Shown here in pieces: positions 1 through 64,000 of a stretch of 64,000 bases of DNA. Within the stretch, counting starts at the first letter, position 1. Every line of letters starts with the position of its first letter. The notes beneath the pieces were generated by a model. It was not told the origin of the DNA and did no database searches. It saw nothing but the letters and a program-made list of their open reading frames with translations. Source of the DNA: a virus; IMG/VR virus record IMGVR_UViG_2921643360_000001, positions 1-64,000 of that record. The stretch is one strand, 5' to 3'. The translations under genes and the position numbers were made by a program.

Positions 1-480
1 CGCGACCACGCCCGCGACGCCTGCCGTCGCGTAGAGCCTGATCAGGCGGCGCAACGCATCGTGATCGACGGCACCGTTTGCGGAAAACGGCGTGACAAGG
101 GGAATCCAGATACCCGAAAAATTGAACATGACTTTCCTCGAACGCGACCGTACGGGAACCGTTCAGCGGCGAGGAAGCAGGATCGTAAGCGGGAGTTTCG
201 AGGACCGTTGATCGAGGCTGTTCCGTCGCACATCTGACGGAACAGCGGCTCCGGTCAGATGAGCAACTGTTTTTTGGCTTTGGAAGCGGCGCGTGTGAGC
301 ACAGCACGCAAAGGCGTACCCGTTTCCACACGATCACGAAGCAATGAGCCGTTTTCCATGTCCGCAATAATACAGCAATAATTCAAAGTCTTAGGCCAAA
401 TTCCGTTCCGCAAACAACCAAATATTGACGGCCTGAAAGCCTTGCCCAACCGGATGTCTTTTATTTTTGCGGAACACCTT

Positions 481-1554
481 TCAGCGCGTCGGGCCCACTT
501 TTTCACCTCGGCGCTTCCGAACATAGTGCTCGGTCATGGTAACGGATTCGTGCCCAAGCTGCTTCTGTGCTTCTCGAATGTCGCCCGATGAATCCGCCTT
601 GTCTGTCGCCGCTTTCGCGCGCAAATCGCGTAACTGAAACGAGTTGTCGTCCTTGATGCCCGCCGCCCTTCGGGCGTTCTTGAAGCGCATCTGCATCGCG
701 TTCAGGGTCATCCGTTGGCCCTTCTCGTTGACCACCAGCGCTGTGCTCACGACCTTGTACGACGCCTTGCGGGCTTTGATCCGCTCGATGGCCGTTTTCA
801 GTTCTCCAGCGATCTCCATGCGAATTTTCTTGCCAGTCTTGCCCTGGTCGATCAGAAGGAACCCGTCGCGGATATCTCGCTCGTCAAAATTCAGCGTGTC
901 CTGCGGGCGCTGGCCGGCCAGGTAAGCCAAGTCCATAAAATCCTTGGTCGGCTGGTCGGCCTTCTCATACACGCGCGCAAACAGGTCATCTTCAACGTAG
1001 ACGTCGCGCCCTTCCACCGTGTTCCTCTTGACACCCGTACACGGGTTGGCCGCCTTAGTCAGACCAACTGCGCGAGCCTTGTTGAATATATGGCTGAACA
1101 GCGAGAGTTCCCTGTTAGCGCGCGCATGACCGGCGTTAGGTGGGGCTGCCCTCCCCTTGCTGGCGAACCACTTGACAGACTTCTCATAGCGCCAGCGCAG
1201 ATATGCACTGACATGCATCGGCTCGATCTCGTCGAGGGGTGTGTCGTCTTCGAAGTATTCTTTGAGATTCGCCAACTCCTCCAAGTTGTCTGACTGAGTT
1301 CGCGGCTTCTTGCGGGGCAATTCCTCCCGCAGATAGACGGTCACGGCGTCCCGAAATGTGCTCCCGGCATCTTTCGGCGTATCGGCCTGCTCGATCTCAG
1401 CCCAGCGCGTGACGGCCTTCCGGTAGTCCGTCCCAAGCGACTCCTCGCGTCGAGGTTTGCCGCCGTGGTCGTAGTAATAGTAGATCGTCTCGCCGCGGTG
1501 ACGGGCGCGCATCCCTGGCGGCAAATGAGTGTTGCGCGTCGGCTTCCTGCCCAT
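481..1554 (-). CDS. int: phage integrase (tyrosine recombinase)
   Basis: 357-aa ORF. C-terminal catalytic box has the R..HxxR..Y pattern (LRDLRAKAATD...HESVTMTEHYVR). It is the terminal gene of the minus-strand early block near the window edge. Confidence 0.9.
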   Translation of the reverse strand: MGRKPTRNTHLPPGMRARHRGETIYYYYDHGGKPRREESLGTDYRKAVTRWAEIEQADTPKDAGSTFRDAVTVYLREELPRKKPRTQSDNLEELANLKEYFEDDTPLDEIEPMHVSAYLRWRYEKSVKWFASKGRAAPPNAGHARANRELSLFSHIFNKARAVGLTKAANPCTGVKRNTVEGRDVYVEDDLFARVYEKADQPTKDFMDLAYLAGQRPQDTLNFDERDIRDGFLLIDQGKTGKKIRMEIAGELKTAIERIKARKASYKVVSTALVVNEKGQRMTLNAMQMRFKNARRAAGIKDDNSFQLRDLRAKAATDKADSSGDIREAQKQLGHESVTMTEHYVRKRRGEKVGPTR

Positions 1555-1558
1555 GTTC

Positions 1559-1795
1559 TTATCCTGCGGCTAGAAACTTCGGTTGCCATTTCTTCTTTGG
1601 CGGCTCGGCCTTGGTCTGCCGCCCTTCAATGGCCGTCCTCGGAATTATCGGACGCCCGCGCGCATTCTGCCAGAACGGGATACCCGACGTCCGCAGCCAT
1701 TCGACCTGTAATTCCTCCCGCGTCTTCCCGCGTCGGCCGATTCGCACGCCAGTAAGTTCGGCGACTTCATCAGCAGACAGAAACGTGTCGCTCAT
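1559..1795 (-). CDS. excisionase / AlpA-like small DNA-binding protein
   Basis: 78-aa basic ORF 4 nt upstream of int on the same strand. HTH-like N-terminus (LSADEVAELTGVRIGRRG). Confidence 0.55.
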   Translation of the reverse strand: MSDTFLSADEVAELTGVRIGRRGKTREELQVEWLRTSGIPFWQNARGRPIIPRTAIEGRQTKAEPPKKKWQPKFLAAG

Positions 1796-2091
1796 CCCTT
1801 CTCTCCCATTCTCTTCATCCGCGACAGGTCAAACTCGCACCAACCACCCCGCCGCGACGATATCCAGCAAATCGCCCAAAACGTCCGGTTGCCCTGCATG
1901 GCGCGGATGATGTCTTCGTTACCCGACCAACCGCCAGTAGACAGGTTCAGCACGTCGCCCTCAGTCCACCATCGGTCGGGATAGCTCCATAGCGGCTGCG
2001 TGAACGCCAGCAAGCCAGTCCAATCGGTATGCGGCCACTCTTCGATTCGCTTCAGCGCTTCTTCGGTTGGATAACCGTCGTCATCGAGCAT
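1792..2091 (-). CDS. hypothetical phage protein
   Basis: 99-aa ORF, ATGA overlap with downstream gene, Trp-rich. No recognisable motif. Confidence 0.4.
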   Translation of the reverse strand: MLDDDGYPTEEALKRIEEWPHTDWTGLLAFTQPLWSYPDRWWTEGDVLNLSTGGWSGNEDIIRAMQGNRTFWAICWISSRRGGWCEFDLSRMKRMGEKG

Positions 2092-2146
2092 TCAATCCTC
2101 CATTCCCTCGCGGTAACCCGCAAAATCCGTTGTAACGCTGCTTCCA

Positions 2147-2461
2147 TCAATCCTCGTATCGCTTGTGTCGCTTCGCCTTTGGCGCCCGTCGCCCTCGCAC
2201 TAATGGCCTCGTCTTGATGCAGTAATAAGACTCGGCGCATTTAAAGAAGGCGATGAAGTCAGCGCAGAACGAGTTGCGACGGGCATAGCGGATCGGTGGC
2301 AGGCGTTCGCTGTGGACAGGCCCGAAGCTGCCGACACCCGGAACACGGTCCAGCACCTTCAGTTGCGCCGCGCTGATGCCAAGCACTCGACACAGACGAA
2401 GACCGCCGACGAACTTGTGCTTGAACCGCAGGAAGCGGTAGATTTGACGATGTGTCTTCAT
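2147..2461 (-). CDS. hypothetical protein
   Basis: 104-aa ORF in minus-strand early block; basic. Confidence 0.3.
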   Translation of the reverse strand: MKTHRQIYRFLRFKHKFVGGLRLCRVLGISAAQLKVLDRVPGVGSFGPVHSERLPPIRYARRNSFCADFIAFFKCAESYYCIKTRPLVRGRRAPKAKRHKRYED

Positions 2462-2727
2462 GCTGGCGCCTCCAAACCTATCGCCCTGCGAACTTGACTC
2501 GTACAGTTCGGGCCGATGTGTTTCGCTATTACGAATAGCGCCTTGAATGTCATTCCTATGGCGTCCTCAAACCTCTCTGTTGAAACATGGCTAGGACAAT
2601 CGGCGCCTTCTAGCGCCTCTAGCGCCCATATGATTGCCGCCTCAGTCCTCGGTCGGTCGCCATTGTTCTCCAGCGCCCATTGCAATTCAGCTTTCAATAC
2701 TTCGAGTTCGGTCATAGTTCGCTCCAT
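2458..2727 (-). CDS. hypothetical protein
   Basis: 89-aa ORF, ATGA-coupled to neighbour. Confidence 0.4.
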   Translation of the reverse strand: MERTMTELEVLKAELQWALENNGDRPRTEAAIIWALEALEGADCPSHVSTERFEDAIGMTFKALFVIAKHIGPNCTSQVRRAIGLEAPA

Positions 2728-2903
2728 CGCACCGCGTCATAACGTCCCGTGAAAACACCCCATGCGAGCCTCAAGCGTCGGCGCAGGCAGATTCCCTTGA
2801 ATCCCATCGGCCTAGCCATGTGCCATATGCCTAGGCGTCCGCATGCCGACATATCCCAATCTTTCAGTTCTCGCGCCCAGAACAGGTTCGGCGTGTTCAT
2901 TCC

Positions 2904-3269
2904 TCATCTCCCGAATCCAGCGGACAATGCCGCCCACTCTTCCCCGGCTCGCCATCGCGTAGCTGCGGGCATTGCGAATGGGCGCACTCGCCATCCCGGC
3001 CCGCTGCGCATCCGGTAAGTTTGACGCTCAGCTTTCACTGGCTCGGGGCCATTCGGGCCTTGGCGCAACTCGCGGATAGCCTCGGCATATTCCGTCGCGC
3101 TAAAGTCATGACCGATGCGCTTCTCGCAAGCCTTCGCCGCCTCCTCCAGCGCACCCCGCCTCGCCGCCTCCATCACCTCCCCCGCCACTTCCGCCCAATC
3201 CACGATCTGACCGTTGCAATACTTGATCGCGTGATCGAAGAGGATGTCGCCTGCTTCTGCGTTGGTCAT
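2904..3269 (-). CDS. hypothetical protein
   Basis: 121-aa ORF, coupled to 3266..3766. Confidence 0.4.
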   Translation of the reverse strand: MTNAEAGDILFDHAIKYCNGQIVDWAEVAGEVMEAARRGALEEAAKACEKRIGHDFSATEYAEAIRELRQGPNGPEPVKAERQTYRMRSGPGWRVRPFAMPAATRWRAGEEWAALSAGFGR

Positions 3270-3766
3270 GGGGTCTCCTTGGCGGGAAATGCGGTGAGAG
3301 CGATTCGCGCAACACGCCCAGCCCAGCCAGGGTCAAGCGCCATCTCCACCGGGTCTTGCTTGGCAATGTCTTCGAGTGCTTCGCGTAAAGTCCTGTTCTG
3401 CTCCACTAAATCAGCAATCAACTCGCCGTCTTCGATATCTGCATCGCTGGCGCGCGGAAGGGCTGGTTCGCCCATGTGAGTAGGTCCATTCACAGACGCC
3501 ATGAACTTGCGATTCAGTTCTTCAGCTTCAATCGCGCGCTTCTTCCACCCAAGCAACTCGCACCAATCCTCATGATCGGCATCCATGCCGGGTGCAACAC
3601 TGTTTCCGCATGATTGGCAGCGCCTAGGGGCATCAAGACCGAGAGTTCCCGCATCAAAGGCTGGCTGCGATGCACCCGCAATCGCAACCGCCAGCGCATG
3701 AACGTCCAGGCCGCCGCCGTAGTCGATGTGTTCGCGGATTAGTGCGTCTGCTTCGTCGTAGGTCAT
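3266..3766 (-). CDS. hypothetical protein
   Basis: 166-aa acidic ORF in early-left operon. Confidence 0.45.
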   Translation of the reverse strand: MTYDEADALIREHIDYGGGLDVHALAVAIAGASQPAFDAGTLGLDAPRRCQSCGNSVAPGMDADHEDWCELLGWKKRAIEAEELNRKFMASVNGPTHMGEPALPRASDADIEDGELIADLVEQNRTLREALEDIAKQDPVEMALDPGWAGRVARIALTAFPAKETP

Positions 3767-3805
3767 GGTGTCCTCATTGGACCCGGAGAACCGGGCCCGC
3801 CTCCG

Positions 3806-4639
3806 TTACTTGCTGAGTTGGATCATCGGCATTGCGCTGCCCATCATGTACTGAGGGTAGTGCCCGTCCCATTTGGCGATCTTCTGTTGCTCGATCAGCG
3901 CGGGGTTTGCCTCAAGCGATTTGCCCGTCAGCTCATTGGCCTTGGCGTTGTTCTCAGCAACCTTCAGCGCTGCCTCAGACTCAACGACGCGCTTTTGCGC
4001 TTCCCACTTCGTCTGGGCAATTTCGTTCTCGACGCGCAATGCGTTCTGCTGGGCGGTGATCTTCGCCTCAATGGCGTCGTTGAACTGCTTGCTAAACTGG
4101 AAGTCAACGATGTTCACCGCCGACACATTCACGCCGATATTCTTGAACCGAGTCAGCAACGCCTCGCGGATCTCCTGACTAACCTGGTCCCGCTTCTGAA
4201 TCAGGTCAGTAGCTTCGTATCGGGCCACGATAGCCTTCACGATGTCATGCACTGCCGGGTCCATGACTTGCGCCCACGGATCGCCGCCGAGATTGGCATA
4301 AACGCCGACTGCCGCAGTCGGAAGAATATTGAAGTTGACGGCGACCTTCATGTCGGCCTGTTGCAGGTCTTTTGAAGAACCCGCGATATCCGATTGCGCC
4401 TTGTACACGCCGATGTAGACCGTGTGCATCGACTGCGAAATCGGCATACGGAAGTGGATGCCGGGCTCGTACACCGTGGCGGATGGAGCGCCGAACGTGG
4501 TCATCACGCCGACGTAGCCCGCTGGCACGGATGCGAACGGCCAGAGGATGAAAAGCGCGATGAGCAATACAACTGCGCCGATAGCGCCGAGGATCAGCTT
4601 GATGCCGCCTCGCGGGACTTCTCTGGATGCAACAGCCAT
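3806..4639 (-). CDS. SPFH / band-7 (prohibitin, HflK/HflC-like) membrane protein
   Basis: N-terminal TM helix (LILGAIGAVVLLIALFILWPF) followed by a band-7 core (GYVGVMTTFG...) and a C-terminal coiled-coil/Ala-rich tail. Start chosen at Met47 of the listed ORF (ATG at 4637-4639), which has an AAGGA RBS 7 nt upstream. Confidence 0.8.
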   Translation of the reverse strand: MAVASREVPRGGIKLILGAIGAVVLLIALFILWPFASVPAGYVGVMTTFGAPSATVYEPGIHFRMPISQSMHTVYIGVYKAQSDIAGSSKDLQQADMKVAVNFNILPTAAVGVYANLGGDPWAQVMDPAVHDIVKAIVARYEATDLIQKRDQVSQEIREALLTRFKNIGVNVSAVNIVDFQFSKQFNDAIEAKITAQQNALRVENEIAQTKWEAQKRVVESEAALKVAENNAKANELTGKSLEANPALIEQQKIAKWDGHYPQYMMGSAMPMIQLSK

Positions 4640-4795
4640 TTGATTTTCCTTGTGGGTAGAAAAAGAGACCCGAACCGAAGTCCGGGCCTTAAGCGCCGTC
4701 CCAGTGGACCTACTGGCACGGATGGAGAAGAAGTGCCGCTGCCCTTGGTTCATGCGAAACGCGCTAGGCCAATGCATGTGGGCTGCGGCGGTAAG

Positions 4796-5227
4796 TCAGA
4801 ACGGCACATCGTCCGCCATGTCCTCGAAACCACCACCAGCCGGCGCACGTTGCGGCGCTGGACGCTGCTGCGGCTTCGGTGCTGGCGCGGGCGCTTGCTG
4901 CTGCGGCTGACCACCTCCCGCCAGGTCAATTGCAGTGATCCGACCGGCGAGCTTCACGCCTTCGGTGCCGTCCGCTTTCTTGAATGTCTCGATGTGTGTG
5001 TCTTCCAGCGCGACGGTAACAAGCGCGCCTTTCGTGAAGTACGGGGCCAACGCCTCTGCGCGCTTACCCCACAAAGCACCGTCGACCCACTGAACCGGCT
5101 TCTTTCCGTCGTCGCCCTTGCGCCCATAACTGAACGCCAGTGAGACGCTCGCGACGGCATCGCCGCCCGTTGTGTTGCGCACTTCAACATCTCGACCGAT
5201 GCGGGCCAATCCGAAAATTTGAATCAT
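4796..5227 (-). CDS. ssb: single-stranded DNA-binding protein
   Basis: OB-fold N-terminus, Gly/Gln/Pro-rich linker and the canonical acidic C-terminal tail ...DMADDVPF. Confidence 0.85.
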   Translation of the reverse strand: MIQIFGLARIGRDVEVRNTTGGDAVASVSLAFSYGRKGDDGKKPVQWVDGALWGKRAEALAPYFTKGALVTVALEDTHIETFKKADGTEGVKLAGRITAIDLAGGGQPQQQAPAPAPKPQQRPAPQRAPAGGGFEDMADDVPF

Positions 5228-5250
5228 GATTCGCTCTTGTGTAAGGTGGA

Positions 5251-5904
5251 TCAGGCGGCCATCGCCGCAATTTGTTTGTGGGTTGCGTCGACTTCGAACA
5301 GAAACTGACGCAACGCCACTTCGTACTCTTTGATCAGCGCTTCATCACGCTCCCATCGGAAGACGAACAGTTGCAGCTTCTCCGGCATGTCGGGATCGAA
5401 GCTCACAAAGTCGACGAACTCCGCGCCGGTCACCAGCGTGTTGTGCAGTACCTGATTCATGTACGTCGGCGGGATGCGTTTCTCAATCAGATACTTGAAG
5501 TGCGTTTTGGTCTTCGGGCACTTGCCCTCCCACAGACCAAGGCGACCGCCATCGACCAGAAGTCCATCCGGGCTGCAGCCCGCCATCATGTCTTCGCGGT
5601 AGACGAACCCGCATTGCTCGACCGCGATGCCGGTTTGGATCTCGTATCGCATCCTGGCGAATGGCTCTCGGTCATGCCCGCGCTCAGTGTCTGCGCTCGA
5701 AAACTCATCCGCGCACGATTTGCACAGCAATCGCTCAAGAGCCAGTTGCACGCGGTAATCGGCCCGCGTCGCCGCCTCTCCAGAACCGGACCTTGCCTTG
5801 GCGGTGACTGCTGCTGCGTTTGAGCCCGTAACACGTCCGGCGCGGTCAGCCATCCATTCTGGTGTGTTTTGCGGATGCTCCGAGACGATGAAATTCCGCT
5901 TCAT
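5251..5904 (-). CDS. YqaJ-like viral recombinase-domain exonuclease (lambda Exo-like)
   Basis: Start chosen at MKRNFIVSEHPQNTPEW (ATG 5902-5904), which overlaps the stop of the upstream annealing-protein gene. PD-(D/E)xK-like region (DGLLVDGGRLGLWEGK). Paired with an ERF-type SSAP. Confidence 0.75.
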   Translation of the reverse strand: MKRNFIVSEHPQNTPEWMADRAGRVTGSNAAAVTAKARSGSGEAATRADYRVQLALERLLCKSCADEFSSADTERGHDREPFARMRYEIQTGIAVEQCGFVYREDMMAGCSPDGLLVDGGRLGLWEGKCPKTKTHFKYLIEKRIPPTYMNQVLHNTLVTGAEFVDFVSFDPDMPEKLQLFVFRWERDEALIKEYEVALRQFLFEVDATHKQIAAMAA

Positions 5905-6713
5905 TGCGCACTCCCTCCGATTTCGCCCTTCTTCTTGTCGGCCAAAACCTTGAACTGGTTCCAGCTTGCGACGTCGCCAATCGCCTCGAACGCTGCGCCA
6001 GCCATTGCGCGAATGCGACGAATGTCGTCGGCGGTGGCTGCGGACGTCAACTGGGTTTCCCACTTCATCCAAGTTTCGTCGGCGCTAGGCTTGCCATCAG
6101 ACCCATGGCCGTCGTCGTCGGCCTGATCCTTGGTGGCTAAGCCAACAGCAGCCAGCAGCGAATAGCGCTCCAGGTAGGTCACGGTCGACGACATCGCCTG
6201 GATGCTGTTCTTCCCTCCAGACTGGTCAAGGCCGGCCTCAAGCGTCGTTTCTTCGCTATGGCCCAGCTTGTGTTTGATGACGCACGTGATGGACATCATT
6301 CCGCCTTCGGTGCGACGCGGAATCCAGCGATGACTGAATCCATAGGTCGCTAGCGACGCAACCACCTTTTCCACTACGTTGCCGATGGTGGCGTGGTCGT
6401 ACGCGGTGACCCCGCTGTTCGTCTTGAACTCGACGTGCTTGTCCTTGAGGATCGTCGGCGGGTTCAGCTTGAACTCAGCCATTGATGCGTCAAACGCCTT
6501 CCTCGCCTCGCGGTCTTCCCACTGCATTTGCATCTGCATGAGCCGTTCAAGACGATCAAGGTCGGCACCACTTTCAAGCGCATATCGCACAAGGTCTGCC
6601 GGCGTGGCGGATGCCGCGGTGACAGCGCGCGTCTGTTGAACTGCCGGTGGCTTTGCTGCGATCGGTTCGGCCATCTCAACATCTGTAATGTCTGCCATGG
6701 TTGCGGTTTGCAT
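5901..6713 (-). CDS. erf: ERF-family single-strand annealing protein
   Basis: Core resembles P22 Erf (SSTVTYLERYSLLAAVGLA vs SSYARKYCLNGLFGIDD), followed by an acidic DQADDDG stretch. Sits next to the exonuclease and SSB. Confidence 0.65.
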   Translation of the reverse strand: MQTATMADITDVEMAEPIAAKPPAVQQTRAVTAASATPADLVRYALESGADLDRLERLMQMQMQWEDREARKAFDASMAEFKLNPPTILKDKHVEFKTNSGVTAYDHATIGNVVEKVVASLATYGFSHRWIPRRTEGGMMSITCVIKHKLGHSEETTLEAGLDQSGGKNSIQAMSSTVTYLERYSLLAAVGLATKDQADDDGHGSDGKPSADETWMKWETQLTSAATADDIRRIRAMAGAAFEAIGDVASWNQFKVLADKKKGEIGGSAQ

Positions 6714-6724
6714 GCTTGCTCCAG

Positions 6725-7924
6725 TTAGTTAGCGGCGACGTTCGCGGCAGCGAAATACTCATCCGCTGCGGCGTAGTCGAATTTCTTCATCCAGCCCATT
6801 ACGTCGCCGATCTCGACGTCGTATTGGTCGGCCAGCAACTTCACAATCTCCACATCACCGGGGCCGTTTGCGGCGAATTGTTCCTGTTCGCGTCGGATTT
6901 GCTCTTGCACGGCGGCTCGGCGCACTGCCTCGATTCGATCAGCTTCGGCGCGTGCGGCGGCGTCAGCCTCTTCCTTCTTACGGCGTTCTTCGGCGGCTAC
7001 TCGCGCGGCCTCGGCGGCAATCGCTTCCTGCTTCTCACGCTCAACGCGGGCTGCTTCATCCGCTTGGCGTTGGCGTTCGGCGTCAATCTCGGCTTGCTGG
7101 CGAGCCATTTCGGCCTGGTGTTCGCGGACCTGCTTTGCGTGCGCCTCTTGTTCCGCCCGCAACTCGGCGGCGGCCTTATCCTGCTCAGCCTTCACGCGGG
7201 CCGCCTCACGTTCGCGGGCCTCACGTGCCAATTGCTCATCAAGCGCGCGCGCCTGTGCGATTTGCCGATCGCGTTCGGCCTGCGCCCGTCGTTCCGCCTC
7301 CAGCGCTGCACGTTCCTCAGCGAGCTTGGCTTGTGCGGCTTCGTGCGCTTGCTGGGCGATCAGCGCTTCGCAAAGTTTCGCCAGCGCGGCCACTTTGGAC
7401 ATCTCCGCTTCACCGGCAAGCTCGGCAAACTCTTCCAGAGTGATTTCGTGTGTCGACAGTTCGTCAATCGCGCCTTGAATCTCGGCGGCGGACTTACCCA
7501 TCGCAAAGACGATCGAATCCTTGATCTGGTCGATCTTGGCGCGGATGCCGTCGACACGTTGTTTCTCGGCGGCGGCTTTGGCGGCTTTCTCGGCCTCACG
7601 TTCCTTATCCCACGCGTCACGCAACGCAAGCAGCCGGGTTTCTTCTGCCGAAATAATCGCGATGCGGCGCTTTACCTCGGCAATCACTGCCTTCTGAAAC
7701 GCGTTCGCATCCTCACGGGCCACTTCGCCGGTCTTGGTCGTCGCGATTCGCGCATTGCCTAATTCCATCGCCGCGGCGTGACATTGCTGGCGCGCGGCTG
7801 GGTTCTTGATCTCCACAATATCGACGTACTTTTTCGATAGCGCGATCAGGGCCTTCTCGCCTTCGTCGGCGCCAAGCGCAAGCGCTGCGCGCTCAGGCAC
7901 CGTCAATTCATTCTTCTCTTCCAC
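6725..7924 (-). CDS. long coiled-coil protein, unknown function
   Basis: 399-aa ORF with a roughly 250-aa A/E/R/Q-rich heptad-like stretch (EAERRAQAERDRQIAQARALDEQLAREAREREAARVKAEQ...). Confidence 0.5.
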   Translation of the reverse strand: MEEKNELTVPERAALALGADEGEKALIALSKKYVDIVEIKNPAARQQCHAAAMELGNARIATTKTGEVAREDANAFQKAVIAEVKRRIAIISAEETRLLALRDAWDKEREAEKAAKAAAEKQRVDGIRAKIDQIKDSIVFAMGKSAAEIQGAIDELSTHEITLEEFAELAGEAEMSKVAALAKLCEALIAQQAHEAAQAKLAEERAALEAERRAQAERDRQIAQARALDEQLAREAREREAARVKAEQDKAAAELRAEQEAHAKQVREHQAEMARQQAEIDAERQRQADEAARVEREKQEAIAAEAARVAAEERRKKEEADAAARAEADRIEAVRRAAVQEQIRREQEQFAANGPGDVEIVKLLADQYDVEIGDVMGWMKKFDYAAADEYFAAANVAAN

Positions 7925-7946
7925 ACTCGTTCCCCTTCGTTATTCG

Positions 7947-8159
7947 TTAAATTTCATTCCGCTGCCGTTCGATCCACGCCCACACCATCCGCTTGATTTC
8001 CGCCTCACTCGGCATGTCGCCGGCATTCACATGTGCGTGGATGATTTCGAGCGTTTCAGCTTGTCCGCTGTGTTCGGGCGGCCACACTGCAAAGTTGACG
8101 GTTAGCGTGTCGTCGCGGTCGTCGTCGGTCAGCGGTAGGTCGATCTTCGTTACGATCAT
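7947..8159 (-). CDS. hypothetical small protein
   Basis: 70-aa acidic ORF; first in a chain of ATGA-overlapping small early genes. Confidence 0.35.
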   Translation of the reverse strand: MIVTKIDLPLTDDDRDDTLTVNFAVWPPEHSGQAETLEIIHAHVNAGDMPSEAEIKRMVWAWIERQRNEI

Positions 8160-8356
8160 TCGTCATCTCCCGTTGACCACTTCGACTTGTACTCAGCGAT
8201 GAATTCCGGCTCAAAACTGGACTGCCAGCCGCACGCGTGACAACGGAACTGCGCCCCCGTCCACGATGCGCGCGGCCACATGCCTCGGCATTTCTCATTG
8301 CCGCAATACGGCGAGTAGCCGGGTTCGTTCATTAGGTTGTCGCGGACGATGCTCAC
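8156..8356 (-). CDS. hypothetical Cys-rich small protein (zinc-ribbon-like)
   Basis: 66 aa with a CGNEKC...CHAC motif. Confidence 0.4.
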   Translation of the reverse strand: MSIVRDNLMNEPGYSPYCGNEKCRGMWPRASWTGAQFRCHACGWQSSFEPEFIAEYKSKWSTGDDE

Positions 8357-8556
8357 AGAATCACTCCCGCATGTCCGTTGAATCGTCGGCGCAAGTCCTT
8401 CAGCGCCTCATCGCGCGAGCCATACCATTTGGCCTCTAGACGCATCCGACCGTCTTCATGGGCACGGACAACCCAATCGTCACCGTGCGGATGACCGGGG
8501 GCGATGTCGCGCTGGATGTACCAGCGACGTTTGGGGTAACGCTTTGCGATGCTCAC
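8353..8556 (-). CDS. hypothetical small protein
   Basis: 67-aa ORF, overlapping stop/start with neighbours. Confidence 0.35.
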   Translation of the reverse strand: MSIAKRYPKRRWYIQRDIAPGHPHGDDWVVRAHEDGRMRLEAKWYGSRDEALKDLRRRFNGHAGVIL

Positions 8557-8756
8557 GCGGCTCCCCTGATGAATTGAATGTGTTGGTATTGCCGTGCGAT
8601 GCTGGGCGGCACGTATGACTGGCCGATAGCGACGCGCGGCTCAGTCAGTCCAAGTGCTTCGCGCTGGCGGCTGCGGCGGATTTCTTGGCGCTCTGCGTCG
8701 GTCAGTGCCCATCGTGTGTCGATGTGGCGGAGATCATTGAGACCGTTCATGTTCAA
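8553..8756 (-). CDS. hypothetical small protein
   Basis: 67-aa ORF. Confidence 0.35.
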   Translation of the reverse strand: MNMNGLNDLRHIDTRWALTDAERQEIRRSRQREALGLTEPRVAIGQSYVPPSIARQYQHIQFIRGAA

Positions 8757-8959
8757 CCTCCGATCAATTGTTTAAGAACGAGAACAGCGATCACGACTAC
8801 TGCCGCTGCTGTCGTCCACATAAGAATCTCGGCGCGATCCCTGTCTTGCTGGGCAAGGCGCTGCTGTTCTTCGTGCCTCGTGGCGTCGGCGGCGCATGCG
8901 GCCATGCCTTCGTCTGACAGATACGTAACGGCGCCTTCGTGATACTCGATAGTCAGCAT
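8753..8959 (-). CDS. hypothetical small membrane protein
   Basis: 68-aa ORF with a C-terminal hydrophobic helix (TTAAAVVVIAVLVLKQLIGG). Confidence 0.35.
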   Translation of the reverse strand: MLTIEYHEGAVTYLSDEGMAACAADATRHEEQQRLAQQDRDRAEILMWTTAAAVVVIAVLVLKQLIGG

Positions 8960-9123
8960 GCTTCCCTCGCTTTAATCATGGCATCAGCGATTTCATACGC
9001 CTCCAGTGCGCATTGATTCGCGCCTTGGGTGTGGTACATCCCGGCGCACAGAATCCCCTGAAGCGCCCCCGTCCATAGCTTGCTTGCCGCCCGCCAGTGC
9101 AAACTCCAAATCACTCGTTTGAC

Positions 9124-9339
9124 TCATCGCCCGACTCCCATCTCATCCCACAAGCGCACCGTTCGCGGCGCTGCGTCCTGCTTGTTCCAACCGTTTTCCG
9201 AGTGGCCGATGTCGAAATCGTCGTCAGAGTAGGATTCGACGCCCTCGAAATACTCGTCCTGCTTGCGGTCTTGCTGGTATTGCCAGTCGCCGTAAGCGCG
9301 TTGTTCCTGCTTGTGCTTTCGTTCGGTTCGATAGCCCAT
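9124..9339 (-). CDS. hypothetical small protein
   Basis: 71-aa ORF. Confidence 0.3.
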   Translation of the reverse strand: MGYRTERKHKQEQRAYGDWQYQQDRKQDEYFEGVESYSDDDFDIGHSENGWNKQDAAPRTVRLWDEMGVGR

Positions 9340-9607
9340 GATGTGTAGTCCTATTTGAGAGGGTTACTTCGCTACGTCAGCCCGACACCCGAGTTGTTCC
9401 GCCTACGGCTAGCGACGCAATAACGGCTCGGGATTGGGCTGCATCCGCTTTCACCCTGGCGAATCAGCCGATCCACGGTCGATTCGTCAGGGCTCAGGGC
9501 ATCCCACCCTGAATGAACCTCTTCAGCCGGTCTGGCTTCGTTCGCTTGCTGAAGGCGAGACACTTCGGTTCGGCTCTGTGCGATCGACACGCGGCACCAG
9601 CGGGGTA

Positions 9608-9730
9608 CTACCAGAACTTCGCGATGAAGTGAAAGATTGCGTAGACGCCAAGCCCAACGAATCCGAGCCAGAAAAGCGTGAACAGAACCGCCATCAGTTC
9701 AACCGTTGTAAATCCCTTTTGCTTCTTCAT
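9608..9730 (-). CDS. 40-aa hydrophobic peptide with prepilin-like N-terminus (not in ORF track)
   Basis: My own translation: MKKQKGFTTVELMAVLFTLFWLGFVGLGVYAIFHFIAKFW. Strong GGGAGGA RBS. Its ATG overlaps the stop of the next small ORF (ATGA). Confidence 0.4.
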   Translation of the reverse strand: MKKQKGFTTVELMAVLFTLFWLGFVGLGVYAIFHFIAKFW

Positions 9731-9858
9731 GCTTCCTCCCTCACTCCGATACGAAGCCTTTCATCGCGACGCTCGACCATCGAACCGCCTCGGCAGAGCG
9801 CCCAGGCGATCAGGCAGACGCCAGCCCAGACGGCGGCTATGATTTGAATGGTGGTCAT
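9721..9858 (-). CDS. 45-aa small membrane protein (not in ORF track)
   Basis: My own translation: MTTIQIIAAVWAGVCLIAWALCRGGSMVERRDERLRIGVREEA. GAGGT RBS. ATG is 2 nt downstream of the stop of 9860..10240. Confidence 0.35.
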
Positions 9859-9859
9859 G

Positions 9860-10240
9860 TCAAACCTCGATTTCGATGGGGACGGCGATAGCCAGAAGCT
9901 TCAACCGGTTGCCATCAGCGTTGCTCAGCGCCTCGGCCTCAGTCTGAAATGCGCCAGCATCAAGCGCGATCGAGTCTTCCGCCTGAGCGTCGTACACATT
10001 TACGAAAACAATCCGCTTTGGCTTGGATGCCATGCGCAGGCGATCAGCACTGAAACCTCGCGTACAGCCGGCATTGTCTTCGGCCCAGATGGTTTCGTGA
10101 CTGTCGATGCCTACATACACGACTGGATAACAATCGCCAAGATCTCCGGCCGGGGTTGCCATGATCGGCTCGCCGCGCTTGGCGGCTTCAAGGTTGAATG
10201 GCTTCAAGTCAGACTCCGGGTATGTTCGGTAGACCAGCAA
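9860..10240 (-). CDS. hypothetical protein
   Basis: 126-aa ORF. Confidence 0.4.
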   Translation of the reverse strand: MLVYRTYPESDLKPFNLEAAKRGEPIMATPAGDLGDCYPVVYVGIDSHETIWAEDNAGCTRGFSADRLRMASKPKRIVFVNVYDAQAEDSIALDAGAFQTEAEALSNADGNRLKLLAIAVPIEIEV

Positions 10241-10498
10241 TCCCCTGTTCCTGCCATTGCATGAACGAGCTACGGGTCAAGGTCGGGTGGACGAAGACGA
10301 TCATCGCGGCGCCATACCGCATGCGATAGAGTTGGTTCATTGTCATCTCCTACGCCCAGACAACGCTGTCAAGGCTCACATAAACCGAATCCAGCACCCT
10401 TCCCGTCCGGGTTACCCGGTCGATGCGGTAGACGAATCCAAGGTGCTGCAACTTCTCCTGGGCTATCGTCATCAATCTGTGCACTGCGCGTTGGGGGT

Positions 10499-10864
10499 TC
10501 ATGATTGGCTCGCTAGCAATGCTTCGATCCGATCAGCCACTTCTCCGGGCGTTGTGCGGTCGCCATTCGGATAATGCGGCGAATAGAACAGGTCGCTTGA
10601 TACAGGGCCACTCAGTTCGAAGAACTCTTCGACCGCGTCCCACGATTCGTACCCGTTGAAATTCGGAACATCGTCGACCAACTTCAAACCTTGGTCTGTG
10701 AAAACCTTGTTGAAGCACGCATGGCCTACGGCGCAAGCCGTTGTTCCGCATGAGTTTTCATCGTCATGCCAACGGGCAAGATCGAACCTGATGGCGTCTT
10801 CCGGCAGGTTTCGCAGCATGGTCACCATTTGCTGCAAGCGTTCACGGTTCATTTCAGCCTCCAT
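10499..10864 (-). CDS. hypothetical protein
   Basis: 121-aa ORF. Confidence 0.4.
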   Translation of the reverse strand: MEAEMNRERLQQMVTMLRNLPEDAIRFDLARWHDDENSCGTTACAVGHACFNKVFTDQGLKLVDDVPNFNGYESWDAVEEFFELSGPVSSDLFYSPHYPNGDRTTPGEVADRIEALLASQS

Positions 10865-10956
10865 GCATCCATCGCCTCAACAGCGATAATCGCTAGCAGA
10901 GCGAAAGTGGTGGGGAGTAGTTCGAGGTGGGTGAAGAGGGACATGGCGGCGGCCGG

Positions 10957-11370
10957 TTAGGCGGCTTTCTTGAACGTCCGGACGACCACCATCTTTTCTT
11001 CCTCGGTGACGTCCAGGTTGTAGGCCTCATCCATCCAGTCGATAGCCTCGGGCTCGCCGTGCTTGCCACCGCCGTACCAGTATGTCCAGCCTACCCATGA
11101 GCCGTCTGGAGCCTTAGCGGCTACCGACTTGCTCTCGTAGTGCCGCGACGACTGGCAGGGAAGTTTCGTTTCAACTTCGCCTTCGCGAACCTCGTAGATC
11201 GCGTCCCACTTGTCCTCGCACTCGTCGTACAGATCGTCGATGTTGTCGGCGGTCACTTCGACTTCAATCGGCGTCTCGGCCCAGTCGGCGATTCTGGCGA
11301 GGATGATGTGTTTGATCTTTTGTTCGGGCGTCATGTCTGCTCCAATAGTTGTCCTAACCGCATTGCACAA
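10957..11370 (-). CDS. hypothetical acidic protein
   Basis: 137-aa ORF; first gene downstream of the 700-bp ORF-free leader. Confidence 0.4.
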   Translation of the reverse strand: MCNAVRTTIGADMTPEQKIKHIILARIADWAETPIEVEVTADNIDDLYDECEDKWDAIYEVREGEVETKLPCQSSRHYESKSVAAKAPDGSWVGWTYWYGGGKHGEPEAIDWMDEAYNLDVTEEEKMVVVRTFKKAA

Positions 11371-12083
11371 AATACTGACGGGAGGGCGCTGTTACTGTGC
11401 CGCCGACTTCGGCTAACCTACTGCACCGCCATGCGCATGTTTCAGCGATGGGCTAACGTGGCTCAGTTTCGCGGGTACTCGTCGTTGGCAGGGAGCCCAG
11501 CGGGCCCTTTCGTCAATACTCGTCTCATGGAACGGGGCCGGCGGTTTCCATCTGATCCGGCTTGGGGCGTGGCACTGATTCCCCGCTTGTACGGCATATG
11601 CCGCTCATACCACCTATCACCGGAAGTTCGCGCCATTTAGGTCGTTCGACCGCAGGACTACCAGAGCCGGTTTCGATCTTGCTGCCCGTCACCACCGGGC
11701 TACCCGTTCCATCAAACTGCTTCTTCGGACCCATCCGGCTACACCTGGCAGGCCAGCTCCGGCCTGGGTCCGTCCTACTCCTCCACCAACCGCGCAACTC
11801 ACAAGGTCACGCGACTGCCGCAGGTGCGTTCGCTTTCTACTCGAGCGAACAGCTTTGTTCCGAGCTGCGAAAAGAAACCCCGCAGAATGGTTGGCTTAAC
11901 TACGCCTTTTGCGCACCATGGGCGCGACGTACTGTGAAGTTGTTAAAGAGCCCTCAGACTGCGAGGTGCGCCGTTGCGCGGTGTTGCTGGTATGGATAGA
12001 ACGATAGCAAACGCTCTCGAAGAACGCAAGCAAAAGCTATCGTTGATCGATAAATTTTTTTAGCGCTAGTGTTGCGCAGAAAC

Positions 12084-12105
12084 AAAAAAGCCCGCCGAAG
12101 CGGGC
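12084..12105 (-). terminator. rho-independent terminator downstream of the repressor gene
   Basis: GCCCGC-CGAA-GCGGGC hairpin, followed on the minus strand by TTTTTTGTTT. Lies 23 nt past the cI stop. Confidence 0.7.
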
Positions 12106-12127
12106 TGAACAAGCGTTTGAGTGTTTT

Positions 12128-12910
12128 TCAGGTGCTGCGATACATGCCGGATCCGCGCGGCACGATGGCGCCTACACGATGGATAGACACGATATCGGCC
12201 AGCGACCTCGTGATTGGAGGAATGCCATTGTTGATCGAACCAAGGCTGACTTCCTCATCACGGATCCACAACAATTCTTTGACGACAGCGCTGCCGTCGA
12301 CAAACTTGACCACCACATCATCACCCGGAAGAGCTTCGACGCCGGGTTCCACAACGATGTGTTCGCCACTCTTTATGCGCGGCCTCATGCTATCGCCGCG
12401 CACCTTCAAACCATAGGCCGTTGGGTCTGGTGAATGGATGTTGAGCCATCCATGGCCGTGACCTGGCGGATAGTCGTCGATACTGATAAACCCATCCGGC
12501 CCACCCTGCACTTCCCCGACCACGGCTATATCCCTCCCAGCCTTTAGTTCCAATCGCTCGCCAACGTTTGCTTCTGCTCGTGGCAGGCCTTCGATACTAG
12601 CCCCACCTTTCGGGACCGAAGGCGCAATCATGCCTGACTTTTGCCGGTTCTTCGAGATATCAGTGTCCGCTGAAATGTGGTTGCCGGTGACGCCCAAATC
12701 GAAGTAGAGAGTCGGCAAGCCAAGTTCGGACTCGAGTCGCCGCGCAGCTCCTTCGCCGAACCCGCGTCCCTCCCGATAGTTCGGGTTCAGCAGTTGTCGG
12801 ATCCGAGCCGCATCCTGGTTGTGCAGTCGAGCGAATTCAGCGGCGACCCCTCCCGCCTCCCTGTCCACTAGTTCCTGTAGCCGCTTACGGCGGTGCGCAT
12901 GTATGTCCAT
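12128..12910 (-). CDS. cI-type repressor (N-terminal HTH + C-terminal S24 LexA-like autopeptidase)
   Basis: S24 Ser/Lys dyad motifs (GDSMRPRIKSGEHIVVEP; VVKELL). Transcribed divergently from a cro-like gene. Start chosen at MDIHAHRRKRLQ (ATG 12908-12910). Confidence 0.85.
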   Translation of the reverse strand: MDIHAHRRKRLQELVDREAGGVAAEFARLHNQDAARIRQLLNPNYREGRGFGEGAARRLESELGLPTLYFDLGVTGNHISADTDISKNRQKSGMIAPSVPKGGASIEGLPRAEANVGERLELKAGRDIAVVGEVQGGPDGFISIDDYPPGHGHGWLNIHSPDPTAYGLKVRGDSMRPRIKSGEHIVVEPGVEALPGDDVVVKFVDGSAVVKELLWIRDEEVSLGSINNGIPPITRSLADIVSIHRVGAIVPRGSGMYRST

Positions 12911-12932
12911 GGCGGAATTAGAACCGAAAACT

Positions 12933-13001
12933 AGCATTTGCTGTGAAAGCAGAATTTATCATTTCAGCACGCAAATGCTTGCGTTTAGCGGAAGCATTTG
13001 C
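12933..13001. promoter_or_regulatory. operator region of the immunity switch (three copies of AGCATTTGC / GCAAATGCT)
   Basis: AGCATTTGC at 12933-12941 and 12993-13001; the inverted copy GCAAATGCT at 12971-12979. All lie in the 103-bp gap between the divergent repressor and cro starts. Confidence 0.55.
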
Positions 13002-13013
13002 TATCGTTTGTCC

Positions 13014-13343
13014 ATGGATACCTTTCGCACCTACTTCAAAGGGCTGACCAAGGCCGAACGCGACGCGCTCGCCAAACAGGTCGGTACGACGGCTGCCTAT
13101 CTCTGGCAGATCGCCTACAAACAGCGTCGCTGCAACGAGTCGATGGCTATCGAGATTGAGAAAGCATCGCAGCGCGCGGTGACGGTCGAAGACCTTCGTC
13201 CCGATGTCGACTGGGCGTACGTCCGGAACTCGGCTCAGTCGATTGCCGATAGTGAAATTGTAGACCGCGCGCAGGCGAGCGACGACGCGCAACCGCCTGT
13301 AGGTCGCGGGAGCGCAGCTAGACACAAAAAAAGCAGTCAATAA
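13014..13343 (+). CDS. Cro / YdaS-like HTH regulator
   Basis: Starts at the internal ATG (MDTFRTYFKGLTKAERDALAKQVGTTAAYLWQIAYKQRRC...). Small basic HTH protein opposite cI. The listed ORF starts at TTG inside the operator region. Confidence 0.6.
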   Translation: MDTFRTYFKGLTKAERDALAKQVGTTAAYLWQIAYKQRRCNESMAIEIEKASQRAVTVEDLRPDVDWAYVRNSAQSIADSEIVDRAQASDDAQPPVGRGSAARHKKSSQ

Positions 13344-13351
13344 CAGGCCGT

Positions 13352-13372
13352 CACCCCTCACGGCGAGGGGTG
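13352..13372 (+). promoter_or_regulatory. perfect 8-bp stem-loop (CACCCCTC-ACGGC-GAGGGGTG) just after cro
   Basis: Seen directly. No T-run follows it. Possible tR1-like pause or attenuator, or a nut-like structure. Confidence 0.4.
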
Positions 13373-13491
13373 CATACAACGATTTCACCAAGAGCATGTG
13401 GGGTTCATAGGGCTAGTAGTAGTTGAAAAATTTTACGTTGCATCCGAGCGGTTAGCGGATGGGTTAGCAAAATTTTCGATACGAGGCACTT

Positions 13492-13842
13492 ATGGACGAC
13501 GAACTGGCAATGGTTGGCGGGATGGTGAAGCGGCCTGATTTCCTGCCTGACGAAGTGATTGATGCCTGCAAGAGCTACCGCGATGCGGTCAGGGTCTCGT
13601 GGGAATACCGAAGGATCAAGCAGATGCACCGCTGCACGCTGGCAGAAAGAATCGATCGGAAGGCGCAGCACGTTTCCGATTACCTCGCGCAGGATGACGA
13701 GCCACATCGGCGGAATCTTCCTGCCGATTCTCTCGATCTGTGGGCGTGTGCTGTTGGCAATTTCGGCGTCCAGCAATGGCTTAACCGCCAGTCACGCTTG
13801 ACGATTCTCGAGGAAGTGATTGCGGAGAGGGCTGCAGCATGA
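13492..13842 (+). CDS. CII-like transcriptional activator (HTH)
   Basis: 116 aa at the cII position in the switch. HTH-like segment QMHRCTLAERIDRKAQHVSDYLAQ. Confidence 0.45.
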   Translation: MDDELAMVGGMVKRPDFLPDEVIDACKSYRDAVRVSWEYRRIKQMHRCTLAERIDRKAQHVSDYLAQDDEPHRRNLPADSLDLWACAVGNFGVQQWLNRQSRLTILEEVIAERAAA

Positions 13843-14012
13843 CGCTACACAAACGCAACGAACTCCAGCGCGCCCAATGGGATGCGTATCTGGCCCGTCA
13901 GGACGTGTCGGTATTCGAACGCGTCTTGCGGTCGCCCATCACGTTCGGAATCGCCATGGCGGCTCTCTGTGCGCTGCCAGTCGTGGTCGTAGTTCTCTTG
14001 CTGGAGTGCTGA
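13839..14012 (+). CDS. hypothetical 57-aa membrane protein
   Basis: ATGA overlap with the upstream gene. C-terminal hydrophobic helix ITFGIAMAALCALPVVVVVLLLEC. Confidence 0.3.
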   Translation: MTLHKRNELQRAQWDAYLARQDVSVFERVLRSPITFGIAMAALCALPVVVVVLLLEC

Positions 14013-14013
14013 G

Positions 14014-14202
14014 ATGCGCGCTGACCAACGAGTAATTGATGACGCCCGTGAGGCTCGAATCGGCGAGTTGGCAGCGCGCATTGACGCCGCCGATACGGCA
14101 GAGGCGCGAGCAATCCTGTTTAGACAGATGAGAGATGAGATTAGACAGCGAAGCATCGAGCAAGTGTGCCGGATGGAAGCTGAGAAGGGGCTGAATCGAT
14201 AG
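14014..14202 (+). CDS. hypothetical small protein
   Basis: 62 aa, Arg/Glu-rich helical. Confidence 0.35.
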   Translation: MRADQRVIDDAREARIGELAARIDAADTAEARAILFRQMRDEIRQRSIEQVCRMEAEKGLNR

Positions 14203-14710
14203 AGACAGCGCCTTTCGTCCGGGCGAACAAATGCAACTGGGCCTGATTGGGCTGGCAGACGAGAAAACAACCGGGTGGCGAGCCCCGTAAAGCGCGCAGG
14301 ATCGGTCGGGGCGCTTGCAGGGGGCCTCGGGGTTAGGCGGACACAGACGCCAGCCAGGAACGACGCGAGATAGGGGTGACGCCGGGGACGGTGGAGACAG
14401 ATTGGCCTTCTGGAGTTGACGGGCAGCGTTCGATGACGACTGATTTTGCGAAACGTGTCACTGGTTATGCGGATTAAGAGTGCAACGTTGCACGCTTTTC
14501 GACGCCGCATAGTACTCCTCACCGCCGCAGGCGGCCGGTCCGGAGCTTTCACCCCAACCCCTGCATTAGTCGGGGTCCGTCCTGACAAAACGGAGGGGAA
14601 GGTGAAAAGGATGCTGAAGAAGATTCTGATCTGGCTGTACTGCCGCGGCGTGTTGAGCATGACAACAGTGGCGCGGATGTTTGAACGTTTCGACTTGAGA
14701 GGGCTGTAAC

Positions 14711-15556
14711 TTGATTACTGAATTGCAACTGCATCCGCTCTGCACTCTCTTCCCGAGAATTGTCGGTGCGGAATTTGAGGCGTTGAAGGCGGACATCGTC
14801 GCCAATGGCCTGCGTCAGCCGATTGTGGTCCACGACGGCATGATCCTGGACGGCGGCAATCGCTATCGTGCCTGTATCGAGGCTGGAATCGAACCGTCTA
14901 CGGTTGAATTTGATGGCGGCAATCTGGTGTCGTTCGTCCTGTCGGCCAATCTGCATCGCCGCCACCTGTCAGAAGGCCAGCATGCCGCAATCGTCGCGAG
15001 CGCCCAGCAATGGGAGTCCGCGCAATCGCAAGGGAGACCGAAGAAAACCGGTAACGTTACCGGATTATCGACAGTGGCAGAGAGACGGGCGGTATCTGGC
15101 GCAAGCGATAAGACGCAGCGCATGGCGGACAAGGTGGCGAGAGAGTCACCGGAACTCGCAAAGAAAGTCGCGCAAGGCGAAGTCAGCCTTCCTAAAGCAA
15201 TCAAGCAGCTCGCGCCTGCAAAGGCCGCCCCAGTAGCGGAACCTGAGCCCGAACAGGTCGAGGCCGCAGAGGAGGAGTTTGGCCCTAGCGCGGAAGAGAT
15301 CGCATTTCTTGAGGCGACCGAACAGGCCGACAGAGACGCCTATAACAACCTTGTCGAGATCGCAGCGGCTGACGACAAACTCGCCGAGGCGCTTGCACTG
15401 GTCGTCACGCAAACCCATGAGATCGCACGACTCAGGGCGCTTGTTCGTGTCGTAGAAGAGTCGCGCGACGGCAAGATGATGACGATCAACGAGCAGATCC
15501 GCACGATCAAATCATTGCAGCGAAAACTCGAAAAATTCGAAAGGACTGCGGCATGA
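14711..15556 (+). CDS. ParB-like nuclease-domain protein
   Basis: N-terminal ParB/Srx fold (LHPLCTLFPRI...GLRQPIVVHDGMILDGGNRYRACIEAGIE) and an acidic Ala-rich C-terminus. TTG start inferred. Confidence 0.7.
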   Translation: MITELQLHPLCTLFPRIVGAEFEALKADIVANGLRQPIVVHDGMILDGGNRYRACIEAGIEPSTVEFDGGNLVSFVLSANLHRRHLSEGQHAAIVASAQQWESAQSQGRPKKTGNVTGLSTVAERRAVSGASDKTQRMADKVARESPELAKKVAQGEVSLPKAIKQLAPAKAAPVAEPEPEQVEAAEEEFGPSAEEIAFLEATEQADRDAYNNLVEIAAADDKLAEALALVVTQTHEIARLRALVRVVEESRDGKMMTINEQIRTIKSLQRKLEKFERTAA

Positions 15557-17085
15557 ATCACGTTCTCTTTGAAGATCGGCCCAACTACGAGACTGTTAGC
15601 TTCCCTAAGCCGCGACCGTTCCAGACTTCGGCGCACGACCGGCTTCGCGAAGGACGGCGCGCAGGACACAAGAATCAACTCGTGATGGCTCCGACTGGCG
15701 CCGGCAAATCTTATCTTGGTCTCCGCATCGCTCATGAAGCATTGGCGAAGGGGCGCAAGGCGATTTTCGTTTGCGACCGCGAGGCGTTGATCGACCAGAC
15801 TAGCGAGGTCGCAGACAAATATGGCCTAAGCGCGCATGGAGTCATCAAGGCGAATCACTGGCGCGTAAATCGCGATATGCCATTCCAGATCGCGAGCGCG
15901 CAGACGTTGGCTCGTCGCGGATGGCCCGAAGATATGGACGTGATCATCATCGATGAAGCGCACACCCAGTACACGGTATGGCGAGATTACATCCCGAACT
16001 GCCGCGCGTCCGTCATTGGATTGTCTGCAACTCCGTTTTCAGATGGTCTAGGAAAGCTTTTTAGCAATCTGATCAATGCCACGACTATGCACGACCTCAC
16101 CGAATCCGGCGTGCTTGTGCCGATGCGCGTGTTCTCGTGCAAGAAAACCAATATGGACGGCGCTGCAACTCGCGGTGGCGAGTGGACCGATTCCGCCGCC
16201 GAGGAGCGCGGCATGGAAATCGTCGGTGATGTGGTGGCCGAATGGATGAAGCTTGGCGAAGGCCGCAAGACAATCGTCTTTGGTTCCACGATCAAGCATT
16301 GCGAGGAATTGTGCCGGGAATTCAATGCCGCTGGCGTGATGGCCGCCGTGTTCACATCTGAAACGCCGCCCGAACAGCGCAAGCCGCTCCTTGAGGAATA
16401 CCGAAAGCGTAACTCAGTGTTGCGCGTGCTGATTAGCGTTGAGGCTCTGGCGAAGGGATTTGATGTGCAGGATGTTGGCTGCGTTGTCGACTGTCGGCCT
16501 CTCCGCAAGTCTCTAAGCACGGCAATCCAAATGTGGGGAAGAGGCCTGCGTTCGTCGCCGGAAACTGGTAAGCAAGATTGCCTGCTTCTTGATCATAGCG
16601 GGAACATCACCCGGTTTTTGGATGACTACACCGACATTTTCTATAACGGCCTCGACGCGTTGGATGCTGGTGAAAAGCTGGATAAGGCGGTGCGCAAGGA
16701 GCCTGAAGAGAAGGAGGTGGTCGCCTGCCCTTCATGCGGCTATAAGCCTTTCGGACGGCGCTGCATGTCGTGCGGATTCGAGCCGAAATCTTCAGCCCTT
16801 GTGGAGGCCGTACCCGGTGAAATGCAGGAGGTCGTTATAGGAAAAAGGAAATTGGCCGACGACAAACGGCACCTATATGCGCAGATCTGCACATATGCGC
16901 GCTCCCATAGTGACCCAGACAAGCAGCGTGGGCGGGCGGCGCACCTTTATCGAAAAATCATGGGCGATTGGCCGCCACGTGACTTCGTGTTCGAGAAGAC
17001 GGAGAACGTCACCATCGAGCGCAACACACTGAACAAGATCAAATCAACCAACATTGCTGCGGCAAAGGCGCGCTCAAATGGCTGA
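15553..17085 (+). CDS. SF2 DEAD/DEAH-box DNA helicase with C-terminal zinc ribbon
   Basis: Walker A (MAPTGAGKS), DEAH box (IIIDEAH), SAT motif, helicase-C motifs, and CPSCG...CMSCG at the C-terminus. Confidence 0.85.
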   Translation: MNHVLFEDRPNYETVSFPKPRPFQTSAHDRLREGRRAGHKNQLVMAPTGAGKSYLGLRIAHEALAKGRKAIFVCDREALIDQTSEVADKYGLSAHGVIKANHWRVNRDMPFQIASAQTLARRGWPEDMDVIIIDEAHTQYTVWRDYIPNCRASVIGLSATPFSDGLGKLFSNLINATTMHDLTESGVLVPMRVFSCKKTNMDGAATRGGEWTDSAAEERGMEIVGDVVAEWMKLGEGRKTIVFGSTIKHCEELCREFNAAGVMAAVFTSETPPEQRKPLLEEYRKRNSVLRVLISVEALAKGFDVQDVGCVVDCRPLRKSLSTAIQMWGRGLRSSPETGKQDCLLLDHSGNITRFLDDYTDIFYNGLDALDAGEKLDKAVRKEPEEKEVVACPSCGYKPFGRRCMSCGFEPKSSALVEAVPGEMQEVVIGKRKLADDKRHLYAQICTYARSHSDPDKQRGRAAHLYRKIMGDWPPRDFVFEKTENVTIERNTLNKIKSTNIAAAKARSNG

Positions 17086-17941
17086 CTTCATTAGTTTTGC
17101 ACTTTCGCATGGCGTTGTTATCAACCGCTTGGATGACAGCGGGCGTATCAAACGCTGCGGCACGGTCGATCACCCGAAATCCACCAACGGCGCATACATG
17201 TGGGACGGGCAGCGTGGTTTTGCATTCGCATGGGACGCGGACGCAGAGCCGAAGTGGTTCAACGATCCGCACGCGAAGCCGTGGACCGAAGAGGAAAAGC
17301 GAGCGTTCGCAACGCGGCAAGACGCTGAGCGCCGCAAGAAAGTTGGGCGCTATCAGCAGGCAGCGAGGAATGCAGCGGAACTGATGAAGACGGCAGTTAT
17401 GGGCGAGCACAACTACTTCCATTACAAGGGTCTGCCCTTGGCTCGCGGTCTGGTGTTGCCTGATGGCGGTCTGTTCGTGCCGATGCGCGGTCTGAGTGGC
17501 GGTCTGCAGGGCGCGCAGACGATCCGATGGGATGCAGAGAACCGCACGTACGAAAAGAAGATGCTGTCGGGCATGCGGGCGAAAGGCGCCGTGCTGAAGC
17601 TTGGCCCGGCCCGATCGAACGAGACGGTGCTGTGTGAAGGCTACGCGACCGGCCTGTCGATCGAAATGGCAATCCGCCAGATGCGCCTGAATACTCAAGT
17701 GCTGGTGTGCTTCTCGGATTCAAACATGGCTTTCGTCGCGTCGAGCGTGAATGGTCGCAAGTTCGTGTTTGCCGATAACGATAAGTCTGGCGCTGGTGAG
17801 CGTGCGGCAAAGCAAACCGGCCTGCCCTATTGCATGAGCGAACAACTTGGAGAGGACGCTAATGATATGCACGTTCGGTCTGGCCTGATGGCGGTCTGTC
17901 AGAAAGTGATGGCGCTTAGACGAATGGATAAGGCGGCATGA
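17078..17941 (+). CDS. TOPRIM-domain DNA primase
   Basis: TOPRIM motifs (VLCEGYATGLSIE; VFADNDKSGAGE). N-terminal Zn-binding-like segment. Start ATG 17078 overlaps the helicase stop. Confidence 0.65.
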   Translation: MADFISFALSHGVVINRLDDSGRIKRCGTVDHPKSTNGAYMWDGQRGFAFAWDADAEPKWFNDPHAKPWTEEEKRAFATRQDAERRKKVGRYQQAARNAAELMKTAVMGEHNYFHYKGLPLARGLVLPDGGLFVPMRGLSGGLQGAQTIRWDAENRTYEKKMLSGMRAKGAVLKLGPARSNETVLCEGYATGLSIEMAIRQMRLNTQVLVCFSDSNMAFVASSVNGRKFVFADNDKSGAGERAAKQTGLPYCMSEQLGEDANDMHVRSGLMAVCQKVMALRRMDKAA

Positions 17942-18105
17942 TCCACGACCCAGCCAGATTACGCGAGGTCATCGAAGAAATCGCCGCTTGGCCCCTCGAC
18001 AAACGTCGCGAATACATCCGGCAAATCGAAGAGGCAAACGGAAAGTCCGCAGCAGATCAACTGCGAGCGGGGTTGGTGGAATTGTGGCGGGAACGGGATA
18101 AGTAG
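17938..18105 (+). CDS. hypothetical 55-aa protein
   Basis: ATGA-coupled to the primase stop. Confidence 0.3.
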   Translation: MIHDPARLREVIEEIAAWPLDKRREYIRQIEEANGKSAADQLRAGLVELWRERDK

Positions 18106-18120
18106 AGGGGAAGCGAGAAA

Positions 18121-19539
18121 ATGCAACGAAGAGCAAACGTAGAGTTGAGGACTGCTTACAACGCTTTCATTGAAAGCAAGCGCATGTCCGATCCGGCATC
18201 GGGGTTGACGGAAATCCCGGCGCTGAATCAAACGCTCAAGCCGCACCAGCACGACATTGTGACGTGGGCTCTCCGTCGCGGTCGGGCTGCCGTGTTCGCC
18301 GGAACTGGCCTGGGCAAGAGTTTCATGCAACTGGAATGGGCTCGCTGTGTCGCTGAGGCAACGGATATGCCCGTGCTAATCCTGGCGCCGCTCGCTGTGG
18401 CCGCGCAAACGAAGCGAGAAGGCGAAAAGTTCGGGATTGAGGTCAAGCACTGCCGAGAGCAATCGGAAGTTGGCGATGCATCGATCGTCGTCACGAACTA
18501 TGACCGGCTGCAGAAATTCGACCTTGAGCATTTCGCAGGCGTCGTGCTGGATGAGTCGAGCATCCTCAAGGCATCAGACGGCAAGACCCGCACGGCAATC
18601 ATCGAGGCATTCAAGGATTACCGATTCCGGCTCGCCTGCACCGCTACGCCGGCGCCGAACGATTACATGGAGCTCGGCAACCACGCGGAATTCCTTGGCG
18701 TGATGACGCAGGAAGAAATGCTGGCGATGTTCTTTATTCACGACGGTGGCGAGACGCAGAAATGGCGCCTCAAGGGCCATGCAGAAAGCGAGTTCTGGAA
18801 ATGGATGTGCTCGTGGGCCGTGATGCTGCGCAAACCGTCCGACCTTGGCTATCCGAACGACGGCTACGATCTGCCGCCGCTGGCTATCGAGCAAATCACG
18901 GTTGGTGTCGACCATGACCGCGCGCAAGACACGCTTTTCGTGATGCAAGCCGCGACGCTGCAGGACCGGATCAAAGAGCGGCGCGAGACCGTCGAGGAGC
19001 GCTGCCGTGCTGCCGTCGAAATCATCGCCCGTAAGCCCGATACGCCGTGGCTTGTGTGGTGCAACCTGAACAGCGAAGCGGAACTCATGACGAAGCTGAT
19101 CGCGGATGCCGTTGAGGTTCGCGGTTCCGACAAGGTCGAAGACAAGGAACGCAAGCTTCTCGGCTTCACGGACGGCCAGATTCGCGTCATGACGACCAAG
19201 CCAAGCGTAGCCGGATTTGGGATGAACTGGCAGCACTGCGCAGACATGGTTTTCGTCGGCCTCAACGACTCATACGAGCAACTGTTTCAGGCAATTCGCC
19301 GTTGCTGGCGCTTCGGGCAGACGAAGCCAGTGAATGTCTATCTCGTGGCTGCTGAGACCGAAGGCGCAGTCGTGGCGAATCTGCATCGCAAAGAGGCTGA
19401 CGCCGAGCGCATGGCTGAGCAGATGGTCGCTCACATGCAGGACATTACCGTCGCCACGATTCGCGGCACGTCCCGAACCAAGACCGAATACAACCCGTCC
19501 GTCGAAATGACGATCCCCCAATTTCTGGAGGCTGCATGA
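18121..19539 (+). CDS. SNF2-family helicase
   Basis: PHQHDIV, Walker A AGTGLGKS, DExx (VVLDESS) and C-terminal helicase motifs. Confidence 0.85.
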   Translation: MQRRANVELRTAYNAFIESKRMSDPASGLTEIPALNQTLKPHQHDIVTWALRRGRAAVFAGTGLGKSFMQLEWARCVAEATDMPVLILAPLAVAAQTKREGEKFGIEVKHCREQSEVGDASIVVTNYDRLQKFDLEHFAGVVLDESSILKASDGKTRTAIIEAFKDYRFRLACTATPAPNDYMELGNHAEFLGVMTQEEMLAMFFIHDGGETQKWRLKGHAESEFWKWMCSWAVMLRKPSDLGYPNDGYDLPPLAIEQITVGVDHDRAQDTLFVMQAATLQDRIKERRETVEERCRAAVEIIARKPDTPWLVWCNLNSEAELMTKLIADAVEVRGSDKVEDKERKLLGFTDGQIRVMTTKPSVAGFGMNWQHCADMVFVGLNDSYEQLFQAIRRCWRFGQTKPVNVYLVAAETEGAVVANLHRKEADAERMAEQMVAHMQDITVATIRGTSRTKTEYNPSVEMTIPQFLEAA

Positions 19540-20417
19540 AAGTTTTGAATGAAAAGATCGGCGCCGACTACGCCATGTATCACGCAGATTGCGTGGAAGG
19601 CGTATCGGGCCTGCCGGATGAATCCGTGGGGTTCTCGGTATTCAGCCCGCCATTCGCAAGCTTGTACACGTACAGCAACAGCGATCGCGACATGGGCAAT
19701 TCGAAAGACGATGGCGCGTTCGATGTTCACTTTCAGTTTCTGGTGAAGGAGCTGTATCGAGTTCTCAAGGCTGGCCGCCTGGTGTCGTTCCATTGCATGA
19801 ACCTGCCGACCAGCAAAGCGCATCACGGCTTCATCGGCATCCGGGACTTCCGCGGTGACCTGATCCGCATGTTCGAGAAGGAAGGTTTCATTTTCCATAG
19901 CGAGGTATGCATCTGGAAAGACCCGGTTACGGCGATGCAGCGCACGAAAGCACTTGGGTTGCTGCACAAGACGATCCGCAACGATTCGAGCATGAGCCGA
20001 CAGGGTATCCCCGATTACCTGGTGACGATGCGCAAGCCGGGCAAGAATCCTGAGCCGATCGCGCACACGCACGAAGAGTTCCCCGTCGAGCTGTGGCAGC
20101 AATACGCGTCTCCCGTGTGGATGGACGTAAATCCTAGCGACACGCTGACATTCCGCGAAGCTCGCGATGAAGAAGATGAGAGACATATCTGCGCTTTACA
20201 GCTCCCCGTCATCGAGCGCGCGCTGAAGCTTTGGAGCAATCCGGGCGACGTGGTGCTGTCCCCGTTCGGCGGGATTGGCTCAGAGGGATATGTCTCACTG
20301 CAAATGGGGCGCAAGTACATCGGCTTCGAGCTCAAGGAATCGTACTGGAAAGTTGCTTGCAAAAATCTTGAGTCGGCAAAGGCAAGCATGGGCGACATGT
20401 TCGCGGAGGTGGCGTAA
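19536..20417 (+). CDS. DNA methyltransferase (N6-adenine / N4-cytosine, beta class)
   Basis: Catalytic SPPF (DPPY-type) motif near the N-terminus and the AdoMet motif FGGIGSEG near the C-terminus. Start overlaps the SNF2 stop within a GGAGGCTGCATGA junction. Confidence 0.85.
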   Translation: MKVLNEKIGADYAMYHADCVEGVSGLPDESVGFSVFSPPFASLYTYSNSDRDMGNSKDDGAFDVHFQFLVKELYRVLKAGRLVSFHCMNLPTSKAHHGFIGIRDFRGDLIRMFEKEGFIFHSEVCIWKDPVTAMQRTKALGLLHKTIRNDSSMSRQGIPDYLVTMRKPGKNPEPIAHTHEEFPVELWQQYASPVWMDVNPSDTLTFREARDEEDERHICALQLPVIERALKLWSNPGDVVLSPFGGIGSEGYVSLQMGRKYIGFELKESYWKVACKNLESAKASMGDMFAEVA

Positions 20418-20912
20418 ATGCCCGGTAACAGCAAGAAACGCAAAAAGTACAGCCCGAGCCGCTCCGTTCATCGCATCGTCGCATGGGCCGAACGCAAGGT
20501 AGGCGAGCGCCCTATCCGTCAGGATGCCCAGCGCGACATCGGTATCGCCGCACACATCGCTTTCGAGCGCCTGCGTAATGGCGCCGACAAGGATTCGCTC
20601 TACATCATCGCGACCACTTTCGATGTCGCTTACGAGTTGGCCGTGAAGGGTTGCGGCGCCGAATACCTGGGCGAAATCAAAGCTGGCATGGCCGCTCTCG
20701 TCCGTGCCAAGAAAGACGCGAACCTGACCGGCAAGTGGATCGTTACTGGCGACGACACCGAAGCGGTGCGTACGGCGCTAGAGGTGCATGACGCGCAACT
20801 CGAAGTCGCCGCACGCGCTGTCGTCGTGAAGGCGCTTAACGACGTGATGAAACGTATTGAGACAGGTTCAAACGAAACTGAATTCGAAACGATGCTTTTG
20901 GAGGCTGCGTGA
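20418..20912 (+). CDS. hypothetical protein
   Basis: 164-aa ORF beginning 1 nt after the MTase stop. Confidence 0.45.
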   Translation: MPGNSKKRKKYSPSRSVHRIVAWAERKVGERPIRQDAQRDIGIAAHIAFERLRNGADKDSLYIIATTFDVAYELAVKGCGAEYLGEIKAGMAALVRAKKDANLTGKWIVTGDDTEAVRTALEVHDAQLEVAARAVVVKALNDVMKRIETGSNETEFETMLLEAA

Positions 20913-21361
20913 TGTCAAACCGAGAAAAACCATCCATGAAAACCGTGATCGAGTTCATCGGGAAATTCGGCCCGCTAGAGACGGATCAACTAAAGCTAAT
21001 GCTGCCAATGTCGGAAACCGCCATCTACAAGGCGTGCAAGAGCGGAGTCGACGAGGGATATCTCAGGGTAGACCGCGCCAAAAAGAAAGGCGTATGCGGA
21101 CGCCGGCATTGCATCTACACGCGCACGGACAAGCCTTATATCGCACCGCAGGTTTGCCACAAGACGATCATTAATCGCATCTACAGGGAGCGAATGCTGA
21201 CTATGGATAAAGTTCCAGATAACAGGGTTGTCCCATTCAGGCATTGGATGGATTCGGCGCTTTTCGGCTCTTACCCGACGCCTATTGAGCCGCAGATCAA
21301 GGAAGGTCGCATCTACAGACAGCCAATGAACGTTCGCGATGACGAGGAGCTTGCAGCATGA
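20909..21361 (+). CDS. hypothetical protein (possible winged-helix DNA-binding)
   Basis: 150 aa. GTG 20909 or ATG 20912 start, overlapping the upstream stop. Confidence 0.45.
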   Translation: MMSNREKPSMKTVIEFIGKFGPLETDQLKLMLPMSETAIYKACKSGVDEGYLRVDRAKKKGVCGRRHCIYTRTDKPYIAPQVCHKTIINRIYRERMLTMDKVPDNRVVPFRHWMDSALFGSYPTPIEPQIKEGRIYRQPMNVRDDEELAA

Positions 21362-21582
21362 ACATCCGCGATATAGCAGGCATATCCAGCCAGCAGGAAC
21401 TGTACGAACTGGCGTCGAACTTCAATGTTCACGTCGGCAGCATGGACAAGCTGATCCGATTCGCCGGCGAACTCCAAAAGCGCGCCCTAGCCGACCACGC
21501 AAAGCGCGAGCTGGCGATGGATCGACTTGTTGAGGATGCGGAAGAGCTCGGACTTTATAACGAACCGGAGAAAGCAGCGTGA
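21358..21582 (+). CDS. hypothetical small protein
   Basis: 74 aa, coupled. Confidence 0.4.
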   Translation: MNIRDIAGISSQQELYELASNFNVHVGSMDKLIRFAGELQKRALADHAKRELAMDRLVEDAEELGLYNEPEKAA

Positions 21583-22199
21583 AGAAACTGATTCTCAAGA
21601 AACTGTTGCGGGTGCATTCCAACGCCTGCTCTACGCCCTACTACCACCTGTCCGGCTACATGCTACGCGACTGGATTCTCGGTTACCGCAGCCCGGATCG
21701 AAACGCCGATAACCCAGCATGGAAAGCGGGCTTTAGCCCGAAGTCGTCGGCGCTCTATCGCTGGATCTGCCGCAACGTCGCTATCCGCGCTCACACGATC
21801 CTGCGCAGCGACAACGACCGTCACTTGCACGACCATCCGTCGTGGTCGCTGTCGATCGTGCTGTCGGGCGGGTATTGGGAAGTGTGCGAGCCGACCGAAT
21901 GGGCGAAGCAATTCGGAGCAACGTACCGCCGAATCGTCGACGGACTCGACCGGGGAATGATCGACAACGAAGACAGTTACGAACTCGACTACGTTGCACG
22001 GTTCGGAATCTTCTGGCGCGGACCCGGCGCGATCGTCCTGCGTCGCGCTACTGACTTCCATCGCCTGATCCTGCCACGTGGCACGGTCGCCAAGTCAATA
22101 TTCGTCATGGGCAAGAAAACCAACAGTTGGGGCTTCCTGACGCCTAACGGCAAGGTCTACTGGCGCACGTATCTCGGTCTCGACAAGGAACAAGCATGA
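21579..22199 (+). CDS. hypothetical protein
   Basis: 206 aa. Contains a His-rich segment (HLHDHPSWSLSIVLSGGYWEV); the fold is not recognised. Confidence 0.45.
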   Translation: MKKLILKKLLRVHSNACSTPYYHLSGYMLRDWILGYRSPDRNADNPAWKAGFSPKSSALYRWICRNVAIRAHTILRSDNDRHLHDHPSWSLSIVLSGGYWEVCEPTEWAKQFGATYRRIVDGLDRGMIDNEDSYELDYVARFGIFWRGPGAIVLRRATDFHRLILPRGTVAKSIFVMGKKTNSWGFLTPNGKVYWRTYLGLDKEQA

Positions 22200-23266
22200 C
22201 TCTCGAACACTCGCAGACAGGCGGAATCGGAGACGTCAATTCCAGCGAGCGCGGCTCCGGAGCGAGATACAACACGGGCAAGGTTGCTATCGAGTTGATC
22301 CCTCTGCGTCTGATCGCGGAACAACTTGAACACGCCACGTCGGAAGACGATCCGCAAAACACGCTTATCGGCGCCCTGTGGAATCTCGCGTTGTTTCAGG
22401 AAGGCGGCGAGGCGCATTACCTGCGCGCGGCAATCGAAAACGTCGGATCGGCATGGGACGAATGCGCGGCGGTATTCGACTACGGGCGGAAGAAATATAG
22501 CAAGCGAGGTGATTGCACATGCAGTGCGGGCGATGCGGTACGACTGAACCTGAGCGGTTCTATCTATACACCTACAAAGGCGCAAACATCCGAAAGTTGC
22601 TCAAGGGATTTTGCAAGCCTTGCTACGACAAAGACCTCAAAGAGCGGAATCCAGGGTATCGGAAGCGACAAACCGAAAACCATCGAAAGTGGCTCGCAAA
22701 CCCTGAGAACAGAGAGCGAGCGCGCGCATCTGAACGGAAGCGATCTGCAAAGCGAAAGCTGGACCCAAATTACAAGGAGCAATCCAAGCTCTACCGAATC
22801 AAGCAGGAATACGGACTCACGCCTGAGCAGTACGACACCCTCATCGCGGCAGGATGCGCAATCTGCGGAAGCTTCGATCGATTGCATGTCGACCATTGCC
22901 ACGACAAAGGACACGTCAGAGCAGCGTTATGCCATTCCTGCAACATTGGCCTTGGATTTGTCGAAAGGCCTAACGGCTGGCTTGAGCGCGCACTCGAATA
23001 CCTGCGGCGTACATCAGACGCCGGGGCACACGGGTAACTGGAACTGGGCCAAGGGAATGGCGTGGAGCGTTCCCCTCGCCTGCGCTGCCCGCCATCTGAT
23101 CTTCGGCATGATGGCCGGTGAAGAACTCGACCCTGAATCGGGCCTGCCCCATCGCGGTCACTTCCTCTGCAATCTCGTGATGCTGCTGACGTTCATGCGG
23201 ACCTATCCGGAGGGAGATGATCGTCCGTCGCAATGGTTGGCTACGCCGACACAGGAAGCCGCATGA
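22196..23266 (+). CDS. MazG-like dATP/dGTP pyrophosphohydrolase-family protein interrupted by a 540-bp insertion (reading frame stays open)
   Basis: N-terminal 100 aa and C-terminal 75 aa look like protein. The central 180 aa are S/T-rich low complexity and correspond to an alternative frame of the nested HNH gene. Confidence 0.45.
   Translation: MTLEHSQTGGIGDVNSSERGSGARYNTGKVAIELIPLRLIAEQLEHATSEDDPQNTLIGALWNLALFQEGGEAHYLRAAIENVGSAWDECAAVFDYGRKKYSKRGDCTCSAGDAVRLNLSGSIYTPTKAQTSESCSRDFASLATTKTSKSGIQGIGSDKPKTIESGSQTLRTESERAHLNGSDLQSESWTQITRSNPSSTESSRNTDSRLSSTTPSSRQDAQSAEASIDCMSTIATTKDTSEQRYAIPATLALDLSKGLTAGLSAHSNTCGVHQTPGHTGNWNWAKGMAWSVPLACAARHLIFGMMAGEELDPESGLPHRGHFLCNLVMLLTFMRTYPEGDDRPSQWLATPTQEAA
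22519..23037 (+). CDS. endonuclease VII-family HNH nuclease
   Basis: LHVDHCHDKGHVRAALCHSCNIGLG is the EndoVII/HNH signature. GAGGTG RBS 8 nt upstream of ATG 22519. Lies wholly inside 22196..23266 in a different frame. Confidence 0.75.
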   Translation: MQCGRCGTTEPERFYLYTYKGANIRKLLKGFCKPCYDKDLKERNPGYRKRQTENHRKWLANPENRERARASERKRSAKRKLDPNYKEQSKLYRIKQEYGLTPEQYDTLIAAGCAICGSFDRLHVDHCHDKGHVRAALCHSCNIGLGFVERPNGWLERALEYLRRTSDAGAHG

Positions 23267-23406
23267 AACATTCCCTCATTCTTTTCCTGCTCCTTCTGCC
23301 GATCAGCCTTTCTCTCGCCACACGCCGCATCGGTGTGCGCAACTGGCAATACTGGGCGGTCGTTTTCACTGCGGCGATCATGTTTGAGGCGGGGAGATAC
23401 GTATGA
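23263..23406 (+). CDS. 47-aa small membrane protein
   Basis: MKHSLILFLLLLPISLSLA...; ATGA overlap. Confidence 0.3.
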   Translation: MKHSLILFLLLLPISLSLATRRIGVRNWQYWAVVFTAAIMFEAGRYV

Positions 23407-23747
23407 CCGACGAAGGCGAGATCAATATTTTTCGGGCGCTAGACTTCATCCGAGATCAAGCGCCCGCCTACGCCCAAGCCAAGGCCCAACGAGTCTACCT
23501 GGAGAATTTCAGGAAGAGCAAGAAGGCGCTGCTGATGCGCGCCGCGGAACTCAAGGGCCACAAGACGGCGGCCATCCAAGAGCGCGAGGCGTACGCAGAC
23601 GACGGCTATATCGAGATCCTTGCGGCACTCCAAGCGGCAACCGAGGAAGAAGAACGGCTGCGCTGGATGATCGTCGCGGCAGAGGCAAAGATTGAATGCT
23701 GGAGAACGATCGAGGCGAACCGGCGTGCGGAGGCGAGGACTCTATGA
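23403..23747 (+). CDS. hypothetical protein
   Basis: 114 aa. Confidence 0.45.
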   Translation: MTDEGEINIFRALDFIRDQAPAYAQAKAQRVYLENFRKSKKALLMRAAELKGHKTAAIQEREAYADDGYIEILAALQAATEEEERLRWMIVAAEAKIECWRTIEANRRAEARTL

Positions 23748-23881
23748 GCACCGCCACCTACTACTCAATCCTCGCCACGATCTGCCTCACGCGAGTGGTG
23801 CCTAGGTGGGCTTGCATCGCCAGCGGGATCGTCTATCTCGGGCTTGCGGTTGCTCTTGACATGGGGTGGTTTGCACGATGA
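23744..23881 (+). CDS. 45-aa small membrane protein
   Basis: MSTATYYSILATICLTRVV...; ATGA overlaps on both sides. Confidence 0.3.
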   Translation: MSTATYYSILATICLTRVVPRWACIASGIVYLGLAVALDMGWFAR

Positions 23882-24489
23882 ACCGTCTCCCCAGAAAAAA
23901 GAAGTGCGCAGCTTGCAAGACGGTTTTCGAACCAGCGCGCTCACTCCAGAAAGTGTGTAGCCCCAAGTGTGCCGCCGATTTTGCAGCGAAACAGAAAGCG
24001 CAGAAGTTGGCGAGGGCGAATCGGGAGGAGAGGAAGTCCCTCGCAGAGCGTAAAGCCAAGCTCAAGACTCGCCGCGAGTGGATTGCCGAGGCTCAGGCGG
24101 CATTTAACGCATACGTGCGTGAGCGAGATTACGGGAAGCCATGCATAAGTTGCGGCATCCCGCCGAGGGAAGCTTTCGGCGGCGCTGTTGATTGCGGTCA
24201 TTATCGAAGTGTTGGCAGCGCTTCTCAGCATCGCTTCAATTTAAAAAATTGCGCTGCACAATGTGTCAAATGCAATAGATATTTAGGATCTAATGCCGTC
24301 GAAATGAGGAAAGGACTTATAATTAAGATTGGTCTAGAAGAATTGGAAAATCTAGAGTCAGACCAGACCATCAAGAAGTTCAACATCGAATACCTCGCTC
24401 GCATCAAGCGAGTCTTCCTCAAGAAAGCGCGGCGAGCTAAGGCCCGGAGAAATCATGAGCATAACGAAATGGAATATGCAGCCGGGTGA
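23878..24489 (+). CDS. ninG: NinG / Rap-like protein
   Basis: Cys motifs of the lambda NinG family: CAACKT...CSPKC...CISCG...DCGHYRSVG...RFNLKNCAAQCVKCN. Confidence 0.8.
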   Translation: MNRLPRKKKCAACKTVFEPARSLQKVCSPKCAADFAAKQKAQKLARANREERKSLAERKAKLKTRREWIAEAQAAFNAYVRERDYGKPCISCGIPPREAFGGAVDCGHYRSVGSASQHRFNLKNCAAQCVKCNRYLGSNAVEMRKGLIIKIGLEELENLESDQTIKKFNIEYLARIKRVFLKKARRAKARRNHEHNEMEYAAG

Positions 24490-25264
24490 CCGGTTTTGTC
24501 GGCTGACCTTCAAGAGTGAAGGCGACGGTCGTAAAAATCGGGCGAGATATGGAATCTTCATCTGCGATTGTGGTACCGAGAAAGATGTGGCGTTCTCGCA
24601 CGTTGTTTCGGGAAAAATAAAAAGTTGTGGATGCCTCAAAGCGGAAGATGCCGGTAACAGGCTTCGCACTCATGGGATGCATGGTTCGCCAGAATATACG
24701 GTGTGGCAAGACATGTGGCAGCGCTGCACCAATCCAAAGACGGACAGATATCCGAATTACGGCGGACGGGGCATATCCGTCTGCGAGCGGTGGAAGTCGT
24801 TCGAGAACTTCTTTGCAGACATGGGTCAGCGCCCAGAAGGAACGTCGATAGAGCGAAAGGAGACGAACGGCAACTACGAGCCAAGTAACTGTCGTTGGGC
24901 CACGCCCAAGGAGCAAGGAAGGAATAGAACCAACAACCGTTTTATCGAATACAACGGGGAGAGGAAATGTGTTTCTGAATGGAGCGAGCAATTCGGCATA
25001 CCTCATTCAACGATTAACAATCGACTTCGGCTAGGGTTATCGTTAGATCAGGTTTTTGATGCAAGTGCAGATGGGTTTAAAAAGAAGTCAATCGTTGTCG
25101 ATGGTGTATCGAAGTGCACCAACGAATGGATGCGTGATGCTGGCATACCGATTTCGTCCTTCTATCACTTCCGGCGAAAGGGGCTGACTGAAGAAGAGAT
25201 CGTCAGGAAGTATCTGGCGCGCAAGCAACCCTACTCTCAAACGAATAACGAGGAAGCAGCCTAA
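24455..25264 (+). CDS. HNH-like (HNH_3-type, N-C-R-W-A-T element) homing-endonuclease-like protein, paralogue 1
   Basis: N-terminal CxCG...SCGC zinc ribbon; then HG..SPEYTVWQDMWQRC...YGGRGISVCERW...ADMGQRPEG.SIERKETNGNYEPSNCRWATPKEQGRNR. Clear paralogue of 51329..51952 and 58804..59472. Confidence 0.55.
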   Translation: MSITKWNMQPGDRFCRLTFKSEGDGRKNRARYGIFICDCGTEKDVAFSHVVSGKIKSCGCLKAEDAGNRLRTHGMHGSPEYTVWQDMWQRCTNPKTDRYPNYGGRGISVCERWKSFENFFADMGQRPEGTSIERKETNGNYEPSNCRWATPKEQGRNRTNNRFIEYNGERKCVSEWSEQFGIPHSTINNRLRLGLSLDQVFDASADGFKKKSIVVDGVSKCTNEWMRDAGIPISSFYHFRRKGLTEEEIVRKYLARKQPYSQTNNEEAA

Positions 25265-25459
25265 ATGCTATTCGCACTCGCTGGAATCATTCTCTGTGGC
25301 CTGAAGATCGCGGGCGTGACGATCGTTGCAACGTGGCCGTGGTGGCTGGTCACGCTGCCCTTCTGGATCGGCATTGCCATGTTCTTCGCAATGCTGCTGA
25401 TTGGTGGCGGCTTGTTCGCGCTCGCCGCGGCGTTTATTGCGTGGGTGGATCGCAAATGA
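25265..25459 (+). CDS. small integral membrane protein (2 TM)
   Basis: 64-aa ORF, almost entirely hydrophobic. Confidence 0.4.
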   Translation: MLFALAGIILCGLKIAGVTIVATWPWWLVTLPFWIGIAMFFAMLLIGGGLFALAAAFIAWVDRK

Positions 25460-25848
25460 CTATCAACCTAGACGAAATCGAGAGGCTGGCGAAGGCGGCT
25501 GGCGGTGACAAGTGGACGGCATCTGACGGCGTTGTCTGGTTTGATGATGGCGACTCGGCGTTGCAAGTCATGAATCCGGTTCCTGCGTTCATTGCACACG
25601 ATAACCTCGGAACGTGGCCAGATGCGATAGACCGAGAAGATGTGGCGCTGTTCGCTGCTGCGGTCAACCCAGCCGCCATCCTCGCCCTGATCGCAGAGGT
25701 GCGGGCGCTTCGGGAGGATGCGTATAGGTATCGGTGGCTGCGAGAACAGAATTCCGACTACAAAAGCGCATGGTGTGTCGAGAATATCTACAACTGGGTC
25801 GGTGAAGATCTGGACGCCGAAATCGATAAAGCGCGAGGTGCCGCATGA
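25456..25848 (+). CDS. hypothetical protein
   Basis: Start at ATG 25456, overlapping the upstream stop. Confidence 0.45.
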   Translation: MTINLDEIERLAKAAGGDKWTASDGVVWFDDGDSALQVMNPVPAFIAHDNLGTWPDAIDREDVALFAAAVNPAAILALIAEVRALREDAYRYRWLREQNSDYKSAWCVENIYNWVGEDLDAEIDKARGAA

Positions 25849-26060
25849 CCTTCATTGCTTTCGGCGTCGGCATGATATTCGCCTATGGGTCTGTTCTGGA
25901 GGTCCTACTTATTATGCCGGGGCGTAAGCCGCCCGCTCCGCCGCCTACCAAGTTTCGACGCAAGTATCGAGACCTTCCCGTTGCCGACATTCCGCCGCCG
26001 TGGGAGAGAGTCGAAGGCATCGATTACAAATGGATAAACATTGCGGGAGAGCAGGAATGA
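25845..26060 (+). CDS. hypothetical small membrane protein
   Basis: 71 aa with an N-terminal TM helix. Confidence 0.35.
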   Translation: MTFIAFGVGMIFAYGSVLEVLLIMPGRKPPAPPPTKFRRKYRDLPVADIPPPWERVEGIDYKWINIAGEQE

Positions 26061-26317
26061 ACAAGCCTTCAGAACACTTTCTGCGAATGATGGTCGCGGC
26101 GTTTTACGAACTGCCGGGAAATTGCGTAGGCGGTTGTCTGCGCATCGTCCTCGATGATGACAACCTCGAAGACCATCACGTCCGCTGGTGTCGGGAGGAG
26201 GCGCAAAAGCGAAACGACCAGGATGCGATGTTTATGTGTGACGTGCTGATGCTCTACACCGAGGACGAGCGATTCGAGATTCTGGAGACTCGCGGGCTTC
26301 CACCGTACGAAGAGTAA
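26057..26317 (+). CDS. hypothetical protein
   Basis: Start at the internal ATG (MNKPSEHF...). Confidence 0.4.
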   Translation: MNKPSEHFLRMMVAAFYELPGNCVGGCLRIVLDDDNLEDHHVRWCREEAQKRNDQDAMFMCDVLMLYTEDERFEILETRGLPPYEE

Positions 26318-26432
26318 AAGTGTTGTCCTCGCGTGCGCATAGCACACCATAGCGCGTAGGACAACGAAATTTATGATACTATTAGTAGGTTAACAAGCGT
26401 TGTTTTCCACAATAGATTGTGCGGGGTTCAAG

Positions 26433-26831
26433 ATGACGCAAGAACAATCCGATGAAGTTGAGCATTTGCTGAGAACATGGTTTGAGTGGCAATGTCGCCA
26501 GTCCATCGCCATGCACGCGAAGATGTATTACCGCCCTGCCGATTCTATGGGTCGCCAATCGATCACGAATCGCACGTGCGAAGAGGACGATGAAGTCGCG
26601 TATCAATGGGCGGACGATCAGCAATCGGAGCAAGTCCAACTCTGCGTCGACGAACTCACGATCGACCAGCGAGCGGCGATATCAACATCGATGCGTAATA
26701 AGGCTAGCGACGCGTCAGTGTGGAGATCAGTGCGCGTTGGCGATCAGCACGCCGTCTATCAGTCGGCAAAGTCTGACCTTATCCCGATGCTGGCTGCGCG
26801 GCACCTTATTCGGATGGAGATGGCGGTATGA
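26433..26831 (+). CDS. hypothetical protein
   Basis: 132 aa; first gene after an AT-rich promoter-like island. Confidence 0.45.
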   Translation: MTQEQSDEVEHLLRTWFEWQCRQSIAMHAKMYYRPADSMGRQSITNRTCEEDDEVAYQWADDQQSEQVQLCVDELTIDQRAAISTSMRNKASDASVWRSVRVGDQHAVYQSAKSDLIPMLAARHLIRMEMAV

Positions 26832-27553
26832 GCTTCGTTCAACGCTTCGAGCGCAACAAGGTCGGTAGGGACTTCGCAGTTGGCGACATTCACGGCCATT
26901 TCCGCGCGCTCTGGACTGTTCTGGGAAGCATTGGCTTCGACCGAGAGAAAGACCGCCTGTTTAGCGTTGGCGATCTGGTCGACCGTGGGCCCGATTCGGA
27001 GATGGCTCTGGATTGGATCGACGAACCGTGGTTCCATGCCGTGCGCGGCAATCACGAGGATATGGCTATTCGCTGGCCCAGCGGCAACATGGATGCGGCG
27101 CACTATGCGGCCAATGGCGGAGGCTGGAATGTGTCGAACCCTCGCCATGCGCAGTTAGCGTTCTCGTGGGCGTTCAACGCCCTGCCAATCGCCATCGAGG
27201 TAGAGACGGAGGACGGAAAGGTCGGCATCGTGCATGCGGACTGCCCTTTCCCGACGTGGCGCGATTTCGTTGTGTCGCTGGATGACGCCAGCATGTCGAA
27301 CAAGATGCGCAAGGCGGTATTCGAGGCGGCGCTCTGGTCGCGTGAGCGGATTCAGGATGAGGACCGCTCCGGCGTGCCGGACATTCGCGCGCTGATTGTC
27401 GGTCATACGCCGCTCAAGAAACCCGCCGTGCTTGGCAATGTGCATTACATCGACACTGGCGGCTGGTTCCGTGACGGCTATTTCACGCTAATCAATCTGG
27501 CAACGCTGGAGACGATCCCGCCGATGCCTGAGCAATTGGATTGTGCGGCTTGA
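26828..27553 (+). CDS. Ser/Thr protein phosphatase (lambda PPase / NinI-like metallophosphoesterase)
   Basis: GDIHG, GDLVDRGP and GNHE motifs. Confidence 0.85.
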   Translation: MSFVQRFERNKVGRDFAVGDIHGHFRALWTVLGSIGFDREKDRLFSVGDLVDRGPDSEMALDWIDEPWFHAVRGNHEDMAIRWPSGNMDAAHYAANGGGWNVSNPRHAQLAFSWAFNALPIAIEVETEDGKVGIVHADCPFPTWRDFVVSLDDASMSNKMRKAVFEAALWSRERIQDEDRSGVPDIRALIVGHTPLKKPAVLGNVHYIDTGGWFRDGYFTLINLATLETIPPMPEQLDCAA

Positions 27554-27630
27554 AAAATATTTGAGAAAAGTGCTTGCGCAACGATTCTAGCTGTGGCATT
27601 GTTCGGGGTAGGGGCCTTGCGCCCAAATCA

Positions 27631-27663
27631 GCCCGATCCAGCGAAAGCCGGTCGGGCTTTTTC
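27631..27663 (+). terminator. rho-independent terminator
   Basis: GCCCGA-N15-TCGGGC hairpin followed by TTTTT. Confidence 0.65.
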
Positions 27664-27665
27664 AT

Positions 27666-27902
27666 TTGGTCTCCGTGATGCGCTCAACTGCCCTTCCCTC
27701 TAGTCACTACCGCGACCCGATGGAGGTCGCTATTGCGAATCAGGAGCGCGAAGCCAGAGAGAAGCGCCGAGCCGAAGAGAAGCCCCGACGTCCAATCCTG
27801 ACATTGAAGGAATCGGATGCCGAGAAAGCGAAGCGCTCTCGCGCCGCGCGAGAGGCAGCCGAAGAATTATTCGAAATCCCGCCGCGACTCGGAAGGTCAT
27901 GA
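27666..27902 (+). CDS. hypothetical small protein
   Basis: 78 aa, Arg/Glu-rich. Confidence 0.3.
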   Translation: MVSVMRSTALPSSHYRDPMEVAIANQEREAREKRRAEEKPRRPILTLKESDAEKAKRSRAAREAAEELFEIPPRLGRS

Positions 27903-27973
27903 GTTGCACCAAGCCCGCAGCAAGCAGCGCAATACTGCTCTCGCCGGTTCGCCGGCCAGAATTCGGAGTGTGA

Positions 27974-28213
27974 ATGACCGTCTACTACCTTGCGCAAGCC
28001 GATAACGGCAGGATCACGCTCGACCGCGAATGCCACGGTAGCCTGATAAAGGCGATCACGGTCAACGATCCGCCCATTATTCGGCGCGAGATTGACGGCG
28101 AGATGGTGGATTGTCCGCAGTATTGGGAAAGCTACGCCGAAGCCCGCCAGCAAGTGAACGCAAGTGAGTTCGATCATGTGCGTGGCGAAGGCTACTTTGC
28201 GAGGAAGCAGTGA
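27974..28213 (+). CDS. hypothetical small protein
   Basis: 79 aa. Confidence 0.35.
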   Translation: MTVYYLAQADNGRITLDRECHGSLIKAITVNDPPIIRREIDGEMVDCPQYWESYAEARQQVNASEFDHVRGEGYFARKQ

Positions 28214-28315
28214 TGGGCTGGAATCCAGTAGCAGCGTGGCTGATGTGGCTCGCGACCTGGAACATGGGTGCAACCCAGATGCTTCTAGACATGGCGGATC
28301 GGATGGAAGGCGACG

Positions 28316-28522
28316 GTGATTGACCGAATTGGCGTAGAGCCGAAAGTCTACCCGCGCGTGCATTGCTCGCCAGACATTCTGGTAGAGCGCTCCGCGACAT
28401 TCTTAACCGCTGGCCAAGTCGTGACAATGATCTGGTCGGAGCGCGATAAGGTTTTCAAGATGCCTGAGCCACGCAGCGAGGCTGTCGAGAAGTTGCGGCG
28501 ACAACTACTGGCGCAACGCTGA
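28316..28522 (+). CDS. hypothetical small protein
   Basis: 68 aa. Confidence 0.35.
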   Translation: MIDRIGVEPKVYPRVHCSPDILVERSATFLTAGQVVTMIWSERDKVFKMPEPRSEAVEKLRRQLLAQR

Positions 28523-29073
28523 GCTTTGTACGACTTTTCACCCGCGTACGCATTTCTCGTACACCACCAGAAACCGTACGCAAAGTTCCGCAGAAAGCCG
28601 GAAGAATGCCGCCAGGCAAGGCTCTGAGCGGGATAGTTCTGATGGAACAGGAATAAAGACGGGGTTGATCGCCCGTCATGCGCCCGATGCGTCGGGGGTC
28701 GCAATGGCAGCAGCCAGGAAGCAAAGGAGTGAAGCCGCTCCGCCCATTGGGTGCCTGGCTAGGGTGTTGCATGGACTGAGTAGTTGCATGCTGCCGGTCG
28801 CTCCACGAAACGGAGTGCTTTCGTTTATGCTGCCCGGTCCGAACTGGCATGGGTAAAGAGTACGGCGCAAAGAACCTTCCAGGAGGGCCGCCGTTAAATC
28901 GCACGTAGCAGCCTACCAAGGCGGCATAAACGAAGGTGAAACAGAGTCAGCAGCGCGCGCCGATAGGCGGGTATATGCCCATGCGGGCTGAGCGTGAATC
29001 CTTCACCCCTCCCCACGACGACACCCTCGTCGCTGCCCGCGCTGATGCGGGCTTTTTTTATTCTGGTGCGACC

Positions 29074-29460
29074 ATGCCGCGCAAACCTAAGACGGCACCG
29101 GTCGAATGGCTTGAGATTCCCGTTTTCCCGATTCCGATTTATGCCGGCAAGGTCCTCTTGTGTGTAACTCGTGATGAATGGTCGAGCGTCGCGCATGCCT
29201 ACGATAGCGACCCGGACACGGACGGATGCAAAGGGCTGGCGATTCGCCACCTGAACGACGACGGACGTACGTATGTGATCGGCGTCTTCGATGGCGCAAC
29301 AGACACGTTTGTCCACGAGCTGGCACACACGGTATTTCATCTGCTGGGCGATGTCGGAATACCGGTTGAATCCGGCGAAGCGAATGAGGCGTTCACATAT
29401 CTGATTGGCTGGCTAATGCGCGAGGTGTTTCCAGTATTCCTCGCCAGAACGAAAACTTAA
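29074..29460 (+). CDS. DUF955 / ImmA-IrrE-like HEXXH metallopeptidase-domain protein
   Basis: VHELAHTVFH motif. Start chosen at MPRKPKT (Met47 of the listed ORF). Confidence 0.4.
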   Translation: MPRKPKTAPVEWLEIPVFPIPIYAGKVLLCVTRDEWSSVAHAYDSDPDTDGCKGLAIRHLNDDGRTYVIGVFDGATDTFVHELAHTVFHLLGDVGIPVESGEANEAFTYLIGWLMREVFPVFLARTKT

Positions 29461-29469
29461 GGGGAAAGC

Positions 29470-30648
29470 ATGCCTATCGCGCGCCAGTACGACGAACGGT
29501 TAAAAGAGTTTGCCGACAGCCGCGAGGCCGAATTCCTCAGTGCTGTGCTGGAGCATGGTTCGCCCAATGCGGCGGCCAAAGCGCTCGGGAAGCATCACAG
29601 CACCGTCATTCGGGCGCTGGACAGTTTAGAAGCGCGCGCCGCACGCATGGGTTATGCGCCGGCCTACGACATGACGCGTCCATGCCCGCCGGGGTTCCGG
29701 TCGCGCGGCACGTCGACACTCGTCAAGGCTGACGGCTCCATTGCCATGCAATGGGTGAAGACGGAAGCCGACAAGTCACAAGACGAAGCGATTCTCCGCG
29801 AGTTTGCCCAATCGCTGGCGGATGGCGTGAAGGGCTTGGCACCGATTACGCCCGCGCCGGCGCACGTTGTTTCCGATCTGCTGTGTGTCTATCCTCAAGG
29901 TGACCCACACGTCGGTTTGCATAGCTGGTGGGCTGAAGCCGGAGAAGACTTCGACCTGAAGATTGCCGAACGCCTGATGTGCGCCGCGGTTGATCGACTC
30001 GTCGCAACCGCGCCAGCAGCCGAAACCGCCCTGCTCCTAAATTTAGGAGATATGTTCCATGCTGACAATCAGAAGAACGAAAGCCAGTCGGGACATAAAT
30101 TAGACGTCGACGGACGCTGGGCAAAGGTTCAGCAGGTAGGATTGCGCGCGATGCTGCACTGTGTGCGCCGCCTGCTTGAAAAGCATAAGCGCGTGATTCT
30201 CCGCATCAACCGCGGCAATCACGACGGCCATTCGTCGTATGCGTTGGCGCTGATGATCTCGTGCTACTTCCACAATGAGCCGCGCGTGGAGGTCGACTTG
30301 TCACCCGCCGTCTGCTGGTATCACCAGTTCGGCGGCAACCTGATTGGATCGACGCACGGCGACACGATCAAAGGCCCGAATCTGCTGCCCGTCATGGCAG
30401 CGGACGTCCCCGAGATGTGGGGCGCAACAAAGCATCGCATGTGGTTCGTGGGTCACGTCCACCATCAGGACATCAAGGAATACCCGGGCGGCACGGTGGA
30501 GTACTTCCGCACGCTGGCCGCTCGTGATGCGTGGCACGCCGGGCAGGGATACCGCGCCGGACGCGACATGCGCCTGATTGTGCTGCACCGTGAGCACGGC
30601 GAGATCGAGCGGCACCGCGCAGACATTGGAATGCTGGAGGCGGCATGA
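29470..30648 (+). CDS. fusion of N-terminal HTH and calcineurin-like metallophosphoesterase (Mre11/SbcD-like)
   Basis: N-terminal HTH (LEHGSPNAAAKALGKHHSTVIRAL). Downstream metallophosphoesterase motifs: GDPHVG, GDMFHAD, NRGNHD, GHVHH. Confidence 0.55.
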   Translation: MPIARQYDERLKEFADSREAEFLSAVLEHGSPNAAAKALGKHHSTVIRALDSLEARAARMGYAPAYDMTRPCPPGFRSRGTSTLVKADGSIAMQWVKTEADKSQDEAILREFAQSLADGVKGLAPITPAPAHVVSDLLCVYPQGDPHVGLHSWWAEAGEDFDLKIAERLMCAAVDRLVATAPAAETALLLNLGDMFHADNQKNESQSGHKLDVDGRWAKVQQVGLRAMLHCVRRLLEKHKRVILRINRGNHDGHSSYALALMISCYFHNEPRVEVDLSPAVCWYHQFGGNLIGSTHGDTIKGPNLLPVMAADVPEMWGATKHRMWFVGHVHHQDIKEYPGGTVEYFRTLAARDAWHAGQGYRAGRDMRLIVLHREHGEIERHRADIGMLEAA

Positions 30649-30959
30649 AAGCGATGACCAGCGGCGAGAAGGTCGCCCAGCTTGAGGCGCGCATTGCAGA
30701 GTTGGAGCGCTTGGTTGGCATTCTGACGCGTGAGCGCGATTCGAAGCCGCCTGCGGTGTACGGACCGCTCGACAGGACGCCAACACTTCCGGGCTGGCCG
30801 ATGGACCCAAAGCCGTTCGAGCCGGTATTCCCGCTGCCGGGAGCCATGCCAACGTGCGGTAAGTGCGGCATTACGCTGTCGCCGGTCATGGGCTATTGCT
30901 GCTCTCGCACTGATTGCCCGTGCGGGCTTGGCGGCGTCACTTGCACGACGACGGCATGA
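30645..30959 (+). CDS. hypothetical protein (coiled coil + Cys-rich C-terminus)
   Basis: 104 aa; LEARIAELERLVGIL followed by CGKCG...CCSRTDCPCG. Confidence 0.4.
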   Translation: MKAMTSGEKVAQLEARIAELERLVGILTRERDSKPPAVYGPLDRTPTLPGWPMDPKPFEPVFPLPGAMPTCGKCGITLSPVMGYCCSRTDCPCGLGGVTCTTTA

Positions 30960-31029
30960 TCACCCCCAACACTCTTTTCCTCGCCTACACCATATTTGTT
31001 GCGTGTTGTGTGATTGTGGCGGGGAGAGG

Positions 31030-31368
31030 TTAAACGCTTCCGGAGCGGCGCACCTTCACATTGATCGTGCGCTTTCCTGATGCGTCGACTGACGTGCTGG
31101 GCCGATCGAACTTTGCCGTGCGAGGGCGCTCCTGATTCAGCGTCTCCGCAGCTTGCGCCAGCGACTCCAGCGCGAACTGTTCCGGGTAAGTCATCTCGAC
31201 GTCAGTAGTCTTGCCGTCGACCTCGCGCGAGCCGGCTATCAGGTAACGCAACCGGCGCTCGCTGATACCGATCGTGGTTGCAATCCAGAACTGAGATTTG
31301 CCGATGCGCTCGACCAGCTTGCGAACGGTTTCGGCGCGCGGGTCGTGGTTGTCTGAGTTAGGTGTCAT
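31030..31368 (-). CDS. HTH DNA-binding regulator (possibly Mor/C-like late activator; low confidence)
   Basis: HTH segment KSQFWIATTIGISERRLRYLIAG. Opposite orientation inside the late region. Confidence 0.5.
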   Translation of the reverse strand: MTPNSDNHDPRAETVRKLVERIGKSQFWIATTIGISERRLRYLIAGSREVDGKTTDVEMTYPEQFALESLAQAAETLNQERPRTAKFDRPSTSVDASGKRTINVKVRRSGSV

Positions 31369-31509
31369 AGCTTGCGGTAGATGATTGCTTCGGGATACGA
31401 GTTACGCAGGCAGCGCAAAGCGCTTTCTACGTCTCGCGGTTTGTTTGAATCGACGGTAATGGTGCAAACCAATTTGCCGTTGAGGAAGGCGCCGTAGGTG
31501 ACCATGGCT
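31369..31509 (-). CDS. 46-aa hypothetical protein (not in ORF track)
   Basis: MVTYGAFLNGKLVCTITVDSNKPRDVESALRCLRNSYPEAIIYRKL. ATGA-coupled between the two flanking minus-strand genes. Confidence 0.3.
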
Positions 31510-31513
31510 CGCC

Positions 31514-31813
31514 TCAAAGAACGATGCTGGAGATTTCTGCTGCGCGCTTCGCGGCGGCGATCGCCTTATCTGCTGCGTGGGCTGCGGCACGTTGTGCATC
31601 GGCGATGAGTTCTTTTGCCTCGGCAACGGTGATCTTCTCGACGCCGTTGTGCGGGACAAACTTGTAGATCTGTGTGCCAGCCTTGTTGACGAGGATGTAT
31701 GCGTCGGGTGCAAAGTCGCCGGGAGTGGCGATTGCAGCCTTTACGGTGAGGCTCAGGAAGCCAACCTTAACGGTTGCGCCGATGGACCAATCTTGCTTGC
31801 TCTTCGTGATCAT
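31514..31813 (-). CDS. hypothetical protein
   Basis: Start chosen at MITKSKQDW. Confidence 0.4.
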   Translation of the reverse strand: MITKSKQDWSIGATVKVGFLSLTVKAAIATPGDFAPDAYILVNKAGTQIYKFVPHNGVEKITVAEAKELIADAQRAAAHAADKAIAAAKRAAEISSIVL

Positions 31814-31871
31814 TTCGTTTCTCCGGGTTCGCCTTCCACGTTGTGTGGCGGCATGTGTGAATCTTAGGTGA

Positions 31872-31938
31872 GGCACACTGTGCCGTCAAGCGTTATTTAG
31901 GATATTTGTGCCTCAGAATAACGAGCGGATACGGCACA
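31872..31938. promoter_or_regulatory. divergent promoter/operator region with GGCACA/TGTGCC repeats
   Basis: 13-bp perfect palindrome GGCACACTGTGCC at 31872-31884, plus TGTGCC at 31907-31912 and GGCACA at 31933-31938. Lies between the minus-strand HTH operon and the TerS-like gene. Confidence 0.5.
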
Positions 31939-31991
31939 CATCGGCAAACACCCTGATTTTCCGGAAACTCCCCCATGAATGAGGTGCAGGT

Positions 31992-32648
31992 ATGGCCCTT
32001 TGCGGAGCCAAAAACCGCAGCGGTCAGCCTTGCAAACGCCACGCAACGGTAGGAGCCAAGCGCTGCAAGTTGCACGGCGGCAACAACAAGCCGGCGAAGA
32101 AGGGTAACGCGTACGCATCCAAGCCTGGTTCGCTCTACAGCAAGTACCTAACCGACGACGAGCGCGCTATTGCCGCGTCGCTTGAACTCGGCGGCGTCGA
32201 CGAAGAGTTGCGCCTTACCCGCATCCGCCTGATGCGCGCCCTGCAGCGTGAGGCCGACAAGGGCGACACACCGGAGCTTGACGAGCAGGTTGAGCGCGAA
32301 GGCGCCGAGAACGTCACGGCCAAGAGCGAGACCAAGTACAAGGTTCGCGACTACGTGACGATGATCGACCGGCTGACGGCTCGCGTCGAGTCCCTGGAGG
32401 CGCGTCGTGCTGTCCTGCTCCAGCAGCAGACGGACATCGAACTGAAGCGCAATGCTGATCGCCGCGCCGAAGAGATGCACGACATCGAGGCGCAGGTTAA
32501 GCGTCTTGATATCCAGCGCAAACAGAAAGAAGCCGCGCTGACGAATGTCGAGATCACGAACAACATCATGCCGGTTCCGACCGCTGACAGCGTCGATAGC
32601 TGGGAGCAGGTTGCATCGGCGCAGCAAGACAAGTCGCTGGGGCGGTAA
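31992..32648 (+). CDS. terminase small subunit-like DNA-packaging protein
   Basis: N-terminal CGAKNRSGQPCKRHA...KRCKLHGG Zn-ribbon motif and a coiled-coil C-terminus. Immediately precedes TerL. Confidence 0.5.
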   Translation: MALCGAKNRSGQPCKRHATVGAKRCKLHGGNNKPAKKGNAYASKPGSLYSKYLTDDERAIAASLELGGVDEELRLTRIRLMRALQREADKGDTPELDEQVEREGAENVTAKSETKYKVRDYVTMIDRLTARVESLEARRAVLLQQQTDIELKRNADRRAEEMHDIEAQVKRLDIQRKQKEAALTNVEITNNIMPVPTADSVDSWEQVASAQQDKSLGR

Positions 32649-34207
32649 TGGCCTACAACGTCGTTTGGAAGCCGCTCCCTGGCTCGCAATCGCTGGCGCT
32701 GTCGTGTCCGTGCAATGAGATCCTGTACGAAGGGACTCGTGGGCCTGGCAAGACGGCTGCTCAGCTTGCCCGATTCCGTCGCAACGTTGGCCGCGGTTAC
32801 GGCTCGTTCTGGCGCGGAATCATCTTCGACATCGAGTATAAGAACCTCGCCGACATCATCACGCAGAGCAAGCGGATGTTTCGCCTGTTCAACGATGGCG
32901 CTCGGTTTCTGTCGTCTGCATCCGAACTGAAGTGGGTTTGGCCCACTGGCGAGGAACTGCTGTTCCGGTTCGCGAAGGACGAGGACAAGTATTGGGACTA
33001 TCACGGGCAGGAATTCCCGTTCATCGGCTTTAACGAGCTGACGAAGCAGACGAGTAGCGCCTTTTACGAGGCGATCATGTCGTGCTTGCGGTCGTCTTTT
33101 AGGCCGCAGGACTATCCGCGCCCAGATGGCTCGCTGTTGCCGAATATCCCGCTTGAGATGTTCAGCACGAGCAACCCGTTTGGCGTCGGACATGCGTGGG
33201 TGAAGAAGCGTTTCATCGAACCAGTGCCGCGCGGTCGCGTTCTGCGTACGAAGCAGGTTGTGTTCAACCCGCAGACGAAGCAGGACGAGGAAATTACCCT
33301 CACTCGCGTGGCGATTCACGGCAGTTACAAGGAAAACCCGTTCCTTGACCCGGTGTACGTCGCGACGCTGATGAATATCCGCGATCCGAACAGGCGCAAG
33401 GCTTGGGTAGAAGGATCGTGGGATGTGACGAGCGGCGGACGGTTCGACCATCTCTGGCGCGAATCGACGCACGTCATCAAGCCGTTTCAGATTCCGGCAT
33501 CGTGGCACGTCGATCGTTCGCACGACTGGGGCGAATCGAAGCCATTTGCCAATCTCTGGTGGGCGGAATCAGATGGTTCGGCTGTCGCGATAAACGGTCG
33601 GCATCGCGTATTCCCCAAGGGGACGCTGTTCCTGATCGGCGAATGGTACGGTTGCCCTCCCGGTGAGTTGAATACTGGCCTGAATATGTCGTCTACGGAC
33701 GTCGCAAAGGGCGTCAGGTGGATCGATGCACGTCTGGCTGGTCAAACTGCGGAGATGCCGGCGAGCTTGAATCAAGGCCAGGTCAATATCATGCCCGGCC
33801 TGTGCTCGAAGGTGGCGCCCGGCCCTGCCGATTCGTCAATCTTCAACACTGGCGACCATGAGTTGTCTATCGCCGAGAAGATGAGAAAGCAGGGCGTGTC
33901 GTGGCGCGAGTCTGACAAGCGTCCTGGCAGCCGCAAAAACGGCGCATCGCTCTTCTGCGACATGCTCGAAGCGGCGCTCAACGGGCAAGTATCCGAATCC
34001 GGCCAGCCGGAGGAGCCCGCTTTCTACGTTTTTGAGCATTGCCGCGGATGGATCAGCCGAATCCCGATTCTGCCGCGCGACTCGAAAGACCCTGACGACG
34101 TCGATACCAGCGCCGAAGACCACGATTGGGACGCGACGCGTTATCGAGTCCTAGTCAAGCGCGGTACTGCATCGCATCAGGCAAGCGTCCCCCACATGCA
34201 CAGGTGA
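32648..34207 (+). CDS. terminase large subunit
   Basis: Walker A YEGTRGPGKT and C-terminal RNaseH-like nuclease motifs (DWG...DHDWDATRY). Confidence 0.9.
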   Translation: MAYNVVWKPLPGSQSLALSCPCNEILYEGTRGPGKTAAQLARFRRNVGRGYGSFWRGIIFDIEYKNLADIITQSKRMFRLFNDGARFLSSASELKWVWPTGEELLFRFAKDEDKYWDYHGQEFPFIGFNELTKQTSSAFYEAIMSCLRSSFRPQDYPRPDGSLLPNIPLEMFSTSNPFGVGHAWVKKRFIEPVPRGRVLRTKQVVFNPQTKQDEEITLTRVAIHGSYKENPFLDPVYVATLMNIRDPNRRKAWVEGSWDVTSGGRFDHLWRESTHVIKPFQIPASWHVDRSHDWGESKPFANLWWAESDGSAVAINGRHRVFPKGTLFLIGEWYGCPPGELNTGLNMSSTDVAKGVRWIDARLAGQTAEMPASLNQGQVNIMPGLCSKVAPGPADSSIFNTGDHELSIAEKMRKQGVSWRESDKRPGSRKNGASLFCDMLEAALNGQVSESGQPEEPAFYVFEHCRGWISRIPILPRDSKDPDDVDTSAEDHDWDATRYRVLVKRGTASHQASVPHMHR

Positions 34208-34210
34208 CAC

Positions 34211-34387
34211 ATGGCAATCAAGATCAATCCCGCGCACAAGGGCGACCTTCACCGCGCGCTGGGCATCCCGCAAGACAAGCCGATTCCGGCGAAGAAACTG
34301 GAGTCGGCAACGAAATCCAGCAACGAACACGTACGCCAGATGGCGGATTTTGCAAAGAACGCACGCGGCTTCAAACACGGAAAGTAA
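34211..34387 (+). CDS. 58-aa basic hypothetical protein
   Basis: Lies between TerL and the portal gene. Confidence 0.3.
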   Translation: MAIKINPAHKGDLHRALGIPQDKPIPAKKLESATKSSNEHVRQMADFAKNARGFKHGK

Positions 34388-35839
34388 ATGCTGAAGACAC
34401 TCCAGAAGTCGCTGCCGCAGGACAAGGACTTCCCGGAGCGCACATTCCGCGTCCAGATGCTGCAGCGCGTGCTGAACGGCACGCTATACGACGAACTGCC
34501 GCACGCTTTCCATGAGGAAAAGACGGACGCGGATGAATATGTTCCCCTGCGTGATCGGCGCCCATGCGTCAAGACGAACCTCTGCCGCACGGTAGTGGAC
34601 GATTCGGTCGCGTTGCTGTTCGCCGAAGGCCATTTCCCTTCTGTCGAGATTGAGGGTGCTGATCGCAAGGCCGCACTCGCGAAGTTGCTCAAAGAGATTC
34701 GCCTCAATGAGGTGATGATCAATGCGGCGACGCGCGGCTCAGTCGGCTCGGTCGCGGTCCAGTTCAAGGTGCTCCAGAAGCGCGTCTTTCTGGACGTGCT
34801 GGATACGGACTATCTGACGCCGAAGTGGAATCCGGAAGCGCCCGACACGCTGCTTTCCGTGACCGAGAAGTACAAGGTCAAAGGTTCCGCTCTCGCCGAA
34901 CAGGGTTACACGATCAAAACGGACGAGTTGGGCGCATCGTTCTGGTTTCAGCGCGTGTGGGACGAAAACGCGGAAACGTGGTTCACGCCATGGAAGGTGG
35001 CTGACGAAAACCAGACGCCCGTGGTTGACAACGGCAAGACGGTCAAGCACGAATTAGGCTTCGTGCCGATCGTGTGGATTCGCAATCTACCCGGCGGTGA
35101 CGCGGTGGATGGTCTGCCGACATTTCCCAATGAGGCAATCGAGACGCAGATCGAGATCGACTATCAGCTTTCGCAGGCTGGGCGCGGGCTGAAGTACACA
35201 TCCGATCCGACGTTGCTCATCAAGGAACCGGCATTCGGCGGAGAAGGCCCGACCGTTAAGGGCGCAGCCAATGCAATCAAGGTCAGCGAGAACGGCGACG
35301 CGAAGTTGCTGGAAATCAATGGCACGGGCGCCGCTGCTGTACTCGAATACGTCAAGCATCTGCGTGAAATCGCGCTCGAGACGATGCACGGCAACCGGAC
35401 GAGTCCCGAGAAGATGGCGACGGCGCAGTCTGGCCGGGCGATGGAAATGATGCAAATGGGCCTGGTATGGCTGGCTGACCGGCTCCGCATCTCATACGGC
35501 GAGTACGCGATTCTCGAAATCGTTTCGATGATCGCAAAGGCGTCGAAGAAGTTCAAACTCACGTTCAAGAATGGCGAGAAAGTCGGCGATTTCGATCCTG
35601 CCAAAGACGCATCACTGCGCTGGCCGGCATGGCACGCACCGACCGTCTCCGATCTGCAGACGATGGCGAATACGCTGCGCACGCTTTGTGATGCCGGCCT
35701 GATGTCCCGCGAAACGGCAATCAAGGTGCTGGCTGATGCATACGACATCGAGGACGCCGCAGCAGAGAAGGCGCTCGCAGATGCCGACATGGCCGAAAGA
35801 AACGCCGACGCTCAGAAGAAGGTCGCGATCAACGAATAA
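34388..35839 (+). CDS. portal protein
   Basis: 483 aa directly after the terminase; size and position; acidic C-terminal tail. Confidence 0.7.
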   Translation: MLKTLQKSLPQDKDFPERTFRVQMLQRVLNGTLYDELPHAFHEEKTDADEYVPLRDRRPCVKTNLCRTVVDDSVALLFAEGHFPSVEIEGADRKAALAKLLKEIRLNEVMINAATRGSVGSVAVQFKVLQKRVFLDVLDTDYLTPKWNPEAPDTLLSVTEKYKVKGSALAEQGYTIKTDELGASFWFQRVWDENAETWFTPWKVADENQTPVVDNGKTVKHELGFVPIVWIRNLPGGDAVDGLPTFPNEAIETQIEIDYQLSQAGRGLKYTSDPTLLIKEPAFGGEGPTVKGAANAIKVSENGDAKLLEINGTGAAAVLEYVKHLREIALETMHGNRTSPEKMATAQSGRAMEMMQMGLVWLADRLRISYGEYAILEIVSMIAKASKKFKLTFKNGEKVGDFDPAKDASLRWPAWHAPTVSDLQTMANTLRTLCDAGLMSRETAIKVLADAYDIEDAAAEKALADADMAERNADAQKKVAINE

Positions 35840-35874
35840 CCGCATTACCCCGGCTTGATGCCGGACGTCAAACC

Positions 35875-35898
35875 AGGCCGCTCGATGCGGCCTTTTTC
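35875..35898 (+). terminator. rho-independent terminator
   Basis: AGGCCGC-TCGAT-GCGGCCT followed by TTTTT. Confidence 0.6.
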
Positions 35899-35913
35899 TT
35901 TTGTGAGGGCTAG

Positions 35914-36534
35914 ATGCCTAACCTGCTTCGCCAGTTGATGCTGCAAAACCGTCTGATGTCGCCTGAAGGTGACGATGGCGGCGGCGGTCCGCCCGCAACG
36001 CCTCCGACTACCCCGCCGATCCAGGGCAAAGAGACGTTCTCCCGCGAATACGTGCAGGAACTCCGGCAGGAAAACGCCAGTTACCGCACCCGCGCCATCG
36101 AAGCAGAACGCAAGGCTCAGGAAGCCGAGACGAAAGCGACGAAGGCTGCGGAAGAGGCTGAAGCCAGGGCAAAGAAAGCCTCGGACGATGCTGACGCGAA
36201 GGTGAGGGAGAGCCACACCGCATCCGAGCAGCGGATCATCCGCGCCGAACTCAAGGCAGAAGCCCTGAAGGCCGGCATGGTGGATCTGGACGGCCTGAAA
36301 CTGGCCGACCTGTCGAGCATCAAGATCGACGACAAGGGTGAAGTAACGGGCGCTACCGAACTGATGGCGGCGCTCAAGGAATCGAAGCCGTATCTCTTTA
36401 AGGAAGCGTCCAGCTCAAGCAGCACGCAAACGCCCCCTCCGAAAGAAAAAGCCAAGCCTTTCGACGCGCGCACCGCGACGCCGGAAGAGCGAGCAGCCAA
36501 GGCCCGCGAGATGGGCCTGCACATCAAGCAGTAA
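35914..36534 (+). CDS. head scaffolding protein (DUF4355-like)
   Basis: Pro/Gly-rich N-terminus followed by a long charged helical region. Position between portal and major capsid. Confidence 0.6.
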   Translation: MPNLLRQLMLQNRLMSPEGDDGGGGPPATPPTTPPIQGKETFSREYVQELRQENASYRTRAIEAERKAQEAETKATKAAEEAEARAKKASDDADAKVRESHTASEQRIIRAELKAEALKAGMVDLDGLKLADLSSIKIDDKGEVTGATELMAALKESKPYLFKEASSSSSTQTPPPKEKAKPFDARTATPEERAAKAREMGLHIKQ

Positions 36535-36614
36535 CCGCATTAGCAACGCCCCGTGAGTCCTGACGACGAGGGGAAGCGAAAGCAATTTCCCTTTTCCGAT
36601 AGGACTCACTCATC

Positions 36615-37976
36615 ATGGCATTGAACAATCTGCCGGCAGCGCTGCAAAGCGTTATTCAAACCGGCTTCCTTGAGCATCAATTCGGTCTCCCGCTGAAGGC
36701 CAAGCTCGGCTTCCGCGCGATCGCTGACCGCGTGCCGTTCACGGCGAACATCGGTGAAACGATCACCAAGACGCGTACCGGTCTGCTTCAGGCTGTCACC
36801 ACGCCGATGGCGCCGGCCGCAAACAGCGACATCACGTCGGGCCTCACGCCGCAGAACTACTCGATCGAGCAGTACATTCTCTCGGTCGCGCAGTACGCTG
36901 CGAACATGCAACTGAACATCGTGACGCAGAAGGTTGCGATCTCGGATCTGTTCCTGCGCAACGCATACGCGCTCGGCGAACAGGCTTTCCGCTCGGTCGA
37001 CACGATCGCCCAGCAAGCACTGTTCAACACGTACCTCGGCGGCAACACGCGCGTTCGCACGACCCTGGGTGCGCCGGCTGCGACGATCAACGTCGACGAC
37101 ATCCGCGGCTTCCAGCAAACGCTGAACAGCGCCGGTCAGGTCGTCGCTGTGTCGGGTTCGAATCCGGTCAACGTGACGGTCGGCTCGAACGTCTACTCGC
37201 TAACGGGCTTCGCTGCTGACGGCTCGAACGTGTCGACGACGCCTGGCGGTGTTTCTGGCACGCTGACGTTCTCTGGCAACGTGACGGTGGCTGACGGCAC
37301 GGCGCTCAACGCTGTCGTGTCGGCGGTCGCCCCGTACGTGATCCGTCCGAGCCTGACGTCGAACAACACGATGGCCGCGACGACTGCCGCTATCTCGGCG
37401 ACGAACGACATCAACAGCGGTCGCCTGACCATGCAGATGGTCCTGCAAGCCAAGGCCACGATGCAGGCCAACGCTGTGCCGGTCGTGGACGCAACGGGCA
37501 TGTATCACCTGTACGTCGACCCGATGCAGGCTACCGGTCTGTACGCTGACCCGGCATTCCAGCAGTTCTTCCGCGGTCAGATCACCAGCGAAGAATACCG
37601 CCAAGGCGTGATCGCCGAAATGCTCGGCGTTCGCATCGAGGAAACCAACCTCAACCCGGTGCAGACGCTGGCTGGGGTGGGCACGGTTCGCCGCGGTCTG
37701 CTGGTCGGTCAGGGCGCACTCGTCGAAGGCCAGTTCACCAACGAAGCCTACAGCGAAGCACTCGCGACGGTCGACAAGGATGAGCTGATCACCATCATCG
37801 AAGGCATCGCGCACGTGACCCGCGAACCGCTCGACGCGCTCAAGCAGGTTGTGACGCAGACGTGGTCGTACATCGGCGGCTTTGTTGTTCCGACGGATGT
37901 AACGACGAACCCCAACACGATCCCGACCGCGACGAACTCGGCGGCCAAGCGCGGCATCATGTTGGAATCGCTGTAA
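36615..37976 (+). CDS. major capsid protein
   Basis: 453 aa, follows the scaffold gene; composition typical of capsid proteins. Confidence 0.7.
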   Translation: MALNNLPAALQSVIQTGFLEHQFGLPLKAKLGFRAIADRVPFTANIGETITKTRTGLLQAVTTPMAPAANSDITSGLTPQNYSIEQYILSVAQYAANMQLNIVTQKVAISDLFLRNAYALGEQAFRSVDTIAQQALFNTYLGGNTRVRTTLGAPAATINVDDIRGFQQTLNSAGQVVAVSGSNPVNVTVGSNVYSLTGFAADGSNVSTTPGGVSGTLTFSGNVTVADGTALNAVVSAVAPYVIRPSLTSNNTMAATTAAISATNDINSGRLTMQMVLQAKATMQANAVPVVDATGMYHLYVDPMQATGLYADPAFQQFFRGQITSEEYRQGVIAEMLGVRIEETNLNPVQTLAGVGTVRRGLLVGQGALVEGQFTNEAYSEALATVDKDELITIIEGIAHVTREPLDALKQVVTQTWSYIGGFVVPTDVTTNPNTIPTATNSAAKRGIMLESL

Positions 37977-38022
37977 TTGGCGACGCGGGAGGGTTCGCCC
38001 TCCCGTTTTTCTGAGGACATGT

Positions 38023-38232
38023 ATGGCTCGCAAACCCAATGCCCTGCCCGTCGCTGACGAGGGCGAAGCCGAACAGAAACCAGTCAAGTATGTGCTGAAG
38101 CGAAACGCCGGCTTGATTCTGGATGGACGTCAGAACCTGTTTTTCCCCGCTGGCACCGTATTCGATGCTGAGAGTGACGCGCCGATGATTTCCGCGCTCT
38201 TTCAACTCGGCGAAATTCTTGAGCAACAGTAA
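38023..38232 (+). CDS. hypothetical virion protein
   Basis: 69 aa; head-module position. Confidence 0.35.
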   Translation: MARKPNALPVADEGEAEQKPVKYVLKRNAGLILDGRQNLFFPAGTVFDAESDAPMISALFQLGEILEQQ

Positions 38233-38628
38233 ATGCCATTCACACCGTACGTTTTCACGTCCGCGCAGTTGGTGGATATCCGCAGACATACCGGGTATCC
38301 AGCGTATGGCGATGGTGCTGTCGTGTTCCCGGCGCCATGGCTGCAGCGCAACTATCTGGCGCTCGAATACCGCCTGCAGCACATGAGCACGGACGAGGGA
38401 AGCGTGGTGGTGAATACGTACCTGGCGAATCTGACGACGCTGGAAAACGCCATCCCGACGACGAGCGACAACCTCGACACCGATCAGGCTGCGGTATGGA
38501 CCCACAACAAAAACGAACTTCGCGATAGAGAGGCGCTGTTCGATTCGTGGCGCCGACGCCTGTGTAACTTCCTGGGCGTGCCGCGAGGCCCTCAGTTCGG
38601 CGGGCCCTCGAATAGTCTGGTGGTTTGA
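38233..38628 (+). CDS. head-tail joining / head completion protein (by position)
   Basis: 131 aa. Confidence 0.4.
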   Translation: MPFTPYVFTSAQLVDIRRHTGYPAYGDGAVVFPAPWLQRNYLALEYRLQHMSTDEGSVVVNTYLANLTTLENAIPTTSDNLDTDQAAVWTHNKNELRDREALFDSWRRRLCNFLGVPRGPQFGGPSNSLVV

Positions 38629-39269
38629 TGGATGCAGCGAAACTGCAGGCGAAGGTCTGGAAGGGCTATAGCCTTGCCGCCAAACGCATCGGCCCCGCCT
38701 ACAACCTATTCCGCCCGATCGCCGCGATCAACCCGTTCTCAAACGGCCCAATCGCAACGCTGAACGCCTCGTTCAATGCCGAGGACATGACTTACGGCAG
38801 GCCGAACAAGTACGGCAAGCCGACGTGGTTTGCGTTGGTTGACGGATCGCAGACGCAGGTCGGCGACTACCTCAGCAACAACGATCAGACGTTCTTCATC
38901 GCGGCAATGCAACCGATCCTTCCGATTCTGGCGGTCGACTGTAATCGGACGATCAATGTTTTGAGGCCGCAGCAGCAATCCGGATTCGGCGCACAGCCTT
39001 ACGGCGGCGACACCGCTGCCGGCGAGACTGCGCTGATGACTGGCTGGCCCGCTTCAGTGCTTCAAGGCACGAAGGGCGAGAAGAATGAAGTCAATTTGCC
39101 TGGTGACGTGCGTAATCCGTGGTGGCAGATCCTGATGCCGGCATTCCCCGGCGTCGTTATCGGCACCGCGGACATTCTGACGGACGATTTGCAACGACGC
39201 TACTCCGTCTCGAGCGCTGAAGCCACAGATTTGGGGTGGCGAATCACAGCGATGCAGGCCCAGACATGA
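38625..39269 (+). CDS. virion morphogenesis protein (by position)
   Basis: 214 aa, coupled to the upstream gene. Confidence 0.4.
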   Translation: MMDAAKLQAKVWKGYSLAAKRIGPAYNLFRPIAAINPFSNGPIATLNASFNAEDMTYGRPNKYGKPTWFALVDGSQTQVGDYLSNNDQTFFIAAMQPILPILAVDCNRTINVLRPQQQSGFGAQPYGGDTAAGETALMTGWPASVLQGTKGEKNEVNLPGDVRNPWWQILMPAFPGVVIGTADILTDDLQRRYSVSSAEATDLGWRITAMQAQT

Positions 39270-39281
39270 TGGATACACGCA

Positions 39282-40133
39282 ATGGCTGATATCGGCGACG
39301 TCTACGACTCAGTTTCGGCGCTGATTGCCGGCGTGATCTACCCGAACGGCACAAGTCAGCCCCCCGTCAACGGCATTCAGACGCGCATTTATGGCGGCTG
39401 GCCCGTCAAGGCGCAACTCGATGCTGACCTCCTGGCAGGCAACGCACATATCACGGTCTACGGACGCGAATCCCGCAACACGACGCGTTATCAGACAGTC
39501 CCGCTTGACATCGCCGTCACGCCTCCGACGCTCACGCTGACGATCAACGCAAACACGGTCACGGTCGACGGCACGGTTGCGGCGGGCGTGAATACAGCCA
39601 TTCTCGCCGGCACGAAGGCGTATCTCTACCAGACCGTCGCGAACGACACGCCGAGCACGATCGCAGCGGCTCTTGCGACCCTGATCAACGCCGATTTCCC
39701 CGGCACATCGGCGACTGGTCCAGTAATCACCCTCCCTGCTACCGCGACCATTGCCGCGGCGCGCGTCGGCGGAAGCGGCTCGCAAGTCACCGAGGTTGGC
39801 CGCGTCGAGCAGGTATTTCAGATCACCATCTGGACCAACACGCCCGCCAATCGCAAGTCGATCGCTAGCCTGATCGTGCCGCAACTGATGAATAGCCGCT
39901 TTCTGACGCTGGCTGACGGCAGCGCAGCACGGATGATCCTGCAAGGCCAGCGCGACGATGACATGCCGCAGAAAGAACTGCTGTATCGCCGCGACATCAT
40001 GGCGAAGATCGAATACGCCGAGACGATCACGAACACCTCAACGACGGTTGTCGACATCGTCGAGAACATCGCTGTCGGCGTGAATGGCTACAACGGCGGC
40101 ACTTACCCGAACACGACCACCATCAACATTTGA
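39282..40133 (+). CDS. virion structural protein
   Basis: 283 aa, Thr/Ala/Val-rich, beta-rich composition. Confidence 0.45.
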   Translation: MADIGDVYDSVSALIAGVIYPNGTSQPPVNGIQTRIYGGWPVKAQLDADLLAGNAHITVYGRESRNTTRYQTVPLDIAVTPPTLTLTINANTVTVDGTVAAGVNTAILAGTKAYLYQTVANDTPSTIAAALATLINADFPGTSATGPVITLPATATIAAARVGGSGSQVTEVGRVEQVFQITIWTNTPANRKSIASLIVPQLMNSRFLTLADGSAARMILQGQRDDDMPQKELLYRRDIMAKIEYAETITNTSTTVVDIVENIAVGVNGYNGGTYPNTTTINI

Positions 40134-40140
40134 GGCGCAC

Positions 40141-40275
40141 ATGGAATTCCATCTGACCGTCGTCGAGCCATTCGGCGGCTACAAGAAAGGCGACGAAATC
40201 ACCGATCCGGAGAAAGTCGCCGAGATCCTGTCCGGCGAGAACGAGCATCACGTCGTCAAGCGCGTCGCCGAATAA
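40141..40275 (+). CDS. 44-aa hypothetical protein
   Basis: MEFHLTVVEPFGGYKKGDEITDPEKVAEILSGENEHHVVKRVAE. Confidence 0.3.
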   Translation: MEFHLTVVEPFGGYKKGDEITDPEKVAEILSGENEHHVVKRVAE

Positions 40276-40295
40276 ATCCCCTCCCCGCTTCGCCC

Positions 40296-40326
40296 GAAGG
40301 CCTGCCATTGCGCGGGCCTTTTTTAT
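40296..40326 (+). terminator. probable rho-independent terminator
   Basis: GC-rich imperfect hairpin (GGCC...GGCC) followed by TTTTTTATT. Confidence 0.45.
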
Positions 40327-40358
40327 TGGCCTTTGGCCCAATCACTCTGTGAGAAACC

Positions 40359-40868
40359 ATGAATCAACTGACATTCGAAAATCAGCCGATGACGCTCATC
40401 GAACACGACGGGCGCCTGTGGTTGAAGTCTGCCGATATAGCCAGGGCACTCGGATATGCGCGGACAGACAAACTGACGCGCGTCTATGACCGGCATGAAT
40501 CGGAATTTACCGGTTCGATGACGTGTGTTGTCGAGACCCCCACTTTGGGGTTCCCGAACCTGACGTCAGAAACCCGCATGTTCAGCCTCCGCGGCGCTCA
40601 TTTGCTTGGCATGTTTGCGCGCACGGCGAACGGCATGAAGTTCCGCAAGTGGGTGCTAGACCAACTTGACGCGATTGAGGAGCAGCGCGTCGCCAATCGC
40701 TCGCTGATGTCGGAGTGGTACGACGCGAAAGCCGCGCTCGACAACCAGAACAGGTTTGCAAGTCTGTGCGGTCGCGGTCTGAATGACCACAAACGGCAAA
40801 AGCCGCCGCTTATGCAGCGAATAGCGCTGATCGCAGAAAAGATACAGCCCTCCCTCTCGTTTTCTTAG
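40359..40868 (+). CDS. Bro-N domain antirepressor-like protein
   Basis: N-terminal Bro-N signature (QLTFENQPMTLIEHDGRLWLKSADIARALGY). Confidence 0.7.
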   Translation: MNQLTFENQPMTLIEHDGRLWLKSADIARALGYARTDKLTRVYDRHESEFTGSMTCVVETPTLGFPNLTSETRMFSLRGAHLLGMFARTANGMKFRKWVLDQLDAIEEQRVANRSLMSEWYDAKAALDNQNRFASLCGRGLNDHKRQKPPLMQRIALIAEKIQPSLSFS

Positions 40869-40893
40869 CCCGCTTCGGCGGGCTTTTTCTTTT
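40867..40893 (+). terminator. rho-independent terminator
   Basis: AGCCCGC-TTCG-GCGGGCT followed by TTTTTCTTTT. Confidence 0.7.
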
Positions 40894-40905
40894 GGAGCCC
40901 CCACG

Positions 40906-42432
40906 ATGACCCAAATTGTCCAATACGGACAGGTCAACACGACAGCGCTGATCGTTCCAGACCTGATCGTGCAGATCATTGCGCCCCAGGTCGCACAGCT
41001 TAACGGCGTGCCCACGAACGTAGCCGGTTTTGTTGGCACGGCGACGTGGGGCCCGGTTAATTCGCCGACCATCGTCGGCAGCATGGCGGATTACGCGCGC
41101 AACTTCGGCGCAATCCAGAACCGCCTGTACGACATGGGCACGGCAGTCGCTGCCGCTGTCCTGCAAGGCGCGAACAACTTCCGCTGTGTCCGCGTGACGG
41201 ACGGCACGGATACGGCTGCTTCGATCCTGGTTCAGTCGACCTGCATCACGTTCACATCGAAGTACACGGGCACGCTCGGTAACTCGACGCAAGTGCAGAT
41301 TGCCACCGGGTCCGCAGCGAACACCTTCAAAGCGATCGTTTCGATGCCCGGTCAAACGCCGGAAGTGTTCGACAACATCGGCGGTACGGCTAACGCGCTG
41401 TGGGTCAACATGGCTGCAGCGATCAACGGCGGCCAGGTCGGTGCGCGCGGCCCCTCGCAACTGATCGTTGCAACCGCTGGCGCAGGCACGACGGCGCCGA
41501 CGCCTGCGACCTACACGCTGGCAAGCGGTACGGATGGCGCAACCACGATCACGGGCTCGGTTCTCATCGGCCAGGACACGCTTCCTCGCAAGGGCATGTA
41601 CGCACTTCGCGGCACGGGCGCATCGGTTGCCGCTCTCGTCGACTGCTCGGACACGACGACGTTCTCAACGCAGGTCTCGTATGGCCTGTCCGAGGGCACG
41701 TACATGATCGGCGTCTCGCCGGTTGGCGACACGATCACCAACGCCGTGACGGTCAAGGCAACGGCCGGCATCGATTCGTATGCGTTCAAGTACATGTTCG
41801 GCGACTGGGTCTACTTCCTCGATCCCGTTAATGGCGGCACGCGACTGATCTCGCCGCAGGGTTACGTGGTCGGCGTGCTGGCGAACCTCGCTCCGCAAAA
41901 CTCGTCGTTGAACAAGCAACTGTATGGCGTGGTCGGCACGCAGAAGTCGTATCAGAACCAGCAGTACTCGAGCGCGGAGCTTCAAACGCTGGCTCAGGCC
42001 GGTATCGACGTCATCACGAACCCGATCCCAGCTGGCAATCAGTTCGGCTGCCGCATCGGTCACAACAGTTCGTCGGACAGCACCCGCAACGGCGACAACT
42101 ACACGCGGATGACCAATTACCTCGCGGCCACGACGGCGCAGGGCATGGGCATCTACGACGGGCGCCTGCAATCGGTGCAGCCGACCGATCCGCTGCGTCG
42201 TGCAGTCAAGGCCACGCTGGACAACTTCTATCTGAACCTGCAGCAGCAAGGCCAGATCGACGACTTCACGGTCCAGTGCGACCTGAACAACAACCCGGCA
42301 TCGCGCATCGCGCTTGGCTACCTGCAAGCCGATGTCCGCGTGCGCTACCTAGCTGTCGCCGAAAAGATCCTGATCAACCAGGAAGGCGGCCAGTCCGTGA
42401 CGATCTCGCGCCAGCAAGTCGCTTCGTTCTAA
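40906..42432 (+). CDS. contractile tail sheath protein
   Basis: 508 aa; size and position before the tube gene; myovirus tail module. Confidence 0.75.
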   Translation: MTQIVQYGQVNTTALIVPDLIVQIIAPQVAQLNGVPTNVAGFVGTATWGPVNSPTIVGSMADYARNFGAIQNRLYDMGTAVAAAVLQGANNFRCVRVTDGTDTAASILVQSTCITFTSKYTGTLGNSTQVQIATGSAANTFKAIVSMPGQTPEVFDNIGGTANALWVNMAAAINGGQVGARGPSQLIVATAGAGTTAPTPATYTLASGTDGATTITGSVLIGQDTLPRKGMYALRGTGASVAALVDCSDTTTFSTQVSYGLSEGTYMIGVSPVGDTITNAVTVKATAGIDSYAFKYMFGDWVYFLDPVNGGTRLISPQGYVVGVLANLAPQNSSLNKQLYGVVGTQKSYQNQQYSSAELQTLAQAGIDVITNPIPAGNQFGCRIGHNSSSDSTRNGDNYTRMTNYLAATTAQGMGIYDGRLQSVQPTDPLRRAVKATLDNFYLNLQQQGQIDDFTVQCDLNNNPASRIALGYLQADVRVRYLAVAEKILINQEGGQSVTISRQQVASF

Positions 42433-42444
42433 CCTGGAGAAAAC

Positions 42445-42876
42445 ATGGCAATCGGCCCTTTCAATACCGGGCGGGACGTAGTGCTTGACGTGACGACCCC
42501 GACCGGCCCGCTGCGCCTACCCACGACGACCACGTCATGGGAAGCCAAGCCGAAGTACAAGGAAATCGAGTCGGTCTCGATCAGTGGCGAGAACAACCAC
42601 GCGTCTATTCCTATCGGCTGGACCGGGACTATCGGTCTGGACCGCACGGATAACTCGGTGGATGCTTTCTTCGCCACGCTTGAGGCGAACTACTACGCCG
42701 GCATCAACATCGGCTACGCGACGATCACCGAGACGATCTCGGAAGGCAATGGCTCGGTGAGCCAGTACCGCTACACGAAAGTGTCGCTGCGCCTCGAGGA
42801 GCACGGCAAGTTCGTCGGTGATGACCGCGTGCAAGTGACGATCGGCTTCTCGGCGTCGCGTCGCGTCCCGCTGTAA
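42445..42876 (+). CDS. tail tube protein
   Basis: 143 aa directly after the sheath gene. Confidence 0.65.
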   Translation: MAIGPFNTGRDVVLDVTTPTGPLRLPTTTTSWEAKPKYKEIESVSISGENNHASIPIGWTGTIGLDRTDNSVDAFFATLEANYYAGINIGYATITETISEGNGSVSQYRYTKVSLRLEEHGKFVGDDRVQVTIGFSASRRVPL

Positions 42877-42976
42877 TGCTTCAAAGACCGCAGATAGGCC
42901 GGCCAGCCGACAAGCACGCTTCCCGGGCGTGTTTCTGTGGTCCCCGCACCCGGGTATCTGCGGGAGATATCCCTAA

Positions 42977-43342
42977 ATGACGAAGAAACCAACGCTGGAA
43001 CTGAATGCGGCAACGGTCGAGCAGCCCGCTCCGATCGCCGACAATCTAATCACCGACGCAAAAGGTCGCGTGCTGAAGGTGGTCGAGCCTGACATCCTGG
43101 CGGAAAGCCGACTGATGCGCCTGGTCGGCCCCGAAGCGGCGCTGAATCCGGCCTACATGCGTCTGTACGTGCTGCCGGCCGTCTCGGTAGTCGAGATCGA
43201 CGGCGAGGAAATGCCGTTTCCGATGAGCCAGCGTGAAGTCGACGCGGCAATCAAGCGACTCGATCACGATGGCATCAACGCTGTCATCCAGTATCAGGCG
43301 AAAAAGCGCAAGGACGAAGAAGACGCGGCAGTAAAAAACTAG
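42977..43342 (+). CDS. tail assembly chaperone (gpG-like)
   Basis: 121 aa. The slippery heptamer A_AAA_AAC sits immediately before its stop. Confidence 0.65.
   Translation: MTKKPTLELNAATVEQPAPIADNLITDAKGRVLKVVEPDILAESRLMRLVGPEAALNPAYMRLYVLPAVSVVEIDGEEMPFPMSQREVDAAIKRLDHDGINAVIQYQAKKRKDEEDAAVKN
43333..43339 (+). other. programmed -1 ribosomal frameshift site (A_AAA_AAC)
   Basis: After a -1 slip, reading continues as L-A-R-N-P-A-F-Q-E-A-C-W-L-M-K-N-G... without a stop until 43539. This is the frame of the listed ORF 43378..43539. Confidence 0.6.
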
Positions 43343-43539
43343 CGCGGAACCCTGCTTTTCAGGAAGCCTGCTGGCTGATGAAGAATGGGGTTCCGTTTCA
43401 TAGCGCGTTCGGCATGCCGGCGTCGCGTGACTGGCGGATCGACAAGATCGAGCGTCGCGCGATGGCAATCACGTTCTCGTGCTTTAACGGTGCGGAATAC
43501 GACTGGGAAGCGATGCGCTTCAAGGATCCGCCGAGATGA
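43339..43539 (+). CDS. -1 frame extension giving the gpGT-type fusion chaperone
   Basis: Open from 43339 to the TGA at 43537-43539 in the -1 frame relative to gpG. Conserved G/GT arrangement upstream of the tape measure. Confidence 0.55.
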   Translation, partial: LARNPAFQEACWLMKNGVPFHSAFGMPASRDWRIDKIERRAMAITFSCFNGAEYDWEAMRFKDPPR

Positions 43540-44009
43540 AATTCAACAGTTTCAGCGCCTTCGCCAATCATCTTCAGAAACTCGCTGTGACGACGCCGGA
43601 AGTGACGCATGAGATGGTGAAGTCCGGCGCCAAAGAGATCGAGGATACGGCGAAGGGCATGATCGGGTTCTATCAGACCGACATCGCGCCTTATCCGACT
43701 TGGGCGCCGCTAAGCGAGAAGTACGAAGCCGCCAAGGTTGCGGCTGGATTTGAGCCGGATGCACCATTGCTGCGGACTGGCGAAATGCAGAAGAGCATCA
43801 GATCGACCGCTGAACGCAACGAGGCGGCGACGGGCTCGAATGACAAGGTGCTGGAGTATCACGAGTTCGGCACGCCGAATATGCCGCCGCGCCCTGTTCT
43901 CGGTCCTGCGGCACATCACAGTACGCCACGAATCATCTCCAGCATGGCTGCGACGACGTTTTATTTCCTCTCCGGGAAGGGCTGGCGCGCTCAGCTACGC
44001 CGGAAGTAG
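43536..44009 (+). CDS. HK97 gp10-family tail component
   Basis: LEYHEFGTPNMPPRPVLGPA matches the E-F-G-T...R-P-F-L motif of that family. Confidence 0.5.
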   Translation: MKFNSFSAFANHLQKLAVTTPEVTHEMVKSGAKEIEDTAKGMIGFYQTDIAPYPTWAPLSEKYEAAKVAAGFEPDAPLLRTGEMQKSIRSTAERNEAATGSNDKVLEYHEFGTPNMPPRPVLGPAAHHSTPRIISSMAATTFYFLSGKGWRAQLRRK

Positions 44010-44239
44010 AAGAACAGAAACACGATGGCGAGCACAGCAAGATAGACGCCAATGTATGGCACAAACAGCAGCATCGACGGCATGAACAGCGCACACAGTT
44101 TCGGTATGTGCGGTCGTGTTGCCCAGCGTGCCTTCCAGCCGTGAGCATGACCGCTCAGGCTTTTCACATTCGGCTTCGGGTACTGAATAAAGCTGACGCG
44201 ATCCGCCAGCCATTCGTGGATTCGGTAGGCGATGCCCAT
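43991..44239 (-). CDS. hypothetical membrane protein (opposite strand)
   Basis: 82 aa with a C-terminal TM (LCALFMPSMLLFVPYIGVYLAVLAIVFLFF). Could be a shadow ORF. Confidence 0.25.
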   Translation of the reverse strand: MGIAYRIHEWLADRVSFIQYPKPNVKSLSGHAHGWKARWATRPHIPKLCALFMPSMLLFVPYIGVYLAVLAIVFLFFYFRRS

Positions 44240-44274
44240 AGAAACTCCAGTAAGTTATTGAGTATACGACGGAA

Positions 44275-46180
44275 ATGATCAACGTCTACGAAATCGGCAC
44301 GACGCTCAAGCTGAATGACCTGATCACGCCGCAACTGCTCAAGTTGTCGGACGAGTTCCGCAAGGTCGATGCGATCGCACTGCAGATCAACAAGCGCCTG
44401 AAGTCGATGGGCGCCGAGATCGTAGGCATTCGGAATCTTGCGGGCGCAACGAAAGGCCTGGCCGCCAGCATGAAAGCGATCAAGGACGAGTCGGCGCTGG
44501 CAGAAAAGAATCTGTTTGCGCTGCGCATGGCGTTGCCCAGTGGCGGTCTCGGACTCGAAGCCGAACTGATCGCGGCGAACGTGCAGGCTCGCACGCTGCG
44601 CGACGCTGGCTGGCATTCGTGGCGGCGGCCGCTTGCCTCCCGGTGGCGGCGGTGGTCATCTGCCGTCTCCTGGCGGTGCGGGTGGCGGTCGTCGCGGTGG
44701 CGGTCACATTCACGGCGGCAACATCCATGTTGGCTCAGGCGGAATCGGTATCGGCGGAATCGGCATGGGACTGATGAGCGATGCTCTGATCCCGCTCGGC
44801 GCGGGCATGGTCACCTACTACGTCGGCAAGCAGTTCTACGAAGGCGCGAAGGACTATCAGGACGCCTTCATGCGCTTCAAATCGCTGAATCTCGGCGATC
44901 AGGTCAATGCTGAGGCTGACAAGTTCGTCAAGGCGACGAAAGTCTACGGCGTCTCGCAGACCGAACTGATGAAGGCGCTGGGCGAATCGGTTGGCCTGTT
45001 CGGTTCGTTCGATGAGGCGAAGAAGTTCACGCCCGACCTGCTGACGCTCGGTAAGGCCAACTCGGCGGTATTCGGCGACAAGAACGGGCATCTCGACGAT
45101 GAGGGGTTGAAAAGCCTGCTCAAGTTCATCGATCGCCGCGGTGGATTCAAGGACGAAGCGACATTCAAGCGCAATCTTGACCTCGCAGAAAAGATGGTCA
45201 CAGGCTCATCCGGGTTCTTGAAGTTTAACGACCTCGGCGCATTCTCCCAGAACGCAGGCACGGCATTCCGCACGCTTTCCGATGAGGGTTTGCTGGAAAT
45301 GGAGGGCCTGCTGATCGAACAAGGCGGCCAGAAAGCGGGTACGGCGTGGATGAGCCTGTATCAGAACCTGGTCGCTGGCCGCACGCCGAAAAAGACGATG
45401 GGTCTGCTGCAAGACCTTGGTCTCGGGACGCTCCAGATGCAGGAGCATGGTTCTGTCGGCGGCAAGCCCCTGAAGTCTCTTGTCATGGCGGATATCAAGG
45501 AGTCCGCGCTACTCCAGTCGAATCCGCCAAAGTGGATGCGCGACGTTCTGATCCCGACCATGCAGGCGCATGGGATTACGTCAGAGGCTCAGCAGTTGAA
45601 AGCGGTGAACGACATTCTGTCGAACCGTACAGCGTCTGGTCAGGGTTCCATCATGACGACGCAGCAGTTCCAGCTTTTGCGGGACTTTCACCTTGCCAGG
45701 GGCGCTATGGGCGCAGACAAGGTGTCCGGCATGTTCAAGGACTCCGCATCGGGCGCTGAAGCCGATTTCGACGCTGCGTGGACGGATTTCAAGAAGCAGT
45801 TCGGCACTACGATGCTGCCACAGATCACGAGCATGCTGAAGACCGGAACAGACCTGCTGCGCTCGCTGGCAAGCATCACGGAAAGCGAGAACTTCAAGTC
45901 GTTCATGAGTTTCGCATCAAAGGTCAACGGCACCTTCGGCTGGCTGCCAAAGCAGTTTTTCGGCTCAGCCAATGCGGCTGAACCCGGACAAAGCCCGAAC
46001 GTTAAGACGGGCACGCCACAGCCTTTCAAGCTGAGTACGACTATCAACCTCGACGGCAGAAAGATCGGCGAGGCGGCGACGGACTACATCCTGAATGGCA
46101 TGGGCAAGCCCCAATCCACCAGTTCCGGCTTCGATTTCACACGCGCAGCACCGCCAATCGGCCACTCTTTCGCACGCTAA
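44275..46180 (+). CDS. tail tape measure protein with apparent +1 frame break near 44600-44635
   Basis: A plausible N-terminal part is in frame 1 (44275..about 44610). The remainder is in frame 2, a 515-aa ORF starting with a Gly-rich segment. The junction lies in a ggcggcggcc/GGN repeat tract. Confidence 0.6.
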
Positions 46181-47134
46181 ATGGCAACCAATCTCTCTCT
46201 CGGCGATGTCCTGTTCGCGGATCTCGAAATCCCTGAACACATCACGTTCGGCGGCGAACAGCGGCTGACGGTGCATGAACTGGTCGGCGGCACGCGCATT
46301 ATCGACGCGATGGGCCGCTCGGACATGCCGCTTGACTGGTCGGGCTGGTTCATGGGTCAGAATGCGCTGGCTCGTGCGCAATATCTCGAGGCGCAGCGCA
46401 TCGCCGGCACATCGGTGCCGCTGGTCTGGTCCGAACTGTTCTACGACGTTGTCATCCAGCGATTCGAGGCGGATTTCCAGCGCGAGTGGATGATCCCTTA
46501 TCGGATCACCTGCGTTGTGGTTGCGAATCATGCGCAGCCGCAGACGTCGCTTGCTGGACCGTCGATCAACGACCTGATGGCGTCGGACCTGTCGAGCGCC
46601 AACCTGCTTGCGAGCCAGATCGGCAATAGCACGCTGACCGGTCTGATGGGCACGGTCAATTCGGCTATCTCCACAGTATCGAGCTTCGCCAGCGCTACGG
46701 CCAGCACGATCAATAGCGTTCTTCAGCCGATCAATGCGGTACAGCAGCAGGTTGCGACGCTGATCGGGCAAGCGGCAAACACGATGGCGAACGTGACGAC
46801 ACTGGGCGGCATCCTGCCAAATAACCCGATCTCGACATCGGTGGCGAACATCGCGGCACAAGTCACGGCGTATCAGCAATCTCCCCTGCTCTACAACCTC
46901 CAGTCCGTCATGGGGCGTATGTCGATCAACCTCGGCAACGTCACAGGTGCGACGCAGCAGATCACGACGGCTGGCGGCAACCTGATGGATCTGGCCGCCA
47001 AGGTCTACGGCAAGGCTGAAGCATGGACGGGCATTGCAAAGGCTAACGGCCTGAGAGATCCCGTTGTGCAGGGCGTTCAAACACTCAACATTCCGGTCAC
47101 GCCGGATAACAGCGGCGGCGTCCTGACTTCATGA
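46181..47134 (+). CDS. tail protein with C-terminal LysM-like domain (Mu gp43 / P2 gpX-like)
   Basis: C-terminal AKVYGKAEAWTGIAKANGLRDPVVQGVQTLNIP resembles LysM. Confidence 0.55.
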   Translation: MATNLSLGDVLFADLEIPEHITFGGEQRLTVHELVGGTRIIDAMGRSDMPLDWSGWFMGQNALARAQYLEAQRIAGTSVPLVWSELFYDVVIQRFEADFQREWMIPYRITCVVVANHAQPQTSLAGPSINDLMASDLSSANLLASQIGNSTLTGLMGTVNSAISTVSSFASATASTINSVLQPINAVQQQVATLIGQAANTMANVTTLGGILPNNPISTSVANIAAQVTAYQQSPLLYNLQSVMGRMSINLGNVTGATQQITTAGGNLMDLAAKVYGKAEAWTGIAKANGLRDPVVQGVQTLNIPVTPDNSGGVLTS

Positions 47135-48273
47135 CGACACTCAACATCGTTCCTGCGGTCGCCTCCGCACGGCAGCCGCGCGGCATGGTGTTGCTGGGCG
47201 ACCCGAATCAGCCTGGCACGTCGGTTCCGTGGATCGACTGGGACGTCGAGCAGAACGCGTGGCATTCGGCCAGCACGTTTCGCATGCGCCTGCCTATCTC
47301 TGCGCTGAGCGCTCCAATTGATCTGAATTACGTGCTCGGCACAAACCCGATCCAGGCGCAGATCTTCGCAGGCTTTCCGGGCAACCCCGATAGCTACGGA
47401 ACAGCCGATCTCCAGCAACTCATCACGGGCAACGTCGACCAGATCCAGTTTGGGCCGGCGAGGCGCTGGATTGAACTGAGCGGACGCGATTACACGTCGC
47501 TGCTGATCGATGCGAAAACGTTCGACCGCTGGACCAACCAGACGGCGAGCGAGATTGCGGCGACGCTGGCGAATCGTCATGGTCTGAAGCCGCAAGTTAC
47601 TGCGACGACGGGCGCAGTCGGCAAGATCTACGAAATCGACAAGATCCACGATCGGCACGGCAGCACCGAATGGGAATTGCTCACGTGGCTGGCAGGCATC
47701 TATGACTTCGTGGTCTATGTGCAGGGCATGACGCTGTACTTCGGGCCGAAGCCTGACCCGACGACGGCGACGCCCTACGCGCTCCAGTGGAAGAACCCGG
47801 ATGCGCTGACGACTACGACGTTCCAGGGCAATGTGCTCGACATGTCGTTCTCACGCACGCTGACGGTCGGAAAGGGTGTGACGGTTCAGGTTCACAGCTT
47901 AAATCACAAGCAGAAAACCGGATTCACCGTCACTTATCCCGAAAGCAAAGCCAAGGGAATCAAGCCCGGTTCGGCGACCGCGCCCGCTCAGGTCTACAGC
48001 TACATCATCGCCAATCTGACGCAGCAGGATGCACAGCAGCGCGCGAAACAGATCTACGACGACATCATCCACCACGAACTCAAGATGAGCGCCGAACTGC
48101 CAGGCGACAACATTTTGACGCCAAACACGATGGTGAGTGTTTCCGGGACCGAAACACCATTCGACACGATGTATTACGTTGAATCCGTCAGTCGGCGCAT
48201 GAGCATCGATTCAGGTTATTCAATGTCGATGCGCGGCAAGAATCACTCGCTCGACACTACAGTCATTCCATGA
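47131..48273 (+). CDS. baseplate hub / late control protein D-like (P2 gpD, Mu gpP)
   Basis: 380 aa; position and size match. Confidence 0.65.
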   Translation: MTTLNIVPAVASARQPRGMVLLGDPNQPGTSVPWIDWDVEQNAWHSASTFRMRLPISALSAPIDLNYVLGTNPIQAQIFAGFPGNPDSYGTADLQQLITGNVDQIQFGPARRWIELSGRDYTSLLIDAKTFDRWTNQTASEIAATLANRHGLKPQVTATTGAVGKIYEIDKIHDRHGSTEWELLTWLAGIYDFVVYVQGMTLYFGPKPDPTTATPYALQWKNPDALTTTTFQGNVLDMSFSRTLTVGKGVTVQVHSLNHKQKTGFTVTYPESKAKGIKPGSATAPAQVYSYIIANLTQQDAQQRAKQIYDDIIHHELKMSAELPGDNILTPNTMVSVSGTETPFDTMYYVESVSRRMSIDSGYSMSMRGKNHSLDTTVIP

Positions 48274-48920
48274 TCGACAACCTTCTCAACCAGATACGCG
48301 CTCACGCCCAGATGGCCCAGGGCGAGAAGACGACGCATCGGGTCGGCCAGGTGACGGCATATGACCCAAGCAAGTATTCGGTCAAGGTCAAGATGTGGCC
48401 GGACACGCAGGAATCGCTGGGCTGGATTCCGCTTGCGTCGACCTACATCGGGAATGGATGGGGACTCGTCGCGGGGCCATCCATCGGCGATCAGGTGATG
48501 ATCGCATTCGATCGCGAGGATCAGGATGCGGGCGTCGTGGTTGGCAGGTTCTTCACGGATGTGGAGCAGCCCCCGGCCGCCCCATCCGGGGACTTCTGGC
48601 TGGTGCATAAGTCGGGCTCGCTGCTGAAGTTTCACGGCGATGGCTCGGTCGAATTGACAGCCAATGCGACACTGACCTACCGCGCCGCTCAGCATCACTT
48701 CATTGGGCCTGTGCAGATGGATGCCACCCTCAACGTGAATCAGGCGATCAGCGGCGAGGGAGGAATGTCGATCTCTGGCGACAACGGCAGCGGCCACGCG
48801 TCGACCGTCACTGGCAACACGAACTTTGTCGGCGGTGTGACCGCAAACGGTCACGACATCGGCAGCACGCATCAGCACATCAATTCAGGCGGCTCTGGCC
48901 TCGGTGGGGTTCCGCAATGA
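48270..48920 (+). CDS. baseplate spike protein gpV-like
   Basis: 216 aa with a Gly-rich C-terminus. Confidence 0.6.
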   Translation: MIDNLLNQIRAHAQMAQGEKTTHRVGQVTAYDPSKYSVKVKMWPDTQESLGWIPLASTYIGNGWGLVAGPSIGDQVMIAFDREDQDAGVVVGRFFTDVEQPPAAPSGDFWLVHKSGSLLKFHGDGSVELTANATLTYRAAQHHFIGPVQMDATLNVNQAISGEGGMSISGDNGSGHASTVTGNTNFVGGVTANGHDIGSTHQHINSGGSGLGGVPQ

Positions 48921-49318
48921 CAACGCAATCTCTCAATGACCTGAATCAGTTGTGGTCCCAGGATATCGTCCCGAGCCCGACTGGCGATCTCGGCATAGCA
49001 ACCGACGCGACCCGCAGCCAGCAGCGCGTCATCCGGCGCCTGTTGACAAACCCGCTTGACGCGAACGGACCTCCTGACTATCCGCTCCATCCTACCTACG
49101 GCGCAGGACTAGCCCGGTACGTCGGCCAAAACGTCGACCTCGCCAAGATGCGCACGCTGATCCGCGGGCAGATGCTGCTCGAGGATTCTGTCTCGAAGAA
49201 TCCGCAGCCGCAAGTCACCGTGAAGCTGGTTGATCCGACAACCCTATCCGTCTACATCAGGTACACCGTCGCCGGGTCGGGATCGCCAGCCGTCTTGCAA
49301 TTCAACGTCAATAACTGA
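48917..49318 (+). CDS. baseplate protein gpW / GP25-like
   Basis: 133 aa. Confidence 0.55.
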   Translation: MTTQSLNDLNQLWSQDIVPSPTGDLGIATDATRSQQRVIRRLLTNPLDANGPPDYPLHPTYGAGLARYVGQNVDLAKMRTLIRGQMLLEDSVSKNPQPQVTVKLVDPTTLSVYIRYTVAGSGSPAVLQFNVNN

Positions 49319-49337
49319 CGCATCGACATTCAATCTG

Positions 49338-49360
49338 AGCCACCTTCGGGTGGCTTTTTG
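49338..49360 (+). terminator. rho-independent terminator inside the baseplate operon
   Basis: AGCCACC-TTCG-GGTGGCT followed by TTTTT. Confidence 0.6.
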
Positions 49361-49374
49361 CATTTCAGGACGCT

Positions 49375-50502
49375 ATGGCATCGATCAACCAATGGAGTTT
49401 GAGCCAGGCGATCGGCAACATGGTCGCGTCTACGCAGGCCAAGGCAAAGGTTCTGCTCGACTTCACCGTTGGCTCGGTCAATCTGGCGATCATTGAGGCC
49501 GTCGCTCAGGTGGTGATCTGGCTTGAGGGCTTAATCCTCACGCTGCTCGCTGTCACGCGAGCCGCAACGTCGAGTGGCTCCGATCTTGACTCGTGGATGG
49601 CGGATTACGGCCTGACGCGGCTTGCGGCTACCTCGTCGACCGGGCAAGTCACCTTCTCACGATTCACGCCGACGTATCAGGCGGTCGTGCCAGTCGGAAC
49701 TGTTGTGCAAACGGCGGACGGGACGCAGCAATTCACCGTCATCGCCGATACGACGCAGACGGCCTACAACGCGACGCTCGGCGGCTATGTCATCGCTGCG
49801 GGCATCTCTGGCGCCGTCGCAACAGTCCAGGCGGTCAACGCCGGCACGCAGACCAACGTCCTCGCCAATACGGTCACGACGCTGACGCAGGCGGTGCAAT
49901 ACGTCGATACGGTCACGAACGCAAATCCGTTCGCTAACGCCGTCGACACCGAGACTGACACTGCGTTTCGGGCGCGGTTCGTCACTTACATCAACTCACT
50001 GTCGAAGGCGACGAAAAGCGCAGTCGGCAATGCGATCCTCGCGGTTCAGCAAGGACTGTCCTATGTGCTGGTGGAAAACCAGACGTATGGCGGTGCCACG
50101 CAAATGGGCTACTTCTACGCCGTCGTCGCACTGAATGGCGCGGTGCCCGGATCGACGCTACTCAATTCGATCGCCAATGCGGTCGACGCGGTTCGGCCAA
50201 TTACCTCGACGTTTGGCGTGTTCGCCGCTGCTACCGTCAACGCGAATATCGCGATGACTATCACGACGTCGTCCGGTTACACACATTCGGCAGTGGTCAC
50301 GCAGGTTCAGACGGCTCTGCAAAGCTACATCGCCACGCTGGGCATCGGTCAGACGTTGGCCTATACCCGCCTCGCGCAAGTCGCGTATGACGCATCACCT
50401 GGCGTGACTGGAGTCAGCGCAATCACGCTCAACGGCGGCACGTCAGATCTCACCGCTACGCAGCAACAACTGATCGTCAGCGGCACGCTGAGCATCACGT
50501 AA
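49375..50502 (+). CDS. baseplate J-like protein
   Basis: 375 aa. Confidence 0.65.
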   Translation: MASINQWSLSQAIGNMVASTQAKAKVLLDFTVGSVNLAIIEAVAQVVIWLEGLILTLLAVTRAATSSGSDLDSWMADYGLTRLAATSSTGQVTFSRFTPTYQAVVPVGTVVQTADGTQQFTVIADTTQTAYNATLGGYVIAAGISGAVATVQAVNAGTQTNVLANTVTTLTQAVQYVDTVTNANPFANAVDTETDTAFRARFVTYINSLSKATKSAVGNAILAVQQGLSYVLVENQTYGGATQMGYFYAVVALNGAVPGSTLLNSIANAVDAVRPITSTFGVFAAATVNANIAMTITTSSGYTHSAVVTQVQTALQSYIATLGIGQTLAYTRLAQVAYDASPGVTGVSAITLNGGTSDLTATQQQLIVSGTLSIT

Positions 50503-50511
50503 GGAGGCGCC

Positions 50512-51228
50512 TTGTCGATTGGAGATAGCAACGACGTCTTCGGGCGCCTGAAAGCCGCCCTGCCGCAGCGATGGTTTGGGTCGACTTCGGATTCGATGCC
50601 GGTTGTCGATTCGATCCTGGCAGGACTCGGAACCGGGTTGACGTTCATCTATTCGCTGTATGCCTACGCCAAGGCACAAACAAGACTTTTAACCTGTTCG
50701 GATGGCTTTCTCGATATTTTCGCCAGCGACTTCTTCGGGTCGTCGATACAGCGCAAGGCAAACCAGTCTGACGCCTCATTCAGGGGAGTCATCCAGGCAA
50801 ATCTATTCGCCGAGAAGGCCACACGCAAAGGCGTCGTCAACGTCCTTACGACCATCACCGGGCGAGCGCCAGTCGTATTCGAGCCCAACCGCGTTGGTGA
50901 CGTCGCAATTATGGGCGTGCCAACGGCAGGCGGACAGAACTACATGGGCATTCAGACGAGCATGTATGTCGGGCCTGCGCGCATGGCGTCCACGGCGACA
51001 CCCTACCAGGCTTTCATCATCGCATACCGCCCACAGGCAACGGGCGGATCGGCTGGCGGTGCTTTTACGGATGCGCCCACTCAAGCCGCACTGAATACGC
51101 CCCTCGCCAAGTCATACACCAATTCCCTGTCATTGCTGACGTCAAGCGCAACCGACGCCGACATCTACGCAGCAGTGGACGCTACGCGCCCGGTCGGAAC
51201 CATTCTCTGGGTAAGCATTTCGAACTGA
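50512..51228 (+). CDS. baseplate / tail protein I-like (Mu gp48-like)
   Basis: 238 aa. Confidence 0.5.
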   Translation: MSIGDSNDVFGRLKAALPQRWFGSTSDSMPVVDSILAGLGTGLTFIYSLYAYAKAQTRLLTCSDGFLDIFASDFFGSSIQRKANQSDASFRGVIQANLFAEKATRKGVVNVLTTITGRAPVVFEPNRVGDVAIMGVPTAGGQNYMGIQTSMYVGPARMASTATPYQAFIIAYRPQATGGSAGGAFTDAPTQAALNTPLAKSYTNSLSLLTSSATDADIYAAVDATRPVGTILWVSISN

Positions 51229-51328
51229 CAAGCATGTCTAATCTATTTCGGCTAAAATAGCGAGACCCGCTCGGTGCGCTAACACCTTGCGGGCCTCTAA
51301 CCACCATCTGCTTTCGAGGAGCAAAACG

Positions 51329-51952
51329 ATGGCTACCAAAGATTTTACCTCAGTTGGCGCAGTATTTTCCCGCCTTACCGTGATAGGTTCGCCAGAGAAG
51401 CGCGACCAGCGCTGGTTCGCGCCCTGCCGTTGCGAATGCGGGGCCGAGAAGTTTGTGCAATGCAAGCATCTTGTGTCCGGCGCGACGGTTTCCTGCGGTT
51501 GCGTGAAAAAGGGGCGACCCAACCTGAAGAATCGGACCCATGGCAATTGCGTTGGCGAGAGCAAGGCTTCTCCAACGTATCTAAGCTGGGTTGCTGCCAA
51601 ATCGCGTTGCGATGATGCCAAGGACCGAGACTATGCGAATTACGGCGGTCGGGGCATTCGCATGTGCGATCGCTGGCGCAATGATTTCTCGACGTTTCTC
51701 GCCGACATGGGCGAGCGGCCCGTTGGCATGACGCTAGACCGCTTCCCGGACACGGACGGCCACTACGAGCCGGGCAATTGCCGCTGGGCGACGAACCGCG
51801 AGCAACAGAATAACCGCCGCAATAATGTCCTCATTGAGCACGGCGGCCAGATGAAAACATGCACGCAGGTCGCCCGCGAATATGGAATCCGCCCCAGTGT
51901 GTTCATTGGCCGCATACGACGAGGATGGTCGGTAGAACGCGCCACATCCTAA
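51329..51952 (+). CDS. HNH-like homing-endonuclease-like protein, paralogue 2
   Basis: CRCECG...SCGC zinc ribbon, then YGGRGIRMCDRW...ADMGERPVGMTLDRFPDTDGHYEPGNCRWATNREQQNNR. AGGAGCAAAAC RBS precedes it. Confidence 0.55.
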   Translation: MATKDFTSVGAVFSRLTVIGSPEKRDQRWFAPCRCECGAEKFVQCKHLVSGATVSCGCVKKGRPNLKNRTHGNCVGESKASPTYLSWVAAKSRCDDAKDRDYANYGGRGIRMCDRWRNDFSTFLADMGERPVGMTLDRFPDTDGHYEPGNCRWATNREQQNNRRNNVLIEHGGQMKTCTQVAREYGIRPSVFIGRIRRGWSVERATS

Positions 51953-51988
51953 CCTGTCGGCAAATAGATAGCTGACGCTAAAACACCA

Positions 51989-52043
51989 AGCCCGCTAAAC
52001 GCGGGCTTTTTCATTTTCTGGCCCGCCATCGTGCGGGCTTTTT
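51989..52043 (+). terminator. tandem rho-independent terminators
   Basis: AGCCCGC-TAAAC-GCGGGCT + TTTTT (51989-52011), and GCCCGC-CATCGT-GCGGGC + TTTTT (52021-52043). Confidence 0.7.
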
Positions 52044-52060
52044 GCATTTCTGGAGCCTAA

Positions 52061-53704
52061 ATGGACCGTGTGATTACGTATGTAGGGATGAGCGTATACG
52101 AATGGCTCTTTTCTAAACAAGCGCAAAGCTCGATGGTCGGGCTCTCGAAGCTGTCGGCCGCCATGTTCGGTTCGAATACCGTGGCCAATGGTCTTTCCTG
52201 CGTACCGACCGGCCCCGCTTCGCTGCAAGTCGTCATCAACCCCGGCGAAATCTACTCGTTCGCCAACCTCGAGAACAGCGTCTGCGGAACGCTGCCGACT
52301 GATTCTCACAGCATCATGAAGCAAGGCGTCCTGCTGGATGCTTTTACGACGACTGCTGGTGCGCTTCCCGCGCCAGGCACGGCTGGACAGTCGGTGAACT
52401 ATCTCATCGAAGCCCAGTACGCAGATTCAGACGTCTCGGTCGATCCGACGACGGGCAGCGCGCCTGTCGTGCTTCAGTTCTATAACTCTTCGAATCCCGG
52501 CTCGCCTTGGAGCGGTCCTGGCGGCCTCGGCGGCACGAGCAACACGTTCCGTAAGGGCGTTGTGTCGCTCCAGATCAAGGCAGGTGCCGCGGCAACGACG
52601 GGCAGCCAGACGACGCCCTCACCTGATGCTGGCTGGACTGGGCTGTGGGTCGTGACGGTCGCCAATGGGCAGACACAGATCCTCGCGGGCAACATCACGC
52701 AATACGCAGGCGCGCCAATCCTGCCGTCGTCGATTCTTTCGTCGATCCAAAGCGGAAATATGTCGTATGCGGTCGCAACCGGGTCGGCTAACGCTCACAC
52801 GATCGCCTTGACGCCGGCTCTCACGTCGCGCGTCGACGGCATGATGATCCGCTACAAGGCTCCTGCCGCCAACACGACAGCCGTGACGCTGAACGATGGC
52901 GTCGGAACGGCCAACGTTCTCGGCGCGAACCACGCGGCACTCCAGGGCGGCGAATACATCACCAACGGTGACGCCATTGTCGTCTGGAATAGCTCGATCA
53001 GCGGCGGTTCGTACATCCTCATCGAATGCACTGGCGGCGCCCTCCAAATCCCCCCCGCCACTCAGAGCCAGCATGCTGTGCAGTTGGGGCAGGTGCAGCA
53101 GAACTATGCGTGGAATGGCGGGTTCCAGGCCGTTAGCGCAACCGGGAACTTTACAGTTCCGGCCGGCGTTTATAGATTGCGTTACCGCGTATGGGGTGGC
53201 GGTGGCGGCTCAGGCGGATGTGGGTCGACTGGCCAGACAGCAGGGGGCGCTGGCGGTGGCGGCTACTCCGAGGGAGTCGCTAGCGTAACTCCTGGTCAAA
53301 CTGTGTCATGCACTATTGGAGCAGCAGGTACCGCCGGGGGGGCAGGTGGCTCCGGTGGTACAGGCGGCACTACGTCGTTCACTGCAGGCGCTTTGACGGT
53401 TTCCGCTACCGGCGGGTCTGGAAGTTCAAACGGCATAGGGTCTGGCGGGAATGGAGCAGCCGGTGGCACCGGATCTGGTGGGCAAAACAACCTGACTGGT
53501 GCCGGCGGCTGCTCGGGTTCGGGCTCGACGGGCGGCCCTGGGGGCATGGGTGGTTCGGCCCCCCAAGGCGGTGGCGGTGGCGGTGGCGCAACTGGGACCG
53601 CCCAGTCCGGGCAGACGCCTGGCGGCGGCGCAGGAGGGCCTGGTGCGGCTGGAGCCAACCCGGGCGCCATTGGCGGAGCTGGTCGCATTGTTTTTGAATG
53701 GTGA
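52061..53704 (+). CDS. tail fibre protein with Gly-rich C-terminal domain
   Basis: 547 aa. The C-terminal 180 aa are about 60 % Gly (GGGGSGGCGSTGQTAGGAGGGG...). Confidence 0.7.
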   Translation: MDRVITYVGMSVYEWLFSKQAQSSMVGLSKLSAAMFGSNTVANGLSCVPTGPASLQVVINPGEIYSFANLENSVCGTLPTDSHSIMKQGVLLDAFTTTAGALPAPGTAGQSVNYLIEAQYADSDVSVDPTTGSAPVVLQFYNSSNPGSPWSGPGGLGGTSNTFRKGVVSLQIKAGAAATTGSQTTPSPDAGWTGLWVVTVANGQTQILAGNITQYAGAPILPSSILSSIQSGNMSYAVATGSANAHTIALTPALTSRVDGMMIRYKAPAANTTAVTLNDGVGTANVLGANHAALQGGEYITNGDAIVVWNSSISGGSYILIECTGGALQIPPATQSQHAVQLGQVQQNYAWNGGFQAVSATGNFTVPAGVYRLRYRVWGGGGGSGGCGSTGQTAGGAGGGGYSEGVASVTPGQTVSCTIGAAGTAGGAGGSGGTGGTTSFTAGALTVSATGGSGSSNGIGSGGNGAAGGTGSGGQNNLTGAGGCSGSGSTGGPGGMGGSAPQGGGGGGGATGTAQSGQTPGGGAGGPGAAGANPGAIGGAGRIVFEW

Positions 53705-53708
53705 GCTT

Positions 53709-53891
53709 ATGGTCCAAAACTACGCATTAGTCGCAAGCGGCGTCGTCGCTAATACCATCATTTGGGATGGCGACACTGAAAACTGGCAGCCCCCCGATGG
53801 TCAAGTGGTCGTGTTGATACCCAGTGACGCGGGGCCGGTGTCGATTGGCTGGAAATGCGACGGCTCGGCATTCACGTTACCTGAATTGTAA
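53709..53891 (+). CDS. 60-aa hypothetical protein (candidate rSAM substrate, or fibre assembly/adaptor)
   Basis: MVQNYALVASGVVANTIIWDGDTENWQPPDGQVVVLIPSDAGPVSIGWKCDGSAFTLPEL. ATG is 4 nt after the tail-fibre stop. GC looks lower than the flanks by eye, not computed. Confidence 0.4.
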   Translation: MVQNYALVASGVVANTIIWDGDTENWQPPDGQVVVLIPSDAGPVSIGWKCDGSAFTLPEL

Positions 53892-53928
53892 AGACTGGTA
53901 ATATGCGCGTCTATAAGGAGCGCGCAGA

Positions 53929-55242
53929 ATGCTTATTTCGAAAATCGGCGGGGCGGTAAATAAGGTAGCGATGTCGGTCAAGCATCGCGTCGTCGGGCGG
54001 GCGATCTCTACGCTAGAGAAACCTCATCAGGCAGTTCCCGATGTCGCGATTCCCGATGTTCCCGAGACGGATGAGTCTGTTCTCGCTCGATCCGAGTCTA
54101 TTATTTCCCGGGCAATTTCTGCTGGCCGATCTGGCAAGCTGACCGTTGTTCCTGAGATGATCTCCGTCGCGGCCACGGAAAACTGCAATCTTAAGTGTGT
54201 TATGTGCCCAGGTCATGCGGGTATGAGCGGTCCGAAACTCTCAGTCAATGAGGCCGAAATGCTATTCGCCTCGCTCGCTGTTGAAGGCCCGCATTTTGGG
54301 TCGCCGAAGATCCTAGACATGACATCTGGTGAGCCCACGCTCAACCCCGACCTAGGGCCAATTTACGGCCGATTCAAAGAACTTTTCCCCGATTCGAAGA
54401 TTTCGATGATAAGCAACGGGACGATCCCCGTTCGCGGTCGAACCCGTGAAGCATTCGAACATGCTGACCGCATCGGTCTTTCGATGGACGGCGCGACGCA
54501 GGAGACGTATGAGCGGATCCGTCAAGGGTCGATATGGAAGAACGTCATTCGCAATGTGATGGACGTTGCTGAAATCAAGAAGTTGGGTGAGAACTGCGAG
54601 ACGTTGCAGATCATGATGGTTGTTATGGACCAGAATATCCATGAACTACCTGAAATGATCCGCCTCGCACATTCCCTTGGAATTCCGCAAGTGTTCGCGC
54701 AGGTTTCTGAGATTCGTACTACCCCCTTCAATATCGCAGGGCAGAACGTTTCGCTTACTCTCTCAAAGGAAAAACTCGCCCCTATAGTACACGAGGCGAA
54801 GCAGGAGGCTCAGCGACTCGGCTTGGATTTGACTCTTACGGCGCATCTGGAAAATTCACTCGTTCCGGATGAGCCAAAGCAACCAGCGACTGCTCAGATG
54901 ACACATGACGAGCGCGCGTTGAGTGTCGCGATTCGAACGTGTAATGTGCCGTGGATGCATGCACCGCGCATTTCGCAAAATCACGATGGGATCTACCCCA
55001 CAACGGTTTGCTGCCATATGCCGAATGTCCATGGCGCTGGCAATTTGGCACGCCGGGAGGAGTTCCGCGGGAAGTCGATCAACGAAATCTTCAACTCGCC
55101 ATACTATTGGGAAATTCGGGCTGGGTTGATGGATGGATCGCTTGCCAATGATGCATGCAAGGGTTGCCAGTATCACCAGATGACGCAGTGGACGGCCACC
55201 CAATTGCGCGAATTGGAAGAGGCCGTCGATGCATCAGTTTGA
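53929..55242 (+). CDS. radical SAM enzyme with C-terminal SPASM/twitch-like Cys cluster
   Basis: CNLKCVMC (the CxxxCxxC motif), SGEPTLNP glycine-rich SAM motif, and C-terminal CNVPW...CCHMP...CKGCQY. The first 60 nt are about 52 % GC, against higher-GC flanks. Confidence 0.85.
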   Translation: MLISKIGGAVNKVAMSVKHRVVGRAISTLEKPHQAVPDVAIPDVPETDESVLARSESIISRAISAGRSGKLTVVPEMISVAATENCNLKCVMCPGHAGMSGPKLSVNEAEMLFASLAVEGPHFGSPKILDMTSGEPTLNPDLGPIYGRFKELFPDSKISMISNGTIPVRGRTREAFEHADRIGLSMDGATQETYERIRQGSIWKNVIRNVMDVAEIKKLGENCETLQIMMVVMDQNIHELPEMIRLAHSLGIPQVFAQVSEIRTTPFNIAGQNVSLTLSKEKLAPIVHEAKQEAQRLGLDLTLTAHLENSLVPDEPKQPATAQMTHDERALSVAIRTCNVPWMHAPRISQNHDGIYPTTVCCHMPNVHGAGNLARREEFRGKSINEIFNSPYYWEIRAGLMDGSLANDACKGCQYHQMTQWTATQLRELEEAVDASV

Positions 55243-55605
55243 TTGATTCAGGGACGGGGATAACGACGGCGCCTCGCCACATTCGTTTTCGGCTAGTCCC
55301 TGCTCGTCTACAGGTCGGTCAGGAAAGCTCATAGGCGCTCGCATTCCGATCAGTGCCGTGAGTTTTCCGAAGAAGGACCGCTTGTGCGTCTCCAGTCCGA
55401 ACTCTCGTGCGCTTCGCTGGAAGTTGTCGACCTCCCCGGAGCAGAAGCAGGCGACATACCGGTAGGTCTCTCGTCGTCGATTCAGAAGGGCGAAATACGC
55501 ATAGACAGGCTGATCGAATTTCTTGATCTCTCCCACCTGTAAGCGCTCAACAAATGCTTTGTCCTGCTCCGGCATGTGCCGCGTAGTCAAAAGTATCGTC
55601 TGCAC
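55234..55605 (-). CDS. hypothetical protein
   Basis: 123 aa, convergent with the rSAM gene; AT-rich promoter-like region upstream. Confidence 0.4.
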   Translation of the reverse strand: MQTILLTTRHMPEQDKAFVERLQVGEIKKFDQPVYAYFALLNRRRETYRYVACFCSGEVDNFQRSAREFGLETHKRSFFGKLTALIGMRAPMSFPDRPVDEQGLAENECGEAPSLSPSLNQSN

Positions 55606-55706
55606 TTCGATCCTCCGTCTCTGGGTTATTTAGGATCGCGCTGAATGTTCAGGGGATTGCGTTGTTTTTCAATTCGTTACCCCTGTAACGACCGCCGATA
55701 ATACAC

Positions 55707-56504
55707 CTAAAATTTTATTTTCAGCTCCAGCGCATCGGCATCATTCCACAGTGGCGGAATTTCGCGCTTGTTGCTGTTGATGCTCATGAAGTAATGCCTG
55801 TAGCTCAAGGTGAGGCGACCGTTTCCTACGGACAGCCCAGCAACGGGCGCGACGGACCAGTAGGCATCGGAAACGCTGATGTCCTGTGCCGTCTGCGTTG
55901 GCCACGCCTTCCACCCGGCGACGTGCTCGGACCACGAGTCACGATGCACATAGGCGCCGACTTCTGCGCCGACGCGGACGCCGTAGACCCAGTAGTACGG
56001 CTCAAGCGTCAGCGCGACACCTTGTGATCGTCCTTCGCCCGTGAAATACGCCTGCGGTACGTCAACCTTACGCGTGTAAGAGTGCGACGATGGGTCGTAA
56101 TTCGCGTCATTCGGCGTGCATGAGCAGTCGGCTGCAGCGCGACCAAGATTGACGTATTCGGCGTGCCAGTCGACGCCCCATTTGCCGCGAGTGATGAGCG
56201 GACCAGTGAAGCCAGCAGAGAAAGCCGGCGGCTTGCTCGTCAGCTTTGAGCCGCCCGGAATGCCCTCCTGGTACCAGCGACCATCGGTCGTGGTGTACTT
56301 GGCCGCGCCAATGCCCAATTCGACCTGAACGTAATCGTTGATGTAATCAGCATGCGCCGACGCAGCGGCACAGCCCAAACTCATCGCAACAGCCGCCGCA
56401 CGCCACCGCGACCCAACGCGGCGATTCGTGCGTGAAGCCGTAACCTGTTGGCGCGGAACTCGGCGACCGCGTGAAGCCTGAACCACCCGATTTTGCGTGT
56501 GCAT
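55707..56504 (-). CDS. outer-membrane beta-barrel protein (Lom/Ail-like or PagL-like moron)
   Basis: Signal peptide (RWRAAAVAMSLGCAAASAHA|DY); alternating amphipathic beta-strands; C-terminus ...LELKIKF ends in Phe. The true start is uncertain. Confidence 0.6.
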   Translation of the reverse strand: MHTQNRVVQASRGRRVPRQQVTASRTNRRVGSRWRAAAVAMSLGCAAASAHADYINDYVQVELGIGAAKYTTTDGRWYQEGIPGGSKLTSKPPAFSAGFTGPLITRGKWGVDWHAEYVNLGRAAADCSCTPNDANYDPSSHSYTRKVDVPQAYFTGEGRSQGVALTLEPYYWVYGVRVGAEVGAYVHRDSWSEHVAGWKAWPTQTAQDISVSDAYWSVAPVAGLSVGNGRLTLSYRHYFMSINSNKREIPPLWNDADALELKIKF

Positions 56505-56506
56505 TT

Positions 56507-57187
56507 TTATTCTCCGAGCGCAACTGTCAAATTAGCTGCGTGATTTGCTGTCCAGACGGTTGCGAAAGCTTGCAGCGATGCTTTGCGCTCGTCATAGTCC
56601 TTGCCCAAGCCGATCATTACGGCGTTGCGCTCTTCCAGTCTTGCCAGAAGATCGAGCGCAGTCGTTGACAGGCTGTCGCGCTCAAGAGATTGAAACTTGC
56701 CTGATGCGGCCCAGTTGACCAGCCGCGCCTCATTGGAAAAATGATGCGGAGCGCATGTCTTGCCGATGGCCTCGCGGCTCAATTGCACAATCTGCGACAT
56801 GACCTTGTATGACGCTGCGGCTTCGTGGCGAAGACGTTTCTGGTCAAAGTGCGGATGCTGGCGTGTGATGAGCGCACGAATTTGCCGATCGCACCAGATA
56901 GCGAAGCGCACGTCCAGCCATCGGGCGAATCCAACCGCAAGATCGGGATGAAGCCAAGTTCCGCCGCTCTTGCCGCGCAAGGTGCGAATCCAATTACCAG
57001 ATTCTCCGGTATTTAAGGATTCATCCAAGGCAGCGATGTATTCCTGTGTGGCAGGAAGGGCGAGCCAGTCATTCGGACGCTTGCCGAATTGCGAGGCGAT
57101 GGCTGTCGCATTGAACCAACCTTCGTCAGTAAATGAGACGGCCACGCCTTGGTAGTCTGCGACGATGATTTGCTGTTTGGGGGCCAT
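56507..57187 (-). CDS. KilA-N domain protein
   Basis: N-terminal KilA-N/APSES-like segment (VSFTDEGWFNATAIASQFGKRPNDWL...GGTWLHPDLAVGFARWLD). Confidence 0.65.
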   Translation of the reverse strand: MAPKQQIIVADYQGVAVSFTDEGWFNATAIASQFGKRPNDWLALPATQEYIAALDESLNTGESGNWIRTLRGKSGGTWLHPDLAVGFARWLDVRFAIWCDRQIRALITRQHPHFDQKRLRHEAAASYKVMSQIVQLSREAIGKTCAPHHFSNEARLVNWAASGKFQSLERDSLSTTALDLLARLEERNAVMIGLGKDYDERKASLQAFATVWTANHAANLTVALGE

Positions 57188-57212
57188 TACCGCGCTCCCA
57201 TGCTGAATGATG

Positions 57213-57509
57213 CTACTGCGTGTCTTCTCCAGCGGCCTCCGACATGTCCATCGTGGCGCCGACTTTGCGCATTTCGTCGATCACGGCTTCGATATCCCGC
57301 TGCTTGAGCACGAGTTTCGCCATAGCGAAAAACAGCATTTGCGCGCTGATCTTCCTCGGCTCCTTCCCGCCCGTATATTTCCTGAATTGCTTGTCGTCCG
57401 ATACACCGAACAACTCGGCCATCTGGGAGCCGGTATATCCAAGCCGCGCCTTGAGTCGCGCTAGGTCTTCTGGGGTCGGTGCTTCGTAGCGCATTGAGGA
57501 ATCGTCCAA
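57213..57509 (-). CDS. XRE-type HTH regulator
   Basis: DLARLKARLGYTGSQMAELFGVSDDKQFRKYTGG. Confidence 0.55.
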   Translation of the reverse strand: MDDSSMRYEAPTPEDLARLKARLGYTGSQMAELFGVSDDKQFRKYTGGKEPRKISAQMLFFAMAKLVLKQRDIEAVIDEMRKVGATMDMSEAAGEDTQ

Positions 57510-57691
57510 GGCTGCGCGAAAAATCGCGAAATGTTCTTCTCATGATTCTTCCTTTCGGAGTTGTCGGGTTGCCGGATGGCCGCCCTGTGATTGGAAGTAT
57601 CAGCCCCGAAGGGGGCATTTGTCAACAACTAAATTCGACCAACCAACCTGCCCGCCACGAGCGGGCTTTCTGCTTTAACGGGGCTTACTGA

Positions 57692-57976
57692 ATGGACAAC
57701 ACGGTCCTCTACATTGGCGGCGCTGTAGCTGGCGCTATCGGCACGGTTGCCTGGTGGGCTGTTCGTGCGATGCACGCGCGCATCAACGAGAACGCTAAAG
57801 ACCTCTCCGACTACAAGCTCTACGCGGAAAAGCGTTTCGTGACATCCGACGAACTGACGAAGGCCATCGGAAATCTCGAAGGATCAATCGAGCGCCTGAT
57901 TGAATCAGTCGATACCAACGCCAAGGAAATGCGCGAGTGGTTCCGGCTGCTCCAGCAGACGAAGGCAGATAAGTAA
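57692..57976 (+). CDS. holin-like protein (single N-terminal TM + coiled coil)
   Basis: LYIGGAVAGAIGTVAWWAV transmembrane segment. Sits immediately upstream of the endolysin. Confidence 0.45.
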   Translation: MDNTVLYIGGAVAGAIGTVAWWAVRAMHARINENAKDLSDYKLYAEKRFVTSDELTKAIGNLEGSIERLIESVDTNAKEMREWFRLLQQTKADK

Positions 57977-58014
57977 CCGCTTTATCCCCTGCAACACCGC
58001 TCTAAGGTATAGCC

Positions 58015-58629
58015 ATGCAACTCACAGCACAGATTGTCGCGTCAGGGTGTGGCTCAGCGCTTCTTCGGGCGGCGCAGTGGGTCGCCCCGCTCCAATCCGC
58101 CTGCGACCGCTACCACATCGACACGCCTCTGCGCGTCGCGGCCTTCCTGTCGCAGATCGGCGTCGAGTCTGCCCGCCTCACCGCCCTCGTCGAAAACCTG
58201 AATTACTCGGCAGAGGGTTTGCTCGCAACCTTCCCGAAGTACTTCAACGCAGTGCAGGCGGCGCAGTACGAGCGACAGCCGCAGCGCATCGCGAATCACG
58301 TCTACGCGAATCGGTACGGCAATGGTGACGAGGCGAGCGGAGATGGATTTCGATTTCGCGGCAGAGCGTTGCTCCAGATAACCTTTAGAGACAACTATGC
58401 CTCATGCGGTAAGGCGATTGCGCTGCCTCTCGACTCACATCCTGAGTTGCTTGAGCAACCATGCAATGCGGCGCTCGCGGCTGGCTGGTATTGGGACTCG
58501 CGCAACCTTAACCCGCTGGCCGATGCCGGTCGATTCGAGGGCATCACGCGCGCTATCAACGGCGGGCTCGCAGCGTATTCCGAACGCCTCGCTCTCTATA
58601 GCGCTGCAAAGAAGTCACTCGGTATCTGA
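58015..58629 (+). CDS. endolysin, glycoside hydrolase family 19 (chitinase-like)
   Basis: GH19 catalytic signature GNGDEASGDGFRFRGRALLQITFRDNY. Confidence 0.85.
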   Translation: MQLTAQIVASGCGSALLRAAQWVAPLQSACDRYHIDTPLRVAAFLSQIGVESARLTALVENLNYSAEGLLATFPKYFNAVQAAQYERQPQRIANHVYANRYGNGDEASGDGFRFRGRALLQITFRDNYASCGKAIALPLDSHPELLEQPCNAALAAGWYWDSRNLNPLADAGRFEGITRAINGGLAAYSERLALYSAAKKSLGI

Positions 58630-58803
58630 TTATCCCCTCGCATCCCTCGCTAAGGGATAGCGGCCAAACGGGTAATTTCACGATAACTGCGACACGCGTA
58701 GCTCGATCGTAGTCCGAAATTTTGAGGTAAAATAGCGAGAGCGGAAAGGTACTTGCGATACCGATCCGCTCTCTAACCAAAGCCTGCTTACAAGGAGCAA
58801 ACT

Positions 58804-59472
58804 ATGGCTATCCGCAAGTATATCGCATCTGGCGAAATCCTCCATGGTTGGGTCTACGTCCGAGAGGGCGTGGATCGCGGCAGGACTCGGCACATCTTCG
58901 CAATGTGCCCCTCATGCAAAAACGAAGTCGAAGTAAATGCGACTGAGGTGCGGACTGGAAAAAAGAAAATGTGCCGTCCATGTGCCGACAAATTCAACGG
59001 GGCGAGATGCCTGGTTCATGCAGAAAAGTGGGCGACGCACAGGATGTCAGGTTCGACAACTTACGAATCATGGCGGTCTATGATGAAGCGTTGCTACTTA
59101 GAAAGTGCAACGTTCTATCAATACTACGGCGGAAAAGGGGTCAAAGTTTGCGACCGTTGGCGGGATTCGTTCGCCAATTTCTTTGCTGATATGGGAGAGC
59201 GCCCTGAAGGCATGACCTTGGACAGATACCCCGACAAGAACGGTGACTACGCGCCGGGTAACTGCAGATGGGCAACGCCAACGGAACAGATTCGCAACAG
59301 AAATACCACGGTGTATATTGAGTTCCGGGGGTTGCGCAAAACGATGAAGGAATGGGCGGATGAAATTGGTGTCGCCTACAAGACATTACGCGCAAGGATA
59401 GTTGACCAAGGATGGCCAATAGACCGCGCACTTACTACGCCGCTGCGGATCCACAGAAAGCACGTCCCATAA
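58804..59472 (+). CDS. HNH-like homing-endonuclease-like protein, paralogue 3
   Basis: CPSCK...CRPC ribbon; YGGKGVKVCDRW...ADMGERPEGMTLDRYPDKNGDYAPGNCRWATPTEQIRNR. Same 5' and 3' flanks as paralogue 2. Confidence 0.55.
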   Translation: MAIRKYIASGEILHGWVYVREGVDRGRTRHIFAMCPSCKNEVEVNATEVRTGKKKMCRPCADKFNGARCLVHAEKWATHRMSGSTTYESWRSMMKRCYLESATFYQYYGGKGVKVCDRWRDSFANFFADMGERPEGMTLDRYPDKNGDYAPGNCRWATPTEQIRNRNTTVYIEFRGLRKTMKEWADEIGVAYKTLRARIVDQGWPIDRALTTPLRIHRKHVP

Positions 59473-59497
59473 ATCAAAGAAGTCGCTGCGACTGACA

Positions 59498-59522
59498 AGC
59501 CCGCCATTGTGCGGGCTTTTTG
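59498..59522 (+). terminator. rho-independent terminator
   Basis: AGCCCGC-CATTGT-GCGGGCT followed by TTTTTGTTTT. Confidence 0.7.
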
Positions 59523-59546
59523 TTTTCCATCCATTGAAGATTACGC

Positions 59547-59993
59547 ATGCCAACACCTCTACTCCGTGACGCGGGGTCAAGCGGCAGTGTGACCGGCGCG
59601 AATGCTATTGCCAACAACGCCTATTCCAATAGCGCGGACAAGTTGCGGATTCAGTTAAGCGCGATCGGAACAAACTATCTGCTGGCTGATTTCCGGCTTA
59701 CTTCTGCCACATTCGCCAGCGCTCCGACGACTGGCGTTATCCAGCTTGCAAAAGTCCCGCGCGACTTCAGCGGAAACGCAGGGCCGACGCCCTCTGCTTC
59801 GATGCTGGCGACGCAGATCTATACGATGGGACCCGCCCCCTCAACCGGGAACGCCTCAACAAGCTGGGTCATGTCCGTCGATTCGGTCCCGCTCGATGCT
59901 GATGCGGACTACTGGGTCTTCAACAACGCAACCGGCGTTTCTCTCAACTCGGGATGGGTGCTTACCTATGTCCCGTGGTCACCTGGAACGTAA
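59547..59993 (+). CDS. hypothetical fibre-module protein
   Basis: 148 aa, Ser/Ala/Thr-rich. Confidence 0.4.
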   Translation: MPTPLLRDAGSSGSVTGANAIANNAYSNSADKLRIQLSAIGTNYLLADFRLTSATFASAPTTGVIQLAKVPRDFSGNAGPTPSASMLATQIYTMGPAPSTGNASTSWVMSVDSVPLDADADYWVFNNATGVSLNSGWVLTYVPWSPGT

Positions 59994-59999
59994 TCACAC

Positions 60000-60215
60000 A
60001 TGGCACTCATCAACGTTGCGCTTCCCGGCGCATCTGAAATCACGCAGATGGACGACGCTGACCTTCACAAGCTCGAAGGCAGTTACGAGAATGAAAACGA
60101 GATCGTTGGCTGGGTCCAATACCACCTCAAGACAACCGGCGACCTCGTGCATCGCAGCGTGAATATGCACCTGAAGACGGTTCCGGCAGAACTCGCGCAA
60201 GCACTCATTGGATAA
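60000..60215 (+). CDS. hypothetical small protein
   Basis: 71 aa. Confidence 0.35.
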   Translation: MALINVALPGASEITQMDDADLHKLEGSYENENEIVGWVQYHLKTTGDLVHRSVNMHLKTVPAELAQALIG

Positions 60216-60227
60216 CGGAGATTACAA

Positions 60228-60677
60228 ATGGCGAACACGCAAGGGCTCGCAAATTCTTTCAAAAATGAGGTTCTTCTCGGCCTCCACCAGTTCGGTTCGG
60301 CGACGCTCACATCGCGCGGCAGTCTGACGACTCCGACGACAGACACGTTCAAGGCGGCTCTGTATCTGGCGTCCGGCTCACTCGGCGCAGGGACGACCGC
60401 CTATAGCGCGACCAGCGAAGTATCAGGCACGAACTACTCGGCGGGCGGCGTCACGGTGACGAATGCCAACGCACCGAGCGGCGGCCAGTGGACGCCCTCC
60501 GCCTCCATCGTCTACACGAACGTTACGCTCTCGACATCTTTCGATACGGTCCTGATCTACAACTCGACGCAGGGCAATCGCGCGGTCGGAACTTTTGTAT
60601 TCGGAGCGCAGACGATCACCGCCGGCACCCTCACGCTAACCATGCCCGGTTCGGGCGGACTCATCGCGATTAACTAA
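60228..60677 (+). CDS. hypothetical fibre-module protein
   Basis: 149 aa, beta-rich S/T/G composition. Confidence 0.4.
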   Translation: MANTQGLANSFKNEVLLGLHQFGSATLTSRGSLTTPTTDTFKAALYLASGSLGAGTTAYSATSEVSGTNYSAGGVTVTNANAPSGGQWTPSASIVYTNVTLSTSFDTVLIYNSTQGNRAVGTFVFGAQTITAGTLTLTMPGSGGLIAIN

Positions 60678-60682
60678 CTGCC

Positions 60683-62419
60683 ATGGGCGCGCCAGACCTC
60701 TCAAACTGGATCTGGCCGGACGCGGATCTACAGCGCCAGCCTCAGGGCGTGGTCACGGTCAACCCTCAGGTTTTCCCCAGCGCGGTACGCTGCTTTGTCG
60801 GTGGCCGCGATGTGTTGACGAACATCAACCTGGCGCTCCCGCTCATCCAGACGCCAGCCGGAACGGGATATACAAACACCAGCAACTCGGCCGCCGCCAA
60901 GCAACTGTCGAGCACTCTAGCCACTTCGTCCGGCGCGGGCGCAGGTGATTTCACGATCATCTGTGTACACAATCTGGCGGCAAGCGGGTCTCAGAATTCG
61001 GTCGCCTGGGCGATTGACGCTAACAAGGCCGCCCCTGGCTTCTATGTCCAGATGAACGCCGACACGTCGGGTGCCTTGGCATCTGGCGATATGACGTTTG
61101 GGGACTTTAATAACGCGGGGATCGCGCTGACCGGGGCGGTTGACGGCAAAAGTCACGCAGTCATTTTCACGCGGCGCGGCACGACGCTCTATGCCTTCAT
61201 GGATGGGGCGCTGAAGTCTACGCTCGCCTCCTACACTTATGCCCTGCCCGCGTCGGGCAATGCGGAGTGGGTGGGAGGGTCAGGGTGGGCTAACACCGGC
61301 GTCGTCGGGGGTGGCGTCCCGCTTATCGCGGTGTCCAACCGGGGGTTGACGATTGCCGAGGGCGTGGCGCTCTCTGCTAACCCCTGGCAGATTTTCAAGC
61401 CGGCGACGATGGCGCTGTATATGCCAGCGGCTGCGGGCGGCGTGACGGTTGGGCTGTCTCAGGTAGCGGGTGCGGGTAGTGTCGGTGCTGTCGGCATCGC
61501 AACGGGGCTCTCGGCAACGGGCGTATCTGCGACTGGTGCGACGGGTTCTGCCGGATATGGCGAAGGTTATGCGATCACTGGTGCGGCGGCCACTGGCAGC
61601 ACGGGTATTGCTACGCCCGCCTCGTCTCCAGTTCTGGCAGGTGCCAGTGCGACAGGCTCGATGGGCACCGCTGCGCCTTCGATCACCGCAGCGCTGACCG
61701 GCGTATCGGGTGCATCGTCTGTCGGTAGCGTAACCCCCGGCACTTCGGCGGCCCTGACGCAAGTCGCCGCAACGGGATCGACGGGCTCGGTAAGTGAGGG
61801 TATTTCACTGGCCCTGTCTGGCGTCGCGGGAACGGGATATGTCGGCACCGTCTCATCTGGCGGCAACATCACGCAGGCGCTGTCCGGGGCCCCTGCTACT
61901 GGCGCTGTCGGCTCCGTATCCCCTTCCCTGTCGCTGGTTAGTTCTGGCGTCTCGGCAACGGGCAGCACGGGCTCTCTCGCTCCGACTCGCGCGCTATCCG
62001 GCGTATCTGGAGCCAGCACGACTGGCGCCGTCACGCAGTCGATATCGCCTACCCTCGTCGGCTCAAGCGCAGCCGGGTCAACAGGCGCTATCTCTGCGGG
62101 CGCGGACAAGAATGCAGCTCTGACTGGTGCTGCGGCAACGTCTTCCGTTGGCAGTGTTGGCACGAACGTCTCGATCGGTCTGGCTGGCATTTCCGCGACG
62201 GCATCGACCGGCGTTCTCGCGTCGAGCCTGACTTATGGACTGGTTGGAAATGCGTCGGCAACAAGCGTTGGATCGATTCTGGCCGTCACTCCAAAATCCA
62301 TCGCGGCCCCGCCTGTCACGTTCCCGATCTACCGAGAGCGGCGCGTGTTCAGCATTCCATCTGAAAGTCGCATATCGCCCGTTCCTGCCGAGAGGCGAAT
62401 CATCAAAGTCGCAGCCTAG
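60683..62419 (+). CDS. tandem-repeat fibre-like protein with N-terminal lectin/LamG-like region
   Basis: 578 aa. From about aa 240 there are roughly 17 degenerate ~20-aa repeats of the form L-x-G-x-S-A-T-G-S-x-G-S... A terminator follows. Confidence 0.5.
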   Translation: MGAPDLSNWIWPDADLQRQPQGVVTVNPQVFPSAVRCFVGGRDVLTNINLALPLIQTPAGTGYTNTSNSAAAKQLSSTLATSSGAGAGDFTIICVHNLAASGSQNSVAWAIDANKAAPGFYVQMNADTSGALASGDMTFGDFNNAGIALTGAVDGKSHAVIFTRRGTTLYAFMDGALKSTLASYTYALPASGNAEWVGGSGWANTGVVGGGVPLIAVSNRGLTIAEGVALSANPWQIFKPATMALYMPAAAGGVTVGLSQVAGAGSVGAVGIATGLSATGVSATGATGSAGYGEGYAITGAAATGSTGIATPASSPVLAGASATGSMGTAAPSITAALTGVSGASSVGSVTPGTSAALTQVAATGSTGSVSEGISLALSGVAGTGYVGTVSSGGNITQALSGAPATGAVGSVSPSLSLVSSGVSATGSTGSLAPTRALSGVSGASTTGAVTQSISPTLVGSSAAGSTGAISAGADKNAALTGAAATSSVGSVGTNVSIGLAGISATASTGVLASSLTYGLVGNASATSVGSILAVTPKSIAAPPVTFPIYRERRVFSIPSESRISPVPAERRIIKVAA

Positions 62420-62438
62420 CCCCGCAAGGGGCTTTTTC
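62418..62438 (+). terminator. rho-independent terminator
   Basis: AGCCCC-GCAA-GGGGCT followed by TTTTTCTTTT. Confidence 0.65.
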
Positions 62439-62454
62439 TTTTGGAGCGCGCCAT

Positions 62455-62781
62455 ATGGCGACACCAAACCTTACGAAAGACCCGGGTGCAACGCTCGATT
62501 TCGGATTCGATTTGAGCCCGAACGTTACGCCGCTCTATGCGCCTTGGCTGGCTGCCGGCGAGCAAGTTGTATCGCTCAACGTCACCGCCGACCCAGGCAT
62601 CACGATCGGTTCTTCGAGCATTGTGCCGAACGCGGGCGGCATTGCTGGCGCGCTGGTTACCGCATGGATTAGCGGAGGTACTGCAGGGAATTCCTACGCA
62701 GTGCATTTCGCCTTCACCACGAACTCAACCCCTCCCCGCACCGACGTTCGCTCGATGCAGATCGTTGTTCAAAGTAGGTAG
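62455..62781 (+). CDS. hypothetical protein
   Basis: 108 aa. Confidence 0.4.
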   Translation: MATPNLTKDPGATLDFGFDLSPNVTPLYAPWLAAGEQVVSLNVTADPGITIGSSSIVPNAGGIAGALVTAWISGGTAGNSYAVHFAFTTNSTPPRTDVRSMQIVVQSR

Positions 62782-62783
62782 CC

Positions 62784-63290
62784 ATGTCCGTTCAAGATAC
62801 CCACGAGCTGAAAGACACACTCGTAGCAGATTACTTCGTGCCGGGTCATGAGGCGCGCACCACCACCGCCCTTTTCGAGCGCACGCGAAAGATCCTCATC
62901 GAACGCGAAGGTGGCCGCTGCTTCGTCACCAACATGACCGCTGAAGAACTCGGCGCGCCGTTGCAGGCTCATCACCATCCTGTCGAGCGCTGCTTTGCGA
63001 CCGCATGGGACTGGCCGCGCTTTGCCGATGACTGCAAGGCTGGAAAGTGGGGGCCGCACGCGCAGGAATTCGATTGGGATTCGTTCCTTTCCGCAAAGCC
63101 GTTTGACCCTTACCGCTTTGTCGATGACATGACCGTCAACGGCATGTTGCTCGGCGCCGGGCCGCACATCGGGAAAGACCAAGGTTTGCACAGGTTGCCG
63201 TTTCCTGTGTGGTTGTTCACCAAATACGCCGTTGAGGGCTATCGCTTCAGCCCAACCGAAACCATCCATCACGACCCGGAACATCTATGA
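62784..63290 (+). CDS. hypothetical protein with possible HNH-like His/Cys motif
   Basis: GGRCFVTNMTAEELGAPLQAHHHPVERC. The assignment is weak. Confidence 0.35.
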   Translation: MSVQDTHELKDTLVADYFVPGHEARTTTALFERTRKILIEREGGRCFVTNMTAEELGAPLQAHHHPVERCFATAWDWPRFADDCKAGKWGPHAQEFDWDSFLSAKPFDPYRFVDDMTVNGMLLGAGPHIGKDQGLHRLPFPVWLFTKYAVEGYRFSPTETIHHDPEHL

Positions 63291-63496
63291 ATACCTCACC
63301 CGTCCAAACCGGCGCGGTCGGCGCCGTCACTGCAGCGGTTTATACGCTGGTTTCCGCGTTCGCCAAGCACTACAACATCGACATCACTCCTGATGCACAG
63401 ATGTCGGTCGCTGTCGGAATAGTTGCCTCGGCGCACTGGATTGGCCAGCAATTCGCCGCCCGTTCCGCCGCCAAGGCTCCCGCCACTCCGCAATGA
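63287..63496 (+). CDS. holin-like small membrane protein (2 TM)
   Basis: 69 aa with two hydrophobic helices. Confidence 0.4.
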   Translation: MNTSPVQTGAVGAVTAAVYTLVSAFAKHYNIDITPDAQMSVAVGIVASAHWIGQQFAARSAAKAPATPQ

Positions 63497-63609
63497 AGCG
63501 CCTCACCCTAATCGCCGCCCTGCTTCTCTCTGGCTGCGTCTCTGTCTGCACTGGTAGTGCTGGCTCAATGAACTGTCGCGTTGTGCCGGTTCATTTCCAG
63601 TTCGACTGA
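63493..63609 (+). CDS. 38-aa lipoprotein (o-spanin/Rz1-like candidate)
   Basis: MKRLTLIAALLLSGC lipobox. ATGA overlap with the upstream gene. Confidence 0.35.
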   Translation: MKRLTLIAALLLSGCVSVCTGSAGSMNCRVVPVHFQFD

Positions 63610-63628
63610 CTCCCGAATGTTCTCACCC

Positions 63629-63943
63629 ATGAAACTACTCGTCGCACTTGTGCTGGCCGGGTTGCTGACGGCGTGCGCGGGCAGCGCGACATTTTCGGTG
63701 CGCCCCTTCCATGACGACACGACCGGCAAGATGGAGTGCTGCGAGTTTCGCGCGATGGACTGGCGCGACATCGGCGCACTGACCATCGATGCATCCAAGT
63801 CGGCTGACGGCTCGATCGTCGTTCACTACTCCGCCAATGCAATCGGCGCTACGGCTCCGATCAATGCGCAAGGCGCCGTCATCTCCAACGTAGCAACAGC
63901 GGCCGGCAATACGGCTGCTGCCATCGTCAAACTCGCCCCCTAG
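63629..63943 (+). CDS. lipoprotein
   Basis: MKLLVALVLAGLLTAC lipobox; 104 aa. Confidence 0.45.
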   Translation: MKLLVALVLAGLLTACAGSATFSVRPFHDDTTGKMECCEFRAMDWRDIGALTIDASKSADGSIVVHYSANAIGATAPINAQGAVISNVATAAGNTAAAIVKLAP

Positions 63944-64000
63944 GACTCCCCCATGAAAGCGCTTTTCATTGCCGCTGCTGCGGCAGGCTTCGCCATGCTC

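Follow-up and report, generated by a model that had tools for sequence, protein, structure and literature searches.

Why should so many unrelated proteins of one phage operon end in the same two alanines, at gene junctions in which the stop codon and the following start codon overlap? The question arose at positions 19527-19539 of the window analysed here (64,000 nt, positions 1 to 64,000 of IMG/VR record IMGVR_UViG_2921643360_000001). A first-pass annotation had noticed a recurrent junction motif at this site, written as GGAGG-N5-ATGA, and had regarded it as a module that forces -(L)EAA ends on many proteins and is shared across mosaic gene boundaries.

The window is a prophage with lambdoid organisation. 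It was annotated from our own gene model and from Pfam and PHROG matches; the corrected model comprises 114 genes, with the NinG-like and HNH genes of a lower-GC island added by hand. The early-right operon (about 13-31 kb) encodes a Cro-like and a ParB-like protein, two helicases, a Toprim protein, a DNA methylase, a MazZ-like protein, NinG, an HNH protein, a phosphatase and an HTH protein. Megablast found no close named phage relative, only a single 114-nt match; by tBLASTn, the helicase-methylase pair is widespread.

Stop/start junctions of the early-right operon

Within the early-right operon, 14 overlaps of the -4 type were called, and 10 of the 12 listed early-right junctions are ATGA or GTGA overlaps between co-directional ORFs. 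At the listed junctions a Shine-Dalgarno sequence (SD; GGAGG, GAGG, GGAG or AGGA) lies inside the upstream gene, 4-8 nt ahead of the start, and in related loci a G-rich block occupies positions -13 to -9. The distance from the SD to the constant GCNGC-[AG]TGA varies within the window (4-8 nt), and the SD is placed alike at junctions with and without terminal Ala-Ala (AA). Folding of 11 junctions revealed no RNA structure beyond shuffled controls (z-scores -1.3 to +2.6), as expected for open start regions, and ruled out RNA structure that hides the SD. A gene-caller artefact is unlikely because the C-terminus is set by the stop codon alone; moreover, the AA result was stable at score thresholds 0, 10 and 20, and the public gene calls (GCA_004334975.1, MWML01000013.1) contain the identical 4-nt overlap at 19536-19539.

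Table 1 Coordinates of the early-right operon and of the junctions and Ala-Ala tails in the window.
Feature	Position	Strand	Genes, tails and remarks
Early-right operon	13014..30959	+	34 genes; 12 of the window's 16 Ala-Ala-ending genes
GCAGCATGA junction	13834..13842	+	Gene 13492-13842 (-ERAAA) overlaps start of 13839-14012; SD GAGAGGG, 7 nt upstream
GGACTGCGGCATGA junction	15544..15556	+	ParB-like 14711-15556 (-ERTAA), then helicase 15553-17085; RBS GGA only
GGATAAGGCGGCATGA junction	17926..17941	+	Toprim 17078-17941 (-MDKAA), then 17938-18105; RBS AAGG only
GGAGGCTGCATGA, flagged site	19527..19539	+	SNF2/DEAD-type helicase 18121-19539 (-FLEAA), then DNA methylase 19536-20417
GGAGGCTGCGTGATG junction	20900..20914	+	Gene 20418-20912 (-LLEAA), then 20909 or 20912-21361
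CGAGGAGCTTGCAGCATGA junction	21343..21361	+	Gene 20912-21361 (-EELAA), then 21358-21582
GGAGAAAGCAGCGTGA junction	21567..21582	+	Gene 21358-21582 (-PEKAA), then GTG start of 21579-22199
AAGGAACAAGCATGA junction	22185..22199	+	Gene 21579-22199 (-KEQA; Ala at last position only), then 22196-23266
ACAGGAAGCCGCATGA junction	23251..23266	+	MazZ-like 22196-23266 (-TQEAA), then 23263-23406; RBS AGGA only
GAGGAAGCAGCC-TAA-ATG	25245..25267	+	HNH endonuclease 24455-25264, 269 aa (-NEEAA), abuts 25265-25459; no ATGA overlap; final Ala codon GCC
AGGTGCCGCATGA junction	25836..25848	+	Gene 25456-25848 (-ARGAA), then 25845-26060; SD GAGGTG from 25835, one base upstream
GCGGCTTGA	27545..27553	+	Metallophosphatase 26828-27553 (-LDCAA); no start downstream for 166 nt
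GGAGGCGGCATGA junction	30636..30648	+	HTH protein 29470-30648 (-MLEAA), then 30645-30959
AGTGAGGGAGGAAGCATGA	9727..9745	-	Links two small ORFs (43 and 40 aa); tail -REEA
GCCGCGTGA	8553..8561	-	Gene 8553-8750 (-IRGAA) overlaps GTG start of 8353-8556
GCCGCCTGA	5251..5259	-	RecE-like exonuclease 5251-5904 (-IAAMAA); 23-nt gap before next gene
GCCGCCTAA	10957..10965	-	Gene 10957-11334 (-FKKAA); then 92-nt gap
GCAGCCTAG	62411..62419	+	578-aa protein 60683-62419 (-IKVAA); sole AA tail outside the two early operons

All nine sites of the first-pass annotation exist, at or near the places it had given, and the stop/start overlaps behind an intragenic SD bear out the coupling anatomy it had described. 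Its motif is real with a shorter spacer, 4 nt from GGAGG to ATG and 5 nt to TGA. The site reported at 20896-20912 begins with four T that do not belong to it; the motif proper is GGAGGCTGCGTGA at 20900-20912, with GTG at 20909 or ATG at 20912 as the downstream start. Among the related versions the stop/start sites were found as described, but the ribosome-binding site (RBS) is no more than GGA at 15544-15556, AAGG at 17926-17941 and AGGA at 23251-23266. At 25245-25264 the AA tail is present but the overlap is not, since TAA abuts ATG, and the minus-strand pair at 9727-9745 is a genuine site that ends in -EEA instead of AA.

These sites are very probably ordinary termination-reinitiation (translational coupling) junctions, and their sequence suggests that coupling would actually operate there. 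With known coupling at ATGA/TGATG overlaps they share the 4-nt overlap, the SD 4-8 nt before the start and an NNA last codon, and such systems are likewise densely used in one operon (PMC6728339, PMC7246954). Huber et al. (2019, PMC6728339) found that coupling is modulated by the sequence context of the SD, and overlaps show an NNA-UGA codon bias (Weber et al. 2020, PMC7246954). The window differs from these systems in that the codons from SD to stop are stereotyped as Ala-Ala in about one third of the early genes, a pattern that neither paper describes. Both 'alanine' and 'Ala' are absent from the main text of PMC7246954, and searches of the full-text literature, a body that excludes most subscription-journal papers, brought up no account of such a bias among phage early genes.

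The alanines are not forced by the module. GGAGG placed 5 nt before the stop is read as G-GAG-G and therefore yields Glu at -3 and a G-ending codon at -4 (Leu, Lys, Arg and others); only the Glu is dictated in this way, and both Ala codons lie in the spacer. Because GCA-TGA is the sole route to a terminal Ala combined with an ATGA overlap, the coupling signals and the alanines fuse into GGAGG-CNGC-[AG]TGA.

Terminal alanines in relation to ribosome-binding site and start codon

Ala-Ala C-termini occur in 16 of the 114 genes, where about 1.5 were expected (1.55 by per-protein residue sampling; maximum 8 in 5,000 trials); five end in -EAA (0.10 expected) and three in -LEAA. The enrichment of AA and EAA over a composition-matched expectation, on which the first-pass annotation had staked its proposal, therefore holds. 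The proteins concerned are unrelated, as it had also maintained: BLASTP among them gave no matches to one another, so that there are no paralogue pairs, and paralogy or a common C-terminal domain is ruled out as the cause of the tails. Residue -3 is E in five, K in three, G in two, and A, T, L, C, M and V in one each. By region, AA ends belong to 12 of 34 early-right genes, 3 of 28 early-left genes and 1 of the remaining 52; the binomial p, calculated on the first, 115-gene model, was 4e-14 for early-right and 0.013 for early-left (then 3/27). The longer motif GGAGGCNGCRTGA, equivalent to GGAGGCNGC[AG]TGA, is present in 3 copies against 0.03 expected, a number reached in none of 100 shuffles. 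As a bare count, GCNGCATGA is not significant (9 vs 5.2 expected), and its placement alone is informative: all nine copies lie in 13-31 kb and eight are stop/start junctions, those eight all on the plus strand.

The same restriction to early genes is seen in 117 related loci. There, AA is the prevailing end in 233 of 1,982 early-gene families (11.8%), compared with 23 of 558 host genes (4.1%) and with 2 of 369 genes (0.5%), 2 of 270 distinct termini and 1 of 43 families in structural modules; at the family level, with only 43 structural families, the difference between early and structural genes is borderline (p=0.054).

Neither the SD nor the overlap dictates the alanines. At -4 overlaps a terminal Ala is found in 10 of 14 cases in the early-right operon vs 1 of 12 elsewhere in the window (Fisher p=0.0017), and GCA makes up only 17% of NNA codons. 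AA precedes 257 of 971 ATGA contexts in early loci (26.5%) vs 6 of 88 (6.8%) in host replicons (p=8e-6), the host control being Rhizobiaceae (600 kb rhizobial replicons) and not the window's own host. ATGA overlaps of late genes gave 0 of 7, and mycobacteriophage Emma 1 of 50 (2/63 overall). The rhizobial replicons (4.1% AA) and Emma show that neither GC-rich genomes nor ATGA overlaps have such tails as a rule.

The start context does not account for the alanines either. GCNGC stands before ATG in 16 of 778 non-coding start regions of early loci (2.1%), in 0% of structural and 1% of host regions, and in 5 of 285 (1.8%) from high-AA phages; this rarity rules out a start-context requirement for GCNGC. 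Conversely, AA tails persist where a start is displaced or missing. In early loci they are found at 8.8% of -1 overlaps, at 8.9% of stop+ATG arrangements and at 82 of 1024 stops (8.0%) without an ATG start overlapping or within ~7 nt, where all four Ala codons are used; before gaps of >15 nt, all three stop codons are used. Even at stops that have neither an ATG nor a GTG closer than ~20 nt, 47 of 372 early genes (12.6%) end in AA, and the comparison at 20 nt (11.8% of early genes and 10.6% of families vs 6.7% in the host) is probably not significant. GGAGGCNGCN-stop is also retained in the window's lineage where the arrangement is TAA-TG or TAA-ATG. What fixes the position of the Ala-Ala tail is the stop codon and not the start.

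Selection thus probably acts on the two terminal codons themselves, which would not be a by-product of SD and ATGA, and the pattern in the sequences points to selection at the protein level. It might be objected, in a softer form of the first-pass idea, that the tail is functionless and that Ala codons are simply the cheapest fillers given a strong SD, an NNA last codon and a preference for C before ATG. They resemble neither an SD nor a start codon, Ala is small and harmless, and the tRNA that reads GCA, tRNA-Ala(UGC), commonly has its gene in rRNA operons. AA is indeed 3 times commoner at ATGA than at other stops of early genes, yet host operons, late phage operons and Emma are equally constrained and show 2-7%. 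C is preferred at -1 of non-coding start regions (38-39% in all three sets), but such spacers are otherwise A-rich and not GCNGC. The last residues at early ATGA junctions (A first, followed by Q, E, S and K) look like the set of NNA codons that well-supplied tRNAs would be expected to read, and the trait depends on GC content. The wobble base of the penultimate Ala is A-enriched (38% vs 15% inside genes), so that start-region pressure acts there, but the start region leaves the penultimate Ala itself unexplained, and AA tails without a nearby start are still 4-8 times as frequent as internal Ala-Ala dipeptides. We consider an origin by constraint alone unlikely.

In another account, Ala-Ala in the P and E sites together with an SD 5 nt before the stop gives fast release with the ribosome retained, and is therefore selected in tightly coupled early operons. 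Stop anchoring agrees with this, as does the phage-specific excess, greatest at coupled junctions. So does the modulation of coupling by the surroundings of the SD (Huber et al., PMC6728339). The spacing in the window's lineage is likewise favourable, where GGAGG-N4-[AG]TGA occurs 39 times compared with 8, 4 and 5 times for N5 to N7, and GGAGG-N4-ATG without an overlapping TGA only once. However, host and late-gene overlaps do without Ala-Ala, and AA tails stand at operon ends and before long gaps as well. No influence on release or reinitiation that is peculiar to alanine is known to us, and this account appears improbable.

Maintenance in relatives and the proposed cassette exchange

At the helicase-to-methylase junction, AA is present in 78 of 116 syntenic loci in which the methylase follows directly (67%). 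Position -3 is occupied by 14 different residues there, and the penultimate Ala is written with each of its four codons; the helicase tail lies 2-5 residues from a conserved [FW][LIV] motif. The tail of the RecE-like exonuclease is shared by 9 relatives, among which its codons differ synonymously and the stop alternates between TGA and TAA. The alanines are maintained in place while their surroundings change. Non-homologous upstream genes beside the same phosphatase gene likewise end in -EAA; the ends of phosphatase homologues vary (-CAA, -WGA, -WAA, -WTA, -EAA, -QEA), which we count against our preferred explanation. The order at residue -3 in relatives is E, A, G, V, R. Across prophages of one host genus AA is patchy, from 3% to 38% (overdispersion p=4e-4), and it is absent from low-GC and Firmicutes relatives (0/92).

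Such patchiness would also fit the signature of a gene pool, and the first-pass annotation had suggested that the junctions are preferred sites of recombination. The motif would then be a 9-13-mer of microhomology for cassette swaps, perhaps used by an Erf/RecE-type recombinase of the phage (the window encodes Erf-like and RecE-like proteins) and spread in one gene pool. It recurs between unrelated genes, as had been claimed: the window and its closest relatives contain 28 exact copies of the 13-mer, whose flanks are unrelated and beyond which nothing is conserved. Its density per 100 kb is 10.6 in close relatives, whereas host DNA has 0.17 and structural loci have 0.37. Homology blocks start or stop at 13834, 19539, 22194, 23403, 26828 and 30648, and in L001 the 19539 junction is the precise insertion point of an HNH gene. 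Blocks end, however, at all kinds of gene boundary, and ends at boundaries are equally expected from random joins with selection for intact genes. Around the helicase-methylase block, where homology ends at 18148/18157 and 20403, the breakpoints lie near junctions of other types, at ~18121 (15-nt gap) and ~20417 (TAAATG).

The idea of preferred recombination sites is not supported: the conserved helicase/methylase junction carries AA more often (67%) than do helicase junctions with another gene downstream (35%; p=3e-4). Synteny also breaks at similarly high rates at all junction types (per family 0.93 for AA-ATGA, 0.83 for other ATGA, 0.77-0.93 for other types). In most cases the constant part is just 8 nt long, as against 12 of 13 nt in the lineage-specific form; the SD position is variable and the N position carries no information. 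A homology of 8-13 nt is probably below the length that phage recombinases need. The boundary-sequence model of lambdoid phages (refs 21-22 in PMC3029335) likewise features short identical sequences at mosaic early-region boundaries where homology ends. Compared with the linkers of that model, the module in the window is 8-13 nt long, consists wholly of coding and translation signals, is best conserved at a non-recombinant junction and brings no extra synteny breaks. A role as recombination linker is thus very unlikely.

The Ala-Ala tail as a candidate degron

The explanation we prefer, though tentatively, combines a coupling junction with a selected Ala-Ala tail, for which a degron is the preferred function. 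The stop of gene n overlaps the start of gene n+1 (ATGA/GTGA), with the SD of n+1 inside the 3' end of n, and the terminal Ala-Ala would form a separate layer that resides in the final two codons of gene n. Selection would preserve it in the early, non-structural genes of this lineage and of many other temperate phages of GC-rich bacteria. The leading candidate for its function is speculative: Ala-Ala-COO- may be a degron of the ssrA type, though a weak one, that is recognised by ClpXP, ClpAP or FtsH. Such tails would give early replication and DNA-modifying proteins a short life, whereas virion proteins lack them. A lineage-spanning version seems rather doubtful, in which a sizeable share of the early proteome (replication, DNA-modification and accessory proteins) of temperate phages of GC-rich bacteria carries Ala-Ala tails by way of such junctions and is cleared quickly by host ClpXP-type proteases, for example after the lysogeny decision or at the switch to late functions.

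With ssrA and ClpX C-motif 1 the tails share a free Ala-Ala carboxy terminus on unrelated, transiently needed proteins and on nearly no virion proteins. CtrA of Caulobacter is a further example of a ClpX degron that ends in Ala-Ala. The ssrA degron itself ends in Ala-Ala-COO-, which is bound in the ClpX channel (PMC10638403), and a natural C-terminal Ala-Ala has been proposed as a ClpXP signal in the case of sigma-AntA, where target expression rose once the pair was replaced by Asp-Asp (PMC3933326). Bacterial proteins in general tend to avoid hydrophobic C-termini (PMC7246954).

There are differences as well. Residue -3 is non-polar (Leu/Val) in ssrA and ClpX C-motif 1 and mostly Glu, Lys, Arg or Gly in the window, where the tails do not follow the L/V-A-A pattern of C-motif 1 and a single protein, encoded at 20912-21361, has an ssrA-like -LAA end. 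Unlike ssrA, the tail is patchy across phage lineages, and part of its sequence also serves for ribosome binding. In bacteria other than Mollicutes, LAA is the end generally reported for the ssrA tag (PMC7246954); given this wide occurrence, the patchiness of the tail and its absence in low-GC relatives and Emma count against a degron. At early stops without an ATG within ~7 nt the excess over the host is small (8.0% vs 4.6%, ~1.8-fold, p=0.04), which also speaks against our preferred explanation, since the excess over the host is concentrated at coupled junctions.

The junction type is textbook; what is new is the uniform Ala-Ala end on about one third of unrelated early proteins, together with the same bias in ~12% of early-gene families across >100 prophage loci and its near absence from structural genes. 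Should the tail prove to be a degron, phages would have in it a simple means, written into the genome, of timing their early proteins, and it would also be a cheap marker that separates early from late modules in uncharacterised prophages. If it reflects only an optimum for coupling, it would point to determinants of reinitiation beyond the Shine-Dalgarno sequence, which Huber et al. inferred but left undefined.

Organization of the prophage and C-termini of its early genes

The window (from contig MWML01000013.1 of NCBI assembly GCA_004334975.1) has a GC content of 58%, contains no tRNA gene and is organized as a lambdoid temperate phage with a contractile tail. No named phage is closely related; the nearest sequences belong to uncultivated viral contigs and an Acidiferrales MAG, with 74–90% protein identity for individual genes.

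Features of the prophage, with domain or profile matches where available
Feature	Position	Strand	Remarks
Integrase	481-1554	-	
RecE-like exonuclease and Erf-like annealing protein	5251-6713	-	
CI-like repressor	12128-12868	-	
Cro-like gene	13014-13343	+	
Long early operon	13-31 kb	rightward	ParB-like gene, two helicases, Toprim protein, N6/N4 DNA methylase, MazZ-like domain protein, NinG/Rap, HNH endonuclease, metallophosphatase, HTH protein
Early protein, 206 aa	21579-22199		phrog_4786 'cysteine dioxygenase', E=1e-30
356-aa protein	22196-23266		C-terminal third matches Pfam dGTP_diPhyd_N (MazZ-like dATP/dGTP diphosphohydrolase), E=3.6e-18
NinG/Rap-like endonuclease	23866-24489		PHROG E=7e-78
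HNH endonuclease	24455-25264		E=6e-66
Terminase, portal, major head, tail sheath, tape measure, fibre genes	after early operon		
Radical-SAM-like protein, 437 aa	53929-55242		PHROG E=1e-12; directly 3' of tail-fibre genes
Genes of unknown function	55707-57494	-	follow the radical-SAM-like gene

The dGTP_diPhyd_N domain is associated with phages whose purines are modified, and a cysteine dioxygenase function is unusual in a replication region. The NinG/Rap-like and HNH genes lie inside a lower-GC island (53%) that may be a recent acquisition and were missed by the codon-usage gene caller. The radical-SAM-like gene and the minus-strand genes that follow it may form a cargo or defence region.

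Combining codon-usage scoring with Shine-Dalgarno (SD) and start scoring, and adding two missed genes by hand, we obtained 114 genes. Sixteen of the encoded proteins, none of them paralogues of each other, have an Ala-Ala C-terminus; resampling by the proteins' own composition predicts 1.55 and never gave more than 8 in 5,000 rounds. The tail is -EAA in five of the sixteen (0.10 expected) and -LEAA in three. The enrichment suggested by the first-pass annotation is therefore real. It is concentrated in the rightward early operon (12/34 genes; binomial p 4e-14 in a first, 115-gene model), with 3/28 in the leftward early operon and 1/52 in the remainder. The window has three copies of the exact 13-mer GGAGGCNGCRTGA (0.03 expected) and nine of GCNGCATGA, the latter always inside 13-31 kb and in eight cases at a stop/start junction. 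The ninth copy lies antisense within the helicase gene 15553-17085 (16732-16740, minus strand).

Probable translational coupling and the origin of the Ala-Ala end

At the early junctions the two genes overlap by 4 nt (ATGA or GTGA), and the upstream gene contains the SD of the downstream one, as between the helicase 18121-19539 (-FLEAA) and the DNA methylase 19536-20417. All junctions listed previously are present, though minor details differ: GGAGG is separated from ATG by 4 nt and from TGA by 5 nt, the SD core is incomplete in several of the related versions, TAA abuts ATG without overlap at 25245-25264, and the tail at the minus-strand gene pair is -EEA. Overlap and embedded SD are the same as at termination-reinitiation sites, which were analysed in 720 genomes and tested experimentally by Huber et al. 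(PMC6728339); such overlaps also cause the bacterial NNA-UGA codon preference (Weber et al., PMC7246954). The junction type itself is thus already known, and the junction regions showed no RNA structure beyond that of shuffled sequence. Judged from their anatomy, the junctions would very probably work as ordinary translational coupling. Every early-operon overlap has an SD, whereas the tail-operon ATGA overlaps at 47131, 48270 and 48917 have no recognisable SD upstream; coupling there, if any, is SD-independent.

The same module had been thought to force -(L)EAA ends. A GGAGG placed 5 nt ahead of the stop is read in the frame G-GAG-GCN-GCA-TGA, so codon -4 must end in G and Glu at position -3 (the residue before Ala-Ala) is a by-product of the SD. 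This part of the claim stands, but the two Ala codons are not forced. The distance from SD to start varies from 4 to 8 nt in the window while GCNGC-[AG]TGA stays constant, GCA makes up only 17% of NNA codons, and three late-gene overlaps lack any SD. A terminal Ala occurs at 10/14 of the -4 overlaps in the rightward early operon vs 1/12 elsewhere in the window (p=0.0017). At ATGA contexts of rhizobial replicons Ala-Ala ends number 6/88, and in the GC-rich temperate mycobacteriophage Emma, with dozens of overlaps, 1/50 at [AG]TGA contexts and 2/63 overall. GCNGC was not found in the window before starts behind non-coding DNA; such start regions carry it in 16/778 cases across related loci and 5/285 in the phages richest in Ala-Ala. 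Ala-Ala is dictated by neither SD nor overlap nor initiation context.

Distribution among phages, hosts and gene classes

Of 160 loci retrieved with homologues of the helicase 18121-19539, 117 were 8 kb or longer, and on these we ran the same caller. They yielded 2,897 non-redundant genes, 15.6% of them with an Ala-Ala end, against an internal dipeptide frequency of 1.5%; after single-linkage clustering, 233 of 1,982 families (11.8%) are mostly Ala-Ala-ended. By stop context the rate is 26.5% at ATGA, 15% at GTGA, 8.8% at -1 overlaps, 8.9% at stop+ATG, 11% where 1-4 nt separate stop and ATG, and 8.0% otherwise. The tail persists in 47/372 genes that have neither ATG nor GTG within ~20 nt of their stop, and every Ala codon and each of the three stop codons is represented. 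Pure constraint, with Ala codons as the 'cheapest filler', is an unlikely explanation, and an Ala-specific effect on termination and reinitiation is less likely again.

The same caller was applied to the controls. For the host, 600 kb of Sinorhizobium and Agrobacterium replicons (S. meliloti pSymA/pSymB and A. fabrum pAt; L161-L166, L247-L252) gave 23/558 (4.1%), a mild bias over the internal dipeptide (1.7%, p=1e-4). For structural genes, the modules that follow portal homologues in 80 related viral contigs gave 2/369 (2/270 distinct termini, 1/43 families). The early rate is therefore ~4-fold above host and ~30-fold above structural genes, but at family level the difference from structural genes is borderline (p=0.054), as these comprise just 43 families.

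In the closest full-length relatives (viral contigs of 65-70 kb), 18-35% of early-region tails are Ala-Ala, mostly -xEAA. Per 100 kb, the exact 13-mer occurs 10.6 times in close relatives, 1.8 times in other early loci, 0.37 times in structural loci and 0.17 times in host DNA. Beyond the 13 nt, its 28 copies with distinct flanks have no sequence in common, and its N position is information-free. In the window's lineage, GGAGG-N4-[AG]TGA occurs 39 times (24 with a CNGC spacer) vs 8 for N5, 4 for N6 and 5 for N7, and GGAGG-N4 precedes a non-overlapping ATG once. As GGAGGCNGCN-stop also occurs in TAA-TG and TAA-ATG arrangements, the unit is anchored to the stop codon. Low-GC and Firmicutes relatives have no such tails (0/92). 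Prophages of one host genus range significantly, from 1/29 to 10/26, and the trait tracks phage lineage, not host. Related loci L037 and L038 differ about ten-fold from L057 and L062, at equal GC and within one host genus (for Rhizobium, for example, 10/26 vs 1/29).

Recombination, probable selection and a candidate degron

The junctions had also been proposed as preferred recombination sites. Homologous blocks shared by the window and related loci do start and stop at gene boundaries, several of these junctions included, and in locus L001 of the Acidiferrales MAG a 254-aa HNH endonuclease gene (1201-1965) lies exactly within the helicase/methylase ATGA junction (19539), with the upstream GGAGGCCGCATGA retained; it looks like a free-standing homing endonuclease. 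However, random joins followed by selection would likewise end blocks at gene boundaries, the standard objection to boundary-sequence models (PMC3029335). The helicase-methylase pair moves as a single block whose homology ends (18148/18157 and 20403) adjoin other junction types (a 15-nt gap at 18105/18121 and TAAATG at 20417/20418), and synteny-break rates are uniformly high over all junction types. Preferred exchange at the junction sequence is thus possible but unsupported, and we consider it improbable.

Helicase homologues end in Ala-Ala in 93/159 cases, more often with the methylase directly downstream (78/116) than with another gene (15/43, p=3e-4), so the tail is commoner at the conserved than at the rearranged junction, a further point against a recombination linker. 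The 78 syntenic helicases use 14 residues at -3 and all four codons at the penultimate Ala, with the tail at a variable 2-5 residues from a conserved [FW][LIV] motif. The exonuclease tail -IAAMAA, which has no overlap, is kept in nine relatives even though its final Ala codon changes synonymously and the stop switches between TGA and TAA. In L254 and L256 non-homologous genes upstream of the metallophosphatase both end in GGGAGGCNGC[AG]TGA. Metallophosphatase tails themselves vary (-CAA, -WGA, -WAA, -WTA, -EAA, -QEA). The pattern reads as that of selection for the two terminal codons, not of an inherited fixed sequence. We favour two layers: coupling of the ordinary kind, very probably, and, probably, selection in early genes on the end of the upstream gene.

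The most natural reason for this selection is that both the ssrA tag and natural substrates of ClpXP are recognised by an Ala-Ala-COO- end (PMC10638403, PMC3933326), which the early tails share. By this analogy we tentatively regard the tail as a candidate ssrA-like degron; against it, early genes exceed host genes mainly at coupled junctions, the residue at -3 usually carries a charge, and the distribution is patchy across the phylogeny and GC-dependent. In the full-text literature, with most subscription journals outside it, we found no description of stereotyped Ala-Ala tails of early phage proteins or of the early/late contrast. The question is cheap to test with AA-to-DD and spacer-recoding constructs. 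As a degron, the tail would make early proteins turn over quickly, and virion proteins would be free of the signal.

Follow-up and report, generated by a model that had tools for sequence, protein, structure and literature searches.

How can a conserved prophage gene be interrupted by a nuclease gene and yet stay open from end to end? HNH genes are frequently carried by introns, and homing endonuclease genes are thought to persist in conserved genes only by means of self-splicing introns, inteins or gene splitting. In the 64,000-nt stretch of DNA analysed here (the window; positions 1 to 64,000 of IMG/VR record IMGVR_UViG_2921643360_000001), a plus-strand ORF of 356 aa (22196-23266) contains, in another frame of the same strand, an EndoVII-family HNH endonuclease gene of 172 aa (22519-23037; ATG start, TAA stop, alternative TTG at 22513), which is BZM27_05910 of Paraburkholderia steynii in the NCBI annotation. 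An earlier note, made from the letters alone, had described this arrangement, and its coordinates and sequence statements for the host ORF, the EndoVII gene, the stop and the Ser/Thr-rich centre all hold.

Alignments of DNA and protein placed the insertion at 22499-23038 (plus strand), where 540 nt replace 6 nt (GCC GAA) of uninterrupted alleles. The net gain is 534 nt, or 178 codons, and the host-frame segment of 180 aa contains no stops. The N-terminal part of the host (22196-22498; residues 1-101, ending FDYGRKKY, with Y101 at 22496-22498) is 78-84% identical to uninterrupted Burkholderia/Paraburkholderia homologues of ~196 aa, in which KKYAE/WNWAKGM is contiguous. The C-terminal part (23039-23266; W282-A356 plus stop) begins with the invariant WNWAKGM. 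The motif is unbroken in 105 of the 120 listed homologues, and all carriers have the insert at this site. The break had been predicted to fall between K-K-Y and N-W-x-K-G-M, which is exactly right: aligning both pieces to uninterrupted homologues, as had been proposed, puts it inside a conserved motif whose two segments are there contiguous and invariant. Within the insertion, the HNH ORF leaves just 20 nt on its upstream side and 1 nt on its downstream side, and the HNH stop (TAA, 23035-23037) overlaps host codons G280/N281, the C-terminal part resuming as W282-N283-W284 from 23039. The nearest host relatives of the window are all uninterrupted, and in the insert-less P. tropica allele (homologue P0006, L075) the putative target site lies around AAGTATGCCGAATGGAACTGG.

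The host ORF matched PF18909 (dATP/dGTP diphosphohydrolase domain, dGTP_diPhyd_N, MazZ-like) with 65.8 bits in the presence of the insert (Pfam cut-off 27). With the insert removed, the joined flanks formed a single contiguous PF18909 domain at 74.4 bits, again against a cut-off of 27, which bears out the proposal that both flanks belong to one domain; the C-terminal part covers profile positions 17-99. In the AF2 model, pLDDT was 93-98 for host residues 31-100, with a helix (87-102) that ends at KKY, and 90-98 for residues 291-340 of the C-terminal part. The suggestion of a MazG-like dATP/dGTP pyrophosphohydrolase draws its support from the Pfam match to PF18909; the MazG fold was not confirmed by fold and PDB searches: Foldseek with the full-length 356-aa model gave no matches in the PDB, where the disordered insert probably interferes, and PDB sequence and profile searches gave spurious EBNA1 matches or none. 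The host-frame insert contains 33% Ser+Thr versus 10% in the flanks, and peptides of this Ser/Thr-rich frame of the 356-aa ORF include AQTSESCSR and TESERAHLNGSDLQSESWTQITR. Its interior is of low complexity, with 25-47% identity between loci, and its pLDDT values, mostly 30-45 in the middle and 52-67 at the ends, predict that it is disordered.

The nested gene is preceded by a Shine-Dalgarno sequence (GAGGTGA, 22506-22512, plus strand) 6 nt upstream of the ATG, and GAGG or GGAG occurs at the same spacing before ATG or GTG in eight of the nine dGTP_diPhyd-hosted loci with DNA, the exception being L037. The protein, a 100% match to P0121, belongs to PF02945 (Endonuclease_7; 59.7 bits, E 2.7e-16, Pfam cut-off 23.6), and it also matches the PHROG endonuclease VII family at E 3e-32. 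The out-of-frame nested EndoVII-family nuclease first described is thereby confirmed. Its catalytic and zinc core, HVDHCHDKGHVRAALCHSCN, spans H123 to N142 (22885-22944, plus strand). D125, H126, H128, C138, C141 and N142 are invariant in an alignment of seven related nested HNH proteins, as are C113 and C116 among nested relatives, so that the catalytic His/Asp/His...Asn residues and four zinc Cys are present. Conservation is higher in the HNH frame than in the host frame in every pair of loci, and third positions of HNH codons vary the most. These comparisons show that the nuclease is intact and subject to purifying selection.

The downstream part of the host has kept all family-invariant residues in interrupted alleles, among which a coding substitution pattern persists in the host frame; the alleles compared here show the mark of purifying selection on this part too. 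A SNF2 helicase gene, unrelated to PF18909, hosts two further nested HNH relatives (L005 and L043) in the same relative frame. Between P0039 and P0045, identity is 99% in the inserts and 61% and 81% in the flanks, and SNF2 alleles that are 97% identical occur with and without a 134-aa insert. Such pairs show what is evidently lateral transfer of the insert between diverged alleles. In three remnants (P0042, P0048 and P0067) the HNH catalytic core is gone, yet a stub of 39-74 aa is left that is open and in frame; they retain both ends of the insertion, even the shortest at 39-41 aa (41 aa in P0067). A scan of IMG/VR recovered only distant HNH relatives (≤40% identity), none of them in a PF18909 gene, and brought the SNF2 case L005 to light. 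Scanning genome contigs with the HNH alignment gave no confirmed locus, and blastn of the region against phages gave short matches to neighbouring genes only. Klebsiella phage matches labelled 'endonuclease VII | DNA polymerase' were set aside, the nuclease there being free-standing upstream of the polymerase and not nested.

Host codons begin at the second position of HNH codons, the host frame being the +1 frame of the HNH gene, and over this gene the window has no stops in the +1 frame and seven in the other (+2) frame. The probability of an open host frame was 0.011 when the HNH protein was back-translated with the window's own codon usage, and 0.025 in within-gene synonymous shuffles. All 15 full-length dGTP_diPhyd-hosted inserts, known from protein or DNA, share the site, the relative frame and the open host frame, a count subject to ascertainment bias, since it was the open ORF itself that led to most of the examples known at protein level. 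We therefore also used a sample anchored on the HNH gene and independent of the host ORF, comprising the window, L033, L035, L037, L038-40, L042 and the SNF2-hosted L005 and L043. In all eight loci the +1 frame has no stops, including loci of 42-47% G+C, and the +2 frame has 3-13. Synonymous shuffles gave probabilities from 0.025 to 0.69 per locus, those of the GC-rich loci being individually unimpressive (0.18-0.69); the product is ~2e-6, for loci that share ancestry and so are not independent. Among distant free-standing relatives in IMG/VR (≤37% identity), 16 of 18 loci have stops in the +1 frame (mean 3.7 per 100 codons); of the two that are open, L005 itself lies within a SNF2 gene. In complete metagenome loci of distant relatives the host-equivalent frame carries stops in 27 of 27. 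We considered L022 as a nested element and treated it as chance, as its 188-aa +1 ORF does not run into a host gene.

Codon choice tells the same frame apart. Leu and Val codons that precede an A-starting codon are NTY at 29 of 29 sites, whereas NTG makes up 21% at the other sites of these genes. The window's four sites of Leu before Lys, Thr or Ile all use CTC, although local use of risky Leu codons is 61%. Stop counts and codon choice together show the host frame to be open by more than chance. It could alternatively be favoured because an open frame avoids transcriptional polarity on downstream genes, and not because it preserves the enzyme.

Had the insertion simply inactivated the host, the long ORF would merely result from G+C content and from the scarcity of stops in the +1 frame. 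That frame is intrinsically the easiest to keep open (~1-3 stops expected versus ~9 in +2), and the free-standing L022 is open in it, apparently by chance. However, the frame is open throughout the HNH-anchored loci, those of 42-47% G+C included, stop-avoiding codons occupy all 29 at-risk sites, host residues and coding pattern are conserved downstream of the insert and the decay remnants are in frame; a dead gene is already largely refuted, and we regard it as very unlikely. Unrecognised RNA splicing would instead excise an element resembling an intron (a degenerate group I intron with its core overlapping the ORF would be one example) and make the open frame incidental. It would suit the frequency of intron-borne HNH genes (PMC3943268), the retention of both insertion ends by the remnants, as a minimal splicing element might retain them, and a 22-nt imperfect inverted repeat that pairs 22471-22492 with 22981-23002. 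Pairing of the insert ends, or sequestration of the ribosome-binding site, gave no convincing complementarity by eye beyond one weak inverted repeat. Rfam, with group I and group II introns included, gave no match for the region at E≤10, the sole match in 21500-24000 being a sub-threshold twister-sister on the other strand and outside the feature. The minimum free energy of the RNA fold was weaker than that of shuffled sequence (z = +1.38), and just 21 nt lie outside the ORF. These three results agree with the earlier view that a classical group I intron is unlikely where less than 25 nt lies outside the ORF. Splicing would, moreover, make the open frame, multiple-of-three lengths and stop-avoiding codons needless, while all three are observed, and variation in the end motifs is synonymous in the host frame (TGC/TGT, CAC/CAT) and does not follow base pairing. 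We consider splicing of the RNA improbable.

A division of the host into N- and C-terminal polypeptides that assemble, as with free-standing homing endonuclease genes, had been left as an option by the earlier note. Gene callers did divide three loci into an HNH gene and a C-terminal PF18909 fragment, and an in-frame ATG (M288) lies 20 nt past the HNH stop. In no locus, however, is there a host-frame stop to end an N-terminal fragment, and the only nearby start would remove the invariant W-N-W-x-K-G, with no conserved start before WNW. Termination-reinitiation coupling is likewise not conserved, because loci differ in where the HNH stop lies with respect to the junction. These points leave the option unsupported, and we hold a split gene to be highly unlikely. 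Protein splicing would require the host-frame insert to be a non-canonical intein with its homing endonuclease in another frame, as in cyanobacterial dnaX. The note had excluded an intein because the nuclease is in the wrong frame; that argument is invalid, since inteins with out-of-frame endonucleases exist (bioRxiv 10.64898/2026.09.14.751524), and Ser, Ala or Thr after KY and Cys residues near the N-terminal end of the insert would also fit. The conclusion itself stands on other evidence: the host-frame insert matches no Pfam family at E≤1, Hint/intein families included; its interior is low-complexity, poorly conserved (25-47% identity) and predicted to be disordered (pLDDT 30-45); it ends in ...GHTGN without a terminal His-Asn; the residue that follows is Trp (or Asn), not Cys, Ser or Thr; and remnants of 39-41 aa, far too short for a Hint fold, are still in frame. 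An intein is extremely improbable here.

We therefore regard it as likely that a homing-type element, consisting of little more than an EndoVII HNH gene, inserted into the prophage PF18909 gene and is read through as a loop of ~180 aa. The frame-preserving invasion with a long disordered insert that had been put forward draws support from the open frame in every nested relative, the stop-avoiding codons, the in-frame remnants and the disorder in the AF2 model. The element would have entered the most conserved motif of the gene, KKY/..WNWAKGM, and would be removed at neither the RNA nor the protein level; that there is no splicing at the locus is something that we only infer. The nuclease would be translated from its own Shine-Dalgarno and ATG within the host mRNA, while ribosomes starting at the host ATG would keep translating across the element, in what is the +1 frame relative to the nuclease gene. 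The putative product, whose synthesis and activity we can only infer, would be a 356-aa host protein with its two halves linked by a ~180-aa, Ser/Thr-rich and largely disordered loop. How the enzyme would tolerate such a loop is not obvious, because the insertion splits an invariant motif. Selection would maintain a stop-free host frame through NTY Leu/Val codons before A-starting codons and almost no Met, and the insertion would be phenotypically tolerable because selection keeps that frame free of stops. The nuclease is presumably a homing endonuclease in function, for which the near-identical inserts in diverged flanks and the SNF2 alleles with and without the insert are indirect evidence: it would cleave, with a presumed specificity, those alleles of co-resident phages or prophages that have no insert, and repair would copy the element in.

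The ends of the insert carry host-frame Cys and His codons, namely Cys107-x-Cys109 at the 5' end (22514-22522, plus strand), which overlaps the Shine-Dalgarno-ATG spacer and the HNH ATG, and His266-x3-Cys270 at the 3' end (22991-23005, plus strand). The CxC motif is present in all 18 dGTP_diPhyd-hosted inserts read at their 5' end, including the three dead remnants, with TGC and TGT alternating. HNH Ala158 is GCA in 8 of 8 loci and is followed by C or T although the next HNH residue varies (L/Y/R), and the codon of HNH L162 is NTG throughout, also where Val stands in its place. Of the 136 HNH third positions, just 7 are invariant. The four host-frame codons at the insert ends thus look selected. 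SNF2-hosted inserts have Cys-x2-His ... Cys-x-Cys at their ends, and PF18909-hosted ones Cys-x-Cys ... His-x3-Cys. Tentatively, the EndoVII clade might be a portable, self-neutralising module in which the +1 frame encodes a selected loop, and the Cys/His tetrad acts as a zinc 'staple' by which the loop is shut at its base and the severed host motif rejoined, although we are more inclined to doubt than to accept this extension. If this is true, introns and inteins would be joined by a third kind of mobile insertion that is phenotypically silent, one that can pass from one host gene to another, unrelated one.

A similar architecture was first noted in PMC9957025 and described computationally in 2025 as the ShiLan domain, an out-of-frame 'hidden' HNH insertion in mycobacteriophage DNA methylase genes (Arsenault, Gosselin, Gogarten 2025, PMC11855218). 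Both insertions occupy a conserved site of a phage gene without host-frame stops, and carry an HNH gene that is nearly coextensive with the insert in another frame, its start codon ~20 nt into the insert and its stop in the last bases. In both, the host-frame product is Ser/Thr/Ala-rich and a predicted loop, intron and intein signatures are absent, the distribution is patchy with inserts less diverged than hosts, and host codons start at HNH codon position 2, as we checked on ShiLan DNA. Unlike the ShiLan nuclease (Pfam HNH_3, PF13392), the present one is an Endonuclease_7 (PF02945), with a BLASTP E value of 2.1 between them. The host here is a PF18909 gene of a Burkholderiales prophage, and in relatives also a SNF2 gene, whereas ShiLan resides in actinophage methylases, in a different host phylum. 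A clear Shine-Dalgarno and ATG are present here, whereas the ShiLan authors found no ribosome-binding site and proposed leaderless GTG initiation; in-frame decay remnants and the conserved host-frame Cys/His tetrad also set the present element apart. By these comparisons the two share architecture, not ancestry, and the EndoVII case is an independent variant. The 'TAAC' ending common to both is a coincidence, since related loci end in TAGC, TGAC, TAAA, TAAG or TAAT, with stops at differing positions.

In the cyanobacterial dnaX intein, whose homing endonuclease lies in another frame, the host-frame product self-splices (bioRxiv 10.64898/2026.09.14.751524). As here, an in-frame insertion encodes the endonuclease in an alternative, overlapping frame, on which purifying selection is stronger than on the frame of the host; unlike there, the present insert has no splicing domain and is apparently retained. 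I-HmuI, I-TevIII and mobE are free-standing or intron-borne EndoVII/HNH homing endonucleases of phages (PMC2988022). Unlike the present element, these and F-CphI lie between genes, in self-splicing introns, or split their host into ORFs, and we know of none of the four that relies on a nuclease gene being read through in another frame. F-CphI of cyanophage S-PM2 resembles the present nuclease in being an EndoVII-type His-Me finger enzyme of a phage with a highly conserved coding target (PMC6083498).

No comparative evidence to date supports a third solution, namely translation through the element as a disordered loop, put forward in a single computational paper of 2025, as well as that from this locus and its relatives. 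They add to it an independent origin in another nuclease family, a presence in two or more unrelated host genes, a codon-level signature that can be measured, and decay in frame. The nested region is an unusually long (>500 nt) dual-coding stretch for a bacterial genome. Because Paraburkholderia steynii can be obtained, as can related strains with insert-less alleles, the system lends itself to direct testing. Such loci are also a systematic trap for annotation: callers overlook the nuclease or break up the host gene, and both happened here, three loci having been split by gene callers.

The long host ORF (22196-23266, + strand, 356 aa) matches Pfam PF18909 dGTP_diPhyd_N (65.8 bits, cut-off 27) and encloses, in another frame, an HNH ORF (22519-23037, + strand) of 172 aa, or 174 aa if begun at the TTG at 22513, that matches PF02945 Endonuclease_7 (59.7 bits, cut-off 23.6). 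PHROGs concur, calling the long ORF a dATP/dGTP pyrophosphohydrolase and the nested one an endonuclease VII, so that the gene-within-a-gene noticed earlier is real. The NCBI protein BZM27_05910 (Paraburkholderia steynii) matches the nested ORF with 100% identity, and a Shine-Dalgarno sequence, GAGGTGA (22506-22512, + strand), lies 6 nt ahead of the ATG of that ORF. The neighbouring genes (NinG, other small phage genes and a second HNH gene) mark the region as the early region of a lambdoid prophage.

Uninterrupted homologues of the host protein (ca. 196 aa, 78-84% identical to the flanks in the window) occur in Burkholderia and Paraburkholderia and read ...FDYGRRKYAE-WNWAKGM... without a break. 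Comparison of their DNA (AAG TAT GCC GAA TGG AAC TGG) with that of the window (AAA TAT AGC [...] AAC TGG AAC TGG) places the insertion at 22499-23038 (+ strand), where 540 nt replace 6 nt and lengthen the gene by a net 178 codons; apart from the HNH ORF, the insertion comprises just 20 nt on the upstream side and 1 nt on the downstream side. K100-Y101 and W282-N283-W284, on either side of the break, belong to the small set of residues invariant across the family and are contiguous in uninterrupted relatives, as the earlier note had proposed; joining the flanks without the insert brings the PF18909 score up to 74.4 bits. The C-terminus of the host protein (23200-23266) is about 19 aa shorter than in the closest uninterrupted homologues (...PSQWLATPTQEAA versus ...PSQWLRDAAMTEHAARE...) and lacks the C-terminal helix of the model of P0006, the uninterrupted P. 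tropica homologue; gene order downstream also differs from that of the P. tropica prophage locus with the insert-less allele (L075).

Searching proteins with the entire ORF as query recovered eight long, diverged homologues (290-371 aa, 38-52% identity) that have the insert at the identical site and the frame open. Using the host-frame insert as query against 1.84 billion cluster representatives added two proteins (P0247 and P0248), the element being rare (8 clusters in total). Because the open ORF was itself the search route, these examples are biased, and relatives reached through the nuclease served as the unbiased sample. Only five other called proteins resembled the HNH protein; the three inspected (loci L033, L035 and L037) each sit at the KY|NW site inside a PF18909-type gene, and in all of them the host frame is open although gene callers had split the genes. 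Scanning metagenome contigs at the DNA level with an HNH alignment yielded 34 loci. All relatives with at least 38% identity (L038-40, L041, which equals L033, L042 and L043) lay within ORFs of 359-737 aa, in the +1 frame and with 0 stops, and the 27 complete loci with at most 37% identity were all free-standing, with 1-14 stops each in the +1 frame. Among distant IMG/VR relatives, 16 of 18 had +1 stops (3.7 per 100 codons). Gene callers treated these loci inconsistently, reporting either a long host ORF without the nuclease or the nuclease with a fragmented host gene (L033, L035 and L037 versus L001 and L004); nucleases nested in this way can be expected to be under-counted systematically in protein databases.

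Of the two IMG/VR relatives whose +1 frame is open, one (L005, IMGVR_UViG_3300032322_001562, 1426-3636) has, like its metagenome relative (L043, Ga0214921_10000142, 875-3088), an EndoVII-type HNH gene (34-38% identity) nested, with the host frame open, inside a phage ORF of 736/737 aa for an SNF2-family helicase, in which Pfam recognizes SNF2-rel_dom in two stretches plus Helicase_C. Uninterrupted alleles of the L005 helicase (602 aa, 97% identical) lack exactly the 134-aa Ser/Thr-rich segment. The nuclease clade thus follows one and the same frame relation in a second, unrelated host protein.

Host codons start at HNH codon position 2 (the +1 frame), in which a stop codon requires NTA or NTG with A or G as the first base of the following codon. 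Across the overlap in the window, the host frame contains 0 stops and the remaining frame seven. That this openness is fortuitous appears highly improbable from both the comparative sample and the window itself: back-translation of the HNH protein with the window's codon usage kept the frame free of stops in 1.1% of trials, against an expectation of 3.2 stops, and within-gene synonymous shuffles gave P = 0.025. The HNH protein has a single Met, and its four Leu codons ahead of K, K, T and I are all CTC, even though codons that would produce a stop at these sites account for 61% of local Leu usage. Pooling ten nested genes, Leu/Val codons before an A-starting codon were NTY in 29 of 29 cases, with 21% NTG at their other Leu/Val positions. 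Shuffle probabilities for the eight HNH-anchored loci (0.025, 0.18, 0.69, 0.26, 0.31, 0.12, 0.15 and 0.40) are conservative, because shuffles retain an already biased codon pool, and not independent, because the loci share ancestry.

Splicing of the insert from RNA as an intron seems very unlikely, since it would make these constraints on the host frame pointless; moreover, the region has no Rfam match at E ≤ 10, and its fold gains no stability over shuffled sequence (z = +1.38). We give as little credence to a split gene as to a frame open by chance, given that neither a stop nor a start was found. An intein had been dismissed in the earlier note on the grounds that the nuclease is in the wrong frame, an insufficient argument because an out-of-frame endonuclease does occur in the cyanobacterial dnaX intein (bioRxiv 10.64898/2026.09.14.751524). 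The dismissal itself stands, and an intein is extremely unlikely: the host-frame insert has no Hint match, is low-complexity and predicted to be disordered, is followed by Trp, and persists elsewhere as stubs of 39-41 aa. The comparative evidence supports the first of the two readings offered there, in which a nuclease gene would have invaded with the frame preserved, leaving a long disordered insert.

Over the overlap, identity was higher in the HNH frame than in the host frame in every pairwise comparison (0.69 versus 0.47 for the window and L001), and HNH codon position 3 was the most variable, indicating that the nuclease is under ordinary purifying selection; the host frame across the insert is for the most part only kept open. 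In the HNH proteins, the catalytic D-H-x-H...N residues are retained, as are four zinc cysteines. Beyond the insert, interrupted alleles retain every family-invariant residue, and host-frame substitutions look coding (0.29/0.22/0.59 at codon positions 1/2/3, window versus L038). As no conserved start precedes the WNW motif, this C-terminal part can be translated only by ribosomes that cross the insert. Three homologues (P0042, P0048 and P0067) keep stubs of 39-74 aa at the same site, with the nuclease core (HVDH...) deleted and the host frame open and in register, P0048 having an additional stop in the HNH frame; such stubs look like the degeneration stage expected for a homing element in a still-needed gene. 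Mobility is further evidenced by the near-identity of SNF2 alleles with and without the insert, and by the closest host relatives of the window, all insert-free. The homologues P0039 and P0045 share inserts 99% identical at the protein level between flanks of only 61% (N) and 81% (C) identity, a hallmark of an element recently transferred laterally.

An AF2 model of the full ORF (121-sequence alignment) shows a confident helical host domain, with the insert between helix 87-102, ending at KKY, and the next long helix, from residue 291. The pLDDT exceeds 90 for most of both flanks, is 52-67 at the insert ends (101-120 and 251-280) and falls below 46, mostly 30-45, in the middle. The host frame encodes Cys-x-Cys at the 5' end of the insert (C107 and C109; 22514-22522, + strand) and His-x3-Cys at its 3' end (H266 and C270; 22991-23005, + strand), a pattern found in all 18 PF18909-hosted inserts read at both ends, three dead stubs included. 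Across eight loci with HNH proteins 37-69% identical, HNH Ala158 is always GCA followed by C or T, preserving the host His as CAC or CAT whether the following HNH residue is L, Y or R; residue 162 is always NTG followed by C, preserving the host Cys even where Leu becomes Val. Only 7 of 136 HNH third positions are invariant. At both ends the pattern is synonymous in the frame of the host and non-synonymous in that of the nuclease. This argues for selection at the protein level on four potential metal ligands located at the loop's base, which might be explained by a zinc staple. In the SNF2-hosted elements, the 5' end carries Cys-x2-His and the 3' end Cys-x-Cys.

In DNA methylases of mycobacteriophages, an out-of-frame HNH architecture was described in 2025, on computational grounds only, under the name ShiLan domain (PMC11855218; see PMC9957025 for background). 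The nuclease hidden in ShiLan gp65 DNA belongs to Pfam HNH_3 and has no detectable similarity to that of the window (BLASTP E 2.1), but our check of ShiLan DNA placed it in the identical relative frame; the window locus is therefore an independent instance of this strategy. It differs in its His-Me-finger family, host genes and bacterial phylum, in its canonical ribosome-binding site, of which the ShiLan authors found none (PMC11855218), and in a comparative sample that is wider and partly unbiased. Read-through insertion is a recently described, still unproven strategy and the present case is not categorically new, but it is clean and testable, extends the phenomenon and leads to a specific hypothesis on structure. 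Two mycobacteriophage methylases, Tarkin_98 and Tasp14_61 (PMC9957025, supplementary file 3), carry a different long insert, starting ...SASIYKQTIKTLEERYGSARCDC..., which may be another translated-through element.

The second HNH endonuclease gene (24455-25264, + strand, 269 aa; PHROG 374/3377, no Pfam match) is of a different kind and free-standing, overlapping NinG (23866-24489) by 35 nt at the 3' end of the latter. A weak twister-sister ribozyme candidate (23734-23854, - strand; score 16.3 bits, gathering threshold 34, E 5.7) is most likely a chance match. Upstream of the host gene, a 206-aa ORF (21579-22199, + strand) matches PHROG 4786 'cysteine dioxygenase' (E 1.3e-30) and no Pfam family; its stop and the start of the host gene share the sequence ATGA, an overlap suggestive of translational coupling between the two.

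What the first reader, a model, noticed from the sequence alone, without database searches (positions are those of the whole stretch)
29074..30959. Unusual trio ahead of the packaging genes: HEXXH (DUF955/ImmA-like) protein, HTH fused to an Mre11/SbcD-like metallophosphoesterase, and a Cys-rich coiled-coil protein
Seen:
- VHELAHTVFH in a 128-aa protein.
- A 392-aa protein with an N-terminal HTH and a complete calcineurin-like motif set (GDPHVG, GDMFHAD, NRGNHD, GHVHH).
- A 104-aa protein with LEARIAELERLVGIL and CGKCG...CCSRTDCPCG.

All three are translationally coupled (...MLEAA-ATGA...).

The HTH-phosphoesterase fusion is not a standard phage replication or packaging component.

Inference: these are either a DNA end-processing or cos-maturation accessory, or an anti-defence or regulatory module. 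For example the ImmA-like peptidase might cleave a repressor, and the phosphoesterase might degrade cyclic-nucleotide immune signals.
Basis: partly seen in the sequence, partly recalled or inferred. Interest (0 to 1): 0.55.

Follow-up and report, generated by a model that had tools for sequence, protein, structure and literature searches.

The report
Widespread phage HTH-phosphoesterase plus zincin partner
The three genes are real, but they are not a three-part system: the central one belongs to a very common, still uncharacterised phage family of DNA-binding, Mre11-like metallophosphoesterases, the small HExxH gene is a lineage-specific companion of such enzymes, and the cysteine-rich gene is an unrelated passenger.

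Summary
All three ORFs exist as described, in a lambdoid prophage of Paraburkholderia steynii. They lie just after a strong terminator and ahead of TerS/TerL.

- **A (128 aa):** PHROG 1365, with an invariant thermolysin-type HExxH-x19-NE signature. It is not Pfam M78/DUF955. Its fold has no convincing match in the PDB.
- **C (104 aa):** a rare coiled-coil plus zinc-ribbon protein. Its homologs sit in other phages with no B nearby.

The trio is unique to this window. However, close A homologs are always directly followed by an HTH-metallophosphoesterase gene, in about 20 distinct loci, and that partner comes from three different PHROG families.

Best reading: B is a late-expressed, HTH-tethered DNA nuclease, A is its lineage-specific accessory, and C is a passenger. 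Nothing supports the ImmA-type repressor-cleavage idea or the cyclic-nucleotide idea.

The parts
29035..29062 (+). Strong intrinsic terminator (GCCCGCgctgatGCGGGC plus T7) ending 12 nt before the ATG of A. It closes a 550-nt ORF-poor stretch (28523-29073). It is probably the read-through terminator that marks the start of the late operon.
   Evidence: 7-bp stem, 6 GC pairs, T-run. (sequence); 28930-29100 is 74% identical to the region upstream of A in L091/L092. The late-operon role is inferred from gene order; no Q-type antiterminator was identified.
29074..29460 (+). Gene A: a 128-aa protein of PHROG 1365 with an invariant gluzincin-type signature. HELAH lies at residues 81-85 (nt 29314-29328) and N104-E105 at nt 29383-29388, giving HExxH-x19-E.
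   Evidence: phrog_1365, E 2.9e-22; 42 homolog clusters, invariant H81 E82 H85 N104 E105; motif kept in ST64T gp49 and mEp013 gp66; AF2 pLDDT 89; no convincing PDB fold match.
29470..30648 (+). Gene B: a 392-aa HTH-metallophosphoesterase, a full-length member of PHROG 704.
29494..29646 (+). B residues 9-59: helix-turn-helix domain (LysR/ModE-like by HMM, LuxR/sigma-4-like by fold). This is the fastest-evolving part of the protein.
29695..29823 (+). B residues 76-118: beta-hairpin plus helix linker (invariant G89 and W95). It belongs to the conserved core even in relatives that lack the HTH.
   Evidence: many relatives match from query residue about 70 onwards behind different N-termini.
29869..30624 (+). 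B residues 134-385: calcineurin-like binuclear metallophosphoesterase domain. Motifs: I GDPH (D145, H147), II GDMFH (D194, H197), III GNHD (N250, H251), IV H296, V GHVHH (H329, H331).
30645..30959 (+). Gene C: a 104-aa protein with an N-terminal coiled coil, a Pro-rich linker and a C-terminal Cys cluster (C71 C74 C86 C91 C100; nt 30855-30944). Its start overlaps the stop of B (ATGA). It is adjacent to B here but is evolutionarily independent of A and B.
   Evidence: 9 homolog clusters; invariant Cys, VM.Y and P.GLG; homologs lie in nin-like regions of other phages with no B gene nearby; a 189-aa relative follows B in L011-L014.

Best explanation
**What is shown.** The locus is the first stretch of the late operon of a lambdoid Paraburkholderia prophage. 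It carries three accessory genes of unequal standing.

- B is an ordinary member of a very large phage family, PHROG 704. It has an N-terminal helix-turn-helix, a beta-hairpin/helix linker and a calcineurin-like two-metal phosphoesterase domain with every catalytic ligand conserved.
- A is a small protein with a thermolysin-type zinc-binding signature.
- In this phage lineage, A is found only immediately upstream of HTH-phosphoesterase genes.
- C is a small zinc-ribbon/coiled-coil protein that travels independently. It happens to sit here and is translationally coupled to B.

**What is inferred.** B is an Mre11/SbcD-like, Mn2+-type DNA endo/exonuclease that works without a Rad50 partner. The HTH holds it on DNA. 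It is made late, together with the lysis and packaging genes. Its likely job is one of two: trimming or clearing DNA structures (ends, hairpins, branches) in replicated phage DNA before packaging, or destroying competing host DNA. The fast-evolving HTH would give each phage its own DNA or partner specificity.

A most likely acts as a zinc-dependent accessory of these enzymes, either processing or regulating them or acting on the same target. It is not a repressor protease.
For: **Family and fold of B**
- Full-length PHROG 704 match, E 6e-102.
- 2056 phage records, spanning Drexlerviridae-type, Webervirus-type and Jersey-type phages and phages of Vibrio, Rhodobacter, cyanobacteria and Flavobacterium.
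- 5365 clusters at 50% identity.
- Motifs I-V are invariant down to 28% identity, including the Mre11-style GDxFH and GNHD.
- The best profile hit in the PDB is T. maritima Mre11/SbcD. There is a weak NCBIfam hit to the ligase-associated DNA-damage endonuclease PdeM.
- An HTH-less relative in Campylobacter phage F355 lies between a DNA ligase and other DNA-metabolism genes.

**Late-operon position**
- A terminator lies directly upstream.
- In PBR31, B follows antiterminator Q and precedes the terminase.
- The upstream neighbour of B is a spanin or endolysin in many IMG/VR loci.
- B follows the lysis genes in RcGingersnap and sits just before the holin in Stevie.

**HTH variability:** 1.6-2.0 bits versus 0.56 bits in the enzyme domain.

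**A-B link**
- In all 28 loci with a close A homolog and room downstream (about 20 distinct loci), a 386-406-aa HTH-metallophosphoesterase gene starts within -3 to +66 nt.
- The partner belongs to phrog_704, phrog_284 or phrog_20266.
- A stays 59-83% identical while the partner's enzyme domain ranges from 93% identity to unalignable.

**Other**
- C is independent of A and B.
- Precedent for a phage metallophosphoesterase acting as a DNA-degrading enzyme: mycobacteriophage A10ZJ24 gp48 (PMC12287305). That is a different, HTH-less family.
Against: - No member of PHROG 704 has been characterised, as far as my searches show. The substrate is therefore inferred, not shown.
- The sequence match to Mre11/SbcD is sub-threshold (E 0.04).
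- B itself has no Pfam Metallophos hit.
- The model is only moderately confident (pLDDT 76.6), with two family-specific conserved loops disordered.
- There is no Rad50/SbcC-like gene in the window, so B is not a canonical Mre11 system.
- The A-to-partner synteny comes from one narrow clade of related prophages. It could be positional, with both genes simply occupying the first slots of the late operon.
- Remote A relatives in P22-like phages have no phosphoesterase neighbour.
- A's peptidase nature rests on a motif only; fold searches were inconclusive.
Confidence: 0.45

Rival explanations
1. Anti-defence signal eraser. B hydrolyses nucleotide second messengers of CBASS, Pycsar, Thoeris or type III CRISPR systems. 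A and C are further anti-defence factors.
Against: A DNA-binding HTH is conserved in most members and has no obvious use for a small-molecule hydrolase. The family is conserved across virulent and temperate phages of Proteobacteria, cyanobacteria and Bacteroidota, which argues against a role tied to one defence system. Known signal-degrading phage enzymes (Acb1, 2H fold; Apyc1, metallo-beta-lactamase fold; from my own knowledge) have other folds, and none appears among the hits. PADLOC gave no meaningful match.
Confidence: 0.1
2. Transcription factor. B is chiefly a late-gene or host-gene regulator that binds DNA through its LysR/ModE-like HTH. The phosphoesterase domain serves as a ligand sensor or an auxiliary enzyme.
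For: HTH_1, HTH_30 and HTH_50 hits. Depositors often annotate homologs as LysR-family or winged-helix regulators. B sits at the start of the late operon, after Q in PBR31. The recognition helix is variable, as in specific DNA binders.
Against: All catalytic metal ligands are invariant across the whole family, so catalysis is under selection. The enzyme core is the conserved unit, and the HTH is replaced or missing in many relatives. The enzyme domain is three times more conserved than the HTH.
Confidence: 0.12
3. Nucleic-acid end-healing enzyme. B is a 2',3'-cyclic phosphodiesterase / 3'-phosphatase that repairs tRNA or DNA ends damaged by host nucleases, like the metallophosphoesterase module of bacterial Pnkp.
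For: In some Klebsiella phages the homolog lies next to or overlaps features annotated as polynucleotide kinase or HAD hydrolase (H53 and H59). In Campylobacter phage F355 it lies next to a DNA ligase. There is a weak hit to the ligase-associated PdeM.
Against: These neighbours are sporadic. Most loci show lysis or packaging neighbours instead. No kinase or ligase is present near B in this window. I did not verify the neighbouring annotations.
Confidence: 0.1
4. A-B adjacency is positional only. A, B and C are three unrelated accessory genes that share the first slots of the late transcript, and A has no functional tie to B.
For: B occurs without A in 80 of 84 B-seeded loci. Remote A relatives in P22-like and mEp phages occupy the same lysis-to-terminase slot without any phosphoesterase. 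A, the HTH and the enzyme domain recombine independently. The promoter-proximal region upstream of A is also conserved, so A may move together with it.
Against: All of about 20 distinct close-A loci have an HTH-metallophosphoesterase as the very next gene, even though that gene comes from three PHROG families and ranges from 93% identity to unalignable. That would be unexpected if only position mattered.
Confidence: 0.4
5. ImmA-type switch. A is an ImmA/IrrE-like protease that cleaves the prophage repressor or an HTH protein to control induction.
Against: There is no Pfam M78/DUF955 hit for A or its relatives. A lies behind a terminator in the late region, 16 kb from the repressor. The CI-like repressor has a UmuD/S24-like autocleavage domain. 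The third-ligand spacing is thermolysin-like rather than ImmA-like; this comes from the motif and my own knowledge.
Confidence: 0.03

Closest known systems
PHROG 704 ('DNA repair exonuclease'; e.g. Citrobacter phage Stevie gp37, Xanthomonas phage PBR31 orf015, Rhodobacter phage RcGingersnap gp50)
   Same: Full-length HMM match (E 6e-102). Same length of about 390 aa. Same HTH plus hairpin plus metallophosphoesterase architecture, same invariant motifs, and a similar position near lysis and packaging genes.
   Different: Nothing essential: B is a member. Only the flanking genes A and C differ. The family name is an annotation, not a tested function. Depositors variously call it oxidoreductase, protein phosphatase, LysR regulator or phosphoesterase.
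Mre11 / SbcD nucleases (and phage T4 gp47-type enzymes)
   Different: No Rad50/SbcC ATPase partner in the window. No recognisable capping domain or Rad50-binding helices. An N-terminal HTH takes their place. The sequence similarity is not statistically significant (E 0.04).
PdeM, the ligase-associated DNA-damage-response metallophosphoesterase (TIGR04123)
   Same: A stand-alone metallophosphoesterase thought to cut DNA without a Rad50 partner. Weak HMM hit over motifs I-II.
   Different: E 0.006, at 16 bits against a 150-bit cutoff. No ligase or Lhr helicase neighbour here. PdeM has no HTH.
Mycobacteriophage A10ZJ24 gp48 metallophosphoesterase (PMC12287305)
   Same: A phage-encoded metallophosphoesterase with five motifs, reported to have phosphodiesterase activity and to break host genomic DNA. 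It is a functional precedent.
   Different: It is reported as an early gene and is a different family, with motif I at the N-terminus (the D10G mutant) and hence no room for an HTH. I did not test its homology to B.
Lambda NinI-type Ser/Thr protein phosphatase
   Different: This prophage has its own NinI-like gene at 26828-27553 (phrog_246, E 3e-72; Pfam Metallophos 4e-14). B lacks that family's signature and has GNHD rather than GNHE.
PHROG 1365 (e.g. Salmonella phage ST64T gp49, phage L Orf129, epsilon34 gp70, coliphage mEp013 gp66)
   Same: A matches the profile (E 2.9e-22). HE.AH...DVG...NE is invariant. Same slot between lysis or late-promoter functions and the terminase.
   Different: Those relatives (29-34% identity) have no metallophosphoesterase neighbour. 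Function is unknown in all of them.
Thermolysin-type gluzincins and minigluzincins
   Same: HExxH followed 20 residues after the second His by a Glu within an 'NE' motif, as in thermolysin's HExxH...NExxSD (own knowledge). The order of secondary-structure elements, beta-sheet then helix then HExxH helix then Glu helix, fits the minimal zincin plan.
ImmA/IrrE (Peptidase M78, DUF955)
   Same: A small HExxH protein encoded by a mobile element.
   Different: No HMM match. No adjacent XRE-type repressor partner. Late-operon location. The prophage repressor cleaves itself.

Membership tests
PHROG 704 (HTH-metallophosphoesterase, 'DNA repair exonuclease') | Significant, full-length match to the family profile | tested here: met
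   E 6.4e-102, protein residues 20-389 on profile positions 10-389 of 390.
PHROG 704 (HTH-metallophosphoesterase, 'DNA repair exonuclease') | Shared architecture and length with phage members | tested here: met
   1902 of 2056 phage records cover at least 80% of B. An alignment with PBR31, AsC4_1, Stevie, Pan3, AP-16-3 and RcGingersnap keeps the HTH, hairpin and enzyme core.
Calcineurin-like metallophosphoesterase superfamily | Five metal-ligand motifs: DxH, GD, GNH[DE], H, GHxH | tested here: met
   D145/H147, D194, N250/H251, H296 and H329/H331 are invariant in close and distant relatives.
Calcineurin-like metallophosphoesterase superfamily | Beta-sandwich metallophosphoesterase fold | tested here: met
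Calcineurin-like metallophosphoesterase superfamily | Pfam PF00149 / PF12850 match above the gathering score | tested here: not met
   No Metallophos hit for B at E<=0.1. Relatives reach only 16.5-20.6 bits against cutoffs of 21.5 (PF00149) and 27 (PF12850). The family is a divergent branch.
Mre11/SbcD nucleases | Significant sequence-profile similarity | tested here: inconclusive
   Best PDB profile hit is T. maritima Mre11/SbcD, but at E 0.04 and over motifs I-II only.
Mre11/SbcD nucleases | Rad50/SbcC-type ATPase partner encoded alongside | tested here: not met
   No ORF of 600 aa or more in the window. The two P-loop ORFs are helicase-type. The 578-aa ORF has no Walker A motif and no PHROG hit.
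Mre11/SbcD nucleases | Capping domain and Rad50-binding helices C-terminal to the nuclease domain | tested here: not met
   B ends right after the metallophosphoesterase core (strands 367-384 of 392 residues). The extra domains are N-terminal (HTH and hairpin).
Mre11/SbcD nucleases | Mn2+-dependent DNA endo/exonuclease activity | not testable with these tools
   Needs biochemistry.
PHROG 1365 (gene A) | Significant match to the family profile, with a conserved motif | tested here: met
   E 2.9e-22, residues 18-122 on profile positions 8-116 of 127. HE.AH...NE is invariant in P22-like and mEp members.
ImmA/IrrE peptidase M78 (DUF955) | Match to Pfam Peptidase_M78 or a related HMM | tested here: not met
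   No Pfam family for A at E<=0.1. Among 5 family members at E<=10, the only hit is SprT-like at 0.083 in one member.
ImmA/IrrE peptidase M78 (DUF955) | Adjacent cognate XRE/ImmR-type repressor substrate gene | tested here: not met
   A's neighbours are a terminator and the phosphoesterase gene. The prophage repressor lies 16 kb away and carries an S24-like domain.
Gluzincin metallopeptidases | HExxH plus a downstream Glu third ligand at thermolysin-like spacing | tested here: met
   H81-E82-x-x-H85 and N104-E105 (20 residues after H85) are invariant in 40 close and 2 distant homologs. The comparison with thermolysin's spacing is from my own knowledge.
Gluzincin metallopeptidases | Zincin fold | tested here: inconclusive
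Anti-CBASS Acb1 / anti-Pycsar Apyc1 signal-degrading enzymes | 2H-phosphoesterase fold or metallo-beta-lactamase fold | tested here: not met

The most novel reading that the evidence does not exclude
The small zincin (A) and the HTH-metallophosphoesterase form a genuine two-component late-phase system. A would activate, restrain or retarget a DNA-directed nuclease, for example by clipping off its HTH or by degrading a host inhibitor. The nuclease module would be exchangeable among three families (phrog_704, phrog_284, phrog_20266). On this reading the very common but unstudied PHROG 704 enzymes have a defined role in DNA maturation or host-DNA destruction that nobody has yet described.
Probability: 0.2. 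Interest if true: 0.6.

Novelty: new member of a known kind. Interest (0 to 1): 0.3.

Why it matters
The finding as written, an unusual trio, does not hold up. Two points remain useful.

First, PHROG 704 occurs in about 4% of deposited phage genomes, including the T1-like, Webervirus-like and Jersey-like phages much used in therapy work. It carries contradictory annotations (oxidoreductase, protein phosphatase, LysR regulator, DNA repair exonuclease), and I found no experimental study of it. A clear statement of its anatomy gives annotators a better label and gives experimenters a testable hypothesis. That anatomy is an HTH, a hairpin linker, and an intact Mre11-like two-metal centre with no Rad50 partner, encoded near the late, lysis and packaging genes.

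Second, the one-sided rule that the PHROG 1365-type zincin of Burkholderiaceae prophages is always followed by an HTH-phosphoesterase, whichever family that enzyme comes from, is a new and cheap-to-test lead for a functional pair.

Tried and rejected
- **Trio as a conserved module: rejected.** Neighbour analysis of 84 B-seeded loci, with iterated HMM searches, finds A in 4 and a C-like gene in 5. C homologs occur in phages without B.
- **A as ImmA/DUF955: rejected.** Pfam is negative and the genomic context is wrong.
- **B as TerS or a packaging protein: rejected.** No such hits.
- **B as a defence or anti-defence family member:** PADLOC gave only noise.
- **Direct sequence search of the PDB with B:** nothing. 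A profile search gave only a sub-threshold Mre11/SbcD hit.
- **Literature:** six searches found no characterisation of PHROG 704 or of HTH-metallophosphoesterases. The Metis preprint that turned up concerns a host defence metallophosphoesterase and T4 denA, and is not relevant.
- **DNA sites for the HTH:** only short, chance-level repeats around the locus.
- **Structured or known RNA in the 550-nt upstream gap:** no Rfam hit and only a modest folding z-score of -2.4.
- **A Q-type antiterminator in 26000-28522:** none found by PHROG, and the 143-aa ORF is unlike PBR31 Q.
- **Alternative N-terminal domains in longer PHROG 704 relatives:** Pfam finds no known domain.
- **A in species-representative genomes:** only one further locus.
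Full report
**Where we are.** The window is part of contig MWML01000013.1 of Paraburkholderia steynii GCA_004334975.1; proteins A and C are 100% identical to its annotated products. It carries a lambdoid prophage with these features:
- a CI-like repressor with a UmuD/S24-like C-terminus at 12128-12937, minus strand;
- helicase and methylase genes;
- a nin-like region with NinG (23866-24489), an HNH endonuclease (24455-25264) and a NinI-like Ser/Thr phosphatase (26828-27553);
- a 550-nt ORF-poor stretch that ends in a strong intrinsic terminator at 29035-29062;
- the three genes of the finding;
- two minus-strand genes;
- TerS (31992-32648), TerL (32648-34207) and the portal gene;
- head and tail genes;
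- only at 57.7-59.5 kb, a holin-like gene and an endolysin.

From gene order and the terminator I infer that A-B-C are the first genes of the late transcript. I did not identify a Q-type antiterminator.

**Check of the observation.** All three ORFs and all quoted motifs are present. B and C overlap by ATGA. A and B are 9 nt apart, with a GGGGAAAG ribosome-binding site between them. The GenBank record starts B at a GTG 25 codons downstream (367 aa). Homologs align from residue 3-8 onward, so the ATG at 29470 is the real start and the record truncates the first HTH helix. The motifs are not chance occurrences, because they are invariant in each protein's homologs.

**Gene B.**
- *Family.* PHROG 704 ('DNA repair exonuclease') matches B end to end (E 6.4e-102, profile positions 10-389 of 390). 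Pfam sees only sub-threshold HTH models and no Metallophos domain. The PDB has no sequence relative.
- *Distribution.* tblastn finds the protein in 2056 of 50,697 phage records, and 1902 of them cover at least 80% of its length. By host these are Escherichia 559, Klebsiella 468, Salmonella 373 and Vibrio 254, plus Campylobacter, Flavobacterium, Rhodobacter, Ruegeria and cyanobacterial phages. Depositors label it oxidoreductase, protein phosphatase, LysR regulator, phosphoesterase or DNA repair exonuclease.
- *Size of the family.* The 5.8-billion-protein index returns more than 2731 clusters. An exhaustive HMMER scan returns 5365 clusters at 50% identity, 1407 of them at E<=1e-30.
- *Catalytic residues.* The five metal-ligand motifs are invariant from 91% down to 28% identity. 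These include the Mre11-style GDxFH and GNHD.
- *Remote sequence similarity.* A profile of diverse members finds T. maritima Mre11/SbcD as its best PDB hit, but only at E 0.04. NCBIfam gives a weak hit to the ligase-associated endonuclease PdeM.
- *No Rad50 partner.* There is no Rad50/SbcC-like gene in the window.
- *Variable N-terminus.* Among 120 close relatives the HTH and linker are three times more variable than the enzyme domain (1.2-2.0 versus 0.56 bits per column). In many distant relatives the HTH is replaced by other N-termini with no Pfam match, or is missing.

**Position of B in other phages.**
- In Xanthomonas phage PBR31 it follows antiterminator Q and a 70-aa Cys-rich ORF, and precedes the terminase.
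- In T1-like phage Stevie it is the last gene before the holin.
- In Rhodobacter phage RcGingersnap it follows the holin, the endolysin and three small ORFs.
- In many IMG/VR contigs its immediate upstream neighbour is a spanin or an endolysin.
- In Campylobacter phage F355 an HTH-less version sits beside a DNA ligase.

The common theme is the late, lysis and packaging part of the genome, with highly variable immediate neighbours.

**Gene A.**
- *Family.* PHROG 1365, function unknown (E 2.9e-22).
- *Close homologs.* They are few: 42 clusters at 57-85% identity, from Burkholderiaceae-type sources.
- *Remote homologs.* These are 29-34% identical and occur in 118 phage records, mostly P22-like Salmonella phages (ST64T gp49, phage L Orf129, epsilon34 gp70) and mEp coliphages. 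They sit between the lysis cassette and TerS with no phosphoesterase nearby.
- *Signature.* H81-E82-x-x-H85, D93-V94-G95 and N104-E105 are invariant throughout. The Glu lies 20 residues after the second His, within an 'NE' motif. From my own knowledge, this is the spacing and context of thermolysin-type gluzincins.
- *Not ImmA.* Pfam does not see M78/DUF955.

**Gene C.** This is a rare family of 9 clusters. It has a variable coiled-coil N-terminus, a Pro-rich linker, and an invariant C-x2-C-x11-C-x4-C-P-x-G-L-G-G-x2-C end, which is most simply a small zinc ribbon. Its homologs lie in nin-like regions of unrelated phages, between NinG or replication genes and the terminase, with no B-like gene nearby. 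A 189-aa relative follows B in four IMG/VR loci. C is therefore an independent small accessory gene.

**Is there a module?**
- *Not the trio.* Among 84 loci seeded with B, A is upstream in 4 and a C-like gene is downstream in 5. Only this window has both.
- *A one-sided rule for A.* I collected every close A homolog I could reach in viral, metagenome and genome collections and in encoding contigs. In all 28 loci with sequence downstream (about 20 distinct loci), the next gene starts within -3 to +66 nt. It encodes a 386-406-aa HTH-metallophosphoesterase.
- *The partner varies.* It is phrog_704 in most loci, phrog_284 ('exonuclease') in L101, L110 and L119, and phrog_20266 ('metallo-phosphoesterase') in L094, L102, L103 and L116. 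The L094 protein shares the HTH (62% identity over 26 residues) but has its own DIHD / GDALD / GNHE / GHHHKH motifs.
- *Mosaic evolution.* A stays 59-83% identical, while the partner's HTH and enzyme domain vary independently, from 93% identity to unalignable.
- *Two readings remain.* A may depend functionally on this class of enzyme. Alternatively, in this clade of prophages the first two slots of the late operon may simply be filled this way. The region upstream of A is also partly conserved. I rate the two readings about equal.

**Mechanism.**
- *Shown:* family membership, architecture, an intact two-metal site, the absence of a Rad50 partner, the late-region position, the fast-evolving HTH, and the A-to-partner synteny.
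- *Inferred:* B is a DNA-directed Mre11/SbcD-like nuclease held on DNA by its HTH and made late. It would process phage DNA structures before packaging or degrade competing DNA. A would be a zinc-dependent accessory.
- *Precedent:* a phage metallophosphoesterase that damages host DNA exists in mycobacteriophage A10ZJ24 gp48 (PMC12287305), but that is a different family.
- *Gap:* I found no published characterisation of PHROG 704.
- *Rivals not excluded:* a signal-degrading phosphodiesterase, a transcription factor, and an end-healing enzyme. They fit the HTH, the invariant catalytic site or the broad host range less well.
- *Effectively excluded:* an ImmA-type repressor protease.

**Verdict.** The 'unusual trio' framing is not. 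B is a new member of a known, abundant and uncharacterised phage family. A belongs to another known family of unknown function. C is a rare passenger. The residual interest lies in the unexplained function of PHROG 704 and in the strict pairing of A with HTH-phosphoesterases.

Noticed in passing
window 28523-29073 (+), terminator 29035-29062: A 550-nt ORF-poor stretch precedes gene A and ends in a strong intrinsic terminator. Within it, 67 nt (28704-28770) are 87% identical to the region upstream of B in L012-L014, and 28930-29100 is 74% identical to L091/L092. The RNA folding z-score is -2.4 and there is no Rfam match. This is probably a conserved late promoter/leader, and no Q-type antiterminator was identified upstream.
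   Followed up: partly
window 29470-29545: The GenBank record (MWML01000013.1) starts B at a GTG at 29545 (367 aa). That removes the first helix of the HTH. Homologs align from residue 3-8, so the ATG at 29470, which has a good ribosome-binding site, is the real start.
   Followed up: yes
window 57692-59472: The lysis genes (holin-like 57692-57976; endolysin 58015-58629, phrog_181, E 4e-79) lie at the far right end of the prophage, not after the late promoter. They are followed by an HNH endonuclease (58804-59472) that matches the same PHROG families (phrog_374, phrog_3377) as the HNH at 24455-25264.
   Followed up: partly
window 12128-12937 (-): The CI-like repressor has a UmuD/S24-like C-terminal region (phrog_4, phrog_811), so it is presumably self-cleaving. 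This argues against any need for an ImmA-type protease.
   Followed up: partly
window 26828-27553 (+): There is a second, unrelated metallophosphoesterase in the same prophage: a NinI-like Ser/Thr phosphatase (phrog_246, E 3e-72; Pfam Metallophos 4e-14). The same NinI-like gene also lies upstream of A-B in L091/L092.
   Followed up: no
window 53929-55242 (+): A 437-aa ORF with radical-SAM-like PHROG hits (phrog_21308, E 1.4e-12) lies just after the tail-fibre assembly gene. It is a possible moron.
   Followed up: no
window 31030-31368 and 31514-31876 (-): Two minus-strand genes are inserted between C and TerS. The first matches phrog_3865 (unknown function) and has an HTH-like sequence. The second has no family match. 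They may be an inserted cassette that is expressed independently.
   Followed up: no
L001 4780-4992 (Xanthomonas phage PBR31 orf014); also L006, L007, L010-L014, L016: A 70-aa Cys-rich protein family (CxxC...C...CxC) occupies the slot directly upstream of B in 9 loci that lack A. It has no PHROG match.
   Followed up: partly
L006 8241-8897; L008 1326-2027; L009 3057-3758; L091 6613-7269; L093 3494-4156: A PF18894 'PhageMetallopep' gene (218-233 aa, HELYH motif) lies zero to about three genes downstream of B in several loci. This is a second kind of putative metallopeptidase that keeps company with this phosphoesterase.
   Followed up: partly
P0203-P0321: Many PHROG 704 relatives of 420-520 aa match B only from about residue 70 onward. 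They carry 100-200-aa N-terminal regions with no Pfam domain in place of the HTH.
   Followed up: partly
window 21579-22199 and 22196-23266 (+): An ORF with cysteine-dioxygenase-like PHROG hits (phrog_4786, E 1.3e-30) is followed by a 356-aa ORF. The C-terminus of that second ORF matches the families 'dATP/dGTP pyrophosphohydrolase' and 'endolysin; inhibits RNA polymerase'. GenBank instead calls a 174-aa Endonuclease_7 gene there.
   Followed up: no
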